Below are positions 1 to 64,000 of a stretch of 64,000 nucleotides of DNA, in pieces (the first letter of the stretch is position 1; each line of letters opens with the position of its first letter). The stretch comes from an uncultured Nitrososphaeraceae archaeon (lineage in GTDB: Archaea; Thermoproteota; Nitrososphaeria; Nitrososphaerales; Nitrososphaeraceae), in NCBI GenBank assembly GCA_963729045.1, contig CAVSMN010000012.1, positions 339,683-403,682 of the forward strand. Direction: 5' to 3'. Below the pieces are notes generated by a model that saw only the letters and a list, made by a program, of their open reading frames with translations, had not been told where the DNA came from and made no database searches. The translations under genes were made by a program, and so were the position numbers.

Positions 1-109
1 TTTAGTCAAATTTTGAGTATCATCATTGTAAATTTAACTATCCGTGCATGATCTATGATTAGAATTATTTAGTAGTTATTAATATTACCCATCGATATTA
101 AATAAAGGC

Positions 110-820
110 ATGAGAATCGGTGCGGGGATTGTATTTTTTGATGACGCTAAAGGCTTGAAGAGATGCCTACACTCAATTGCATCCAACGTTGATTTAGTTA
201 TAACCATTGATGGAAAGTTTAAGGAATTTGATGAGGACTATGATATTAGCATTGATGGTTCTAGGGAGGTTGTAGAGTCATTTCCTAATACGAGATATTA
301 TTGTTATCCAAATATTACTGAGATAGAAAAAAGAAACAAATATCTAGAGATCGCTGCAAAATTGGGAATTGATTTTTTGATCGTAATAGATTCAGATGAG
401 TATGCTGTAATCGATAAAGAGGAACTGAGGAGAAATTTGCATTTCATAAAGGCTGGGAAGGAACTGTCGGAAACTTGCAATGAATTTATTCCTGAAGTCT
501 ATGGAATAAAGATGTTTGATGAACAATATGAAAAACAGAACATGATTATAGAAAGATATAACGAAAGGTTGCTTTACAAACCCGGATACCTTCGATATTC
601 TGCAATCCATAGCAATTTAATAGATATCAATAACAGGAATAGGAATTTTACTACGTCAAAATACACTAGTGAAATCGACGGCATCACATTATATAATGAT
701 GATCGTCTTAGAAGTTCAAGTTATATTAGTAAAAGTTTAAAATATCAAACCTATCTGTTTAATTCCGAGAGGATGGAACGAAAAAGAATAGTAGGATATG
801 AGACATTAAGATATAAATAA
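110..820 (+). CDS. Glycosyltransferase family 2-like protein
   Basis: N-terminal 'LKRCLHSI...VDLVITIDG' and a DxD motif 'IDSDE' typical of GT-A fold enzymes. Confidence 0.7.
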   Translation: MRIGAGIVFFDDAKGLKRCLHSIASNVDLVITIDGKFKEFDEDYDISIDGSREVVESFPNTRYYCYPNITEIEKRNKYLEIAAKLGIDFLIVIDSDEYAVIDKEELRRNLHFIKAGKELSETCNEFIPEVYGIKMFDEQYEKQNMIIERYNERLLYKPGYLRYSAIHSNLIDINNRNRNFTTSKYTSEIDGITLYNDDRLRSSSYISKSLKYQTYLFNSERMERKRIVGYETLRYK

Positions 821-861
821 TCCTAGTGTATTATCCACAAGAAAATTTCTTTCGCTAACCC

Positions 862-1766
862 CTAATTTGAAGCCAAATTTGATAATTGGTCAAGGATTTG
901 TCGAGCCTTAGTAGCGCTTTTTTCCTTGTCTTTTATTTCAAGCATAAGGTCGTAACTATAATCAATTGTAGAAGATAAAAAGTTCTTGAACTTCATTACA
1001 TCCAAAGTATTAGCATGTTTTCCTTTCCTGAAATTTGGTTCTTGATTACTATAGTCAATCATCAGTACCCCATCTCTGTTTTTCTCCCACGTATTGTCTG
1101 CAGAACTTATGGCATCTTGTACCGATACGGCCATCATTCTTACATTCGTGGTGAAATACATCCAACAAGACGGGAACATTCGTTTTGTCGTGTATTTTTA
1201 AGCAATCATTTAAACTAAAACGATAATCATCATTTTCGATTGCCATTCTCGACCTAACCTCATCAGACAAGAGTGTATTATAGTTTTTGATGAACCTATC
1301 CAATGAGGAGATTTTGTCATCATAAGTTCCTCCAACGTGGATCTGAATTTTTGCAGTGTTATCTAGCTTCATTGCGTTGAGGAGGGCAGTTTGGTAATTG
1401 ATTTCTCTTATTCCGTTTTTCTACAACTTCATTATTTGGTGAATTCAATATGACAAATTGGTCTGGGTGCATGGAAATTCTGATTTTCTTTTCTTTAGCA
1501 ATTTGACCGATATAAAACAAATCTTTCTTGAAATAATTTTCCCAATCAAATTTGCATATTGGGTGTGAAGCGAATGGAATTATGTCAGAACTGATTCTAA
1601 AAAACAGGAAATCATGTTGAATATTATAGTCCAAGATATCTTTGAGTACCTCAAGATTATAACTGACCGCCTTGATTAATTTTTCTTCAGAGTACGAAGA
1701 TATTCTAAACGTGGAAATAGTTTTTTTTCCTAACGATTGGTTAATGCACGGATATCCTATTTTCAT
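862..1766 (-). CDS. uvsE: UV damage repair endonuclease UvsE (split over three ORFs by two apparent frameshifts)
   Basis: MKIGYPC start, 'FFRISSDIIPFASHP', 'SMHPDQF', 'IHVGG', 'IENDD', 'LDVFHH', 'LMLEIKDKE' spread across ORFs 1359-1766, 1055-1372 and 862-1179. Confidence 0.9.
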
Positions 1767-2151
1767 TACTCAGACTTTTTCTTCCAAAAATTGTTGGAGG
1801 TTTGATTCTAGTAATGAAAGATTCGCCTCTAGTATCAGATTCCAAAATCGTTTTGGCTATTATTACTAAGGACCTCTTGATATTTGATGTTTTGTATTTT
1901 GGGTCAGTTGTAGGGTATAGTCTCACAGTTATCTTATCAGACTTTTTGATCAATTGAATAAAATAGTTTTGGGTAAATCTGGGTTCGATTGTTATTGTGT
2001 TTATTAGAATAGTATCTTTGGAAACACTTTGAAATGATTCCTTAAAATTATAAATGCATCCTCCATCGAGGGTGCTTCTAATAATCCTACCTTTAAAGTC
2101 GCTATGAATCAGGTCAAAGTTGACTAGACTATTTATGATAATGTGAGGCAT
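1741..2151 (-). CDS. Hypothetical protein, overlapping and upstream of uvsE
   Basis: 136-aa ORF with ATG start; no recognisable motif. Confidence 0.55.
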   Translation of the reverse strand: MPHIIINSLVNFDLIHSDFKGRIIRSTLDGGCIYNFKESFQSVSKDTILINTITIEPRFTQNYFIQLIKKSDKITVRLYPTTDPKYKTSNIKRSLVIIAKTILESDTRGESFITRIKPPTIFGRKSLSNENRISVH

Positions 2152-2322
2152 TATTCAAAAAGAGTTTTTTTATAGTTTACCTGGGAACAATAACTAAAAT
2201 CAGACCTATGAAAATTCTTTTGACTTCATTCTCGATTCTTGATTTCTTTATTGAAAAGGGTGGGAAAAAGATGATTCAATACCAGTAAAAACCTCCAAGA
2301 ACAAATCGATTCCAAATATATA

Positions 2323-2922
2323 CTATGATTTTGAGGACAAATTTTCTAAAGTCAATAATTCATTCGCACTCCTTGATAAGGTTTTGAGTTCCATCAATCT
2401 ACCCGAAATGTATCCCAAAAGTACGCCGTAAATGATATGAAAAGCTAGGGAACCCAGTATGATTATAGGGTAAAGACCTTCAAAATTTGTGACTATCGAA
2501 TATACATACTGATTGGGGGTTATTGAATTTCTAAATGAATCAATCATCGGTTGAATAGCGAATGTTGCTACTGGTACAAATAACAATGTCCATAAAACTA
2601 CTCCCACAATAATCCCAGTTACCATGCCATGCCTTGCATTATAAGGAGAGATGCGACGCCAAAATATTGATACTTGCCCAAAAATATTACCAGCAATGGT
2701 ACCTGTTAATAAATGTAAAGCAAAACCAATTAAAGGAGCAGCAGCGGGATCATAGAAACCCAGTGATACTCCTATTATTCCAAAAAATGAACCAGGTGGC
2801 GTTTGGGAAATAACATCTATTGAAACTAACAATCCTGATATTCCCCAAGATGCAATGAAACCTGCTAGGGAACAATAAAGTATGAACAATTTTGGGGAAT
2901 CTTCAATTTTGAATTTTAGCAT
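2323..2922 (-). CDS. Multi-pass membrane protein of unknown function
   Basis: About four hydrophobic segments; His residues in 'ALHLLTG' and 'AFHIIYG'. Confidence 0.65.
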   Translation of the reverse strand: MLKFKIEDSPKLFILYCSLAGFIASWGISGLLVSIDVISQTPPGSFFGIIGVSLGFYDPAAAPLIGFALHLLTGTIAGNIFGQVSIFWRRISPYNARHGMVTGIIVGVVLWTLLFVPVATFAIQPMIDSFRNSITPNQYVYSIVTNFEGLYPIIILGSLAFHIIYGVLLGYISGRLMELKTLSRSANELLTLENLSSKS

Positions 2923-3084
2923 AGCCTGATATGGATAATCTATTATTTAAGAAATAGTAAAAACGATACCATAATGCCTAACTCTTTATAACACCTGTTT
3001 CATTTCCCAGCATTCTTTAGAAAGGTGCTCAAGACTTATTCTAGCACCTAAGAGTATTTTTTAATTCTCAAAATTTGCTTGGAT

Positions 3085-4504
3085 TTATTGACGCTCGAGG
3101 AATCCCTGCTCCGTTTTATTTTCAATCTGACGGCCCAAAAGAAGTCTTACAGCATCCTCTAAATTGGTATTCATGAAGGGATAACCAGAAGTCAATAGCT
3201 TTTGGGGTTTTACAACACCATTGGAATCGCTAATGGTATCCGCGAAATCTCCAACCGCTAGTTTCATGAATCCATAGCCAATTCTCAAAAAAATCTGATT
3301 TTCTAATATTTTTGAAATTAGTTTCAAAAAAATCTGAAGCCTTTACCGGGTTGGGAGACACTATGTTAATAGGTCCACGGATGTTAGTGTTTCCAATCAC
3401 ATACAAGATACATCCTATGACATCCTCAATTGATACCCAATTAATAACGTTAGTTCCTTTACCAAATCCTATTCCTGTTTTTAGGTAAGAAGCAAGAGTA
3501 AGTGGTTTCAATATTCCTCCCCTTGGAGATAGTATTAGACCAAAACGGGCATTTATCACCCTGATACCTATAGCTTCAACAGATTTTGAATGCGATTCCC
3601 AGTCAACACACAAGTTGGCTAGAAACCCATCTCCTGCTGTAGTTTCTTCTGTGACAACCTCTTCGCCACGATTTCCGTAATAACCAATTGCTGAAGCACA
3701 TAATAAAGTTGAAGGAGGTTTTTTAAGTTTCTTTAAGGTGTTGCATAATAGTTCGGTTGTTTTCACTCGGCTATCACGTATGCGCTTTTTCTTTGATTCT
3801 GACCATCTACCACCTATGTTTTCTCCGGACAAATGGATAATAATGTCAAATCCTTCTAGATCAATTGGGTCAATCATTCCAGTTTCAGGATCCCAAACTC
3901 TGAAATTTGAACTGTTATCGCTCTCAGGGTATTTGGAAGTGGGCCTTACCAATCTTGAAATCTTGTGTTCTCCAGCGGTTTCTAGAAAAGGTATCAGAGC
4001 AGATCCAATTAGCCCAGTAGATCCGCTAATTAGAATTCTTTTTCCCCTATTCTCCTTTAGCAGGCCCCATAATTTCAAATCATTTTGCAATATTCGATGT
4101 CGATAACTGAACATTTGAATTAGGGTTTTATTGATTCGATTCCTGAAAATATTAAATCTATTTAATCCGTACGGTAAAGAATACTTTATTTTGTCCTCCA
4201 TTATACATCCGCTTATTTCATTAGGAGCAAACGAGTGGGTATGTATCCAAGTCTTTAACGGCCCTTTGATCATTTCATCTTGAAATATTTGATCTTGAAT
4301 GTATCCAAAGTGCTTTGCAATCCATTTTAATTTTAGCGGTCCATATTGCAATACTAGGATACAAATTGCTCCATTTTCTAGTCCATTATTTCGTTTAATG
4401 ATTTTTAGAAAACTCCAAGGCGGGATCATTCTATCTATTGCTCTATATCTTGCGTGATAATTGAAAGCATCATGTACCTCGTAAGGGATTTCAACCCGTT
4501 TCAT
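3085..4504 (-). CDS. TIGR01777-family NAD-dependent epimerase (YfcH-like) with N-terminal SRPBCC domain; frameshift near 3325
   Basis: SRPBCC-like 'FQDEMIKGPLKTWIHTHSF'; Rossmann 'ISGSTGLIG'; 'ASAIGYYG'; C-terminal 'VKPQKLLTSGYPF' in ORF 3085-3327. Confidence 0.85.
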
Positions 4505-5238
4505 AAAAAATGCGGTTTTGTTTGATGTAATCGCTTGAATCTTTCAATAAAATGATCTAAATCTAGTATTCACCTTAATCTGTTTTTTGCAATAAAATTT
4601 AAGTGTTGGCAGCAGAGAAATACACATAGATAAATAAAATTATCTTTAAGTTTCGTATGTATAGTATATTTTTTGCTCATGCTGATCTTTTTTGTTTCAA
4701 AAATTGATAATTCTTTTCATTCATTCCGCTTCTAGTCGATTTGATCTCTTCAAAGCAAATTAAATAGATATTAAAAGACTAACTAACAACTCATAAACCT
4801 AGAATAACATATTAAAATTTAAAACTGTTATCTTTATTGTTTTCATCATATTGGCTGTAAAACGGATGTTGCAAGCTAGTTAATTGTTTTCGACACATTG
4901 TACAATCCATTTGAAAACTATTTTTGTCAATCCAATGAATTTATTTAACCCTCTAGTAGTCAATGTATCTAAGAGGGATGAGGGAAATGTATTTTTAATA
5001 CATTCAAGATGCAAATCCTCAATTTTTGAATTCATTTAATATTTATGGATCACTATTTTGTTTAATTAGAACCTGAGATATAGGAAAATATGAAAAATTA
5101 TGCCAAACAACAGACGGATGTTTTTTGCACTGGGCAGACCTTAATTCTATGCAGTGATAGTCATGATCTACTTCACAATGAGTCAGATCATTCTGAACTT
5201 ATAGGGGCGCTCAATTTGGTACCAAAAACTAAGAGAAT

Positions 5239-6195
5239 TTGAATATCTTGAGATATCAATTCAGAGATTGGAGAATGAGATATAAATTGAAGAATGATGA
5301 AATGTGGCCAACACTTCCTGTTGCTACCTGGAAGGAAACATATGAAACGTTGCATATGTTAACACAAATCGTGGGCAAGATTCGGCTTGCAACTACCCCA
5401 ATGGAAAATCATTGGTGGAACTCTACACTATATGTTACACCAAACGGGCTAACCACATCCGTGATGTACTATAATGATATCCCTTTTAAAATCGAATTTG
5501 ATTTGAACAAACATTTCTTAATTATTGAGCAAGCTTTTGGTTACGTTAAGAAAATTCCCCTAGAGTCAAGACCCGTAGCAGATTATTATAAGGATATAAT
5601 GTCAACACTGGAATCAATTGGTATTTCATTAAGGATCTGGAGTACACCAGTTGAGGTGGAAAATGGAATTCCATTTGAGAAAGATTATACCCATTCAACC
5701 TACGACAGTGATTCGGCCAACAAATTTTGGCGGATACTTATACAGTCCTCACGATTATTTACAGAATTTAGATCAAGTTTTTTGGGCAAGGTCAGTCCAG
5801 TTCATTTTTTTTGGGGAGCTTTTGATTTGGCTGTAACTCGTTTTTCTGGACGAAGAGCTCCTGTTCATCCTGGCGTTCCTAACTGTCCGCAACATGTAAT
5901 GGTCGAAGCATATTCTCATGAAGTTAGCAGTTGTGGATTATGGCCAGGAGGTGGACCATTTGAAGGACCAGTATATTATTCGTATTCATACCCTGAGCCT
6001 CAAGGATTCAAAGATGCTAAAGTCGAGCCTGCAGGAGCGTATTACGAGGGCAGCATGGGTGAATTTATTTTGCCTTATGAGAATGTTCGGAAAAGCGAGT
6101 CACCAGATCAATCATTACTTAGCTTCCTTCAGAGTACTTATGAAGCTGCGGCTGAGGCAGCAAAGTGGGAACGTACCATGTTGGAAAGACAATAA
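5239..6195 (+). CDS. DUF5996 family protein
   Basis: 'WPTLP...TLHMLTQIVGKIRL...NHWW', 'GKVSPVHFFWGAFDLAVTRFSGR', 'YSYSYPEP'; true start is probably a downstream ATG. Confidence 0.8.
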   Translation: MNILRYQFRDWRMRYKLKNDEMWPTLPVATWKETYETLHMLTQIVGKIRLATTPMENHWWNSTLYVTPNGLTTSVMYYNDIPFKIEFDLNKHFLIIEQAFGYVKKIPLESRPVADYYKDIMSTLESIGISLRIWSTPVEVENGIPFEKDYTHSTYDSDSANKFWRILIQSSRLFTEFRSSFLGKVSPVHFFWGAFDLAVTRFSGRRAPVHPGVPNCPQHVMVEAYSHEVSSCGLWPGGGPFEGPVYYSYSYPEPQGFKDAKVEPAGAYYEGSMGEFILPYENVRKSESPDQSLLSFLQSTYEAAAEAAKWERTMLERQ

Positions 6196-6821
6196 CAGTC
6201 TTAATTGGAGTCCTATATCGAATTGTCAGTATGCCTTGGCTTGAGAGGCTACCGATCTATTCCATGCTAATTCAAATGATAAATTACAATATTAAGCACA
6301 ATTTCGCTGTTGATACCATCTCCCTAAGCCACATAATTCCAAAACCATATATCGGATCCATCATAAAATTTTAAAATAATTCTTCTTATGGATGTTTGAA
6401 TTAAGTATGTTGCAGGACAAAAAAATCCACTGTTTTCTATTATTTTAGAACTAAGTTTTATCGTCTCTTGAGAAGCAGCAATATTATTCCATGCAGTTAC
6501 ACCATTCTAGTTTAATCCCTAGGATATGATTTAGATCTCATACCCCGATTGACAACTACGCAAAACAACTAATAAGATATGAACGATGGTTCTTACTTTC
6601 TAATCAAAATAATTGAACTCACCTAATCACACAACATTGACTTTAATTTCCGAATCTTCATTCCATTTTGGTGATGCAAATGACAATTCCCTGTTCTCTA
6701 CTAATATCCTTTATTGTCCTAATGACGATTGCATACTCTGAGCTTCTGTAAATGACTTGAATTTAAATGTCTTTAAACAGGAAGATCCATGAGGTTCTTA
6801 TTATTAACTATCTTACATGTT

Positions 6822-7857
6822 TTAGTTAGTGGTATCCATATTAGGATAAATAATTTTAAAGTCATCCTTCATGCTGACGGTAATCCAGTTTCGGTTTTGT
6901 GCTTCTATTAGCGCATTTTTAGCATGTATGTCATAGGAATATTCTCTCATGGCATCGTCGTGATGGACTAGAATTTGAAGTGATCTGCCGGGATGTTATT
7001 ATCTTCAGTATATGTAAGCATCTCCAAATCTCCATCTGAATTTCCGACTGCTAATACGGGCACTTTTCCTATATGGAGCTGAATATTTTCTGGTTTTACT
7101 TCGTTGTCATTATAAAAAGCTAATTTTGACTCTCTAAAAATGCTCGATTTACTTCTGTTGGTTCCTTTAATGTATCTGAATTTTATGCTACTGCCTATTA
7201 TCTGATCTGAAGGTATTCCGTACACATCAGAAAGAGATTCTCTTACAAAGTCTACTCCACCAGCAGAAACAATGAATGTTTTAAAATAATTATGCTTAAG
7301 AAAATCGATAAGTTCGATCATTGGCTGGTATACCATCTGCACAAATCTTTTTTCGCGTATGGGGATGTTGTGCTGTCTTAATCCACATGTTTACCATTTT
7401 ATTGAATTCGAGTTGTGTAATATTTGAATGAGTTAACAAAACGAGTGACATGATATCCTTTTTACTTAAATGTAAATTTGCAAAATCCTTATTCAGAAGT
7501 TGTTTGATCAGTGGATCACGTTTTAATTCTGGATTTGACTTTGACAATTCTTCAAGTCTATCGAGGACGAAAATGCCCTGGAAATAAGTTGGTTTTTCTG
7601 CCCATAAAGTTCCGTCATTATCCATGACTTGCGATTCTGTCTTCTGGCGGAATGTAATTGGGATTTTCTAGATCGATTACACCTGTTATAAAATTTAATA
7701 TTCTTTCTTTTACCATACCTTGGTTCCAAGAAGGAAGTGGATCTATCGTGGTTGAATACTTTTTTTCTGAAATCGACAATGTTTGAATAGAAATCAATGA
7801 TTGTTTATATCCTAATCTTCTTATCAGCTCCAGAAGTCTTGACAAGTGATTCGGCAC
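6822..7857 (-). CDS. HAD-superfamily hydrolase (several apparent frameshifts)
   Basis: 'DPLPSWN', motif I 'DNDGTLWAEKP', 'IVSAGG', 'AVGNSDGDLEML', C-terminal 'WITVSMKDDFK' read in another frame down to a stop at 6822. Confidence 0.8.
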
Positions 7858-7940
7858 TGACAGACATACGGACTAATAATCATATCTTTTCAATGAGACT
7901 CACACAAAGAAATTAACCTTTTGAGTTGCAATCACCCTTT

Positions 7941-8039
7941 TTACCTCATAAATAAAAGAACTTTTTCCAATCTTTTTAGATACTCTTCCTTTGTAACGGG
8001 TAATTTCACAGTAAAGGAAAACAATGACCACAAATTCTG
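7941..8039 (-). pseudogene. Short remnant resembling the N-terminus of a thaumarchaeal tyrosine integrase
   Basis: Manual translation QNLWSLFSFTVKLPVTKEEYLKRLEKVLLF follows the same pattern as the N-terminus of the integrase at ~61580 (PYSRFLYA...TLDYYQRKFQFFLNY). Confidence 0.35.
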
Positions 8040-8369
8040 TCGAGTTTGTCACCTTAATTTGATTTTGATTTTGTCTACTACTTCCTTTATTTCACATTCT
8101 AAAATGTAAAATTGAACTTTGAGAGAAGTTAACAGCATAGGCACAAAGGGCTTTATACCGAAATCGATTCTTTAGCTTGTTTAAAAGCCTCTTATTTTAG
8201 GAAATTTTTTATGAGGTACTCTATTATGAATTTAGTTGCCAAGTTAAAGGAATTATGAGCAGATTCATCTTCTCATGATAAGTCTAGATGGTTTGAATAT
8301 TTGGTAGGATTTGTCAAGTTTCTGTCATATTGACGGTCAAGACAATGTAGTAAAAAAGCGACTGATGAA

Positions 8370-8606
8370 TTATTCTCGTTGTTGTCTTCCTTGTTCTTCC
8401 ATTTGTTTAACATATTCTCTGGCCATATTAAGCATGGTGGGCTTGACTGAATCACAAAATAGCGTACATAAGAAGTCAAAGTTTGATTCAGTCATTTGCA
8501 TGTACGTTTTATGATAATTAACTGCAAAATTATACCATACATCCTGCATTATCTTAAAATAATCATTCGTTAGATAATACTTTTCTGATTTTGTTTTGTC
8601 ACTCAT
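8370..8606 (-). CDS. Small hypothetical helical protein
   Basis: 78-aa ATG ORF, amphipathic character. Confidence 0.5.
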   Translation of the reverse strand: MSDKTKSEKYYLTNDYFKIMQDVWYNFAVNYHKTYMQMTESNFDFLCTLFCDSVKPTMLNMAREYVKQMEEQGRQQRE

Positions 8607-9309
8607 ACTACTGAAATTTTGTAACTTCTATAAAAAGTAATTACCTCCTAAAAGAATGAAATTTCGATTTATTGAATTATCTATAGTTTCTAGACTCTAT
8701 GATAGGCTTGTTTGACAAGGACCATTTGCTAAATTTCTCTTATTCTTTTCCAGTAAAATGAGCATTCAGTTGTATTAATTCTTGTAATTTTTTATAAAAT
8801 TCCATTGCAACCCTCTTAGATCTCCCCACTTGTTGATAAACTCTAATCTAAAAAACAAATGAATTTCTAATAAAATTAGGAATTGCAATCCGACAATTAC
8901 CTATGAGAAGAGGTTTGGCTTAACTTCTCACAGGCTAGAGAGACATTGGCTGAGATACTTCAAATATAGAAGTGTTGATTTAGAATTTAAGCTTTAGGGG
9001 AATTAAGTTCTATACTATTATAACATAAATAGCTAGTTAGGAGGAGAACGTATATTTCACCTATTATCATTGGGAGGATTTCCAAAAGAACCTAAGGGCG
9101 ACGTAGAGGCTAAGACCAGCAGCAACAAAAAACAAAGCATTTTTGAATTAACCCGTTGGATAATATCTCTAGGGTTCGGTGTCTAAAGGAACTAACTTCG
9201 ATATGATCTGCGATAGCAACCGAAATGTAAGACGATTAGATCCGATAGAGTTTTCCCTTATCTTCTTCTTTCTCTAATTTGACGGCACATATTTAAACGT
9301 CCTCTAAAA

Positions 9310-9897
9310 GTGTTACTTATGAGACGTGACCGGCTTTACAAAATCCTAGAATCATACCCTATTTTTGTACCTGCTATTGTAGCAATATTGATTGTAATTT
9401 TTGGGGGTATCGGGGTGTATCTGGCCGAACACAATCATCCAGGCGCAAATATAACTAACTTAGGCAACGCCTTTTGGTGGGCCATAGTTACAATCACAAC
9501 AGTAGGATATGGTGAATATTTCCCACTCACTTTCGTTGGACGGGTGATTGGGGTATTAGTGATGCTCACAGGAATCGGTACTGCTGTAGTCATCGTAACT
9601 ATCTTTGCGGACAGGAGACTAAAGGATTTAGAGTCAAGGTTAAAGCCAAAGACTGATGTACATGCAAGATTATTCGGTGCTGAAACAAAGACTGATATAA
9701 AAGTCAAGATTGACGGGATAGAGAATTTGACTGAAGAGGATTTTGATAATCTTATCATTATGATGAAAAGTCTGCGACGTACTTTACTTGAGGAGTCCAA
9801 GAACTTATCCAAGTGCTCGGTATGTGGTAACGCCTATTATAATAAACCTAAATTTTGCAGCAATTGTGGTTTTAAACTTACTTCAAATATCCATTAA
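9310..9897 (+). CDS. Two-TM potassium channel (KcsA-like) with C-terminal zinc ribbon
   Basis: 'AFWWAIVTITTVGYG' selectivity filter; C-terminal CSVC...CSNC. Confidence 0.9.
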   Translation: MLLMRRDRLYKILESYPIFVPAIVAILIVIFGGIGVYLAEHNHPGANITNLGNAFWWAIVTITTVGYGEYFPLTFVGRVIGVLVMLTGIGTAVVIVTIFADRRLKDLESRLKPKTDVHARLFGAETKTDIKVKIDGIENLTEEDFDNLIIMMKSLRRTLLEESKNLSKCSVCGNAYYNKPKFCSNCGFKLTSNIH

Positions 9898-9909
9898 ACT
9901 AGATTAAAG

Positions 9910-10686
9910 TGAAATCCTGATCTATTTTTACCATATGCGAGTATATACGAATCACTCAGAGAGTTCGGGTATCATTTACCAGAATTAAAAAAGACTTTAA
10001 ATGAACTAGTCAAATGTAAATATGTCTTATCTGCAGAAAAAATCCCATTTAGAGAAATGGATTTGATTAGAACTCTTAATCAGTGTAATATTCGTCATAA
10101 TCTTATAATAATTAATTCATTTAAGAAAACTCTCCTGAATAATAATCCTGACGTATTTTCATTACAATGAATAGATGCATATAATATAACACATACAATT
10201 TTTTACCAAACTGATTTTGGATTTTCAAATAAGATTGAAGTTGACACAAGAAAAATGTCACAAATAAAATGGATATTGAATACTTTATTGGTTATCTATA
10301 CGATTGATCAGGATTGGGATGTTATCGCTGAATTATTAGTTTGTTGTGACTGCCTGTACTGGCATCCCCCATTTTACCAAACAGCATGGGAACAGCTGAT
10401 AGCGGCTCAAAAACCTAATGGTAGTGTTCCTCGATTTAGCAAATCAATGATTATAAATGATAAAGATCTTGGTTCTTCTAAACTAAAAATTTTTGAAAAT
10501 CACTATCCTACAACTATAGTAACTGCGTTGGTATGTATATTACGACGTAATAGTAGCAATATGAATGATTTTGGCGTATTTGTTTATAGTCCTAAAGTAT
10601 ATGAGTGTTTTAAATGCGATTCCTATAATATAGTCTATAAACTAAACCTCCTTATCTTCAATTATGTAAATATATTCTTCATTTGA
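9910..10686 (+). pseudogene. Truncated DUF6895-like (alpha/alpha-barrel, prenyltransferase-repeat-like) gene
   Basis: The frame upstream of ORF 10255 reads EKIPFREMD...DAYNITHTIFYQTDFG with an in-frame TGA at 10168-10170, then DWDVIAELL, AWEQLIAAQKPNGSVP, HYPTTIV; no start codon found. Confidence 0.5.
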
Positions 10687-11026
10687 ATCTTGAGATGTGA
10701 TTTGTGGGTGGCTTATTTTCCTTCCCTCAATATTGGTCATACGCGTTCACATCTATTGTATAAACACAATCCAGCCAGTTAAATGCTCCTTGAATCCCAT
10801 TCTCCGAAAGTATTCTTCCTAAGTTTTCTTGCACTAATCTATCTGGTTCGATGAGATGCAATACACTTGTGTTTGCAACTTCAACCAGATAATTATGATG
10901 TGCTGATTCTAAACACACTGTCAAAAGACGAATATTATTCGTAAAGACTTTTGGTTTGAGTAGACATTCGTATCTCGCAATAATAATAAATCTTTTTACG
11001 TTATAATTGACTATCTATTTTGGTAA

Positions 11027-12223
11027 TTGTCTTCAGAAGGTAAACGGGTCTTAATTTTGGGTGCAGGATTCGGAGGGTTAACAACTGCTAATTTATTGCA
11101 GAAAAATCTTTCTTTATCCTCAGTAAAACATCAAATTAGTATTGTCGACTCCAAAGACTATTTCATAATGGGACTTGTAAATTTATGGATTTTAAGTGGA
11201 ATAAGAACACTGGATGATTCTAAAATAGCATTAAGCAGGCTAGAAAATAGAGGAATAAGATATTTAAATGCTGAAGTAACGGCAATTGATCCTGTCTCAA
11301 GGACTGTCACAATCAAAGGGAATTCGACTCCTAGATTAGAATATGACTATTTGGTGATAGCATTAGGATCAGAATTTGCACTTGAACATGTCAAGGGATT
11401 TTTAGAAAATGGTGGTTCTAATCTATATGATGCAGAGCAAATTCCAAAATTAAGAGAAAAGATACTTTCATTAAAAAAGGGGAGAATAGTAATATGCATA
11501 ACCTCTGTTCCATACAAATGCCCACCAGCACCATATGAGGCATCTCTCCTTATCAATGATATTTTAGTTAAGAATGGTACAAGGGATTCAATTAATATCG
11601 AAATTTATACACCCACTCCAATTGCTTTGCCTGTAGCTGGAGCAAAAGTGAGTCATGAAGTTATTAACCTTCTTAATGATAACCATGTCAATTTCCATCC
11701 GTTACATAAAATAAAGTCAGTCTCAGACACAAAAGAGATAGAGTTTGAAAATGGACATAGGGTAAAATATGATTTGTTGATAGGTATCCCTCCTCATAAA
11801 GTTCCTGAAGTAATAAGGAATTCTGATCTAGTAAAGCAAGGACAAAACTGGATTAATGTCGACAAGTTCAGTCTTAAGACAGATTATCAAAATGTTTTTG
11901 CGATAGGGGATGTAAATGAAATTAAAGTAACTGAAAATGTGGCTATTCCTAAAGCTGGAGTATTTGCAGAAGCTCAGGCGAAGGTAGTTAACCAACAAAT
12001 TATTGATGATATTGAAAACAACAAGGATAAACGATCATCATCAAAATTTGATGGAAAAGGTTTTTGTTTTATGGAAGTTGGAAATAAGAAGGCAGGGTAT
12101 ATTTCCGCAGATTTTTATAATGAAAATGGTCCTGTCACTCTACTTGAGCCACCATCTAAGGAATCATACGAAAAGAAATTAAATTTTGAAAGAAGTAAGG
12201 TAAGGGAGTGGTTATTATCGTAG
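11027..12223 (+). CDS. sqr: FAD-dependent oxidoreductase, sulfide:quinone oxidoreductase (type III-like) family
   Basis: 'GAGFGG', 'YKCPPAPYE', 'VFAIGD', 'PKAGVFAE', 'FDGKGFCFME'. Confidence 0.8.
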   Translation: MSSEGKRVLILGAGFGGLTTANLLQKNLSLSSVKHQISIVDSKDYFIMGLVNLWILSGIRTLDDSKIALSRLENRGIRYLNAEVTAIDPVSRTVTIKGNSTPRLEYDYLVIALGSEFALEHVKGFLENGGSNLYDAEQIPKLREKILSLKKGRIVICITSVPYKCPPAPYEASLLINDILVKNGTRDSINIEIYTPTPIALPVAGAKVSHEVINLLNDNHVNFHPLHKIKSVSDTKEIEFENGHRVKYDLLIGIPPHKVPEVIRNSDLVKQGQNWINVDKFSLKTDYQNVFAIGDVNEIKVTENVAIPKAGVFAEAQAKVVNQQIIDDIENNKDKRSSSKFDGKGFCFMEVGNKKAGYISADFYNENGPVTLLEPPSKESYEKKLNFERSKVREWLLS

Positions 12224-12254
12224 TCCGCTACCTGTATGTCTAATGTTCTTTTAC

Positions 12255-12383
12255 TTAAGCCACTAAGGGTTGCTCTTCTTCCTTCTCAATCTCTGGTTGC
12301 TGTTCTTCCTCCTCCTCAACTATCTTATCAATTTTCCTCTTGAAGAGTTTGCTATATTCGTAGTCTGATATGAACACGCACAT
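12255..12383 (-). CDS. Small acidic protein (42 aa), not in the ORF track
   Basis: Manual translation MCVFISDYEYSKLFKRKIDKIVEEEEEQQPEIEKEEEQPLVA*. Confidence 0.5.
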   Translation of the reverse strand: MCVFISDYEYSKLFKRKIDKIVEEEEEQQPEIEKEEEQPLVA

Positions 12384-12549
12384 ACCATGATATTCTGTAG
12401 TATATTACTTAAACAGATTCCTAATGGATTATTTTACATTTCTAATATATCTCCAGGATTAGATGAATTAGTATTTGATTCCATTAGAATGAATTATACA
12501 ATATAGGAATTTTCATTAATCTTATAAATCAAGATTTAGGGTCATAAGT

Positions 12550-13206
12550 ATGACTTCTTTAACTCCTGAAGAACTACTTACAACTACAAGAGCTGTGAGA
12601 AGGAGACTTGATCTTGAAAAACCTGTGGAAATTGAATTAGTTAAAAAATGCATAGAAATAGCCCAGCAGGCCCCAACGGCTTCCAATAGACAGAATTGGC
12701 ACTTTTTGATTATTACTGATCAATCCATGAAGAATTCATTATCTGATCTCTTTAGAAAAGGATGGCAATCCTATATAGATTCACCAACTTCTGTCGCCAA
12801 TACTATAAGTTCTGATGATCCAAAGAAAAGTGAAACTCAAAGGAAAATATATGAATCTGCGAAATATTTGGTAGACAATTTAAGAAATATTCCTGTATTT
12901 GTTATTCCCTGTATCGAAGGCAGAACCGACGGATCAAATATTTCAGTGGTAGTCCAAAGTGCTGTATGGGGATCCATTGCTCCAGCAGTTTGGAATTTTA
13001 TGCTAGCTGCCAGGTTATACGGATTGGGAACAACTTGGACTAGTTTTCATCTTTTGTTTGAAAAAGAGGCCGCTGAATTATTGAATATCCCATATGAAAA
13101 AGTTATGCAAGCGGCCTTGCTTCCTGTAGCATACTATAAGGGAACATCCTTTAAACCTGCACCAAGAGATCCGATAGAAAAAATAATACACATTAATTCA
13201 TGGTAG
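12550..13206 (+). CDS. Nitroreductase family protein
   Basis: 'TTRAVRR', 'AQQAPTASNRQNWHF', 'FMLAARLYGLGTTW'. Confidence 0.9.
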   Translation: MTSLTPEELLTTTRAVRRRLDLEKPVEIELVKKCIEIAQQAPTASNRQNWHFLIITDQSMKNSLSDLFRKGWQSYIDSPTSVANTISSDDPKKSETQRKIYESAKYLVDNLRNIPVFVIPCIEGRTDGSNISVVVQSAVWGSIAPAVWNFMLAARLYGLGTTWTSFHLLFEKEAAELLNIPYEKVMQAALLPVAYYKGTSFKPAPRDPIEKIIHINSW

Positions 13207-13574
13207 GGATTATTATCTTTTATTAGAACAATATCAAATAGCAATCAAAGGAGCTAATCCTTTCTTTAAATATGAAATGACCCTCATCCAAGGTGATTGT
13301 GAAGGGGAGAATACTTGCAAATCCATAATAAAACCTGGTATCAATAAGGTTACTGCGAACTTTTACTATGCAGGGATCGTCCCCTAAGGGATGTTGCACC
13401 CCGACCTTTCCCATTATATTAGTAGAGGTTTGTTTTGTACCAACTAATGGTATTTCTTATCTATATTTTTTCTAGTATGTCTGATCGTCATTGGACTGGG
13501 GCCAAGATAGATGCTATGTTTATAGATGATGGTAAACCAAGTAATAGGAAAAAATTAGACAAATAAAACTATCC

Positions 13575-14113
13575 AGTGCTTTCTCTTTTGTAATATAAAG
13601 TCTTGAGCATAAGATATCAATATTTCAAATTCCTCCTTCTTTAATGATTCAAATATATCAATCCGGTTCTTAACTAATGATTTTGTATCCTCTTCAACCG
13701 AGGGGGAAAGAATTGCCTTTCGCATTTGGTTTCTCTTTCTCTGTAGATGATCTTGTTTTGGTGTTTTTACTTTCCTTCTTGTCTATCCAAGACTCTACAA
13801 ATGAGCTACCTAATGTTGAAATAAATAATCCTAAAATCATAATGCCTATAATCATCAAGAAAGATGCTATGACTTTTCCTTCTGTTGTAACGGGATAGAT
13901 GTCTCCATACCCAACAGTAGTGACAGTAACCAATGCCCACCACAAAGCGTCTCCAAATGATGATATCTTGCTATCTGGTGCGGCGAACTCAACAACATAC
14001 TCCGCATATGCGCCGAACATTATGGAGCTAAAAGCAAAAATCAGAATATACATAATTTTGCTGCCTTCAAAAATCGAGATCGTTCTAAAGAAGAGATGAA
14101 TGATTCTAAATGC
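13575..14113 (-). pseudogene. 5'-truncated potassium channel (starts within an S4-like segment; frameshifted tail)
   Basis: 'ALWWALVTVTTVGYGD'; the frame extends upstream as AFRIIHLFFRTISIFEGSK to a TGA at ~14114-14116; a tail 'KNRIDIFESLKKEEFEIL' resembles the tail of the channel at 9310. Confidence 0.75.
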
Positions 14114-14248
14114 TCAGGCTGTGAGGTAGCATATAACACAGACTCTATATTTTGCTACTGCTGCAAATGTAGACTCAGAAAACGAAACTCTAGATCAAAA
14201 AGGTCAATGAAATCTAGATTAATGATGTCAGAGGTAAAGAGGTATTAA
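14096..14248 (+). CDS. Small Cys-rich Zn-finger protein, probably 5'-truncated
   Basis: Manual translation MNDSKCSGCEVAYNTDSIFCYCCKCRLRKRNSRSKRSMKSRLMMSEVKRY*; stop lies 1 nt before the thyX ATG; CxxC...CxCC-x-x-RLR pattern resembles a small thaumarchaeal family. Confidence 0.6.
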   Translation: MNDSKCSGCEVAYNTDSIFCYCCKCRLRKRNSRSKRSMKSRLMMSEVKRY

Positions 14249-14249
14249 C

Positions 14250-15590
14250 ATGGTTTTAGAATTTATCAGATCTGAAACTCATCCATCTACCATTTTCTTT
14301 ATTAATGCTAATTCTCTCCAGGACAAAATAGACCTGGGAGCCTTGCTATCTCGATATTCTAGAAGCCACAAAGATGCTGAAACTTTATACAAAGAAGAAT
14401 TTCTAACTAATCCAAATAGAGGAGCGGAATTCTATGCTAAGGTATTTGGCCAATATGGTGATGATTCTATTTCTGAATTAGTGCCTCATGGATTTGCTTT
14501 ATGTTTAGAGAACATTCCTATATTATGGTCTACCTATCTACTCCATTATAGAACTCTATCAGCTATTGAGAAATCAACTAGATACGTAAAGGCATTTGAT
14601 TATTACAAACCTGATTCTAAATATAATGCTCCAAATTTATACGATGCTTTATGTAAAAAAAGAATAGACGAATACAACAAAGCACACGATAAAGCATATA
14701 GAAAATTATCTTTAAAAATTGACGCAAATGATTTAGAAAAGCCTGCAGTAAAGAGAGCATTAAATGCTAGGGCTTTAGACGAAACTAGGGACTTGTTACC
14801 TTTATCTACTTTTACATCCTTGGGAATCATGGCTAATCTTCGTTCCTGGCTTAACATCCTTACCAAAGAAAAAGTAAGAAATGATCCGAGTGTATATACA
14901 GCAGAACTAATAGATCCACTTACAGAATTATTCAAAAAATATTTTCCTACCATTTTCAGCCAAGATAAAATAAACTATCTTAAAGAGGCTGAAACAGTAG
15001 CATTCGATTCAAAACTACAATTAGAAATATCATTTAAAGAAGGTCCTGCAAATCCAAATGATACAGATGAATTTACATTAAAAAGCGAGATAGACGATGA
15101 TACAAGATTAGACTATCTTTCTTATGCTTATGAAACAAAGAGAATGAAAAAGACAAAACCACTAAGGGAGACTGAAATGCTAGACTTTACTATCGCTATC
15201 CCTGATTTAGATATAGCAGCATTTAGAGATATACAAAGACACAGATATTTCACAATACAAATCAATAAATGGGAAAATTATCAATCAACAGATGAAGAAT
15301 TTATTTTATTATCCTCTCCTCTCTCTACAACTATAGATATAACTATTAAGGGAAATCTAAGACAATGGACTCATGCTATAGAATTAAGAACTCAAGAGCA
15401 AGGTCATCCAAATTATAGAAGAATATTTCAAAGCTGTGGTATAGTAATCGCTAAACAATTAGACATAGACAAGGAAGAATTATTTCCTTATGCAGATTGG
15501 CGTAGTGATGAAGAAATTAACGGGTTAGGCAGACTCAAATCAGAAGAAAAGAAGCAGAATAATGATATAGGAGATTCTAATCTAACATGA
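14250..15590 (+). CDS. thyX: FAD-dependent thymidylate synthase, tandem two-domain type
   Basis: 'LSRYSRS', 'YGDDSISEL', 'EKSTRY', 'RDLLPLSTFTSLGIMANLR', second domain 'FRDIQRHR', 'NLRQWTHAIELRTQEQGHPNYR'. Confidence 0.85.
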   Translation: MVLEFIRSETHPSTIFFINANSLQDKIDLGALLSRYSRSHKDAETLYKEEFLTNPNRGAEFYAKVFGQYGDDSISELVPHGFALCLENIPILWSTYLLHYRTLSAIEKSTRYVKAFDYYKPDSKYNAPNLYDALCKKRIDEYNKAHDKAYRKLSLKIDANDLEKPAVKRALNARALDETRDLLPLSTFTSLGIMANLRSWLNILTKEKVRNDPSVYTAELIDPLTELFKKYFPTIFSQDKINYLKEAETVAFDSKLQLEISFKEGPANPNDTDEFTLKSEIDDDTRLDYLSYAYETKRMKKTKPLRETEMLDFTIAIPDLDIAAFRDIQRHRYFTIQINKWENYQSTDEEFILLSSPLSTTIDITIKGNLRQWTHAIELRTQEQGHPNYRRIFQSCGIVIAKQLDIDKEELFPYADWRSDEEINGLGRLKSEEKKQNNDIGDSNLT

Positions 15591-16012
15591 GTTCAGACTT
15601 TTATGATGCTAATTCACCTATCGGAGACACGATATTAGAGGATAAATCCCCTGCAGATATTGATGAAGATATAACTTTATGTGATTCATGTTCTAACATT
15701 ATATTAGTTCCCTATCAAGAGAACAAATTAATCTGCACTCGATGCGGGAATATATATGATCCACATTACGAATTAGTCCAGATCCAAGATAAAGAAACAA
15801 CATTAGATGAATTATCATCACAAGGAGAATTAGGATATAAGGATGAAAGTAAGAAACCCATATCAAAAACTCTAAATCATAAAGAAGCAAGACTAGAAAA
15901 TATAGAATATGTAAAGAAAGAATTTGAAAGATACAGACAAATAGAAATCATTGATAAAGACGTAATTACTAATAAAATATCAAAGAGGCCAAAGGTAAAC
16001 AACAATGAATAA
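15587..16012 (+). CDS. Zn-ribbon protein
   Basis: CDSC...CTRC; ATGA overlap with the thyX stop. Confidence 0.65.
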   Translation: MSSDFYDANSPIGDTILEDKSPADIDEDITLCDSCSNIILVPYQENKLICTRCGNIYDPHYELVQIQDKETTLDELSSQGELGYKDESKKPISKTLNHKEARLENIEYVKKEFERYRQIEIIDKDVITNKISKRPKVNNNE

Positions 16013-16175
16013 TGAAAGACTGAGAGAATTGTTAAACTCTCTTAATGATATACATGAATCCCTAATAAATATACGAAATGAAAGACAGCGAGAAGTGGAT
16101 AAAATAGAGAGAGAAAGAATTAAGATATATCATATTATGAAAGACTTGTCAGATGAGATAGACAAGAATGACTAA
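16005..16175 (+). CDS. Small coiled-coil protein (56 aa)
   Basis: Manual translation MNNERLRELLNSLNDIHESLINIRNERQREVDKIERERIKIYHIMKDLSDEIDKND*; overlaps the preceding stop. Confidence 0.55.
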   Translation: MNNERLRELLNSLNDIHESLINIRNERQREVDKIERERIKIYHIMKDLSDEIDKND

Positions 16176-16257
16176 TTCCTACATTATATTCCATTAATTT
16201 TACATTAATACCCTTGTAATTCTAAAGTCTTTTAATAGATAATTACTTTAAGTGTAT

Positions 16258-16410
16258 ATGGTTCAAATAGATTTTACAGAAGATGACATAAAGAATCTAA
16301 AAACACTATTACAATTCTCTAAAGATGCATGTCCTGTTGAGAGTCTAGAGGGGAATATGGATAATGACTATCTTGATACCCTAATTGATAAGTTAGAAAA
16401 GGCAAAATAA
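16258..16410 (+). CDS. Small hypothetical protein (50 aa)
   Basis: Manual translation MVQIDFTEDDIKNLKTLLQFSKDACPVESLEGNMDNDYLDTLIDKLEKAK*. Confidence 0.55.
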   Translation: MVQIDFTEDDIKNLKTLLQFSKDACPVESLEGNMDNDYLDTLIDKLEKAK

Positions 16411-16460
16411 ATAACTATTATTCATCATCTATTCTTATTTTATGAGGATATTATCGGGCC

Positions 16461-16625
16461 ATGAAAGTAACAAAGGAAATGAAAGAAAAAATCAACAATA
16501 ATGGTTTTGTTGTAGATTACATTTATTGTAGTGAATGTTCTAATTTCACATCTCTCAAGGACTATGAAATAGGAGACGATGTAACCTGTCAGTATTGCAA
16601 AAAAGATAAGAATATTGTAGAATAA
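16461..16625 (+). CDS. Small Zn-finger protein (54 aa)
   Basis: MKVTKEMKEKINNNGFVVDYIYCSECSNFTSLKDYEIGDDVTCQYCKKDKNIVE*; two CxxC pairs. Confidence 0.6.
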   Translation: MKVTKEMKEKINNNGFVVDYIYCSECSNFTSLKDYEIGDDVTCQYCKKDKNIVE

Positions 16626-16633
16626 TAAACAAT

Positions 16634-16747
16634 ATGAAGCTCACAAAAGAAATCAAGGAGAGAATAGATTACAGAGGTAAGAGCTTAAAAATATCTAGAA
16701 GTTGTAATAAAGGAAGTTAAGAAAGAAGAAAAATTCCCTGACTCCTG
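16634..16747 (+). CDS. Very small ORF with N-terminus similar to the preceding ORF (possibly frameshifted)
   Basis: MKLTKEIKERI versus MKVTKEMKEKI. Confidence 0.3.
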
Positions 16748-16923
16748 ATTTTGTTACTAATCTAACATTTCCATTTGAGGCTTGAGACTTGCACTTTTAT
16801 TTATAAAGGGGGTAAATAATAATTATCAATAGATAGATACTATAATCAAGTAAAGTGTTTCTTGTTGAATCTTTCTTGAGATCTTATCAGAGGTAAAGTA
16901 TGATTGATCCGAAAAACTAAATA

Positions 16924-17542
16924 TCAATTTCTTAGCCTTTCGATAATTAGCTTTTTATTTAGGGAAAATAGTTTTGGATAACTGTAAGAACTGGTAGGAG
17001 TCAAATTTGTCTTTAGATAGTTTGATAACAACAACTGAGCTATTACTTTCATATTTTTTCTCTCATCTTTATTTATTTTCCTACCAGCAAATAGATCGAT
17101 ACCAATACTCCACCAAACAACATTCTTGTTATTCACAAGATTTAATGTCGTAATTTCAATGGAACGATCAGGAACACCTTTATTTAAAACTGGTAGCAAT
17201 AAATCGTCCTTAGATCTGAATTTATATCTTGACCTTTCTTTCATTACTCTTATCCATGGATGTACGGGATTCTCAGCTATTTGTTCTTCAATTTGTTTGT
17301 CTGTTTTTCTTTTTGAATCCAAGAAACCTAATATTTGCTCTTTCTCTTGAATCTGATAAAACGGTGTGTTTTCTCCTATATGTTCTGCATATCTTATCAA
17401 AACCTTTAGTAAACCATTTTGATAATTTTCCGAGGTATTGCGTTCTGCAATATTCGTAAAAATCTCTAATTACTTGTCTATTGGTCTGATTTGTTACTTT
17501 GATTTCTATATTTTGAATGGTTGTTGATAATTTAGCGGGCAA
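16924..17542 (-). pseudogene. N-terminal stub of a Nitrososphaera-type tyrosine integrase, fused to unrelated sequence
   Basis: MPAKLSTTIQNI...IRDFYEY...(fs)ENYQNGLLKVLIRYAEHIG...EQILGFLDSKRK resembles the N-terminus of these integrases; no catalytic R/HxxR/Y motifs follow; starts ~60 bp from the att copy. Confidence 0.6.
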
Positions 17543-17604
17543 TAATATACCCCCTTCTCTTACCTAATCTCCTATACAACCAAGAATTGTTGGAACCCAG
17601 ATGG

Positions 17605-17627
17605 TTAACGGGCCCGAAGGGCTTCGA
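17605..17627 (-). repeat. att-like direct repeat of the tRNA-Arg(TCT) 3' end
   Basis: ttaacgggcccgaagggcttcga is identical at 17605-17627 and 21846-21868. Confidence 0.9.
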
Positions 17628-18210
17628 ATCCATCAAGGATATGGGATCTGTTAATTCTATATATTTCATGCAGATAATTTATGATATTTGAAAATAGATA
17701 GATGAATAGATAATCTTGACATGAGTGTATGTGTCTCTTTCTTATTTTATAATGAAAAATAACTATAGAACAATACTATAAATAATTTGCATTTCTTACT
17801 ATTGGGAATACATTGTTTTATTAAGTAAAGTCAAGATAACATATTAATTATAGTTGTTTCAAACTATTTTATTTTCTCCTAATATTTAGGTCCAAATTGC
17901 TCAAGTTAATTACAGAAATAGAACGAATGACCTTTGATTTCAAATAGATTAATTCATGAACAATCATATAATCGATAATTTTGACGAGAGTAAGCATCTA
18001 TTGGTATCCAAGTTTCGCAGAGAAATTGTAATCGATCAGAAATAAAAAAACAGATTCAAAAATACCATTATTTCTGGTTTATGTAAAACAGAATAAAATG
18101 CCTCCGGGGTTTCCAATGGTCATGTATTATCAAGAATATTAGAATAATCTAGGTTAGCTAAATTAACGCCTGCATTTTTATGTTCGGTCATACATACACC
18201 AATAACTCGA

Positions 18211-19646
18211 CTATTTCACAATCTGATTTCTCGCATACTGATTGATTTCGTCTTTAGCATCATCATATCCTCTCTCAAGTAATAGTTTAATTGTTCCAGT
18301 AGAGAAATCAAAAGTTTTATTTGAAATAGTATATTCATCATTCTTGCGGTCTATGCGTAATATATCATCTATTTCTGGTCGTCCTTCAAGTAAGTCTGAA
18401 TATTTGCGAATCTTTGAGAACATACCGTGGGATCGCGTATTCTGGTTCAAGATATCGTTAATAATTTCGTCTTTTAGTCCATTCTCCTTTGCCGCTTTTA
18501 TTAATTTACTTATCAAGGTAATATAATCTGAAATTGCTAACATCGCAAGTTCTTCTGTCTTCGTCCGATCAGAGAAGGTTATGTCAGTATTCCTGTTAAT
18601 AACCCCGTCCCGATCAGTAGGAATCTCTGCCTGTTTCGTGGGATGTAGATTGATAATACATATTCCTAGTGCTGGTATCTTGTTCCTTAATCCTCTTACT
18701 TTCCACCAATAGAGCCTGTGTAGGAGAACTAGTTGCACTAATGGAGTATTGGTCATAAGTCCGCCGTCCCAAAAATGTCGCATCTCTTTTCTGTAGCCGA
18801 TCCCATCGCTGTTATTTGTCGGCCCGCTGATAAAAAGAGAATCAACTTCTATTTTAGTAAAATCAAAATTGACTGGAAAGGATCCACTTGCCATAACATG
18901 ATCTGATGTAATACCCTTATCATAGTGAACAACATGTTCAAATCCGAATTCCTTGCCGTTCTGATTTATGAATCTTCCATACTCTGTTTTTCGTGAACCA
19001 TCTTCTGTTGGATAGCTGTCAAATGTGACTGGTATACCATCAGCAACGTCAACTGCTACTAGTATGAGCCTTGGCTGATCTTCTTCTTGATTGGTAGCAA
19101 TTGGAAATTTTACAAATCGCTCCAAACTTCTTCGTAAAGGTTCATTATTATAGCGGTACCATGTATTATTAGAATCAAAAAACCTGCTGTCGTGTGCAGG
19201 CAAATGAGGATAAAAGACATTGGTACTCCGTATATCGCAAATTCTTGGGCTGAATAGTATCTTCTTGCAGCTTCTCCAGACGCAATCTTTCCATTAATTG
19301 CATGCCAATAATCCCACCAAGGTTTAAAAAATGGATTAGATCCAACTAATGATTCCTTAGAAAGGTAATTCCAGAAATCGATAAGTCTCTCTGCTGATCC
19401 CTCATAAGTCTGATTTTCTACGACATAACTTACGAGAACAGCAGAGTTGATAGCACCTATTGAAGTTCCTGCAACGATATTAAATATAGGCCGTCCCTTT
19501 TTACCTTCATCTGTATCCCTTTTAGAGAAGAATTCATACATTGCCTTGTACACTCCAGCTTCATAAGCACCAAGAGACCCTCCTCCTTGAAGTACTAAGG
19601 CTCTCTCCCTATCTGGAACACCCGTTTGCTTCTTAATACTAGACAT
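18211..19646 (-). CDS. Patatin-like phospholipase (frameshift near 19215)
   Basis: 'LVLQGGGSLGAYEAG', nucleophile elbow 'GTSIG', catalytic 'WDGG'. Confidence 0.9.
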
Positions 19647-20444
19647 TGTTATAATAGCAAACTCATAAAAGATAAAAGATTTTATGTTAAAAAGAGACAC
19701 GGTCTCTTCTCATTTAATGGACAACCTAACCTGGACGGGGTGGACACCTGAGATGAGTCTGAATTGTTACTAACTAAGAGCTCGTCCTAAAAACTCTATA
19801 ACACTTTCAAACTTGCATGGCATTCCTCTCGTGTGATTTGACCAATCTGACTGCAAAGGCCTTAGATGTAAAGCTTCGAAGATTTAATGAAAATATCGTT
19901 ATAGGTCTTCATTCCAATCAGGCTTTGCTTGATATGTTTGATGACTAGGAGACGACGCTTAGGGAAGATATGTCCAAAATCTTCATTATGGCTGCAGATC
20001 GATTTCTAATGCTACCATGTTCCTGTTCATGTATCGAAGGATTACAATGTGGAGCAACAAGGTCTAAAAGAGCGGATGGCCGCAGTAAACGGATTATTTC
20101 CGAAGAAATCAGAAAAGGAGAAAAAATCTTGCGGCAATTATACCTCACTTTCGTCATAATGATCACCAAATCAATTAATCTTCCTACATAGAAGTCAAGC
20201 ATTCATTCTGATTATTTTAATCTTAATTTATTTCGAAATTAAATAGGAAAGTGAAATGTAAATATCAGTTCTATTTGAGCCTCCCTACTCAGTTGGACTC
20301 GTCATTGATCCTAATAATCAGAAAACCAAGATCCATAAACATACTCACGCATTCAATCATCGATTCATCGCAATGTTGCCATCATTTTTTTGTCACTCTT
20401 GACTCTTACTGAAAGTGAGAATATTCATATACATGGACTACTTT

Positions 20445-20813
20445 TCACTCGGTACTGGATTTTTCCTTGGCACTCATTTCGATTTCTTTTGAGAGAGACC
20501 AGCTTAGTAATATTCTTAAAACCACAATCAATGCGAAAACTGCGGTTTCCTCTAGAGTTGGATCCAACAAAGACTTAAGTAAATCAGCGGCGATCAAGAA
20601 ATCTAGTGCAATAAGAAGGCCTCTTAACATTCTCGTGACTAATTGGCGGACATATACCTGTCGCTGCTCTTTCCGTATTTTAGAGAGTAACAACTTGATC
20701 AAATAAAATAACCCTATTATTACAATCGCAACTACAAATATTCCAACTATTACCTCTATAATTATGACAAGGTATTCAACAATCAGGTGAAAGATTTCTG
20801 GACTTTCTACCAA
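20445..20813 (-). CDS. DUF1622 membrane protein
   Basis: 'GLLIALDFLIAADLLKS...VVLRILLSWSLSKEIE'. Confidence 0.8.
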   Translation of the reverse strand: MVESPEIFHLIVEYLVIIIEVIVGIFVVAIVIIGLFYLIKLLLSKIRKEQRQVYVRQLVTRMLRGLLIALDFLIAADLLKSLLDPTLEETAVFALIVVLRILLSWSLSKEIEMSAKEKSSTE

Positions 20814-21045
20814 GCTCTAAATTACCTTTATAATCTTAATGCTTATATCTATGTCGGATTCAGTTTTTTGGCATCATAAATTCCAACCGGATCTTTTTTT
20901 ATCAAACAAGTCATATTGTATGAAACTTTTTTATTTACTAAACTTTGAACCATCTAATTATCTTTAGATTCAGAATAGGAATAACTAATAACCCAGCTGA
21001 TATTTTTCCTATCTAGTATTTCTGTAGGTTATTAACTTTAATTAG

Positions 21046-21841
21046 CTAAATTAGTATTTTATCGTTAGCATTGAACTCAATTTCATTGATAATGCTGTCA
21101 TGTGAATATTCAATTCCCGTCTGATTTTTAACCAAATCTAAATATTTAGTGATACATGACCGAACCATTTTGTTATTTTCTATTAAATTGAACGATTCTG
21201 GTGCAACATCTCCATGTACTATCGAACTACGTATAGCATAAAATTCCTGAACTCGTTTATGCATCGATTTACGATTCTTGTTGGTCTTGGGTTAACAATC
21301 TTGAACTCCTCAAACTCAACCTATGCGTTACCGAATCCTTGGGATCTTTTTTCTTTGAAAAGAATGCTTCCATAGCAATTGCAAGATCTATGATAGTATC
21401 ATCTGCATCAATTCTTTGATAACTGTAATTGAATCTGCGAAAAGAAGTTCTAATATTAGTAAAAGGATCGTCGAGATTTTGTCTTTGTTCTATTAGTTCC
21501 AAGGTTTCGGGATAATTTCTATAGAATTCGATAAATTCAGCAAGTTTTTGAGAATTAAATAGGTATTGTGATTGACTATAAGATTCGAAACCCAGTATCT
21601 TTAATCCTGTTGTACCTGATGAATAATCGAGAAATTCTGAAGAAAAATAATTAACGGTAAAATCTATTCCGAACCCGCCCTCTTGGAATAATCTAAATGA
21701 TGTAATTAATGACGTAAATAAGCTCAACGTAACTTGACTATCTATATCGTCTACTCGTTGATTATTAAGACAATAAATCCATCTCATAATTTCTTTTAAA
21801 TTCAATAATCCAATTTGTATCAATGAAATATTTGAACCCAT
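21046..21841 (-). CDS. Apea-like HEPN domain protein (frameshifted, probably 5'-truncated)
   Basis: 'RRFNYSY...IIDLAIAMEAFF...LSLRSSRLL' followed by the RxxxxH motif 'YAIRSSIVHG' in ORF 21046-21264. Confidence 0.75.
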
Positions 21842-21849
21842 GTGATTAA

Positions 21850-21947
21850 CGGGCCCGAAGGGCTTCGATCCCTCGACTTCCGGCTTTCTTCATAATTAGA
21901 GTATCAGATAGAAGGCAGGCGCTCTATCCATGCTGAGCTACGGACCC
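21850..21947 (-). tRNA. tRNA-Arg(TCT) with a 23-nt intron at 37/38 (intron 21886-21908)
   Basis: Reverse complement GGGTCCGTAGCTCAGCATGGATAGAGCGCCTGCCTTCTA[tctgatactctaattatgaagaa]AGCCGGAAGTCGAGGGATCGAAGCCCTTCGGGCCCG; CUUC/GAAG helix with an AA^A bulge. Confidence 0.9.
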
Positions 21948-22358
21948 TTAAAAAACTGTGATTGGTACTTCCCTATAAAATTGTTGGGCTCTAAATCGAA
22001 TCCGTTCATTTGACGAATATGGTTCTATGCAATGATGATTTAGAAACAGATTCATTCGATCTGTCAAAGACTTTGCCAATCATAAAAAGAATGTGTTGTG
22101 CTTTCATGTAGACTTATGATGTTAGTTTGGATAAATGATATTTTGGTTATCATTTTGGATCATAATGATGATTGGCACCTGCCTCCTTCATAATATAGAC
22201 TTGTAGTTGACTCTGTACTCTCTAAAAAAAATGGGAATAGACTGGGCAGCTAAAAGATAAATCAAATACATATTCACGAACATAGCAAGTTAAATGTTCA
22301 ATAGTCCCCGAATATTTGCTATCCTAACCATTGTATTTGATTTATAATTGTAAGATCA

Positions 22359-22419
22359 ACGGTGTGTTTGCGGTATGTTTACGGTGTGTTTACGGTGTTT
22401 ACGGTGTGTTGCGGTGTGT
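22359..22419 (+). repeat. Six tandem copies of a ~11-bp unit (a/g)cggtgtgttt
   Basis: acggtgtgttt gcggtatgttt acggtgtgttt acggtgttt acggtgtgtt gcggtgtgt. Confidence 0.9.
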
Positions 22420-22724
22420 CAGACACCAGATTTAGTTAAAAAGGAGATAAAGAGTTTTTGGGTTTAGACTTTAAACCAGCAAGAATATCTAAAGAGGTTA
22501 TCGAGAAGATGATTCCAGGACTATTCTAGATGAAGATGCAATAGTCAACCCCATTCGAATACTATGCTATTACAGATAGAATTTCTTCTAGATAATTCTG
22601 ATGTTAGACATGAAAGAAAAGTAATAAAGGTCTAATATGTACAATATCCAAAACCGGAGAGCACCGATAGACAATGCCGGCTTTTAGGAAATAAATGACA
22701 CAGGCAAAAAGAGTTAATTATATG

Positions 22725-22744
22725 TCTGATATCATGATATCAGA
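22725..22744. promoter_or_regulatory. Perfect 20-bp palindrome, candidate operator
   Basis: tctgatatcatgatatcaga equals its own reverse complement; core atcatgatat recurs at ~22770. Confidence 0.45.
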
Positions 22745-23584
22745 TTTTTTAGTCAGGCAAGGACGATGAATCATGATATATCAAGGACTAATGAATTAAA
22801 ATGATTTAACCATGAGCACAATGGGCTGCACAGAACCTTACTTTTAAGTGGTTTATGAATATGTTCCAAGTATAGTGTTTACCAGTCAATATTGTTCTAT
22901 TGATATAAAAGCGACACCAAGGGATACCAGCACTGTCATAATTACCCAAAATATATCTGTATATAAGACGTATCTGCTTATATAACATTAGTTCATCGCC
23001 GTGTCAGAGAAATACTAGTGCTATATGATTTTTTAGCAATGAAAAATGGGGATTAAGGACCAAACAGTAGTTTTAAAAATGATTGTATAATTTATGAAGA
23101 GAAAGGGGAAGAAGGTCGAAAATAGTTTTTCTATAGCGCAAGCCTTTCTCTAAATAGTCAAATATTGCTATAAAATCCCGAGATGTATCTTAAATCGTCG
23201 CAATCTCATTGATTGAAGTTCCCCCAGTATTATGATGTTTTATCGACACACGAGACAACAAGATAGAATTAATAACCCGCAATTGCTGTCTTGAAGACCC
23301 ACTTATAGGAAATCAGATTGATTAATTGCCATTAAGATTAAAGATTCACAACAATTTAGGGTTGCTCTCTATTCGACAATATATTTTTATGATATGAAGA
23401 TACCTCTAAATAAACTTCAGAGGTTTTAATCTGCCCTTCACTAGTGCATTTTCTATCTTTCAAAAGTGCTTATAATAAAGTTAATATCCGCAATAGACAT
23501 ACAAATTGATATCAACTGCAAAGCAACTCTTAATAATTACGGAAAAGATGTTAACAAAAATGGGGTGAATAGAATCATTGAAAG

Positions 23585-24160
23585 ATGACGAAAAAGGTCC
23601 AAAATAATGAGAATAATGATACGGCTAAACTACCCTTCGTTAATGAAAAATTCGTAGATTTATTTGAAAATTTCTTCAAGCAGTTGACAGAATTGAATAA
23701 GATTTCTACAGTTGGTCCATTTATTTCCATGATAAATGATCCTCAGATTAATATGAATAACATGAGGGAATATGGAAATGTTTTGATTAACTATCAAAGA
23801 TATCTCAATAAATATTTGACCCAAATGATTAATTCATATCTTCTGGCCTTGGACAAAGTTTCTGCAGGAATAGATGGCAAAAATGCACATGAAACTCGCA
23901 TGCTAATAATTAATTCATTTGAAGATGTTTTCTCTAGTATGTTTGAGTCGACAGATTTTTCAATCAATTATAACAATCTAATTAATATATATATTGATTT
24001 AAACAAGAGTTATCAAAAATTTTATGATGCCTCGCTTCCTATGTTGAACAGACAGTCGTTGAGTAAAGAAGAAAAAGATTTATTGTTCAAAGAGCTATAT
24101 GAAATAAAGAAGATTACTTTAGAAATCAAAAACAAGATGAAAGAGAGAAAAAATGAATAA
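23585..24160 (+). CDS. phaE: Class III PHA synthase subunit PhaE
   Basis: Overlaps the phaC start; helical, with a C-terminal 'KDLLFKELYEIKK' coiled segment. Confidence 0.75.
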   Translation: MTKKVQNNENNDTAKLPFVNEKFVDLFENFFKQLTELNKISTVGPFISMINDPQINMNNMREYGNVLINYQRYLNKYLTQMINSYLLALDKVSAGIDGKNAHETRMLIINSFEDVFSSMFESTDFSINYNNLINIYIDLNKSYQKFYDASLPMLNRQSLSKEEKDLLFKELYEIKKITLEIKNKMKERKNE

Positions 24161-25226
24161 AACTATTTTGGATCACTATTTGAATGAATATGTGAATTTT
24201 GTAAACGAACCTGAAAATTTTAGAAAATTAACAGAGATGAAAAGATTATTATCAAATATAGAAAAAATTAAAACAGGACAAACCGAATATGAGGTCATCA
24301 AGGAGACCGGTCTTTTTCGATTGTTGCATTATAAGTCAACTAAAGAACGTGTTTACAAATATCCTTTGATTATAGTTTATGCCCTAATCAACAAGTCATA
24401 CATCCTAGATTTGCAACCAAACAAAAGTTGGATAAAAAATATTCTAGATCAAGGCATAAACGTATACCTTGTTGACTGGAAGTCACCGGGCAAATTTGAT
24501 AAATTTACAACTATTGATGATTACGTCAATCTTTTTATTTATGATTGCGTGGAGATTGTAAAAAGCATTGAGAACATAGACAAGGTTTCACTTCAGGGCT
24601 ATTGTATGGGTGCTACAATGTCGTTAATTTATACGTCATTGTATCAGAAAAATGTGAAGAATTTGATAACTGTGGCTCCAGTAGTAGATACCGAGAAGGA
24701 TAAGACGGTCATAAAAAATATGGCTCAGAATATGGATATTGACAAAGTTTTATCACATTATGAAAATTTCCCTTATGAGTTATTATATAGTCTATATGGA
24801 TCTTTAAAACCATTCAAACAGGGAGTAAACAAGTACTTGAATCTGTTTGATAATCTTAAAGATGAAAGTTTTGTTCAAAATTTCTTGAGAGTTGAAAAGT
24901 GGTTGTATGATACACCTCCAATAGCAGGAGAAACATTTAGGCAGTGGATTAAAGATATTTATCAGAAGAACCTTTTTTCAAAAAACAAATTGGTTGTGGG
25001 TGAAAATCGGATAAATCTAGCAAACATCAAAGTCCCTTTATTAAATGTAGTAGCGGACCAAGACCATCTAGTATCTCCGGAATGTAGTGTTTCTCTGAAT
25101 AATCTTGTATCAAGCACAGATAAGAATTTGATGAGATTTTCGACTGGTCACGTAGGATTGATTGCTAGTGGGTATTCTCAAAACGTGGTGTTGCCCAAGT
25201 TGGGCAATTGGATAAAGATTCATTGA
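24153..25226 (+). CDS. phaC: Class III PHA synthase subunit PhaC
   Basis: 'PLIIVYALINKSYILDLQP', lipase box 'GYCMG', catalytic D ('DHLV') and H ('TGHVG'). Confidence 0.95.
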   Translation: MNKTILDHYLNEYVNFVNEPENFRKLTEMKRLLSNIEKIKTGQTEYEVIKETGLFRLLHYKSTKERVYKYPLIIVYALINKSYILDLQPNKSWIKNILDQGINVYLVDWKSPGKFDKFTTIDDYVNLFIYDCVEIVKSIENIDKVSLQGYCMGATMSLIYTSLYQKNVKNLITVAPVVDTEKDKTVIKNMAQNMDIDKVLSHYENFPYELLYSLYGSLKPFKQGVNKYLNLFDNLKDESFVQNFLRVEKWLYDTPPIAGETFRQWIKDIYQKNLFSKNKLVVGENRINLANIKVPLLNVVADQDHLVSPECSVSLNNLVSSTDKNLMRFSTGHVGLIASGYSQNVVLPKLGNWIKIH

Positions 25227-25233
25227 ATCTATT

Positions 25234-25542
25234 TTAGTTTTTTTGCGAAGTCTTTGGTTTGCGAGCCAAAGGTATGATAATAACTTGCACGAGATCACCC
25301 TCTTCAATTCCTAGTGCCTGTCGCTCTGCCTCTGGGATTGATATCCTACCACCACTTTGGACATTTGTTTTAAACATCGCATTATAATTAGTAAAACCTT
25401 GAAGCGAGGAGAACATATTTTGGAAAGCATTATATTGAAAATTTGAAAATTGTCTTACCATGTCTTGCTGAAATTCTGCGGTCTTTTCGATTGTCTTTTT
25501 TAAGTCAGTATTCTTATCGCCATTTTCATTTTCATTACTCAT
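25234..25542 (-). CDS. phaR: AbrB-domain regulator, haloarchaeal PhaR-like
   Basis: C-terminal 'FKTNVQSGGRISIPEAERQALGIEEGDLVQ' AbrB fold; Q/F-rich N-terminal helix; convergent with phaC. Confidence 0.75.
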   Translation of the reverse strand: MSNENENGDKNTDLKKTIEKTAEFQQDMVRQFSNFQYNAFQNMFSSLQGFTNYNAMFKTNVQSGGRISIPEAERQALGIEEGDLVQVIIIPLARKPKTSQKN

Positions 25543-25598
25543 AGAAAATTAAATATCTCATCAATATTTTAATGTTGTAAAGGTTTTATAAAATTAAA

Positions 25599-26426
25599 TC
25601 AAGAGTCTATAAATTTTTCAATAATTTCATAAAATTCAACTGGCTTTTCAACATACGGAGTATGACCGCAGTCTTCCATTATCAATGTCTTCACATTTGG
25701 CATTTGCTTAAAATATTCTATATTTTCTACTGGTATGGTCGTGTCATTTCTTCCCCAGATAACCAACGTGGGTACAACTATTTCCACCAATCTTTTTCGT
25801 AAAGTTTGATCTTTGCGCATTGCAAGTAAGGTTGAAATGAGCGAATACTTGGCATTAGGGAGTTTCATTCTATTCATATAGTCCTTAACTGTTCCAACAT
25901 CGACGACATATTCTCGGTTATTGGCCATCATTTCAAACGCCCTATGAACATTTTCAGAAGTTGGATATAAGCCAGAGAAAATATACTGACTCAAAACATA
26001 TGTTGGTTTTTCTAATGTTCCGGCAGGAGAAACTAAAATGATTTTCTCAAAGAAATCTCTATGAGTTAAACTGAACTCCAATGCCAACTGTCCTCCAAAT
26101 GAGGAGCCAATTATTACTGGATTTTGAATTTGCATTTTCTCAAAGAAAACCTCTAAGAATTTAATAAAAAATTCTATTGTATATTCTATGAGGGGTTTTT
26201 CACTATATCCGAATCCTACGAGATCAGGAATCACTACGTTGTATTTTTTTAATAAAGGCCATAAATCAGCCCATCTTTCTGCAGATGCACCTAACCCGTG
26301 TAGCAAGACGATGGTTTTCTTTGATTCTGGATGATCAAACTTAATAAATCTTATTTTGTAACCTAGTATTTCAATAAAATCCATACTTTGATTACTTTTT
26401 TTGTGTTGATTAAATACCAGGCTCAA
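25599..26426 (-). CDS. Alpha/beta-fold hydrolase
   Basis: 'LLHGLG', 'PDLVGFGYS', 'GSSFGG', 'WGRND', 'CGHTP'. Confidence 0.9.
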   Translation of the reverse strand: MSLVFNQHKKSNQSMDFIEILGYKIRFIKFDHPESKKTIVLLHGLGASAERWADLWPLLKKYNVVIPDLVGFGYSEKPLIEYTIEFFIKFLEVFFEKMQIQNPVIIGSSFGGQLALEFSLTHRDFFEKIILVSPAGTLEKPTYVLSQYIFSGLYPTSENVHRAFEMMANNREYVVDVGTVKDYMNRMKLPNAKYSLISTLLAMRKDQTLRKRLVEIVVPTLVIWGRNDTTIPVENIEYFKQMPNVKTLIMEDCGHTPYVEKPVEFYEIIEKFIDS

Positions 26427-26742
26427 TTGTTGAATAATGTTCTATAATTGATATGTTTAATATATATAATTTTTAAAAGAAACATTAATTTTTATAAGGA
26501 GAATACAGGATAAGACTCCATCAAATTATTTTCTATATAATTTTAGAAATTCTAACTAATAGCTATTCTTTACGCATGAAATAGAAATGTAGTTCATATT
26601 TTTTGTGTATTTGTGTAGTGTAGTGCAATTAAGATAAGATAATGTATTTTACATACATACTTTTGCTTACTTACTTACATACTTGTTTGCTTGTATTTGT
26701 TTTTTATAGTTACTTGTCGGTTGTAATTTTTTAATTACAGAT

Positions 26743-29690
<2,948 letters not shown>

Positions 29691-30545
29691 CAGTCCAGTA
29701 GTTATAAATTAATTAATAAATTAATTAATTAATTAATTAATTACTTTTTTATTTGGAGTTTCTTTCTTTGTCCTTTGGATCTTTTGTTTGTTATTAGTTA
29801 TCTAGTTAGTTAGTTAGTTAGTTAGTTCCACTTGTGGTAGAAAAGTCTAATTCAATTTGGTTGGTATTGGTATTTCGTATGTATGTTTATATATTAAATC
29901 TGTTTGCACTACAACCAGTTACACATAATATTTTACTACAATTCACTATTCCATTATTACGCGAATAGTTATTGTTGTTACTTCTTCGATTATATGTAAT
30001 TGATAATTTGACGGAGTTTTCCTTTACATGATGATCATTGTAAACTCACATTTACTACATCAACTTCATTCTTTATCTTCTACTCCTCATTTACATGAGA
30101 CAAAGAATTGCATCCGATACTATATGCTGATTTTAATTGGAATGATCAGATAGATGATTTATGATTTTGTTTAGAATATCTATTATAATATTTACACAGA
30201 TTACGCCAATAGAACTCTAACAAATATGAATATTTTTTGTATAAAAATACAACATACTAATCAGTTTTTCAAACCGTATGAAAAATGAAGGAATTGATTG
30301 ATCAGTTTTGATTTGATTGCACTCCCTTCTTTATCTACCATCCTACTCTACTGCTATACTATCTTATCATCGTCCATTCGTAATGGACAGGACAGATAAG
30401 TGTGTATAGTATGGATTGATAGATATGATAGATAGATTTAGGGATTTTATTTTATTTTATTAGTATAATTATTGTAAAGTCTCGCAGATTAGAAAGAGCA
30501 CAAGGCCCTTTCTAACCCACTACCACTACTACAATATAATAACTA

Positions 30546-32014
<1,469 letters not shown>

Positions 32015-33125
32015 CAAATAAAGTAAATAATGGCTGTAGAATTATTATTTACTTTATTATAAATCGTCGGTTGATTCTCACATAAACAAACTAACTTTTT
32101 TTAGGGTTTGTTTGTTTATTTTATATATAAATATCGTCCATTTCTCTTCTTCTTCTTCTGTTATCTTCTTCCCCATCTCAGGAAAGAAATAGATTGAAAA
32201 ATTGAAAGGACGTTTATTGAGTTTCTTTCTTTATTGTTATTCTATTTCAGATTAACAATAAAGAGAAAGAGTACGATCGAAAAACTAGATTTGTATGTTG
32301 TTTTTTTTTACAAATAATAAAATCACACATTAGCTAGATTTGTTCTATAGGATCATCTTTAATGCAATTATAATAGCATTATAGTGATCTATACTTCGAT
32401 ATCATCTATCTGATCATTCCCATGTCAGATTCAATCTATCAGGTCAGCACTGATTTTTTTGATCGAATCTCCAATACGTTATGATGAATCTATTTAGATG
32501 TATTTTAATGCTCGATCCTTATAGGATCGATCTCATACCGAAATACTCATGATTCTATGATTACTGTAAAGAGCGCACCTGGAGGTCTGTAAATCACATT
32601 GTGGCACTTGCCAACTTCATTACCGACGCCGCCTTTTGTCTTGGATGCGTTCACAAGTGTTTAGTTAAATGATAATATTAACTTTAGGGTTGCAAGATTT
32701 ATCAAAAAGATTTTTCCATGTACAATTCAATCCCAATCACACTTACTGCATCAAAATCAGTACCCTGACATCTATACACGAGCTAAATATAGCAGCCATG
32801 ATTGTGTACAAGAACCACCATGTAGAGTTAATCATGTCTTCATTTGGTATAACTCAAAAAAAATATTTACCAAATTAAACTAGTTAGTTTCGTTATAATT
32901 GAAATTTAGAATTTGAGCTAAGAAATCGGGATAAAGAGCTGGATTCCTTGGGAAGTATGATTTATCCTCTTTAAAATATCTGAGAATATCTTATTACTCG
33001 AAACTATTTTATCCCAAACATCATACGGAATTCGAAAATCTTCAAAATGTTATCATGACAAATTTGATATGCTAAATTGATATCCAACAAATTAATTTTT
33101 AAAAGGCAGAATAAAATAAACAATA

Positions 33126-35849
33126 GTGCAGCAAGTAAATTTGGCATCAGATAAGAAAGATGAATATTATTCAAAGAAACTACCCGAAGATATACCGTCC
33201 TTGCTTCTTTCATCCTTCTATGTAGGGGAAAAAAAATCTGTTTTCCTAAAGTTTTATAATCCTGCTGACTCACAAATTTATTTTTGGAGCGAGTATTTTA
33301 TAGGCAATACTAGTTCAAAGAAGCATCAACCTTACTGTTTTGTTAAAAAAAAATTTGAAGTTGAAGCAAAGAGTGTTGTAGATCAAGAATCAACCAAATT
33401 CCAAATTCAAGAAGTGAAAAAAGTAGATGATATTGTAGATGAAGAAATAGAGGTACTCAAAATTTTGGCACCCGACCCTCTGTCAATCGGGGGTACAGAT
33501 AATAGTTTTAGGGAGAGAGTTACTTCTTGGGAAGCAGATATAAAGTATCATGAAAGCTATCTCTATGATTTAGGACTAATTCCGGGGGCTTTTTATAAAA
33601 GAATCGGCAATAACTTGGTATTTCACGAATTCCCAATGCCAAAAAAGGTAGATCAATATTTAGAGAGCTTGTTTGCCTCTAACAAATTCCAGAACAATTT
33701 CAGTAGCAATGAGTATGACAAGTTTTTGCTGAAATGGTCACGTTTACTGAATCAACCCATACCTGATATAAAGAGAATTGCTATAGACATTGAAGTTGAT
33801 TCTGAGGAGGGAAGAATGCCAACTGCACGAGACCATGATCGCCTAATAACGGCAATCGGCTTGTCTGCATCTGATGGGTTCAAAAAAGTTTATGTTCTAA
33901 AAAGGGAGGAGAATATAGATCCAACAACATTAGACCCCAAGCATAGTACTTTGTAACTCTGAAAAAGAGATGCTTTTGTTAGCTTTTGATGTATTAAGTA
34001 AATATCCGGTTGTGTTAACATACAATGGCGATGATTTTGATATGCCTTATTTATATGCAAGGTCTCAGGACCCTGCGATTGATCCTGCAGATAGGAAGCC
34101 AATTGATAAAGAACAGGTGCCTATTCTGGTAAAAAGAGAATCATTTATGAAAAGAGGAATACAAGCAGATCCAGTCACCATCAAGTCAGGAATTCATATT
34201 GATCTTTTTAGGACATTTCAGAATAAATCCGTGCAAAACTATGCCTTTAGTCATAAATATTCAGAATTCACTTTGAGAGCCATATGTGAGGCACTGTTAG
34301 AGGATACAAAAATCGAATTTGAGGGAAGTATTAGCGATCTTTCCATTAGAAAAACTTGCAGAATATTGTCTTAAAGATGCTGATCTAACTTTCAGATTGA
34401 GCGCCTTTAACGATAATTTGCTCATGAAACTAATAATAATTATTTCGAGAATCTCTAGAATGTCTATTGAAGATATTACAAGATTCGGGGTGAATCAATG
34501 GATTCGGTCTTTAATGTTTTTTGAACATCGACAACAGAACATACTTATACCTAGAAGAGATGAGTTACTTCAAAAAGGATCTTCATCAACCACTGCAATA
34601 ATTAAAGAGAAAAAATATCGAGGTGGATTAGTCGTTGAACCCGAACTTGGAATTCACTTTAACGTAGTTGTGGTGGATTTTGCAAGTTTGTATCCTAGCA
34701 TTATTAAGGTACACAATTTGTCTTATGAAACAGTAAATTGTCCTCACAACAAGTGCAAAGATGACCCGCTTAATCATATCGAGGGAACAACCCATTGGAT
34801 ATGTAGGAAGAAAAGGGGGATGACTTCAATTCTAATTGGAACTTTACGTGATTTACGGGTAAATTACTATAAACATCTGTCCAAAGATACCAGTCTTGGT
34901 AAAGATGATAAACAACTTTATGGTGTTGTGAGCCAAGCAATTAAGGTAATTTTAAATGCCACATACGGAGTCATGGGAGCAGAGATATTTCCACTCTATT
35001 GCCTGCCTGTCGCAGAGGCTACTGCCGCCATTGGGAGAACTACTACGACCAGAACGATAAACAAATGCGATGAGAATCATATCAAGGTAATATATGGAGA
35101 TACCGACTCGTTATTTTTGAAAAATCCTAGTCCTGATAGCCTGAATACGATTTCTAATTGGGCCAAATCTGAACTGGGAGTTGATTTGGAAATAGACAAG
35201 CGTTATCGGTATGTTGTATTTAGTGATCTAAAGAAAAATTATTTGGGTGTACTTGAAGACGGGACTGTCGATGTCAAGGGGTTAACTGGAAAAAAATCTC
35301 ATACCCCACCGTTTATTAGAAACGCATTTTATGAGATACTAAATGTGTTGAAAGGATATCTTTACGGAGAAGGACTTTACCAATGCTAAAACTAGAATAA
35401 AAAAAATAGTTCATTCTCTTGCAGAAGACCTTGAGAAGAAAAGTATTCCTTTATCTGATTTAAGTTTTAATGTAATGATAAATAAGTCTCCAGAAAAATA
35501 CGGGATCAAATTTCAAGAAAATAGAAATCATCGCGCCATTTCTTTAGATGGTAAAGATAAGAATATAGAAAGCATAAAGGGAATCCCTCAGCATATAAAG
35601 GCCGCAAAACAACTTGTCGAATTAGGACGACAACTCAAAGCTGGCGATATTATTTCCTATGTTAAAACAAGGACTATTGAAGGAGTAAAACCCGTTGAAT
35701 TAGCTAACAAAATGGATATAGATACTGAGAAATATCTTGATACAATGGAATCTACCTTCGATCAAATCTTATCATCACTAAATTTGAATTTTAAATCTAT
35801 AATTGGAAAGCCTAGGCAATCCAATCTTGATGAGTTGTTTTGGACTTGA
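33126..35849 (+). CDS. polB: Family B DNA polymerase (PolB1-type), three apparent frameshifts
   Basis: Exonuclease 'DIEVD' and 'YNGDDFD'; polymerase 'DFASLYPSII', 'KVILNATYG', 'YGDTDS', 'KKNY'. Confidence 0.95.
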
Positions 35850-35889
35850 ATATCTTTCAAAATAATTCTTATAACATATTTGAATAAAC

Positions 35890-36865
35890 ATGGATAAAAT
35901 CTCTTATTTAGAAAACTTCTTTATTCCTCCAGAGAAAACAGTCGCAGGGCACACTTTTTGTGATATTCCTATCCCTATTACATTTGATGCTTCGAAAATA
36001 TGTATAGTAGGAATCCCAATAGATATAACAACTACATTTGGAAAAACAGCATCTTTTGGCCCTGAAGCAATTCGAACCACTTCAGCAAAACAAATCGAAA
36101 CCCTTGTTTTTGAGGAGGACGTTGAGATTTATGAGAAGGCATTGATTTATGATATTGGTGATGTAAATTTTGGGAAACTTAATGACGGTAAGATTAGCGA
36201 TATTAAGGAAATTAGTAAATTTTGGGTAGAGTTTGACAGCAAGTTGTCTTCAGTGTTAAGAATTATAGTGGATTCAAACAAAATACCTGTTATCCTAGGT
36301 GGTGAACATACAATTACATATTCTATTTATAAGGAACTATCTGAAACACATCCACTATTAATCCATTTTGATGCTCATCGTGACATGAAATCGATTTACC
36401 AAGGTATGTCGATGTGTCATACAACTCCATTTTATCATCTGATTAGGGAAGGTTATCTTAGAGGGAACGATTTAGTCCAAATCGGCATAAGGCAAGGAGA
36501 TAGAGAAGAGAATAAATTCGCAATTGACAATGGCGTTATTACTTTTGATGCATGGGAATGCAACAGTTCTCTGGAGAAGGTCTGTACAGTGGTTAAAAAC
36601 AAACACCTACAAACGAGACATTTACATATCATTTGATATCGATGTTTACGATATATCTTATTTACCTTGCACTGGAACACCAGAACCATTCGGATTAAAT
36701 CCCTTTCAAATATTAGAGCTTGTCAATAGCATAAGCGATACAGCAAGATTAGTTGGAGTTGATTTTGTTGAAACTGGTCTAAAGAACAATGATTATAGAG
36801 AAGGGGCGTTGGCAACCCAAACTCTACTTAGGATTTTGTCTAGACCATACATGTCCAATCTTTGA
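35890..36865 (+). CDS. speB: Agmatinase / arginase-family ureohydrolase (frameshift near 36580)
   Basis: 'GGEHTIT', 'HFDAHRD', 'SFDIDVYD', 'TGTPEPFG'. Confidence 0.85.
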
Positions 36866-36893
36866 ATACTGTATATCCACCAGTACAAATTTC

Positions 36894-38826
36894 CTAAGAA
36901 GCAATTTTTGGTCTCTTTGAGAGGAATTCAGGCAAATTGATGGGAAGGTCGGGCTTGCCTTTCATCGGTTCTTTAATTATATCTATCAATTCATCTATGT
37001 TTGTAGAATAACTTAATTTTTTTAACCTATCTCGGACTGAAATTGAATTAGTGGCAACTTCTTTCTCACCGATTATTATAGTATAATGAATCCATTCAGT
37101 TTCCGCATCTCTAATCTTTTTGGATAGAGTATCCTCCCTATCGTCAATATCCGCGCGAATAGAATTAATTTTCAGCTGCTTTAGTAGTTCAACACATTTA
37201 GGGATAAAATCGTCTCTCACGGGAATTAATCTTACTTGGGTATTCATTAGCCATATTGGTAAATATGGTGTTTTTCCTTCTTTCATCATCTTGGCAGATT
37301 TTTCGAGCAATGCAAAAATGACCCGCTCAATAGCTCCGCTAGGTGAATTATGCAAAATTATGGGATTTTTCTTATTGCCTGACTCATCTATGAAGGTAAT
37401 GCCGTATCGTTCCCCGTTTTCAATATCAATTTGATCTGTAGCTAGCGCAGACGCTTTGCCAGAGTTATCTAGAAAATTGAACTCCCATTTTAATACAAAA
37501 TAAAAGAATCTATCGTCCCACATCTCCACGAGAACTGGCTTACCAATCTTCGTTACTAAACTGTTGAACAAACTCTTTGTTATTAGTATAAAATTCATTG
37601 GTAAATCTTATGGCCATCTCTAAATCTTTTTCAATAGAGATTCCAATTTCTTCCATCACAGAAACAGATAAATCAAGTCGTTTCAAAAATTCAATTTTGG
37701 CCTGATCAATATCTTTACAAAATGCATGACAATCAGGCATACTAAATGCACGCAACCGCCTTAATCCAACCAGTTCTCCACTCTTTTCTCTCCTGAAACT
37801 ATATCTGGTTAGTTCGTATAGTTTAAGTGGTAAATTCTTATATGATATCTGAAAGTCTTTAGTCATTAGGAATTGGCCAAAACAGGCGGCAAATCTCAAA
37901 AACAAATCTTTCTGATCTGATTTAATATTGTACTGTCTTGCAGGAAAGCGATTGAAGTAACTCTCCATCGATGGATGGTGGGAATCATACATTATTGGTG
38001 TTTCTACTTCTAATCCACCATATTGAGAGACTTTTTTGGTCACGAACTGTTCTAGTAACGATTTTAACAATCGGCCTTTTGGATAAAATCTCATGTTCCC
38101 AGAATCAGAGGCCGGCTCATAATCGGCTATACCCAATTTTCGCATCAACTTAACGTGAGGGGGTTGATCTTCCACTGTTCTTTTTCGAAGTATTTCATAT
38201 TTGAACAAATTCTCTAGATTGATTTCAGATTTTTTAAATTTATAGTCATTGTAAGGGATCAAATCCCCGTCAACAGTTAGGACATACCAATTTGATTTTA
38301 GATCCTTCTCAGCAGCTAATGCACTAGAGAATGATCCTTCGCTTTCATTAATGTCTGATTTTGAAGTAGCAATTTCAACCAAAGTATTTGTCTGTCTCTC
38401 AGGATTTTTTTTAACAATAAGTCTTGAATTTTCCGATAATGGATGGCCCTTTATCTTGATCCCCAGTTCTTTTGTCCATCCAAATGGAGCTCTTTTAACC
38501 ACGATGGTATCGGTACGAGCCCTTAAGGCATTTTCTAACTGGATCATTAATTTATATGCACTTTTTGGCGGTTCTAGAGTCGAACTAAGATGTGCATATG
38601 GATAAATTAAAACAGAGTTACACTTAATTTTCTTAAGATATTCTAAAGTTTCCTTTATAAAGTCTTCAATTAGAGTTTCATCATCTCCCTGCTCTATCGA
38701 TGTTAATATAACAACTGTATCTTCTATTCGTTCCTTCTCATTCTTTAATAAAGGTTCAGCATCATCTATTTCCTTTTTGACAGGCAAATATTCTACAAAA
38801 TCTACATGTAACTGTAATATTCGCAT
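36894..38826 (-). CDS. thrS: Threonyl-tRNA synthetase, archaeal type with N-terminal editing domain (frameshift near 37570)
   Basis: 'MRILQLH', 'YPYAHLS', 'RAPFGW', 'LRFAACFG', 'LRAFSMPDCH', 'LHNSPSGAIER'. Confidence 0.95.
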
Positions 38827-38917
38827 ATTTACTAATTAAAATATTTAGTTTGATATATTCCATACCTATTTGAAAACAAGTGAAATGTTTTTGTCTCAGA
38901 ATTGATGCTGATAAGAT

Positions 38918-39280
38918 GTGGGAATAGTGGATTTCACCCTAGCGTGTTCGAATGATGATTCTCAGGAATACTGTACATACGATAATCCGATTTCTGAACC
39001 TAATGATCAATTAGATTACTCACTCATGTTTGTCGTCTCCAAAGAATCTGAATTATCAAATGCTAAGAGCTTCACTCATATCGAAGAGCTTATAGAAAGA
39101 GTAATTGCTCACGAAACAATCCACGTCGTTATTTTGGAATTGGAAGGAAGGGATTCATCTGATAAATTGGATGATCTTGAAATATCTATTACATTTGGAG
39201 CTGGAAGGACACATTTGATTAGGATGAATTTTTTGGGATACGCGAGTGATAATACTGGCTTAGTAACTACTACTCTGTAA
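38918..39280 (+). CDS. Small protein with HExxH zincin-like motif
   Basis: 'VIAHETIHVV'. Confidence 0.55.
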   Translation: MGIVDFTLACSNDDSQEYCTYDNPISEPNDQLDYSLMFVVSKESELSNAKSFTHIEELIERVIAHETIHVVILELEGRDSSDKLDDLEISITFGAGRTHLIRMNFLGYASDNTGLVTTTL

Positions 39281-40079
39281 AATCTGTGATTTTGTAATTC
39301 TTGTGTTGCTGGATTGTCTTGATAATCTCCTTCTTAACGTTAATCTTTAGATTCAATGATGAAAGTTCTTTCATAAATATTACTTCGTCCTTCAAAAGAT
39401 ACTGTCCATCCTTGAATATCTGATTATAAATCAACTTTTGATGAATGGATTGTAGCTTCCTTAAATTATTATACAATTTGGTAACATTGATTTGACATTC
39501 TGCTTTTTCCAGCGTTCGGATCAGATTCATCTTGTTTACGTTTAACAAGCTGTCTGAATACACTCGGTCGTGTCTATTTATTACCGCGAATCCATCAGTT
39601 TCACTAAAATATCCTATCAAGGTCGAAGGTAATATTCTTGATAACCCGTTTTTTATTATTTTTGAAGAGTGTTTATTGTCTAATATTACTATAGAACGAC
39701 CAAATGAGAGGATTGCCTCAATTACTTGATTAGCTAGCCTCTCATCAAGTTTGTCTTTATCTGATTTAATTTCGATAGGATATAGAGTAATTTTTTCAAT
39801 ATTCATTTTGTAACTTTCTGATATTGTTTTTAGTAACGTTGACCTGGCAAAAATATTCTTTAAATCATCATCCATCTCAATTGTACTATTTTTAATATCC
39901 TTTTTTTTGATGTTTTTTGTTTTACATGCTGCCAATATTAAATCAAATTTTCTATTTAGAGCTTCATTTTTGATTTCAATATATTTTTCGTAGTGGTTTG
40001 AACTATTTCCAAAAAAGCCGTTTGTGGGATTTAGGTTTAGAAAATCCAGGAACCGATCTTTTAGTTGAATTTCATTCAT
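39270..40079 (-). CDS. Putative PD-(D/E)XK nuclease-fold protein (sce7726-like)
   Basis: 'NE...RKFDLI...PIEIKSDKDKLDERLANQ...F...VILD'. Confidence 0.5.
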   Translation of the reverse strand: MNEIQLKDRFLDFLNLNPTNGFFGNSSNHYEKYIEIKNEALNRKFDLILAACKTKNIKKKDIKNSTIEMDDDLKNIFARSTLLKTISESYKMNIEKITLYPIEIKSDKDKLDERLANQVIEAILSFGRSIVILDNKHSSKIIKNGLSRILPSTLIGYFSETDGFAVINRHDRVYSDSLLNVNKMNLIRTLEKAECQINVTKLYNNLRKLQSIHQKLIYNQIFKDGQYLLKDEVIFMKELSSLNLKINVKKEIIKTIQQHKNYKITDFTE

Positions 40080-40109
40080 GTTGTAAAGTTGCTATTCAAA
40101 ACATAACTT

Positions 40110-40940
40110 TCAATTTGGGACCTTGCAAACAGCCTTCAAACCTTTGACAAAAATGTCTAATTCTGACATCATCTTACTGCGATCGTGCTCATTTTTTGTA
40201 ATTATGTCGATTAAGGAGCTTCCTACAATAATGCCATCTGCTCCAGCCTCAATCATTCTCTGTCCATCTTTGGGAGTGCTAATCCCAAAGCCGACTGCTA
40301 AGTGTTTCCTATATGAAGAAACAATGGCTTTCGAACGGGATATAGATTCGAAGGTATATTTTTCAAATTTATTTCTCGATCCGGTGATTCCAAAAACCGA
40401 TACCATATAGACAAAACCAGTAGATAGGGCGGATATCTTCCTTAATCTCTTGGTACTTGTGTTAGGGGAGATCAGGAAAACAGTTGTAAGGCCCAATTTG
40501 TTTGTTATTCTTAAATAATCATCAGCTTCTTCAAAATTCAAATCTGGTACTATGAAACCATCTATCTCACAGTTTTTAGACTGGATTAAGAATTTTTCTA
40601 ATTCATTAGAATAAAGTATATTTGAATATGTCATTAATAGCAGCGGAGTTTCTTTATGTCTTTGCTTAATTGATTTTACCAAATTTAAGCAGTCTTTTGG
40701 AGCAATCCCAGAATTGAGAGTCTTCAAGAACGCATCTTGAATAATAGGACCATCTGCCATCGGATCAGAAAAGGGGACTCCTATTTCAATAATATCAACT
40801 CCAGAGTGGATCAATTGTTCGATTATCTCTCTAGAAAGTTCCAGTGTAGGATATCCTCCGACAACATAACCAATCAATGCCTTTTCATTCTTTTGTATTA
40901 AATCATTGAAAGTTCGAGTAATTTTATTTTCAATTTTCAA
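40110..40940 (-). CDS. trpA: Tryptophan synthase alpha chain
   Basis: '[18 protein letters not shown]', 'AVGFGIS', 'ADGIIVGS'. Confidence 0.97.
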
Positions 40941-42172
40941 GTACGACCAATTCCTTTTGATTGGGTGTTCTTTTGAACACCTTCTTCTGAGATGGAGAGA
41001 TAATCCCTTACTATTTGCAAATCTTTGTCACCTCTACCGGATACGGTTATTACAACATTTTCATCCTTCTTGAAATTCTTAGCATTTTTCATGATATACG
41101 CAATGGCGTGCGCCGACTCCAATGCAGGAATTATTCCTTCAAGTTTTGACAATAGTACAAAGGCTTTAACCGCTTCTTTGTCAGTTACGGAAGGATAAGT
41201 GGCCCGATCAGTATCCATTAAATTTGCATGCTCAGGTCCGATTCCAGGATAATCAAGTCCAGCAGAAATGCTGTGTGCCTCGCTTATTTGTCCATTTTCG
41301 TCCTGTAAAAAATAACTTTTCATTCCATGGAAGATCCCCATTCTTCCCTTTGACAATGTGGCAGCATGGAACCGAGTTCGAATTCCCTGTCCTCCAGCTT
41401 CTACTCCTATCAGTTTAACTTTCTTATCATTAACAAAAGGGTAAAATGATCCAATAGCGTTACTCCCGCCACCAACACATGCTATTACCGCATCAGGCAA
41501 TTTTCCAGTTAGTTTTTGTATTTGTTCCTTTATCTCCTTACCTATCACACTTTGGAAATCTCTTACCATTGTAGGGAATGGATGAGGGCCCATAACAGAA
41601 CCAATTAAATAATGTGTATCGCGTACATTCGCAATCCAATCTCTCAGTGCTTCATTTATAGCATCCTTCAGTGTTTTTGACCCAGAATGTACCGAGTGCA
41701 CTTTTGAATTCAATAAATTCATCCTGAAAACATTGAGTTGCTGTCTTTCTACATCCTTTGCGCCCATATAAATTTCTGATTTGAGATTGAAAACTGCTGA
41801 TGCTATTGATGTTGCCACTCCATGTTGCCCAGCACCTGTTTCGGCAATTATTCTGGTCTTGCCCATTTTTTTAGCAATTAAAGCCTGTCCTAAAGTATTG
41901 TTTATCTTATGAGCTCCACTATGGAGGAGATCTTCTCTTTTTAAATAAATTCTTGGGCCTCCAAGTTGATTAGTCAAATTATTAGCATAATAGAGCGGAG
42001 TTGACCTGCCCGCAAAGTTTATCAATAAACCGTTTAGTTCGCGTTGAAAAGACTTGTCTACTTTCAATCTCTGGTACCATTTGTCCAGATCTTCTAAGGC
42101 TGGAATCAATGTCTCTGGAACATATCTTCCTCCATATGTTCCAAATTTTCCTAAATCAGTGTTATTTTTCAA
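40937..42172 (-). CDS. trpB: Tryptophan synthase beta chain (TrpB1)
   Basis: '[16 protein letters not shown]', 'AETGAGQHG', 'CVGGGSNA', 'SAGLDYPG'. Confidence 0.98.
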
Positions 42173-42224
42173 ATATATAGAAATGGAATTAGTCAGTTGC
42201 TACATAATACTTTATCGATTAGAA

Positions 42225-43067
42225 CTAGCTCTCGACTAATTCTCTTATTTTTTGGCCCATCTCTTTAGATTTCTCCATTAAAGTTGTCCCAATCAAAAAT
42301 GCATCTGCTCCTGCACTCTTTAGCTTTATGATATCCTTTGGGCCCTTTATACCACTTTCTGAAATCACAATATTGTTACTTTTGGAATTTTCGGATAATA
42401 TCCGAACTGTCGTGTCCAAATCTACTTCTAGTGTACTCAAGTTCCTGTTATTGATACCAATTAGGTTAAAGGGTTTTTTTGATTTACTATTACTCTTTAC
42501 AGCCTCACTAAACTCAATTTCATCATGAGTCTCTAAGATCACTTCCAGACCGATTTTCTTTGCATACTCGGCCAATGTCTCTAGGCTTCCCTCAGTCAAG
42601 TTGCTGTCAAAGACTGTTTTTATTAGCAATATGGAATCGGCCCCGGCTTTTTTTGCAGCTTTGATTTGAACGTCACTTACCACTATGTCTTTCATCAGAA
42701 TTGGTACAGTAACATGCTTCCTTGCTCTCAAAATATTGCCTATTGATCCATTAAACAAGTATGGTTGAGCTAAAATCGATATACCGATAGCTCCAGCATT
42801 TTCCATTGTCGTAGCGATTTCCTCGACATTCATATCATTATAGTCTACTAATGTTCCCTTTGACGGGGATGCATACTTTATCTCGGTTAGGAGTGGATTC
42901 TGCTTGCATTTAAGAATGTTATTCTGCATGCTCAAACAAGTATGATTGCTATATTCGCGGTCTCCATTAATTTCGTACATTCCATCGTCAATAGCTTTAA
43001 AAGAATTCTTCACGAGTGTTTTTAGCATGGATTTCGTGCTGGGAAATCTAAGATTATTTGTTGTCAT
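42225..43067 (-). CDS. trpC: Indole-3-glycerol-phosphate synthase
   Basis: 'EIKYASPSKG', 'PILMKD', 'GINNRNL', 'ISESGI'. Confidence 0.95.
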   Translation of the reverse strand: MTTNNLRFPSTKSMLKTLVKNSFKAIDDGMYEINGDREYSNHTCLSMQNNILKCKQNPLLTEIKYASPSKGTLVDYNDMNVEEIATTMENAGAIGISILAQPYLFNGSIGNILRARKHVTVPILMKDIVVSDVQIKAAKKAGADSILLIKTVFDSNLTEGSLETLAEYAKKIGLEVILETHDEIEFSEAVKSNSKSKKPFNLIGINNRNLSTLEVDLDTTVRILSENSKSNNIVISESGIKGPKDIIKLKSAGADAFLIGTTLMEKSKEMGQKIRELVES

Positions 43068-43110
43068 ATTGGTGGGTTAAATTAATGTGGTAGAAATGGT
43101 TTACAACCTT

Positions 43111-43521
43111 TTAACTATAGAAATTGATATATCTATCTTTTATTTTAGTCTCTTTCTGATTCTTCATCACACCAATCAAAATATCAATGCAGGTATTTTC
43201 AGTAATTTCACCAAATGCAACTTGAGTGGAGAGGGTTTTCAAATCAAGGTGACTTTCGATAAATGCACTCTTACTTGATAATATTTCAGATTTTTGTATC
43301 ATTTTTTTCAATCTCAAACTGTGATAGTTTATGTGAATTTCGTTTGCTTCTTCATAGTCTACACCATACATATCTGAAATTTTTAAGTTGAGGTTTTTTT
43401 CCTTCTCTTTGACTATATCCTCATGTAAAGCATCTAAGGCACTCTTCCCTTTAAATGGGCTCCCTATTATCAATATCATTTTTGTCATTATCTTTGCCAA
43501 AGACATTGTCATTATTTTCAA
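43111..43521 (-). CDS. Hypothetical protein
   Basis: 136-aa ORF; start uncertain. Confidence 0.45.
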   Translation of the reverse strand: MKIMTMSLAKIMTKMILIIGSPFKGKSALDALHEDIVKEKEKNLNLKISDMYGVDYEEANEIHINYHSLRLKKMIQKSEILSSKSAFIESHLDLKTLSTQVAFGEITENTCIDILIGVMKNQKETKIKDRYINFYS

Positions 43522-43658
43522 AAGAATTCATGATGATATACTTATTATATGTGGGATACCATAATAAAACTTTTCATCTTAGTAACATTAATTTTCGCTA
43601 AAATAATAATAAACACTTAATTAACATTGATTCAATCTACATTTTCTATAAAGCAATT

Positions 43659-45301
43659 ATGACCAATTCTCCAAAATTTATATTTGTAACTGGGGGAGTA
43701 ATGTCTGGCTTAGGGAAAGGAATCGTAGCTTCATCTATCGCCAAATTATTACAACTTTGTGGGTTGAAAGTAACTTGCATAAAAATAGATCCTTATTTGA
43801 ATTATGATGCAGGAACAATGAATCCCCTCACTCACGGTGAGGTGTTTGTTACTGATGATGGGGGTGAATGTGACATGGACATTGGAAACTACGAGCGTTT
43901 TCTAAATACTAGTTTAAAATCAGGCCACAATTTGACTGCGGGGCGAATTTTTTCAAATGTGATAGGATTAGAAAGGCAAGGAAAATACCTTGGCCAGTGT
44001 GTACAAATAATACCACACATAACGGATGAAATAAAAAAACAGTTGAGAAAGATATCCACAGAAGAGAATCTAGAAATTATTGGTCGTAGAATGTGGGGGA
44101 ACGGTTGGAGATATTGAAAGCTTACCTTTTTTGGAAGCATTAAGACAGATGGAGTTGGAAGACGGGTATACAAATACTTTCTTTGTTCACGTAACTTTGG
44201 CCCCTGTTCTGGACGCTGTAGGAGAGCAAAAAACAAAGCCTACCCAACATAGCGTGCAGGAATTGCGCAGGATAGGCATACAACCTGACTTATTGGCAGT
44301 GAGATGTAGAACTCCATTAACCAAAGAAACGATTAGAAAAATTTCACTTTTTGCTAGTATTCCGACGGATTGTGTAATGTCTAGTCATGACGCACCTTCA
44401 ATTTATTCTGTTCCAAGAATATTGTATGATCAGGGGATTACGAAAGTAATTTCAAAGAGTTTGAATTTAGATTTAACCCCAAGAATTTTGAAATGGAATA
44501 AGATTGCCAACTCCTTCCTAAAATTCAATGGGAGTGTGAAAATAGCAATAATTGGAAAATACGTAGAATTGAAAGACAGCTATGTAAGCGTATCGCAGGC
44601 GGTACTACATGCTGGTGCTAAATTCGCCAAGGAAATAATAATAGATTGGATAGATTCTGAAAAATTGGAATTCTCTGGTTCTAACAAACATGGTACAAAT
44701 ACTAATTCAAAGATTCTTGAATGCTTAAGGGAATTTGATGGTATTTTGGTTCCCGGAGGATTCGGAAGTAGGGGTAGCGAAGGTATAATTAATTCATGCA
44801 ATTTTGCAAGGGTGAATGGTGTTCCTTTCTTAGGGATTTGTTTTGGCTTTCAACTGGCAATAGTTGAGTTTGCAAGAAATGTGTGTAAACTAACTGGTGC
44901 AAATTCAACAGAAATCAATCCAGAGACTAACAACCCAGTAGTTCTATATATGCCCGAACAAAAACAAATCAAAGCGATGGGAGGAACGATGAGATTAGGG
45001 CCTTCACAATATTCAAATTGAACCTGGTTCTATTGCTTCAAAAATATATCGAAAAAACATGGTTCAAAAGCGCCATAGACACAGGTATGAGTTTAATCAA
45101 AAGTATAGAGATCTGATTGAAAACAAAGGAATGAAATTTACTGGGTCATCAGATGCAGGAAAAAGGATTGAAATTTTAGAAATACCTAGTCATAAGTTCT
45201 TTCTAGGTATTCAGTATCATGGTGAATTTCATAGTCGACCAGGGTTTCCAGAACCTGCATTTGAAAATTTCATAAGAGCAACTCTTGAAAATAAGAAATA
45301 A
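43659..45301 (+). CDS. pyrG: CTP synthase (two apparent frameshifts)
   Basis: '[11 protein letters not shown]', 'GGTVGDIES', 'KTKPTQ', 'GICFG', 'RHRHRYE', 'QYHGEF'. Confidence 0.97.
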
Positions 45302-45321
45302 CTAAAAATCTTACTTAGATT

Positions 45322-46327
45322 CTAGATCTTTAATTCATAAATTTTTTGGCTGGCATCTCTGAGAGATATTTTCTTTTTTACATACCCTCTATTTAACAGG
45401 TGAGATAATGATAACCTAATTGTTCTCTCTGGTAACATTGTCTTATTAATTAAATCCTTTTGGGTCATGGCGCCTTCATACTCTAGTGTTTTTAGAATTA
45501 GTTTAGCACTTGGTGGCATACGTAAAAGATCTTCAGCGTACTTTACCTTTTTCTCTATTATTCTGGTGGCTGAATAATTGTTATTAAGCGTAACTAACCT
45601 AGCAGGAAATTCATGTTTGTTACATTGTAATTTATCTGTAATCTTTACACGGGATGTTCCATCCAATATTACCTCACAATGGTGACTTGATGTAATGTCT
45701 ACTATCTCTACAAAACTTTCATCTGAAACAATTAGAGGCCTTCTAGTATTGTCCAATGAGTTGACAGAAACCACTACAACAACATGTGAATTTTGGAGAA
45801 CAATTGGACCACCTGCTGACATAGCATATGCGGTGGAACCGATAGGCGTAGCAATAATTACTCCATCACTGTTATCATGCCAAATATCTTTATTGTTTAT
45901 CCTGAGAAAATGTTCCATCAGGATGGCACTTTTGTTTGAAAAAATTGCTACGTCATTGAGATACAGGCTCTATTTCTTTCCCATCAACCTTAACAGCTAG
46001 TCTTTCTTCCTCTCTTATTTCGTAATTACCGGACTTTAGTGATTCCTTTATCGAATCAATGCCTTTGACATCAATCTGGGCCAGAAAACCGGTAGAATTC
46101 GATTCATAAAGTCCCAAAACAGGAGCCGACTGCACCGATGTTTTGTGAAAATAATTAAGAATACCTCGGTCACCGCCAGGTACCAATACCATGTCAACAT
46201 CCTTAGCAATATCTTGATTTGAACTATTCATAATTTGTGTCTGTATGTGTGATTCTTCTAGTGTTTTTACCACTTGGCTTAACATCGTTGAATCTTTACC
46301 GGTAAATCCTGACAAAGCAATTCGCAT
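45322..46327 (-). CDS. NAD kinase with C-terminal winged HTH (frameshift near 45955)
   Basis: 'GGDRG', 'DGVIIATPIGSTAYAMSAGGP', C-terminal 'PPSAKLILKTLEYEG...LPERTIRLSL'. Confidence 0.85.
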
Positions 46328-46393
46328 TATAATGAATCTTTGTTTGATTAAGGTAATTTAATAAAGTTTGTTTTTATTTCCATTTTTATCTAT

Positions 46394-47305
46394 CTAATCA
46401 ACGACCTTAAAATTTATAGTATTATAGAAATAAGACGCAAACCTCTCAATCGAATTCATTCTTTCTGGAACTTTTTGAACTCCCTTCTTTTTTGATTCCA
46501 GCGAAGAAATCACAGATCCCGCTCCAAAACAAATCGCCCAAAGCGGGTCTCGTTCTTTTAAATAAGCGCATGTGAATCCAGTAGCAAGAATGTCACCAAG
46601 GCCCGTATGATCAGGGCTATCAATTTTTTTAAACTTAATTGTATATACAATATTCTTATGCAAAAAAATAATGCTATTACTACCAGTTGATATTACAAAT
46701 TCAAGACCAAATTTGTCTCGTAACTTTATCATTCCCTCAATTGAATTAGTTCCTCCGGTAAGAGCCGATAATTCCTCCGGGTCAGCTTTTATGGCCGTCA
46801 CTCCTTTAAGATCTAAATCAATACTTTTCCTGTTTAGGATTAACCCTTCATTGTTTTTATATCGTAGAAATCCTTGCGGATCAATCATTATGAATTTATC
46901 CCCGTAATTTTCCACCACTTTCCGGAGAGTGTCTTGAGAAATTTCTTCAAATATGGGACTCAATAAGAACGCATCACTATCCACAAAATCATTCGCATTA
47001 ATCTGCGAACAACTTGACAAGAGGAAAAGCTGACGTCCACTATCTCTATTCAAAATTAGTCTAAATTTTGTTGTAGGGTTTGACTTGTCAATTTGATTTT
47101 CAGTTACAAATATGTTGCAATCTCTCAGCAGTTGTAATTTTGGCACAATATCGTTTCCAACTCTAGTAGCAGCAAAAGTATTAAAGTTGAATGTTTTTGC
47201 TAATAGAGATCCATAGCAAACTGGTCCTCCCAGGCTTTCAGTCTTTTCACCCTCTAGATCTATAATCTCATCTAGGGCCACATGAGAAGCAATGCAGATT
47301 TTCAT
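46394..47305 (-). CDS. PfkB/ribokinase-family carbohydrate kinase
   Basis: 'SLGGPVCYG', 'IDPQGFLR', 'DHTGLGD'. Confidence 0.8.
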   Translation of the reverse strand: MKICIASHVALDEIIDLEGEKTESLGGPVCYGSLLAKTFNFNTFAATRVGNDIVPKLQLLRDCNIFVTENQIDKSNPTTKFRLILNRDSGRQLFLLSSCSQINANDFVDSDAFLLSPIFEEISQDTLRKVVENYGDKFIMIDPQGFLRYKNNEGLILNRKSIDLDLKGVTAIKADPEELSALTGGTNSIEGMIKLRDKFGLEFVISTGSNSIIFLHKNIVYTIKFKKIDSPDHTGLGDILATGFTCAYLKERDPLWAICFGAGSVISSLESKKKGVQKVPERMNSIERFASYFYNTINFKVVD

Positions 47306-47395
47306 GAACTTTATCTTTCTTACTTCAAAATTTTAAAGCAACATAATAAGGTTATCATAAGATTTAAAGGATAGGAATAGTTTCAAAATTAATGG

Positions 47396-47683
47396 ATGCC
47401 TAAGAAAAGAACCAGCAGGGGAAGAACTAAAGGTGGAAAAGGAAGTTCAGGAACCGTTCATTGCAGTCAATGCGGTGCGATGGTGCCCAGAGATAAAGCA
47501 AAGAAAATTACAGGAAGAATCACCCTGGTAGAGCCTCAGTTAGCAAAAGAATTGAAAGCACAAGGTGCTTATATTGCCCCTTCAACAGATGTCAAATTTT
47601 ATTGTGTTTCCTGCGCAGTACACCGAGGTATAGTAAAAGTAAGATCGGAAAACGATAGACGAAACTCAGGAAAATTAGGCTAG
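47396..47683 (+). CDS. rps26e: 30S ribosomal protein S26e
   Basis: 'MPKKRTSRGR...CSQCG...VPRDKA...YCVSCAVH...VKVRS'. Confidence 0.97.
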   Translation: MPKKRTSRGRTKGGKGSSGTVHCSQCGAMVPRDKAKKITGRITLVEPQLAKELKAQGAYIAPSTDVKFYCVSCAVHRGIVKVRSENDRRNSGKLG

Positions 47684-47806
47684 ATAATTTTTTTAAGACT
47701 ATAAAGTCTTATTTGTATATATTTTTATGAAGAATATTTACCAATTAAGCAAGTTTCATTGCTTAGGTAATATTACTTGATTTTTTAAAATAAAAAAATT
47801 TTGTTT

Positions 47807-49052
47807 TTATTGGCTATTTTCAGGTTTCTTATCGTCTTGAGTAGATGACTTTGTAGTTTCGTTTTTGCCACTATCAGTATCACTAGATGAGCTGGATGCT
47901 GTATCGTTTTTGCCACTATCAGTTTCACTGGATGAGCTGGATGCTGTATCGTTTTTGCCACTATCCGTAATTTTCTTTGTAAATTTCTTATAAATCTCAT
48001 CCTCACCTTCTTGCTCAAGACCAAAAATAATATCAGCAAGATTTCTTCCTGTTTCGTTTGGATCAGTCTGATCTAAATATTGAGCTTTTGTAGTTGTTGA
48101 TGATGATGGTGGTGGTGGTGGTGGAGATTTTGTAGTTGTTGATGATGGTGGTGGTGGAGGTGGTTGTAGTTGTTGATGATGGTGGTGGTGGTGGTGATGT
48201 TGTAGTTGTTGATGATGGTGGTGGTGGAGGTGATGTTGTCGTCGTTGTTGTGGTTGATGATGATTTGGAAGTTTTGTCTGGGGTTGTCATTTTCTTATTA
48301 TCGGGTTTTTCTAAATAATCATTAACATTCTTGGTGATTTTTGATAATGATGTTGGTGGTTCATTAATTCTGGATGTAATAGTACCCGATGAAGCCTCAT
48401 ATTCATGGTTTCTGCTGGACATATCTTTGAATGTTTGAGCTGAAAACAGAGGTGTCCCGAACTTTGTAGAGACTATTTTTAATCTCTCAAGTACAGTTAC
48501 AGCTGCTAAGATTGAAATAATCCATAGGGCTACAGATATGTTTTCTTGGAACGGTATAAAACCAAGAATCACAATGATGATTATTCTTTCGGCTCTTTCT
48601 GCAATGCCTTTTCCTTTTAGGTCTACGCCTAACCCTTCACCTCGGGCTCTTGTATAGCTAACTAACAATGAAAGCGAAAGAGCAACTAGAACAAGTACTG
48701 GGTTTGTAAAACTGCCTATAAGGATACCTGTAAATATGATTATTTCAGATACTTTGTCCAAGACTGAATCAAGATATCCACCCAATGCCGATGTTCTCTT
48801 TGTTACGCGGGCAACCGCTCCGTCTACGACATCAAAGAAGCCTGCTAAAAGTAGGAATAAACTACCTAAGAATGTAGCAGTATACCAATCCACTCCAATC
48901 GCAGGTGAATGTAAAGAAAACATAATAGCTGATATTATTGAAAGACCTAAACCTACCCATGTCCAGAAGCTCGGTCCAAAACCTAAACTTGCAAATCCTC
49001 TCCCTACCTTCTCAATTATAGGATCAAATCTATTTCTTAAGTTGTTAAGCAC
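47807..49052 (-). CDS. CDP-alcohol phosphatidyltransferase (archaetidylinositol-phosphate synthase-like) with long low-complexity C-terminal tail; frameshift in the repeat at ~48155
   Basis: 'DVVDGAVAR...GGYLDSVLDK' signature; tail TTTTSPPPPPSS repeats; shifted frame continues ...KAQYLDQTDPNETGRNLADIIFG...DSGKNDTASSSSS...PENSQ* (stop at 47807). Confidence 0.85.
47859..47964. repeat. 45-bp tandem coding repeat (~2.4 copies) encoding DSGKNDTASSSSS(E/D)T
   Basis: tcgtttttgccactatc occurs three times at 45-bp spacing. Confidence 0.85.
48088..48265. repeat. Low-complexity ggt/gtt/gat coding repeats (Thr/Ser/Pro tracts)
   Basis: Repeated tgtagttgttgatgatggtggtggtgg units. Confidence 0.85.
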
Positions 49053-49232
49053 GTAATAATTTGACCCGTGTCGTAATATATAACCTTTTACTATTTTATA
49101 TTTCGGCGTATATTCTACCCTTCTAATTTCTATTGATTCCAGAATTTAAATAATATAATATTATTGAGAAATTTATTTCGTGCTGAATGTATCTTAATTC
49201 TTTAATAATTTATGATTTGACTATGACTATAT

Positions 49233-50198
49233 TTGTCCAACGAAAATAAGTCAAAAAATTTATCGTTTACGCGCAACAAAGTAGTTATCATAGGACTTGG
49301 CCAACTTGGTCTTCCAGTTGCAAAATATGTTAAAGAACATGGTTTTGATACTTATGGATATGATATAAATCAAAAAACCATGCAATCAGCTGAAGCCAAC
49401 TATGGAATAAAGCAAGCATCCAACTTTGGTGATTTTGACGTACTAATTATCTGTGTATCTACACATAGACCAGATGATATGTTTACACCACAAGTAGATG
49501 GTTTGATGTCTGTTGTTGAAAAGATATCTAGAGAAGCTAAAACAGGCGCACTAATATCAATTGAAAGCACTATACCAAAAGGTACATCTAAAAAAGTATT
49601 TGAAAAAGTAGACCATAGACTACACGTTGTACATGCACCACATAGATGGTATGCATTAGAAGAAGAAGTTCACGGTGTTAATCAATTACGTATTGTAGGA
49701 GGTGTAAGCAACTGCTGCTTGCAACACGGTCTTAACTTTTATGATGGACGGGAGGTAGTACCCCAGACAACAGAAACAACAAAAGCTGCATCATCAGCTG
49801 GGATAAAAACTCTATCAATTCCAATGCATCCAGTATCGTCAGTTGAAGTAGCAGAACTAACAAAAATAGTAGAAAATGCTCATAGATATCTTCAAATAGC
49901 ATTTGCAGAAGAGCTTTACCTCTATTGCAAGTCTAACAGTATCAGTTTTTCTGAATTACGTGAATCACTCAATACAAAATGGAATGTAGAAGTTCTAGAA
50001 CCTAGGGATGGAATAGGAGGTCACTGTCTTCCCAAAGATACAAGGATGTTTATCAATTCATCTAACACAATAAGAAGCAAAATACTTCAAGCAGCCATGG
50101 AGATTGATGAGGACTATAGAGAATATTTCCAGAATGCTAAGGAACTTAATAAATCCTGTGAAGAAAAAGACTGTGAAATCATAAAAGCCCTAAGATGA
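49233..50198 (+). CDS. NDP-sugar dehydrogenase family protein (short form)
   Basis: 'IGLGQLGLP', 'IESTIP', 'AELTKIVENAHR', 'GIGGHCLPKD'; appears to lack the usual C-terminal domain. Confidence 0.85.
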   Translation: MSNENKSKNLSFTRNKVVIIGLGQLGLPVAKYVKEHGFDTYGYDINQKTMQSAEANYGIKQASNFGDFDVLIICVSTHRPDDMFTPQVDGLMSVVEKISREAKTGALISIESTIPKGTSKKVFEKVDHRLHVVHAPHRWYALEEEVHGVNQLRIVGGVSNCCLQHGLNFYDGREVVPQTTETTKAASSAGIKTLSIPMHPVSSVEVAELTKIVENAHRYLQIAFAEELYLYCKSNSISFSELRESLNTKWNVEVLEPRDGIGGHCLPKDTRMFINSSNTIRSKILQAAMEIDEDYREYFQNAKELNKSCEEKDCEIIKALR

Positions 50199-50206
50199 AT
50201 TAACTA

Positions 50207-50851
50207 ATGTCAAATGATGCAAAAAGTGAAAATATTCTAGTTTTTGGTGCTCATCCTGATGATTTGGAAATAGGTATGGGAGGAACCGTAGCAAAGCTAT
50301 CTAGACTCGGTTATAAGGTGAAATTAGTAGTTGCCACTTTACCTAATTTTACTCAGAGTGATAAAAAAGACGAGAGGAGAATGGAAGCAGTAAGATCCTC
50401 AAAGGTAATGGGATGTCCTGAGCCAGACTTCCTAGACCTTCCTCCAGGAGAGATGACTCATAGCAGGAAACTAATTGGAATAATGGACAAGTACATGGTT
50501 GATTATAAACCCGTAGCAGTATTTACTCAATGGATAGGCGATTCACATCAAGACCACCAAGCACTTACCAAATCTGTCATTTCAGGAAGCAGAGATACTA
50601 CCGACTTGTATATGTATGAAACAACAATCCCAGGAGGGATCACAGAACAAGCATTTAGACCACAGTTATTCATAGATGTATCTGACTATATGGAACCAAA
50701 AAAATCAGCTCTAAAGTGCTTTGAATCTCAACAACTAAGATGTGGTCCGATTTGGATCGATGCAATAGAAGGTCGAGCTGCGTTCAGGGGATACCAACTA
50801 AATTGCAAGTACGCTGAAGCCTTTGAAGTAATCCGAATTTCAAAGTGGTAA
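50207..50851 (+). CDS. PIG-L / LmbE-family de-N-acetylase (BshB1-like)
   Basis: 'AHPDDLEIGMGGT', 'DSHQDH', 'YAEAF'. Confidence 0.9.
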   Translation: MSNDAKSENILVFGAHPDDLEIGMGGTVAKLSRLGYKVKLVVATLPNFTQSDKKDERRMEAVRSSKVMGCPEPDFLDLPPGEMTHSRKLIGIMDKYMVDYKPVAVFTQWIGDSHQDHQALTKSVISGSRDTTDLYMYETTIPGGITEQAFRPQLFIDVSDYMEPKKSALKCFESQQLRCGPIWIDAIEGRAAFRGYQLNCKYAEAFEVIRISKW

Positions 50852-50896
50852 TTTTTTACAATTTTTAAAAACTGTTTATAAATATTAGTAATGCTG

Positions 50897-51974
50897 TTAG
50901 AAATAGTCTACAATTGAAGAGTTTAATGTTTTGACAGATTTTTTTTGCATCATGACTCTTTCATATTTTTTCTTATCAATGTAAGTTTCGTTCCAATATC
51001 TAAAACAAACAAGCGATTTATGATCCAGGGTTTTTACATCTTCATTAAATAAAACATTTCTGACCATTATGTCAGGTTCATTTACTCCTGCCACTGTTCT
51101 CATTGGACCAGAGGCTGAAAACCGAGGATTAATTTCTATGATCTTGACCTGATTGTCATCCACATCTATTCGAGATTGAATATTTAGTGGGCCAAAGGTT
51201 CTTAATTTCTTTGCTATCTGATTGCATACTTTCGTAACTTTGGGATACTTGTCTATAAACGCCTTATAGGTTTGACCGTGTTTTAGAACTTTCTTAAGCG
51301 TTATCGTGGACATGATCTGATTTTTTTCCTTGCCCAGAGTCAACCCAGTTGTATATTCATTTGCATCACCTTTTAGATATTTCTGGATCATCGGTTTCCA
51401 GCCTGTCTGAGTTATTGCCTTACAGGCAAATTCTAACTCTTCAATAGAGTTGACGATCTGAAATAGCTTCGAGCCAAACCCCTCTCGAGGTTTTACTACT
51501 AGTGGAAATCTATAATCCTTCATAAAGTCGTCTATCTCATGGTACAAACAAGTTGGAATGAAATTCAGATTATTTTCTTGTAAAAATTCATTTGTCCTGT
51601 ATTTATCTCGACACATTTCCACTACTTGTGGTTGACTCGTAATGACTGATTGCACCGGTCTTCTCCTCAATAAGATCTTTATTTTTACATAATATAGGCA
51701 GTTCTACATCTGATCCTATAAACAGAACTTGAATTTTGTTTCTATTACACAAATCTACGATTGACTTTAGATATTCTTTAGCCGTTGGTTTTGGGATAAG
51801 GGAGAATTTGTGAGCCCTATATAAGCCGGAGGCCTCATAATTGATATCTGTTGCTAGGATTTTGTATTCATGTCTTTTAAGCCTCGAATACTTATTATGA
51901 TATTTCAATGATTTGATTATGCCTTGTGCTACTATTCCACCGGCTGAGGTAACGACAACATTAATGGTTTTCAT
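50897..51974 (-). CDS. ATP-grasp ligase (frameshift near 51640)
   Basis: 'TSAGG', 'CRDKY', 'VVKPREGFGS', 'IQKYL...EYT', 'IEINPRFS'. Confidence 0.85.
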
Positions 51975-51999
51975 CGGACTAATAATTTTAAATGATTTA

Positions 52000-53659
52000 T
52001 CAGTTTAGTAGCACTGGTTTAGTCAAATCATTATTATTAACTAAATTGTGAGACCATTCGTGCTCGATATGTTCCATCTCCATATTAACGGCATAATCGA
52101 TTATACAAGATTTTAATTTCAATGCATTTTTAGATTTTTGAACGTTCTTTATGACGTCCTTAATTTTTCTTTGTTCTTGTTTATAGTAAAATAAATTGTT
52201 TAACAGACCTTGTAATTGTTCTTTATTCTTATAAATTTCATTTCGCCTAGATATCAGGGGTTCGATTTTTTTCCTCAATTCATCATTCTTATAATTGATA
52301 TCAATAAAGAACTCAGACATATTAGATATATTGTTCTCCTCTAAATATTTTGATGCTTCTCTTTGGGCAATCCCTGTAAAAACATCGTTCCCTGCCCAGA
52401 GCATCATAGCGGGCAATCTTATCTGCAATTCATCAAAGACTTTCTTTCCTACAATCGTATATCCTATGCTACCACCAGTACCTGAGATATATCCAGAAAT
52501 AGCCAATTCTCTCGATAATAGAAGCAAGATTGGGATTGCTCGTGGAGAAACCATATCAATCTTGTTCTCTGGTATTGAGACCTTTCCATTCGTGCCGATT
52601 GATAATGATAAATTTTTCTTGCAAGATATGCATTTACCGATTAATACAATTTCTCCATTATCCTTCCTGCTTATTTTAGAGGAAGCCTTGCTGCCACAAT
52701 CACAGTGTAACCACAAGGGAGAATGCTTATTTAGGTTTGCGCTTACTCCAGTATATATTCCATGTTCTCTAAAATAAGTTTCTGATTTCTCCAATGAATC
52801 TTAGATAACTTTCATTTTCAGATAAAAGAAAGTTGTATCCCCTTTGAAATACTCGAGAAAGATCTGATAGATTTACAAATAATGTTTTATAATTCCAAAA
52901 ATTATTGGCGATCTTTGACATGATAATTGAATTGAATTCAGAATAATTATCAGCCAGTAAAAACGCATCTTCAACTATATTCCAGAACTTTTGGAATCTG
53001 TCATACAAAGCCTTAACTTCAGACTTTGACAAATCCTTGTTATTTTTTATCCAATTGTATATTTGATTTTCCCAATAATTTATTAAGGAGCGAGTCGGTG
53101 AGTCAGTCATACTTGAGATCTTCCATCTTTTTGAATCATTGATTGGATATCTTAAATCAAGTACTCCGGTGGCATTTCTTATACTAGGTAATTTTGCCAC
53201 ATGCATCCATTTATCATCCATAAAATCATGATCAACTATCAAAAACAGGGGAACGATAGTATGATTTTCCCTTTTGGAGTGATTCGCAAGTGACTCTAAT
53301 AATACTATTTTCTTAAAAACCCCACTAAATGCAAATAAATTGGGCTGGTGAATCCCAACGATAATTTTTAATCTTTCATCGGATAAAGCATCAATTTGGT
53401 TTATTATCTTCTCATTAAGAGTTCCTGCCTTTGCATGAAAATTTGTTGTAGCCTTTCTGAGAAGTTTACGATTTGAGCCAATAAATTCATCTGTTTCAGG
53501 TATAGGATTTTTGCTCAAAATATCAACTGCTTCGTCGAACTTTGACGGGATGGATTGTACAAACTTGCTAATATCTGAATCTGAAGAATTCAGATATCTG
53601 GAGAATATTGCACTTAATTTACTGTCACCGTCAATAGTGGCTACCGTATTACTTCCCAA
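52000..53659 (-). CDS. BshC-like ligase (~550 aa; frameshift near 52785) with Zn-ribbon insert
   Basis: 'VGIHQPNLF', 'VPLFLIVDHDF', 'SPRAIP...GYISGTGGSIGY' and a C-terminal coiled coil parallel BshC motifs; HCDCG...KCISC insert. Confidence 0.6.
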
Positions 53660-53705
53660 ACCTTTTAATCATTAATATCTATTTAAGTTTCTTTTTAACT
53701 ATATC

Positions 53706-54337
53706 TTATTTCTCTTCTATAAGATTTATCAAATCCTTTATTCTATTAAAATTCCCTATATCATTAATGGCATGTGCATCGCTACCTAGATGGAATTTTA
53801 CACCGAATTCTTTAAAAATTTTCAAAAATTCTATGGGTGGACGTATATATTTTGAATTAATTTCTATTTTTTTCCCATTAGCTACGACCAATTCTGCTAA
53901 ATTTCTTAATTCACGATTCATTTACTTTAAAATCAATCTCTGGAGCGAGATGCCCAATTACATCCACATTCGGATTCTTTATTGCATTAATTAACGCCTC
54001 GTACCATTTTTCCTTGGTGTATTTTGTGTGAAAACTAGCAATGATAAAATACTCGTTATTTAAGTAACTCTGCTGGGCAATCAACTTCACCGTCTGCTAA
54101 TATCTTGGCCTCAAATCCTCTAAGGATCTTGATTTTAGTCTTTGGGATGTAGTAGTTTAGTTCATCAATATACTTTTTCGTCCATTCAGAATTTTTTCGT
54201 ACATGCTCTGTAATAGCTATCCTTTCTAAGCCTAGAGATTCTGATTTATTTATAATATTAGGTATGGTTAAATCCTTTGAAGAATGGTCATTATAGTTAC
54301 AATGTATATGCAAATCTTCTTTCATGTTTAGCATCAT
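53706..54337 (-). CDS. PHP-domain protein (frameshifted)
   Basis: 'DLHIH', 'AITEH', 'GFEAKI', 'IEINSKY', 'GSDAH'. Confidence 0.85.
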
Positions 54338-54447
54338 AATTTTATCTGAAAAAGTTATGCAAATATGTTTTATAATTTTTCTTAATTACAACGTTCAAAA
54401 ATATTTATATCATTAACAAATTTAACTCTATTAAAAACGGATGCCCA

Positions 54448-55449
54448 TTGCGTAGAAAAATATCCACAGTATTGATTCCCGGTGCTTCTGCACCTGCTGG
54501 AATAAATACGATAAAATCATTGAGATTATCAGATTTTAAGGGCAAAATATTATCTACGGACTCTAACAGTTTATCTGCAGGTTTTTATTTATCTGACTAC
54601 TATGAGGTGATACCAGAAGCTGAAGCAGAAGATTATTTGGAAGTGCTGCTTAACATAATCGACAAATATAACATAGAAATTTTAATGCCATCGTCAGGTT
54701 ACGATATTTTTCCATTCAGTGAATTCAAATCTAAATTGAAAAAACATGGGGTGATTCCCGTCGTGAGTGACCGAAAAATTTTGGAAATTTGTAGAGACAA
54801 GATATACACATTTAATCATTTGAACAAATTTTTCAATCTACCCTTTACTACTTTAAATCCAAATGAAATTGATACTTATCCGGTTATTGCAAAGCCTCGT
54901 TTTGGAAAGGGCAGTAGGGATGTAATTCAGGTAAACGATGAGCAAGAAAAAAAATACATTTGCTCTAAATTCCCCAATATGATCTACCAAGAATTTTTGC
55001 CAGGAGATGAATATACAATTGATGTCATGAGTGATCTGGACGGCGACCCAATAATATCTGTTCCACGTGTAAGATTGCAGACAAAAAGTGGTATTTCTAC
55101 AAAGGGTAAGATTATTCTTGATAAAGAATTAATTGAAGAATCCATGAGGATAGTGAAAAAACTTAAAATAATTGGACCCTCTTGCATTCAAATGAAAAAG
55201 GACAAGACAGACCAATTCAAGTTGGTAGAAATAAATCCTCGGCTTGGCGGGGGTACAATTTTTACAACTTTGGCCGGTGCCAACTTCCCTAAAATGGTTT
55301 TGGATTTGGTCGAAGGAAAAAAAATAGATCCTCCAAAGATATCTGAAATTACTGTACTAAGATACTTTGAAGAAATTGTTTTGGATGAAAGAAACAAGAT
55401 TAACTACAGCGGAAAAGACCTTCTAGCAAGTAATCCATGTCGTATATGA
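54448..55449 (+). CDS. ATP-grasp ligase (second paralogue)
   Basis: 'CRDKI', 'IAKPRFGKGS', 'YQEFLPGDEYTID', 'VEINPRLGG'. Confidence 0.88.
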   Translation: MRRKISTVLIPGASAPAGINTIKSLRLSDFKGKILSTDSNSLSAGFYLSDYYEVIPEAEAEDYLEVLLNIIDKYNIEILMPSSGYDIFPFSEFKSKLKKHGVIPVVSDRKILEICRDKIYTFNHLNKFFNLPFTTLNPNEIDTYPVIAKPRFGKGSRDVIQVNDEQEKKYICSKFPNMIYQEFLPGDEYTIDVMSDLDGDPIISVPRVRLQTKSGISTKGKIILDKELIEESMRIVKKLKIIGPSCIQMKKDKTDQFKLVEINPRLGGGTIFTTLAGANFPKMVLDLVEGKKIDPPKISEITVLRYFEEIVLDERNKINYSGKDLLASNPCRI

Positions 55450-55532
55450 TTGAAGAAATTGTTTTGGATGAAAGAAACAAGATTAACTACAGCGGAAAAG
55501 ACCTTCTAGCGAGTTATGCATGTCGTACATGA
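55367..55532. repeat. 83-bp tandem duplication
   Basis: 55367-55449 and 55450-55532: first 61 bp identical, four mismatches in the remainder. Confidence 0.9.
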
Positions 55533-55713
55533 TTTTGTCTATTGCTCCTGTTGAATTTTGAAGTGTATCAATTTGAAAGTATTGGCCAGTAGCTTCTAGT
55601 ATCTGGCAAGGCCACAATCCTGTCAGATTCATTAGTATAACACAAAAACCTATTGTCATTGCTAAAGCGACTATAACTACATCCGTATATTTAAATTCAA
55701 TTTTTGATTTCAA
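55483..55713 (-). CDS. Small single-TM protein downstream of the GT2
   Basis: Hydrophobic N-terminus 'VVIVALAMTIGFCVILM'; co-oriented with the GT2. Confidence 0.55.
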   Translation of the reverse strand: MKSKIEFKYTDVVIVALAMTIGFCVILMNLTGLWPCQILEATGQYFQIDTLQNSTGAIDKIMYDMHNSLEGLFRCS

Positions 55714-55762
55714 ACTTGTTCCCTTATTTAATTTGTTCTAGAATATTTTGAATCTGCAACCA

Positions 55763-57238
55763 TCATCTCCAACCAGTTTTCTTTATGGTAATTGCAGCGT
55801 AAATTAAGAGCCAAGTATAAACATAGGTCGATAAAAGCTGGAAAAAAGGCCTATAAACCCAATTCTTGTCGCCTGGGTTTCTCAGTCTGAAATCAACACC
55901 ATAAATCATTCCAGTAAACAATACTCCTGCAAACCAGACAATAGGAGTTATAAAGTCACCAGCAAGGGGCATAAAGATGACAGTAGTCGCCACAATATAT
56001 GGCCTGATAAATTTCATCGAAGTTTGTAAATAGTATAAAAGTGCTACATAAAATGGCCTCTTCCAAAAAATACCTCCAGCAGCAAATAAACTTCTGATAA
56101 AACTCTTCCTCCATCTAACCTGTTGTTTTATTAATGAATCAAGTGTTGGTGGAACTCCAATATTTACCCTTATCCTTTGCGAATACAAAACCTTCCAATA
56201 ACCGTGGACATCTTGATTAGATTCATCTCGACCATTCTCGTCCTCTAACATATTTTCGGACATGGACCTCTTGGCAGTACCCTCAGCGTTGAGGATTGGA
56301 ATCTGGGCATATTGTTGGCTGGTTGATTTGTTAGAAATCTTTGGAGGTCGAGTCGACAAAACATACGCCGTCATTCTCCTATCAGTTGCAAATTTGAACT
56401 CCATACCTAAGAATCTGTCTCGTGCCCATAGAGGAATAAAGTCTTGTATAGCAACCCGTCTATAGAAACTAAGTGATCCTGCACAACAACTAACGGAATA
56501 AAAAACGGTTTCCATCCCTTTTTGTGCCCTACAAGCCCCATCGGCGTAGACGTCTTGCATTTTCTCAAGAAAGTGATCCCGAAATCCTCCAGTGTGTCTG
56601 TTTTTAACTCGTCCGTGTCCAGTGAGGGCCCCTACTTGTTTATCTGAGTAAAAAATCTGCACAGCCTTTTCAGTTGCATCAACAGCCATGTCACAATCAC
56701 TATCCATGAAAGCGTATATCTCGCCGCGTGCAATCTTGCTAGCGGCCTCTATAGCCTTTTTCTTTCCAAGGCTTTCCTTCAGATGTACTATTCTCAGGTT
56801 AACTGTTTTGTTTTTATCCTTAATCGTGTCAAGAATCTCACCAGTCTTATCCGTACTACCATCGTCTATGACGATTATTTCCTTATTCTTATAAGTTTGG
56901 TCAATGCATGACTGTATACATGTACTAATGTCGGCTTCCTCATTTTTTACAGGAACGACAATAGATACCAGCGGTTTTTCGTTCTCAGGAATTACCTTAT
57001 CGAAATCTTTAATGTATGGGTCTTTATACCGAAAATACGAAATTAATAAAATATTAAATAAAATAAATGAAGTTAAAATGCTGTAGATTCCTACTCCCAG
57101 GTCTATCACATATATGGTCAAATAAATCTTAGTGAATAGAATTACCAGGACGGATGATAAGAGTAATACCCTAACAAACCATCTTTTATTATCCAATTCC
57201 TTTGTATTAATGAATTTAGTTGGATTACTCAAAGCCAA
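55763..57238 (-). CDS. Processive membrane GT2 (hyaluronan synthase/NodC-like)
   Basis: 'VIDDGS', 'DSD', 'TDRRMT', 'QQVRW'; N- and C-terminal TM helices. Confidence 0.88.
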   Translation of the reverse strand: MALSNPTKFINTKELDNKRWFVRVLLLSSVLVILFTKIYLTIYVIDLGVGIYSILTSFILFNILLISYFRYKDPYIKDFDKVIPENEKPLVSIVVPVKNEEADISTCIQSCIDQTYKNKEIIVIDDGSTDKTGEILDTIKDKNKTVNLRIVHLKESLGKKKAIEAASKIARGEIYAFMDSDCDMAVDATEKAVQIFYSDKQVGALTGHGRVKNRHTGGFRDHFLEKMQDVYADGACRAQKGMETVFYSVSCCAGSLSFYRRVAIQDFIPLWARDRFLGMEFKFATDRRMTAYVLSTRPPKISNKSTSQQYAQIPILNAEGTAKRSMSENMLEDENGRDESNQDVHGYWKVLYSQRIRVNIGVPPTLDSLIKQQVRWRKSFIRSLFAAGGIFWKRPFYVALLYYLQTSMKFIRPYIVATTVIFMPLAGDFITPIVWFAGVLFTGMIYGVDFRLRNPGDKNWVYRPFFQLLSTYVYTWLLIYAAITIKKTGWR

Positions 57239-57398
57239 ACATTAAATCAACTCGTCGATAGATTAGTTGAAATAAAGCTGTTTATTACTTTTTTCATATT
57301 AGCTTCTTAGAATTGGTTATATGAGATTCTTATAGTAGAAAGATAAGCAACAGAAAAAGGATGATGTAAAAATAGTTCTAAAGTAATCAGAGTATCGT

Positions 57399-57608
57399 CT
57401 AATTCCACCTCAATCTTTCATTTTCTCTGTCCTCCTTGGAAGATTTTTTCCAATCTTTATAGTGATTCCTACATAAATATACGCGCTTTTTTGAATTATC
57501 AAAATCTAAATCTTGTGACATTTTCGCCTTTGCCAAACTCATTGATCTATCTGCAGTCTCTTCGCAACCTAAGACACTACAGGTAATTCCCTTCTCTACC
57601 TTTCCCAT
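57399..57608 (-). CDS. Small Cys/His Zn-binding protein
   Basis: MGKVEKGITCSVLGC...YLCRNHYK; likely start is the ATG at 57608. Confidence 0.7.
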   Translation of the reverse strand: MGKVEKGITCSVLGCEETADRSMSLAKAKMSQDLDFDNSKKRVYLCRNHYKDWKKSSKEDRENERLRWN

Positions 57609-57663
57609 TAAAAAGCAAAAGCCATTATAATATAATAAAGTTAATGGAAAATTTGACAGCAGC

Positions 57664-60267
57664 TTATAAAGTAAAGTATTGGGCCACTGGGTTATGTACA
57701 ACTATAGCAGCAGTAGAGAATTCAGGATCAATTTGTCCACTTTCAGTTAGAGTCATTCCACTAATTGAAGGATTCAATAATTTCCATACCATGAAATGTT
57801 GGGTTATATCTGGACAGCTTGGGTAACCCCAACTGTACCTCAATCCACCTACCTTTAACCCGAGCTCTTCCTTGATTTTATAATTTACCCAATCTGCTAA
57901 AGCTTCAGTCGTTTCCACTGCCAGCCCGTGTAGGTAGTAGGCATCAGTATAACGACCTTGTTTATTCCATTCATCTATTGTTTCAGCAACTTTATTTCCC
58001 ATTGTTACTGACTGAAATGCAACAACATCATCGGATTCTGAATCAAAATAATCTGCAAGACATAAATGTGAAGAATTGCTAGACCTGGGGAATTCAAACG
58101 TTAGTTCTGAATCAATCTTAGTACCGTCGTGGTATTTTACTGAGAGGCTATTGTTTCCTACCTTTCGACATCGAAAATAAGAGTAAACTGCATGAGGATC
58201 AAATAATTTCTCCTTTACAACTTTGACCTTCCATTCTTTAAGTAGTTCTTCAAACTCATCTTTCAATTCCGTAGCTTTTTTTCCCCTCAATCCCCACGAC
58301 AAGACAAAAAGGGATTTCTTATTCAAGTATTGCCATATTTCTTTGAGCGGAAGGTCATTATTCTCTAGTCTGGTTACAAAATTAAATTTGGGAGGTACAG
58401 GTTTATCTTTTACTGGTTTCACGCTACTTAAGATTTTACTTAAATCTTGCGCATTGGTAGCCTCGTTATATTTTCTTTCTTTCCAACTTGATAGTTTTTC
58501 CAACCATTTATTCATGTACTCTTCTTTACTACCGCTCATCAGATTATTCATCACCTTCAGTCCTTCAAAGGCAGTTTTGCAGTAAAATATTCCAGCTTTG
58601 TAAATATTGCCATCCCCCTTTGCTATCCTATTAATGTAATCGCTATTAATTGCAGCACCACCGCATAAAACTGGAATGTCCATCTTATTCTCTCGCAAAA
58701 ATTCTGAGAAAAGCTGCATTTGTTTTGATGTCGAAACCAATAACGCAGATAATCCCACAGCATCTGCGTTTACTTCTTTAATCTTGTTTACGATACTAGG
58801 AATAGGAACCTGTTTCCCTAAATCAAAAACTTCGTAGCCATTGTTAACCAATATTGTCTTTACCAAATTTTTTCCTATATCATGTACATCGCCATATACA
58901 GTACACAAGACGATTTTTCCTTTGCTAATTCCCTCTTGTTTTATCAGGTATTTCTCTAGCTCCAAAACTGCAGCCTTCATACATTCGGCTGATTTTAGAA
59001 CGAAAGGCAGGATCAATTCTCCAGCGCCAAATTTATCTCCCACTTCTTTCATTGCAGGAAGAAGAACTTCATTTAGTGTTTCTACTGAGGCCTCATGTAA
59101 TTTTTCTTTATTACCTGAAAGTGTTTTCCTCTTTGTACCGTTTTCCAATAATTCGTCTAGTATAGAAAAATCATCTTTGGATGAAATTCTCTCTGAAATA
59201 GATAAAACTACATCGTTTTCAATTCCATCTTTTAGTCTATTAACAATTCTAAAATAGCACTTTTTACCTGCATCCCAACTTGCATCCATTTCCATTAAAT
59301 TGTTCTGTTTTTGAATACCTGTAGATGCTGATGCTGTTCCTGTCCCATCAGTAGCATTATTGGAACTAAAGTAAGATATCAATTCAGATAATGCATTATT
59401 ATTATTATTAAAAATAAGGTCTTCGCAAATCCCTTTCTCCTTAGAATTGATTTGAGGGTATGGGATGATATCTTTAGGATTAATTATCACAGTATCGAGA
59501 CCACTTTTTATTGCATGATACAAGAAAACTGAGTTGAGATATTTTCTAGCCAGCGGCGATAATCCGAAGCTTACGTTACTTAATCCCAGCGTCGTCAAAG
59601 ACTTTGGATATTTTTCTTTTACGAATTTTATTCCATCTAGAGTATGAGCAGCAGATGCGACATATTCTTCCTCACCTGTTGCTAACGTAAATGTTAATAC
59701 ATCAAAAATTAACTGCCATGGTTTTAGACCCAATTCAATTGCTTTGTCATGCAAAATTCCTGCAACTTCTAATTTTTCTTGGCTAGTTTTTGCCATCCCA
59801 TTGGGTCCTATGCACATCGAAACCGCAGGTGCTCCGTATTTCTTCATCAGCGGAGTAATATCATTAAATCTACTCCCATCGCCTTCTAGATTAATTGAAT
59901 TGATTATAGGTACTCCAGGAATTTGCTTGAGGGCAGTAGCAATAACTTTTGAATCCGTTGAATCAATTACCAATGGTGCCTCTATTTCTAAACTAAGCCT
60001 CTTGACAATTTTTTGCATGAAATCCTGTTCATCCGACCGTTCTGTTGTTGCAACACATACATCTAAACAGTGTGCGCCATCCTCAACCTGGTATCTCGCT
60101 AACTCAATTAATCCGTCAAAGTCATTCTCTAGTACCATTTTCTTGGCTTTCTTTGATCCTTGAGAATTTAGTCGCTCTCCAATGATTAATGGACGGGGAT
60201 TTTGATGGAGTTCCAAAGAAGCTAATGCAGAAGATACTTTTGGTTTTTCATTGTAAATTTTTTTCAT
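57664..60267 (-). CDS. metH: Cobalamin-dependent methionine synthase: pterin-binding, B12-binding and activation domains
   Basis: 'IGERLNSQGSK', 'GDVHDIGKNLV', 'GLSALL', 'RYSWGYPSCPD'. Confidence 0.95.
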   Translation of the reverse strand: MKKIYNEKPKVSSALASLELHQNPRPLIIGERLNSQGSKKAKKMVLENDFDGLIELARYQVEDGAHCLDVCVATTERSDEQDFMQKIVKRLSLEIEAPLVIDSTDSKVIATALKQIPGVPIINSINLEGDGSRFNDITPLMKKYGAPAVSMCIGPNGMAKTSQEKLEVAGILHDKAIELGLKPWQLIFDVLTFTLATGEEEYVASAAHTLDGIKFVKEKYPKSLTTLGLSNVSFGLSPLARKYLNSVFLYHAIKSGLDTVIINPKDIIPYPQINSKEKGICEDLIFNNNNNALSELISYFSSNNATDGTGTASASTGIQKQNNLMEMDASWDAGKKCYFRIVNRLKDGIENDVVLSISERISSKDDFSILDELLENGTKRKTLSGNKEKLHEASVETLNEVLLPAMKEVGDKFGAGELILPFVLKSAECMKAAVLELEKYLIKQEGISKGKIVLCTVYGDVHDIGKNLVKTILVNNGYEVFDLGKQVPIPSIVNKIKEVNADAVGLSALLVSTSKQMQLFSEFLRENKMDIPVLCGGAAINSDYINRIAKGDGNIYKAGIFYCKTAFEGLKVMNNLMSGSKEEYMNKWLEKLSSWKERKYNEATNAQDLSKILSSVKPVKDKPVPPKFNFVTRLENNDLPLKEIWQYLNKKSLFVLSWGLRGKKATELKDEFEELLKEWKVKVVKEKLFDPHAVYSYFRCRKVGNNSLSVKYHDGTKIDSELTFEFPRSSNSSHLCLADYFDSESDDVVAFQSVTMGNKVAETIDEWNKQGRYTDAYYLHGLAVETTEALADWVNYKIKEELGLKVGGLRYSWGYPSCPDITQHFMVWKLLNPSISGMTLTESGQIDPEFSTAAIVVHNPVAQYFTL

Positions 60268-60295
60268 TTTAATAACCTGTCTAGATTATCAGAAT

Positions 60296-61273
60296 TTAGG
60301 TAGCAGTTCCGTCTTCAAGGGATAAATTTACAGGAGTTTTATTTCTTGAGTTAAGCATGGAGTGTAAATGCTTTATATGATCTACTGAAGTACCACAGCA
60401 CCCGCCGATTACTTTTAACCTTTCATATTTATTCACGAATTCGGAAAGTTTTAGAGTGATTTCTTGTGGAGTCATCAAGTATTTAGCCATACCATTTTCA
60501 TTCACTGGCATTCCAGCATTGGGCATGACTAAGATGGGTAACTCATCTTGTTCGCATAACCATTGTACGCTAGGTGTCATTTCCATGGGTCCTGTAGAAC
60601 AATTTAAGCCAAATACATCTATATCTAAATTACTTAAAGTTGTATATGCTGCCTGAACGCTTGATCCAAGTAACATTTTCCCATATTGGTCTAGGGTTAC
60701 GTTGGTAATTACCGGTAAAGTCTTTTCTAACTTGTTCATCGCACGAAAGCAGCTTTCAACAGCAAGTTTCATCTCTAGCACATCTTGTCCTGTTTCAATT
60801 AGGAGGGCATCACAACCTCCAATTATCAGTCCCTGAGCTTGGACAAAAAATGCTTCTTCGATTTCTCCCAATGAAATATTACCCAGATCCGAATCGTTTG
60901 AGCTAGGTAAATATCCTGATGGACCCATCGAACCGATTACATAAACTTCACGACCTATCTCTGTAGCTGATTCTTTAACAAGTTTTGCTCCTTGAACATT
61001 AAAATCGATGGTCTTATCGCCCTGCCCATATTCATCTAATTTAAGTTTATTGCTACCAAAGGTATTGGTTTCGATACAATCACTGCCTGCTTTGATGTAG
61101 CTCTTATGGATCGTCTTTATCCAATCAGGACGGGTAAAATTCAAACTATCGTTAAATCCCTCCTTATTATTGAGAAAATCGTTTTCTCTAGGTTCGTATT
61201 TTTGGATTTCTGTACCCATTGCACCATCAAATAAAAGAACTTTAGTCGCTAAGTCATTAAGAAAGCCATTCAA
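60296..61273 (-). CDS. metH: Methionine synthase homocysteine-binding module (split MetH N-terminal part)
   Basis: 'FDGAMGT', 'GLNCSTGP', 'IGGCCGT'. Confidence 0.93.
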   Translation of the reverse strand: MNGFLNDLATKVLLFDGAMGTEIQKYEPRENDFLNNKEGFNDSLNFTRPDWIKTIHKSYIKAGSDCIETNTFGSNKLKLDEYGQGDKTIDFNVQGAKLVKESATEIGREVYVIGSMGPSGYLPSSNDSDLGNISLGEIEEAFFVQAQGLIIGGCDALLIETGQDVLEMKLAVESCFRAMNKLEKTLPVITNVTLDQYGKMLLGSSVQAAYTTLSNLDIDVFGLNCSTGPMEMTPSVQWLCEQDELPILVMPNAGMPVNENGMAKYLMTPQEITLKLSEFVNKYERLKVIGGCCGTSVDHIKHLHSMLNSRNKTPVNLSLEDGTAT

Positions 61274-61376
61274 TATTATTATTATTTTATTTAAGACTTT
61301 ATTTGTTTATAATCCTTTCACCTACACCAAAGTCAATTAAAAAGAGATTTATAGAAATTTACTATTTAAGAATACT

Positions 61377-61451
61377 GGGTTCATAGTTCAGCATGGATAG
61401 AATGACTGCCTGCGGAGCAGCTGGTCGAGGGTTCAAATCCCTCTGGACCCG
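61377..61451 (+). tRNA. tRNA-Arg(GCG)
   Basis: GGGTTCATAGTTCAGCATGGATAGAATGACTGCCTGCGGAGCAGCTGGTCGAGGGTTCAAATCCCTCTGGACCCG; anticodon loop CT-GCG-GA. Confidence 0.92.
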
Positions 61452-61599
61452 ATTCAATATTGAAACATTAAATTGGACCCGGTTTCAGCTAATCTGTGTT
61501 AAATGAGCATTATCCGAAGTTAAACGAATCTACCACTACCTATAGCGCTCATACCAGACACTATATCTAGAAACAATACTCCGTATTCCAGATTTCTCT

Positions 61600-62735
61600 A
61601 TGCCATACCCAACTATCGAAACCCTCGATTATTACCAAAGAAAGTTTCAATTTTTTTTGAATTATTTGGAAATAGATGGAGATGATATTGCAGCTCAAGC
61701 AAATAATCTCTACAATAAGATAAAACAAGAGGGTAAAGATTCAGAATGGTTTCGTGATGTGCTTATAGATTATATTGACTATCAGAGATCACGTGTCTCG
61801 GGAAAAGAGATAACCGCTGGAACCCTTCGCAACTACTATAAACCCATTAAATTATTTTGCGATATGAATGACATTTTAGTTAACTGGAAACTTGTAAACA
61901 GGGGTATGCCTTCACCAAAAAGAGCCGGCCAAGATAGAACTCCTACAATTGATGAAATTCATTCGATCCTAGAATTTGGGGATATTCGGATTAAACCAAT
62001 AGTTTTGCTTATGGTGTCATCTGGCATTCGGGTTGGAGCATGGGAATATTTAAGATGGAAAAATGTAACTCCTATATACAATAAGGATGGCGTTTTGTTG
62101 GCTGCAAGGTTGATCGTATATGCGGGAGAACCTGAAGAATATTTAACTTTCATCACTCCTGAAGCATATAAGGCCCTCGAAGATTGGATGAACTTTCGCA
62201 AATCCTATGGTGAACGAATTTCAGGTGAATCATGGCTTATGCGAGACATGTGGCGGACAACAGACATGGAATACGGCGCAAAAACTGGAATGGCTCATGA
62301 TCCAATCCAACTCCAAGCAGGGGGCGTCAGAAGTCTCATCCAACGTGCTTTATTCAAACAAAACATTAGACCCTTATTACAAAAGGATCAAAGAAGACAT
62401 GAGTTCAAAGCGTTACATGGCTTTAGAAAATACTATAAAACAGTTTGTGAACAGGCAATGAAACCAGCAAATATCGAACTATTAATTGGCCATAACCTTG
62501 GAATATCTCATAGTTATTACAAACCAACTGAAGCACGGGCTTCTTGAAGATTATCTAGAGTCGTAAATGACCTAACAATTGATAAGGCATTCCGTCTACA
62601 GCAACAGGTAACAGTTCTACAAAAAGATAAAGATGAAGAAATATATCGACTAAGAAGAGATCATGAATTAACTCTCGACAATTTTGCTGCATTAAGTGAT
62701 AAGGTTTCAAAACTGGTCAAGAAATCGAATTCCTA
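61600..62735 (+). CDS. Tyrosine recombinase/integrase (frameshifts likely near both ends)
   Basis: Catalytic residues 'SSGIRVG', 'HGFRK', 'LIGH', 'SYY'; ~150 bp downstream of a tRNA. Confidence 0.9.
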
Positions 62736-62805
62736 AATGCAGGAAAAGAAAAGCGTTACTAATAAGTGGGAGAAGGAGGATCTTGTTTATTTTTCAATAG
62801 TTTAT

Positions 62806-63899
62806 TTATTTTTGATTGTTTGATCGCAAAGTTAACTGAAGGACGTCTGAACTGATCTTAGTCAATACTATATCATCAGGAAAGCCGTAACCACTGAGAA
62901 TATGTGCCATTTGATTAATGGAAGGTCCAGGACCATGTAAATTTAAAAATGATAATCCTGACGGATTATTTATTGTCAATAATTAAAGTATTAAGTATAT
63001 CCAAACTACTCAAATTATGAGAAGTCTTTTTGGAGGATTTAGTTGGGTCATAATGTAGCATCTGCAGGTAATAATTTTTTAAATATTTTGATTTAGAATT
63101 GATAAGTTGGTTTTCATATTTTTTGAAGTTGGACAAATATCCTTCTGTAATATTAGGATCGTTTTTTAATAAGTCAGTTATGATGCTCCAAAACTTTAGT
63201 AATAAGAGTATAGTGTGCAATTAAATAGCGAATGTCATTAATACCATCGCAATAAATACGTTCAATTATTTTTGGATCAAGTTTTACTATTTTTTTTGGC
63301 CTATTGCACTTGGAACATTTGTTATTCTCAATCCATAATAGATGCCGCTCTCAAGACAATGTCGACACATTAACCAGTTTTTTGAATTTCTTGTTGAGGC
63401 TGCTCTAGTTCCATATGAATAGGAATCTTTGATTAGTTTTAAAATATTGTAATTCGAAATATGAAATTTTTCAGTTAGAGATTGCTCTCACATTGCTTGT
63501 AAGGGAGTATCAAGCAATTTGTTATGCATAAAGAACAATCTTCACAGTTTAATATGGCATCTCTTGAAAATAATTCTGGACGGGATTCATATTTAAGGTC
63601 ATTAAATACCTCTTTGAGAGAAGCAAATGAAATCGAGCAAAATAAACACAATATAGATATCTTGTTAGGTTTGGGTGAAACTTTATGCTAATCCTCTTAC
63701 TAAGTTTGTGAATCTGGGAATTTTCATAATCTTGAGGGAGAAGTGGATTGTTATTTTGATTCGAATGTCGATTCGGATATCTCAATTCTAAATCGTTTGA
63801 AAGTATTTCCCCCCACTTTTTTTCAAAATCTAAAATATCTTCGAGGGTATGAGGAGTGAAAGGTAAAATTCTATGAATCTCTTCTGGCCCAATTTTCAT
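62806..63899 (-). CDS. Hypothetical protein, probably one gene broken by indels (island cargo)
   Basis: ORFs 63549-63899 and 62966-63220 are bridged and extended by open frames (…WLMCRHCLESGIYYG…, …LHGPGPSINQMAHILSGYG…). Confidence 0.4.
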
Positions 63900-64000
63900 T
63901 TCTTTTTCTTGAGTGGGAGGAAAATGTAAAATACTCGTGTTGTTTGTAAAAGTTTTTGGCGTTATATTCTAGAGCGTCTGTGATTTCAACAATATTCTTT

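Follow-up and report, generated by a model that had tools for sequence, protein, structure and literature searches.

A two-part gene block in Nitrososphaeraceae as a candidate locus for an amino-acid-decorated amino-sugar polymer

A block of eight genes (A to H) at positions 49233-57238 of a 64,000-nucleotide window, taken from the draft genome of an uncultured ammonia-oxidizing Nitrososphaeraceae archaeon from soil (22 contigs, 87% completeness), is made up of two units that are kept together throughout one genus and part outside it. Unit 1 comprises a membrane glycosyltransferase of family GT2 (H), a small membrane protein (G), an ATP-grasp ligase (F) and a PHP-family protein (E); unit 2 comprises a BshC-like ligase (D), a second ATP-grasp ligase (C), a PIG-L deacetylase (B) and a short dehydrogenase (A). 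We judge it about an even call that this is a surface-glycan locus directing the synthesis of a polymer of amino sugars, decorated with amino acids, for the cell envelope or exopolysaccharide. The locus bears on the wall of Nitrosocosmicus, for which the account in PMC11559005 gives no S-layer genes, a thickness of about 18 nm and an unknown composition, and for which its authors propose an amino-sugar glycocalyx.

Gene content and predicted folds

All eight genes listed in an initial annotation are present, and matches to Pfam and NCBIfam profiles bear out the families given there. As described, the block lies between core genes, flanked by those for ribosomal protein S26e, a CDP-alcohol phosphatidyltransferase and methionine synthase, the last of them split. 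Gene A (49233-50198, plus strand) encodes a short UDP-sugar-6-dehydrogenase-like protein of 321 amino acids, compared with 360-369 in two complete relatives. It aligns to residues 11-304 of the 431 of Cap5O, with the NAD-binding and central domains present, the catalytic-cysteine motif GGHCLPKD kept and the C-terminal UDP-binding domain missing, and scores 141.9 bits against TIGR03026, under the cut-off of 189.8. The original label of NDP-sugar dehydrogenase is therefore right as to family (PF03721 and PF00984, GGHC cysteine) but has to be narrowed to a short form without the UDP-binding domain, the substrate of which may not be a nucleotide sugar. Clusters of the short form are found too in other archaea, bacteria and phages, and each of five genomes has one full-length dehydrogenase elsewhere.

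Gene B (50207-50851, plus) encodes a PIG-L/LmbE-family de-N-acetylase of 214 amino acids (PF02585, 69.9 bits), with AHPDD and HQDH motifs in its translation. Genes C, D and E have broken frames in the window; the lengths given here for them are those after read-through. The two ATP-grasp ligases, C (50897-51974, minus; 358 amino acids) and F (54448-55449, plus; 333 amino acids), are about 29% identical, consistent with their earlier description as paralogues. On C, PylC-like_N falls on the N-terminal piece and ATP-grasp_3/ATPgrasp_Ter on the C-terminal piece, and NF009402 matches the pieces at profile positions 2-99 and 99-327; F matches ATPgrasp_Ter (86.2 bits), ATP-grasp_3 and PylC-like_N, and PDB entry 2pn1 at E 1e-19. 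Gene E (53706-54337, minus; 209 amino acids) encodes a PHP-family metal phosphoesterase, which matches PF02811 with 29.4 bits for the window piece and 33.4 bits for an intact orthologue, and NF006251 at profile positions 2-83 and 138-194. No hydrophobic or transmembrane segment was found in A, B or F, the three proteins tested.

The 552-amino-acid product of gene D (52000-53659, minus), a BshC-fold, class-I-aaRS-like ligase, matches PF10079 (BshC) with 33 bits for the N-terminal window piece and 38.7 bits for an intact orthologue, and in the family alignment the HQPN motif and a Cys4 zinc ribbon (CxC...CxxC) are both invariant. The structure predicted for an orthologue (genome G015; pLDDT 93.9) matches the BshC structure 4wbd at a Foldseek E of 6e-19 and a VIA Z of 31.7 with 487 residues aligned, followed by the class I LysRS 1irx (Z 24.9) and by MshC and CysRS (about 12). 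D has the BshC fold, in line with its BshC-like assignment; by sequence it falls in a separate, mainly Nitrososphaerota family that lies far under the NCBI BshC cut-off.

Gene G (55483-55713, minus) encodes 76 amino acids with one predicted membrane segment (about residues 7-39) and matches no Pfam family; it is weakly conserved and was located by tblastn in the same place between F and H in relatives. Gene H (55763-57238, minus) encodes a hyaluronan-synthase/NodC-like membrane GT2 of 491 amino acids (PF00535, 105.1 bits), with two N-terminal helices, a C-terminal helix bundle and the motifs DDGS, DSD, CCxGSLSFYRR, TDRR and, after a variable acidic insert, QQVRW at residue 372. It scores 120.7 bits against PgaC and 95.6 bits against NodC, each below its own cut-off. 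The model of H is of moderate confidence (pLDDT 67.3, with residues 276-346, including TDRR, below 50), and its 13 best Foldseek matches are all hyaluronan synthases, with TM-scores of 0.62-0.66 over 471-509 columns, covering the full length, in agreement with the first assignment of H as a HAS-like GT2 with QQVRW.

Two units that part outside the genus

Co-conservation of the block, which had been expected, holds throughout the genus. At 26 Nitrosocosmicus-level loci, all neighbors of the BshC-like gene are present wherever the contig reaches (PHP 26/26, F 22/22, GT2 21/21, C 23/23, PIG-L 8/8, dehydrogenase 7/7), in genomes that are kin and not independent observations. Synteny nevertheless splits the block in two. 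In a set of 16 loci, from genomes chosen for the presence of the GT2 and the absence of a BshC-like match, the GT2 adjoins F in every case and the PHP gene comes next after F in all 14 loci of sufficient reach, with unrelated housekeeping genes on the flanks. This persistence ties at least F and E to the synthase. The block is a pair of sub-modules, and the initial view of it as a single pathway has to be corrected to that extent.

Within unit 2, C adjoins the BshC-like gene without exception in loci of sufficient reach (23/23 and 33/33). Partnership with the other genes is looser: outside the genus, the GT2 adjoins the BshC-like gene in just 7 of 28 type-I loci of sufficient reach, the module standing without it in the other 21 (for example, L061), and PIG-L lies beside the BshC-like gene in 7 of 15 such loci and is missing in 8. 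A Nitrosopolaris locus has the seven other genes without the GT2, between ThrRS and PolB, and of 25 genomes of genus g20, 23 have the GT2 and 8 have the BshC-like gene. In other genera, PIG-L adjoins the BshC-like gene at 10 loci; the one of these that is annotated (L068) has as neighbors a PelF-like GT4 (DUF3492), a weak PelG-like match, an epimerase and an ATP-grasp gene. At a second locus in one complete genome, the BshC-like gene directly precedes a Glyco_trans_2_3-type GT2 of 682 amino acids, accompanied by an epimerase, PIG-L, both ATP-grasps, PHP and a secreted carbohydrate-binding protein. The BshC-like gene is found beside a polymer-type glycosyltransferase in three different architectures.

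Candidate products of the locus

In the polymer reading that we favor, H would polymerize and export a beta-linked GlcNAc-containing chain resembling chitin or hyaluronan. Either A or the full-length dehydrogenase of the genome would supply a C6 carboxylate, and B would free the C2 amine. Class I tRNA synthetases and MshC activate an amino acid as its adenylate; D would do likewise and then transfer the amino acid to the freed C2 amine. C and F would make additional amide linkages by activating carboxylates, possibly of the uronate or of the added amino acid, as acyl phosphates, and E would dephosphorylate either a sugar-phosphate intermediate or an amine donor that carries phosphate, giving a partly de-N-acetylated, amino-acid-decorated amino-sugar polymer. 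We infer the substrates, the order of steps, whether precursor or chain is modified, and the location of the product. The trio of GT2, ATP-grasp and phosphatase parallels that for the capsule glucuronamides of Campylobacter jejuni, where, as described in PMC11800379, the GT2-ATP-grasp fusion Cj1438 amidates GlcA with serinol-P or ethanolamine-P and Cj1435 then takes off the phosphate. The polymer reading is strengthened by the GT2, ATP-grasp 2 and PHP genes traveling as a unit, and by the BshC-like/PIG-L pair of other genera having as its neighbors Pel-like genes or a membrane GT2 different from H. Several observations count against it. Since the enzymes checked (A, B and F) lack membrane segments and signal features, the modification would have to be cytoplasmic, and the passage of a bulky decorated sugar through the channel of the synthase would need explaining. 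In loci outside the genus, only a minority have the GT2 beside the BshC-like gene, and PIG-L is often missing; A may not act on a nucleotide sugar; and the model of H is only of moderate confidence, with TDRR in its low-scoring part.

A further point against the polymer is that BshC and MshC, the known relatives of D, produce soluble thiols. It is fairly unlikely that the product of unit 2, alone or together with F and E, is a soluble amino-sugar conjugate of low molecular weight whose synthesis does not involve the GT2, the adjacency to the synthase being historical. Such a product could be a new thiol, a compatible solute or a cofactor-like molecule, for instance an N-aminoacyl-glucosaminuronate that is assembled on a sugar phosphate and that the PHP phosphatase would set free. 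Besides the nearest characterized folds of D, this would suit the absence of hydrophobic segments from A, B and F, the many non-genus modules without an adjacent GT2 and, conversely, the frequent retention of the GT2 without the BshC-like gene, as in g20; a dehydrogenase without the UDP-binding domain and a phosphatase both suit sugar-phosphate chemistry. Set against it are the unbroken association of F and E with the GT2 at loci that lack the BshC-like gene, the three architectures with a polymer-type glycosyltransferase, and the block having no dedicated small-molecule GT4 of the BshA/MshA type.

Distinctly unlikely is a non-processive GT2 that adds a single GlcNAc to a membrane lipid or dolichol-type carrier, the head group then being remodeled, as in GPI-type GlcN-lipids and hopanoid HpnI/HpnK, to an aminoacylated glycolipid or protein-glycan precursor. 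A GT2 with a lipid-acting PIG-L-family deacetylase is a known pairing, HpnI is among the weak NCBIfam matches (E 7e-6), and a published cryo-ET paper allows a glycolipid- or glycoprotein-based glycocalyx. The full-length fold matches of H, however, are to hyaluronan, cellulose and chitin synthases, which are processive, and all 14 orthologues aligned keep the QQxRW and CCxGxLSxYRR motifs, marks of processive enzymes, without variation. The adjoining CDP-alcohol phosphatidyltransferase gene, which might also speak for a lipid, is a conserved core neighbor, and at L117 and L118 the unit occurs without it alongside.

Broken frames and the bacillithiol label

In the window as given, C is in two pieces, D in two and E in three, which the initial annotation overlooked. 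Four single-base insertions are responsible, at 51647/8 (C), 52797-52800 (D), and 53914/5 and 54066 (E). Contigs 92-99% alike, from four runs of different studies (three DNA and one RNA, so that the block genes are represented in an RNA library), lack the extra base at all four sites, and one contig of 5296 bases covers the full stretch with exactly four gaps relative to the window. With the four bases deleted, C, D and E read through at 358, 552 and 209 amino acids, the lengths found in five relatives. Elsewhere in the window, the genes for CTP synthase, PolB, arginase, UvdE and a patatin are broken up as well. Because other datasets lack the extra bases and essential genes (CTP synthase, PolB) are split likewise, the breaks are assembly errors, and the population carries all three genes in unbroken form. 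That the frameshifts are instead real pseudogenizing mutations in a decaying block would agree with the interrupted frames and with the absence of homopolymer runs at all four insertion sites, but is very improbable given these comparisons and the draft state of the genome.

Ordinary bacillithiol biosynthesis, as the public name 'bacillithiol biosynthesis protein BshC' of several D orthologues at NCBI would have it, is hardly credible: D passes the Pfam PF10079 cut-off and BshB1 is the top NCBIfam match for B, but against TIGR03998 (cut-off 265.8 bits) the window piece of D scores 19.1 bits and none of 34 sampled family members passes (any match in 10, maximum 41.3), B scores 105.3 bits against BshB1 TIGR04001 (cut-off 182.5), no BshA is above cut-off in the five genomes searched (G000, G015, G012, G004 and G030; best 139.7 versus 273.7 bits), bacilliredoxin PF06491 is in none of four genomes searched, and no YpdA was found above its cut-off (best 61.2 versus 339.9 bits). 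The locus had been taken from the start as non-canonical, with no GT4 in the block, and these scores agree with that view.

A Cys/His-rich open reading frame of 100 amino acids (57399-57701, minus), between the GT2 and methionine synthase genes, matches no Pfam family and is a possible neighbor whose membership in the block is uncertain; it is found in the same position in five relatives, at 62-96% identity.

Integrity of the gene block

The eight genes that the initial annotation had placed between core genes at 49233-57238 are present, with the families it named (Pfam, NCBIfam). In order, they are A (49233-50198, + strand), of the UDP-sugar dehydrogenase family with N-terminal and central domains; B (50207-50851, +), a PIG-L gene; C (50897-51974, -), an ATP-grasp gene; D (52000-53659, -), with a weak match to BshC; E (53706-54337, -), a PHP gene; F (54448-55449, +), a second ATP-grasp gene; G (55483-55713, -), encoding 76 amino acids with a single hydrophobic segment; and H (55763-57238, -), a GT2 gene with a QQVRW motif. 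The source is a draft genome (window C12:339683-403682; 2.85 Mb, 22 contigs, 87% complete), and the closest public proteins come from records named Candidatus Nitrosocosmicus. The block is flanked by S26e, a CDP-alcohol phosphatidyltransferase and a two-gene methionine synthase, all core genes. A recent horizontal island was considered but is not favoured, as the GC content of the block resembles that of its flanks and the flanks are conserved.

As assembled, C and D each lie in two pieces and E in three, while in five relatives all three are single open frames (358-388, 554-565 and 213-233 amino acids, respectively, stop to stop). We compared 50800-54400 with 92-99% identical contigs from four runs of different studies, three of DNA and one a metatranscriptome. 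One base is missing at 51647/8, 52797/52800, 53914/5 and 54066 in every run covering that break, and a single 5296-base contig covers the whole stretch with exactly these four gaps. Removing the four bases gives open frames of 358 (C), 552 (D) and 209 (E) amino acids. Other genes in the window are split likewise, each into two overlapping frames with Pfam profile positions running on across the break: CTP synthase (43659-45021), family B DNA polymerase (33970-35389), arginase/agmatinase (35890-36865), UvdE (1055-1766) and a patatin-like gene (18211-19700). Because the other runs lack the four bases and other window genes are split alike, the frameshifts are errors of this assembly, and C, D and E are intact in the population; real decay of these genes is highly improbable. 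The additional split genes suggest that indel errors run through the whole assembly. RNA-run contigs leave hardly a gap across 50956-54320, which is compatible with transcription but not proof of it; bins that lack cover in runs X1 and X15 (the latter the RNA run) carry no weight.

The four extra bases (51647, 52797, 53914 and 54066) lie outside homopolymer runs, and three directly adjoin GAT/ATC; a modified motif at which base-calling goes wrong systematically may be the cause. Among the flanking genes, only the first 250-261 or so of the 329 residues of the CDP-alcohol phosphatidyltransferase reading frame (48063-49052, -) align to relatives, whose proteins are 339-420 amino acids long, so that this is probably another frameshift. 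The two methionine synthase genes (57664-60267 and 60296-61273, -) divide the enzyme into one protein with pterin-binding, B12 and activation domains and a separate homocysteine S-methyltransferase; this split is real, since it is common to all relatives examined. Between the GT2 and methionine synthase genes is a Cys/His-rich reading frame of 100 amino acids (57399-57701, -), 62-96% identical in five relatives. It matches no Pfam family and could encode a small zinc-finger regulator.

Predicted enzymes of the block

The BshC family PF10079 (gathering score 27) matches D at 33 bits on the N-terminal piece in the window and at 38.7 bits on the intact 552-residue orthologue from another genome (G015), with the match confined to the first 150 or so residues. 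Against the BshC equivalog TIGR03998 (cut-off 265.8), the N-terminal piece scores 19.1 bits; none of 34 sampled family members exceeds the cut-off, the best reaching 41.3 bits, and 10 of the 34 show any match. The family is small, with 372 clusters at E <= 0.001 (HMMER, 1.84 billion representatives), mostly from Nitrososphaerota (feature search). A 63-member alignment has H104 and Q105 (in HQPNLF), K117, W316, C319, C321, C343, C346, G393 and W535 as invariant residues. The profile of this family matches the Bacillus subtilis BshC structure 4wbd along two collinear stretches (E 3.6e-6); intact D alone retrieves no BshC from PDB sequences at E up to 1.

An AlphaFold model of the G015 orthologue (pLDDT 93.9, pTM 0.92) has 4wbd as its top Foldseek match (E 6.1e-19, TM 0.61/0.62), followed by the class I lysyl-tRNA synthetase (LysRS) 1irx. 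VIA-align gives Z 31.7 for 4wbd, with 487 of 540 residues aligned, and Z 24.9 for 1irx, with 298 residues at 2.9 A; MshC, CysRS, GluRS and MetRS fit with Z near 12. The BshC fold that the initial annotation had suggested for the protein at 52-53.6 kb is thus borne out over its full length. Because of the family-profile and fold matches to 4wbd, we take D to be a genuine, if remote, homologue of BshC that carries a predicted zinc ribbon. Its four cysteines sit in a four-stranded insert in the model (residues 315-356), between the two stretches aligned to 4wbd, a Cys4 ribbon that BshC lacks, and it has HQPN where BshC has a GQQ-type motif. The likeness to class I LysRS includes a histidine kept at the HIGH-like position, in HQPN. 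However, identity is 12%, the anticodon-binding domain is not aligned (aligned chain range 3-318), and the C-terminus of D has the long helices of BshC. To our knowledge, BshC ligase activity has never been reconstituted, and its structural closeness to class I LysRS may make this BshC relative useful for deciding the function of BshC-type enzymes. Public Nitrosocosmicus entries named 'bacillithiol biosynthesis protein BshC' belong to this different, zinc-ribbon family and are no evidence for archaeal bacillithiol.

One remote member of the D family, Ferp_1923 of Ferroglobus placidus (P0219/P0271), carries the name 'WbqC family protein', and its PF08889 score of 22.7 bits is just above the cut-off. 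This hints at a link between BshC and the WbqC family of O-antigen loci; a search of a limited literature set showed nothing on WbqC function.

The GT2 protein H carries DDGS at residue 125, DSD at 179, TDRR at 285 and QQVRW at 372, which we take to be the D, DxD, catalytic D and QxxRW motifs of the processive membrane GT2 synthase family. In all 14 orthologues compared, DDGS, DSDC, CCxGSLSFYRR, TDRR and QQxRWxKSFIRS are kept, and an acidic insert ahead of QQxRW varies. Hydrophobic segments lie at 20-69 and 415-448, and the model has helices at 12-70 and 366-484. The model is only moderate (pLDDT 67.3, residues 276-346 poor). Hyaluronan synthases take all of its top 13 places in the PDB (Foldseek, TM 0.62-0.66, 471-509 columns), followed by an archaeal mannosyltransferase, cellulose synthases and chitin synthases. 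This full-length fold match and the motifs uphold the earlier description of H as HAS/NodC-like. With 120.7 bits on PgaC (cut-off 422.3) and 95.6 bits on NodC (cut-off 550), H falls below both equivalog cut-offs and is therefore not an orthologue of either. Class I hyaluronan synthase (HAS), which uses GlcNAc and a uronic acid, NodC and chitin synthases share the full-length fold and catalytic motifs with H; unlike them, H has the variable acidic insert, and identity is only 16-18%. We know of no HAS or NodC operon with BshC-like or ATP-grasp ligases. The supplement of PMC11559005 lists one 'hyaluronan synthase', by name, among the glycosyltransferases of strain MY3.

The remaining enzyme families also agree with the initial annotation, with the dehydrogenase doing so in part. 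A matches PF03721 and PF00984, aligns to residues 11-304 of 431 in Cap5O and keeps the catalytic GGHC, which supports the NAD and central domains and catalytic cysteine of an NDP-sugar dehydrogenase. Against this, the C-terminal UDP-binding domain is absent from its Pfam listing, the profile match ends at position 300 of 413, and its TIGR03026 score (141.9 bits) misses the cut-off of 189.8. Short dehydrogenases of this kind form many clusters in archaea, bacteria and phages, and a full-length dehydrogenase is encoded elsewhere, one in each of five genomes (327-362 bits). B is a PIG-L de-N-acetylase by PF02585 (69.9 bits, cut-off 28.2) and has AHPDD and HQDH, presumably the metal-binding motifs of PIG-L/LmbE proteins. 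E carries PHP motifs. C and F, at about 29% identity, are the two ATP-grasp paralogues that had been proposed, with ATP-grasp domains above cut-off in both (ATP-grasp_3 and ATPgrasp_Ter: 42.3 and 42.9 bits for C, 62.4 and 86.2 bits for F); each is of the PylC-like_N/ATPgrasp_Ter type.

Nitrosocosmicus genomes each hold three to four copies of the short dehydrogenase without a UDP domain, as well as one full-length enzyme. Copies lie at C7:32118-33101 and C14:55054-55913 in the source genome and in several places in genomes G015 and G012.

A conserved unit and its extension

The BshC-like gene was found in 22 of 24 sampled Nitrosocosmicus genomes and, among 16 genomes from the order's other families, in one. 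Across 151 Nitrososphaeraceae genomes at least 85% complete (among them the unpublished genomes G068, G150 and G168), it occurs in 84, representing all 14 genera, with a patchy distribution in three (8/25 in g20, 1/20 in g25 and 11/37 in g27). The GT2 gene is present in 119 of the 151 at E <= 1e-60, including 23/25 genomes of g20 and 18/20 of g25.

We scanned one genome per species and took the 80 best loci among 180 relatives. At the 26 Nitrosocosmicus-level loci, every neighbour is present wherever the contig reaches: PHP 26/26, ATP-grasp 2 22/22, GT2 21/21, ATP-grasp 1 23/23, PIG-L 8/8 and the dehydrogenase 7/7. Another 44 loci among the best 80, from other genera, have the same arrangement with ATP-grasp 1 in 33/33, PHP in 32/39 and ATP-grasp 2 in 31/36, but an adjacent GT2 in only 7/28, PIG-L in 7/15 and the dehydrogenase in 4/9. 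Co-conservation of the block thus holds for all neighbours within the genus, and outside it is incomplete for all but ATP-grasp 1.

In a second arrangement, seen at 10 loci of another genus among the best 80, PIG-L directly precedes the BshC-like gene; one such locus has a PelF-like GT4 (DUF3492), a weak PelG-like protein, an epimerase and an ATP-grasp as neighbours. A complete genome of that genus has this locus plus another, in which an epimerase, PIG-L, ATP-grasp 2, PHP, a secreted carbohydrate-binding protein and ATP-grasp 1 accompany a BshC-like gene directly followed by a different, 682-residue membrane-type GT2. In one Nitrosopolaris locus, all seven block genes except the GT2 lie between ThrRS and PolB.

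We also retrieved 16 GT2 loci from genomes with the GT2 but no BshC-like match, eight each from g20 and g25. The GT2 adjoins ATP-grasp 2 in all 16, and PHP follows in all 14 that reach that far; the fetched DNA of these loci contains no BshC-like gene, ATP-grasp 1, PIG-L or short dehydrogenase. Two of them, which were annotated, are flanked by unrelated housekeeping genes. The block is a conserved unit of GT2, small transmembrane protein, ATP-grasp 2 and PHP, joined by an extension of BshC-like gene, ATP-grasp 1, PIG-L and short dehydrogenase.

Related pathways and possible products

For the C. jejuni HS:2 capsule, PMC11800379 describes a single protein in which a GT2 and an ATP-grasp are joined. 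The ATP-grasp part couples serinol phosphate or ethanolamine phosphate to glucuronate as an amide, after which a phosphatase takes off the phosphate; the three activities work in the cytoplasm on a uronic-acid-containing polysaccharide. Like the block, this system (Cj1438, Cj1435 and UDP-glucose dehydrogenase) teams a phosphatase with a GT2 and an amide-forming ATP-grasp, and in the block GT2, ATP-grasp 2 and PHP are inseparable in the loci examined. However, the C. jejuni ATP-grasp is TupA-like and fused to the GT2, whereas the block ligases are PylC-like_N/ATPgrasp_Ter proteins from separate genes, and its phosphatase is of the HAD rather than the PHP type; neither a TupA-like nor a HAD domain was found in the block (Pfam, E up to 0.01). 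The C. jejuni GT2 is soluble, makes single additions and belongs to an ABC-transporter-type capsule, unlike the membrane synthase H. We read the likeness as one of logic, with different enzyme families.

Pel and PNAG are synthase-dependent amino-sugar exopolysaccharides, built of GalNAc/GlcNAc units that are de-N-acetylated in part, and the BshC-like/PIG-L pair of the second arrangement has, at its one annotated locus, the PelF-like and PelG-like neighbours. The Pel and PNAG deacetylases are extracytoplasmic CE4 enzymes, whereas that of the block is a predicted cytoplasmic PIG-L protein and the amine is presumably re-acylated.

For the extension, the logic would be that of bacillithiol and mycothiol synthesis, in which an amine is freed and then acylated with an amino acid activated by an aminoacyl-tRNA-synthetase-like ligase. 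The bacillithiol pathway has a PIG-L-family deacetylase and a BshC-fold protein that resembles D over its full length, including the long C-terminal helices, and by this analogy the most economical reading of B and D is that a sugar amine is freed and then acylated. Mycothiol synthesis (MshA, an unidentified phosphatase, MshB, MshC and MshD; PMC7278568) likewise includes a phosphatase step and combines a same-family deacetylase with a ligase, derived from class I tRNA synthetases, by which the freed amine is acylated. Unlike the block, it employs a GT4, an inositol-phosphate synthase and MshD; the transferase of the block is a membrane synthase, and MshC fits the model of D only at Z 12.7.

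Given that the BshC-like gene adjoins three different polymer-type glycosyltransferases in three architectures, we place first a decorated amino-sugar polymer, which we consider about equally likely to be right or wrong. Against it are the predicted cytoplasmic location of the enzymes, the often non-adjacent GT2 outside the genus, the inconstant PIG-L, the dehydrogenase without a UDP domain and the only moderate GT2 model. A soluble conjugate, akin in logic to the two thiols and set against the same glycosyltransferase neighbours, is doubtful. A lipid- or protein-linked glycan is distinctly unlikely. In the Methanococcus N-glycan, threonine may be joined to a uronic acid by an archaeal ATP-grasp; a search of a limited literature set gave no confirmation, and none of the readings draws on this.

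True bacillithiol is almost certainly not the product: despite the shared deacetylase family and ligase fold, the equivalog cut-offs for BshC, BshA and BshB are all missed widely, and the canonical pathway is unsupported because there is no BshA or YpdA over cut-off and no bacilliredoxin. The absence of a GT4 BshA noted initially extends genome-wide in five genomes (G000, the source; G004, G015, G030 and G012), none of which has a TIGR03999 match over the cut-off of 273.7; the best scores are 139.7 bits in G015, 137.3 in G030 and 80.5 in G012, with no match in G000 (87% complete) or G004. B scores 105.3 bits on the BshB equivalog TIGR04001 (cut-off 182.5), bacilliredoxin (PF06491) was found in none of four genomes with a positive Bacillus subtilis control, and the best YpdA (TIGR04018) score is 61.2 bits versus a cut-off of 339.9. 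Unlike the bacillithiol pathway, the block adds two ATP-grasps, a phosphoesterase, a dehydrogenase and a membrane synthase. BshC homologues, according to a review of archaeal thiols, are mostly from Asgard archaea, and Thaumarchaeota go unmentioned there; within our limited literature set no paper contains both bacillithiol and Nitrosocosmicus, and the two supplementary files of PMC11559005 contain none of the terms 'bacillithiol', 'BshC' or 'PIG-L'.

A more specific form of the decorated polymer concerns the cell wall. According to PMC11559005, Nitrosocosmicus has no S-layer genes and a wall of about 18 nm, the composition of which is 'of particular interest' to its authors. The locus might build a wall polymer that replaces the S-layer in this genus, hyaluronan- or chitin-like, with freed amines and uronic carboxylates bearing amino acids or short peptides added by the class-I-LysRS-derived ligase and the two ATP-grasps. 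We consider this unlikely as a whole and, because the BshC-like gene also occurs in every other genus of the family sampled, offer the S-layer link as a hypothesis, not a finding. If true, archaeal wall glycans that bear peptides would gain a third kind, next to pseudomurein and the halococcal/natronococcal polymers, and the plain GT2, ATP-grasp and PHP unit of other Nitrososphaeraceae would make a simpler version. Each step has precedent, and we found no description of the combination in a limited literature set; the text of the comparative-genomics paper on the genus mentions neither ATP-grasp, bacillithiol nor hyaluronan. In fertilised soils and wastewater plants, Nitrosocosmicus species belong to the major ammonia oxidisers, and the locus, present in nearly the whole genus, is a concrete gene set through which chemistry and enzymology can address the wall question. 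The recurrent trio of membrane synthase, ATP-grasp and phosphoesterase would be an unstudied way to decorate synthase-dependent polysaccharides.

Another amino-sugar context was observed in genome G030, from another family of the order, where a BshC-like gene 33% identical to D lies at locus L017 (3212-10697) with GlmS, a winged-helix regulator, PIG-L, a luciferase-like monooxygenase and a DegT-type aminotransferase as its neighbours.
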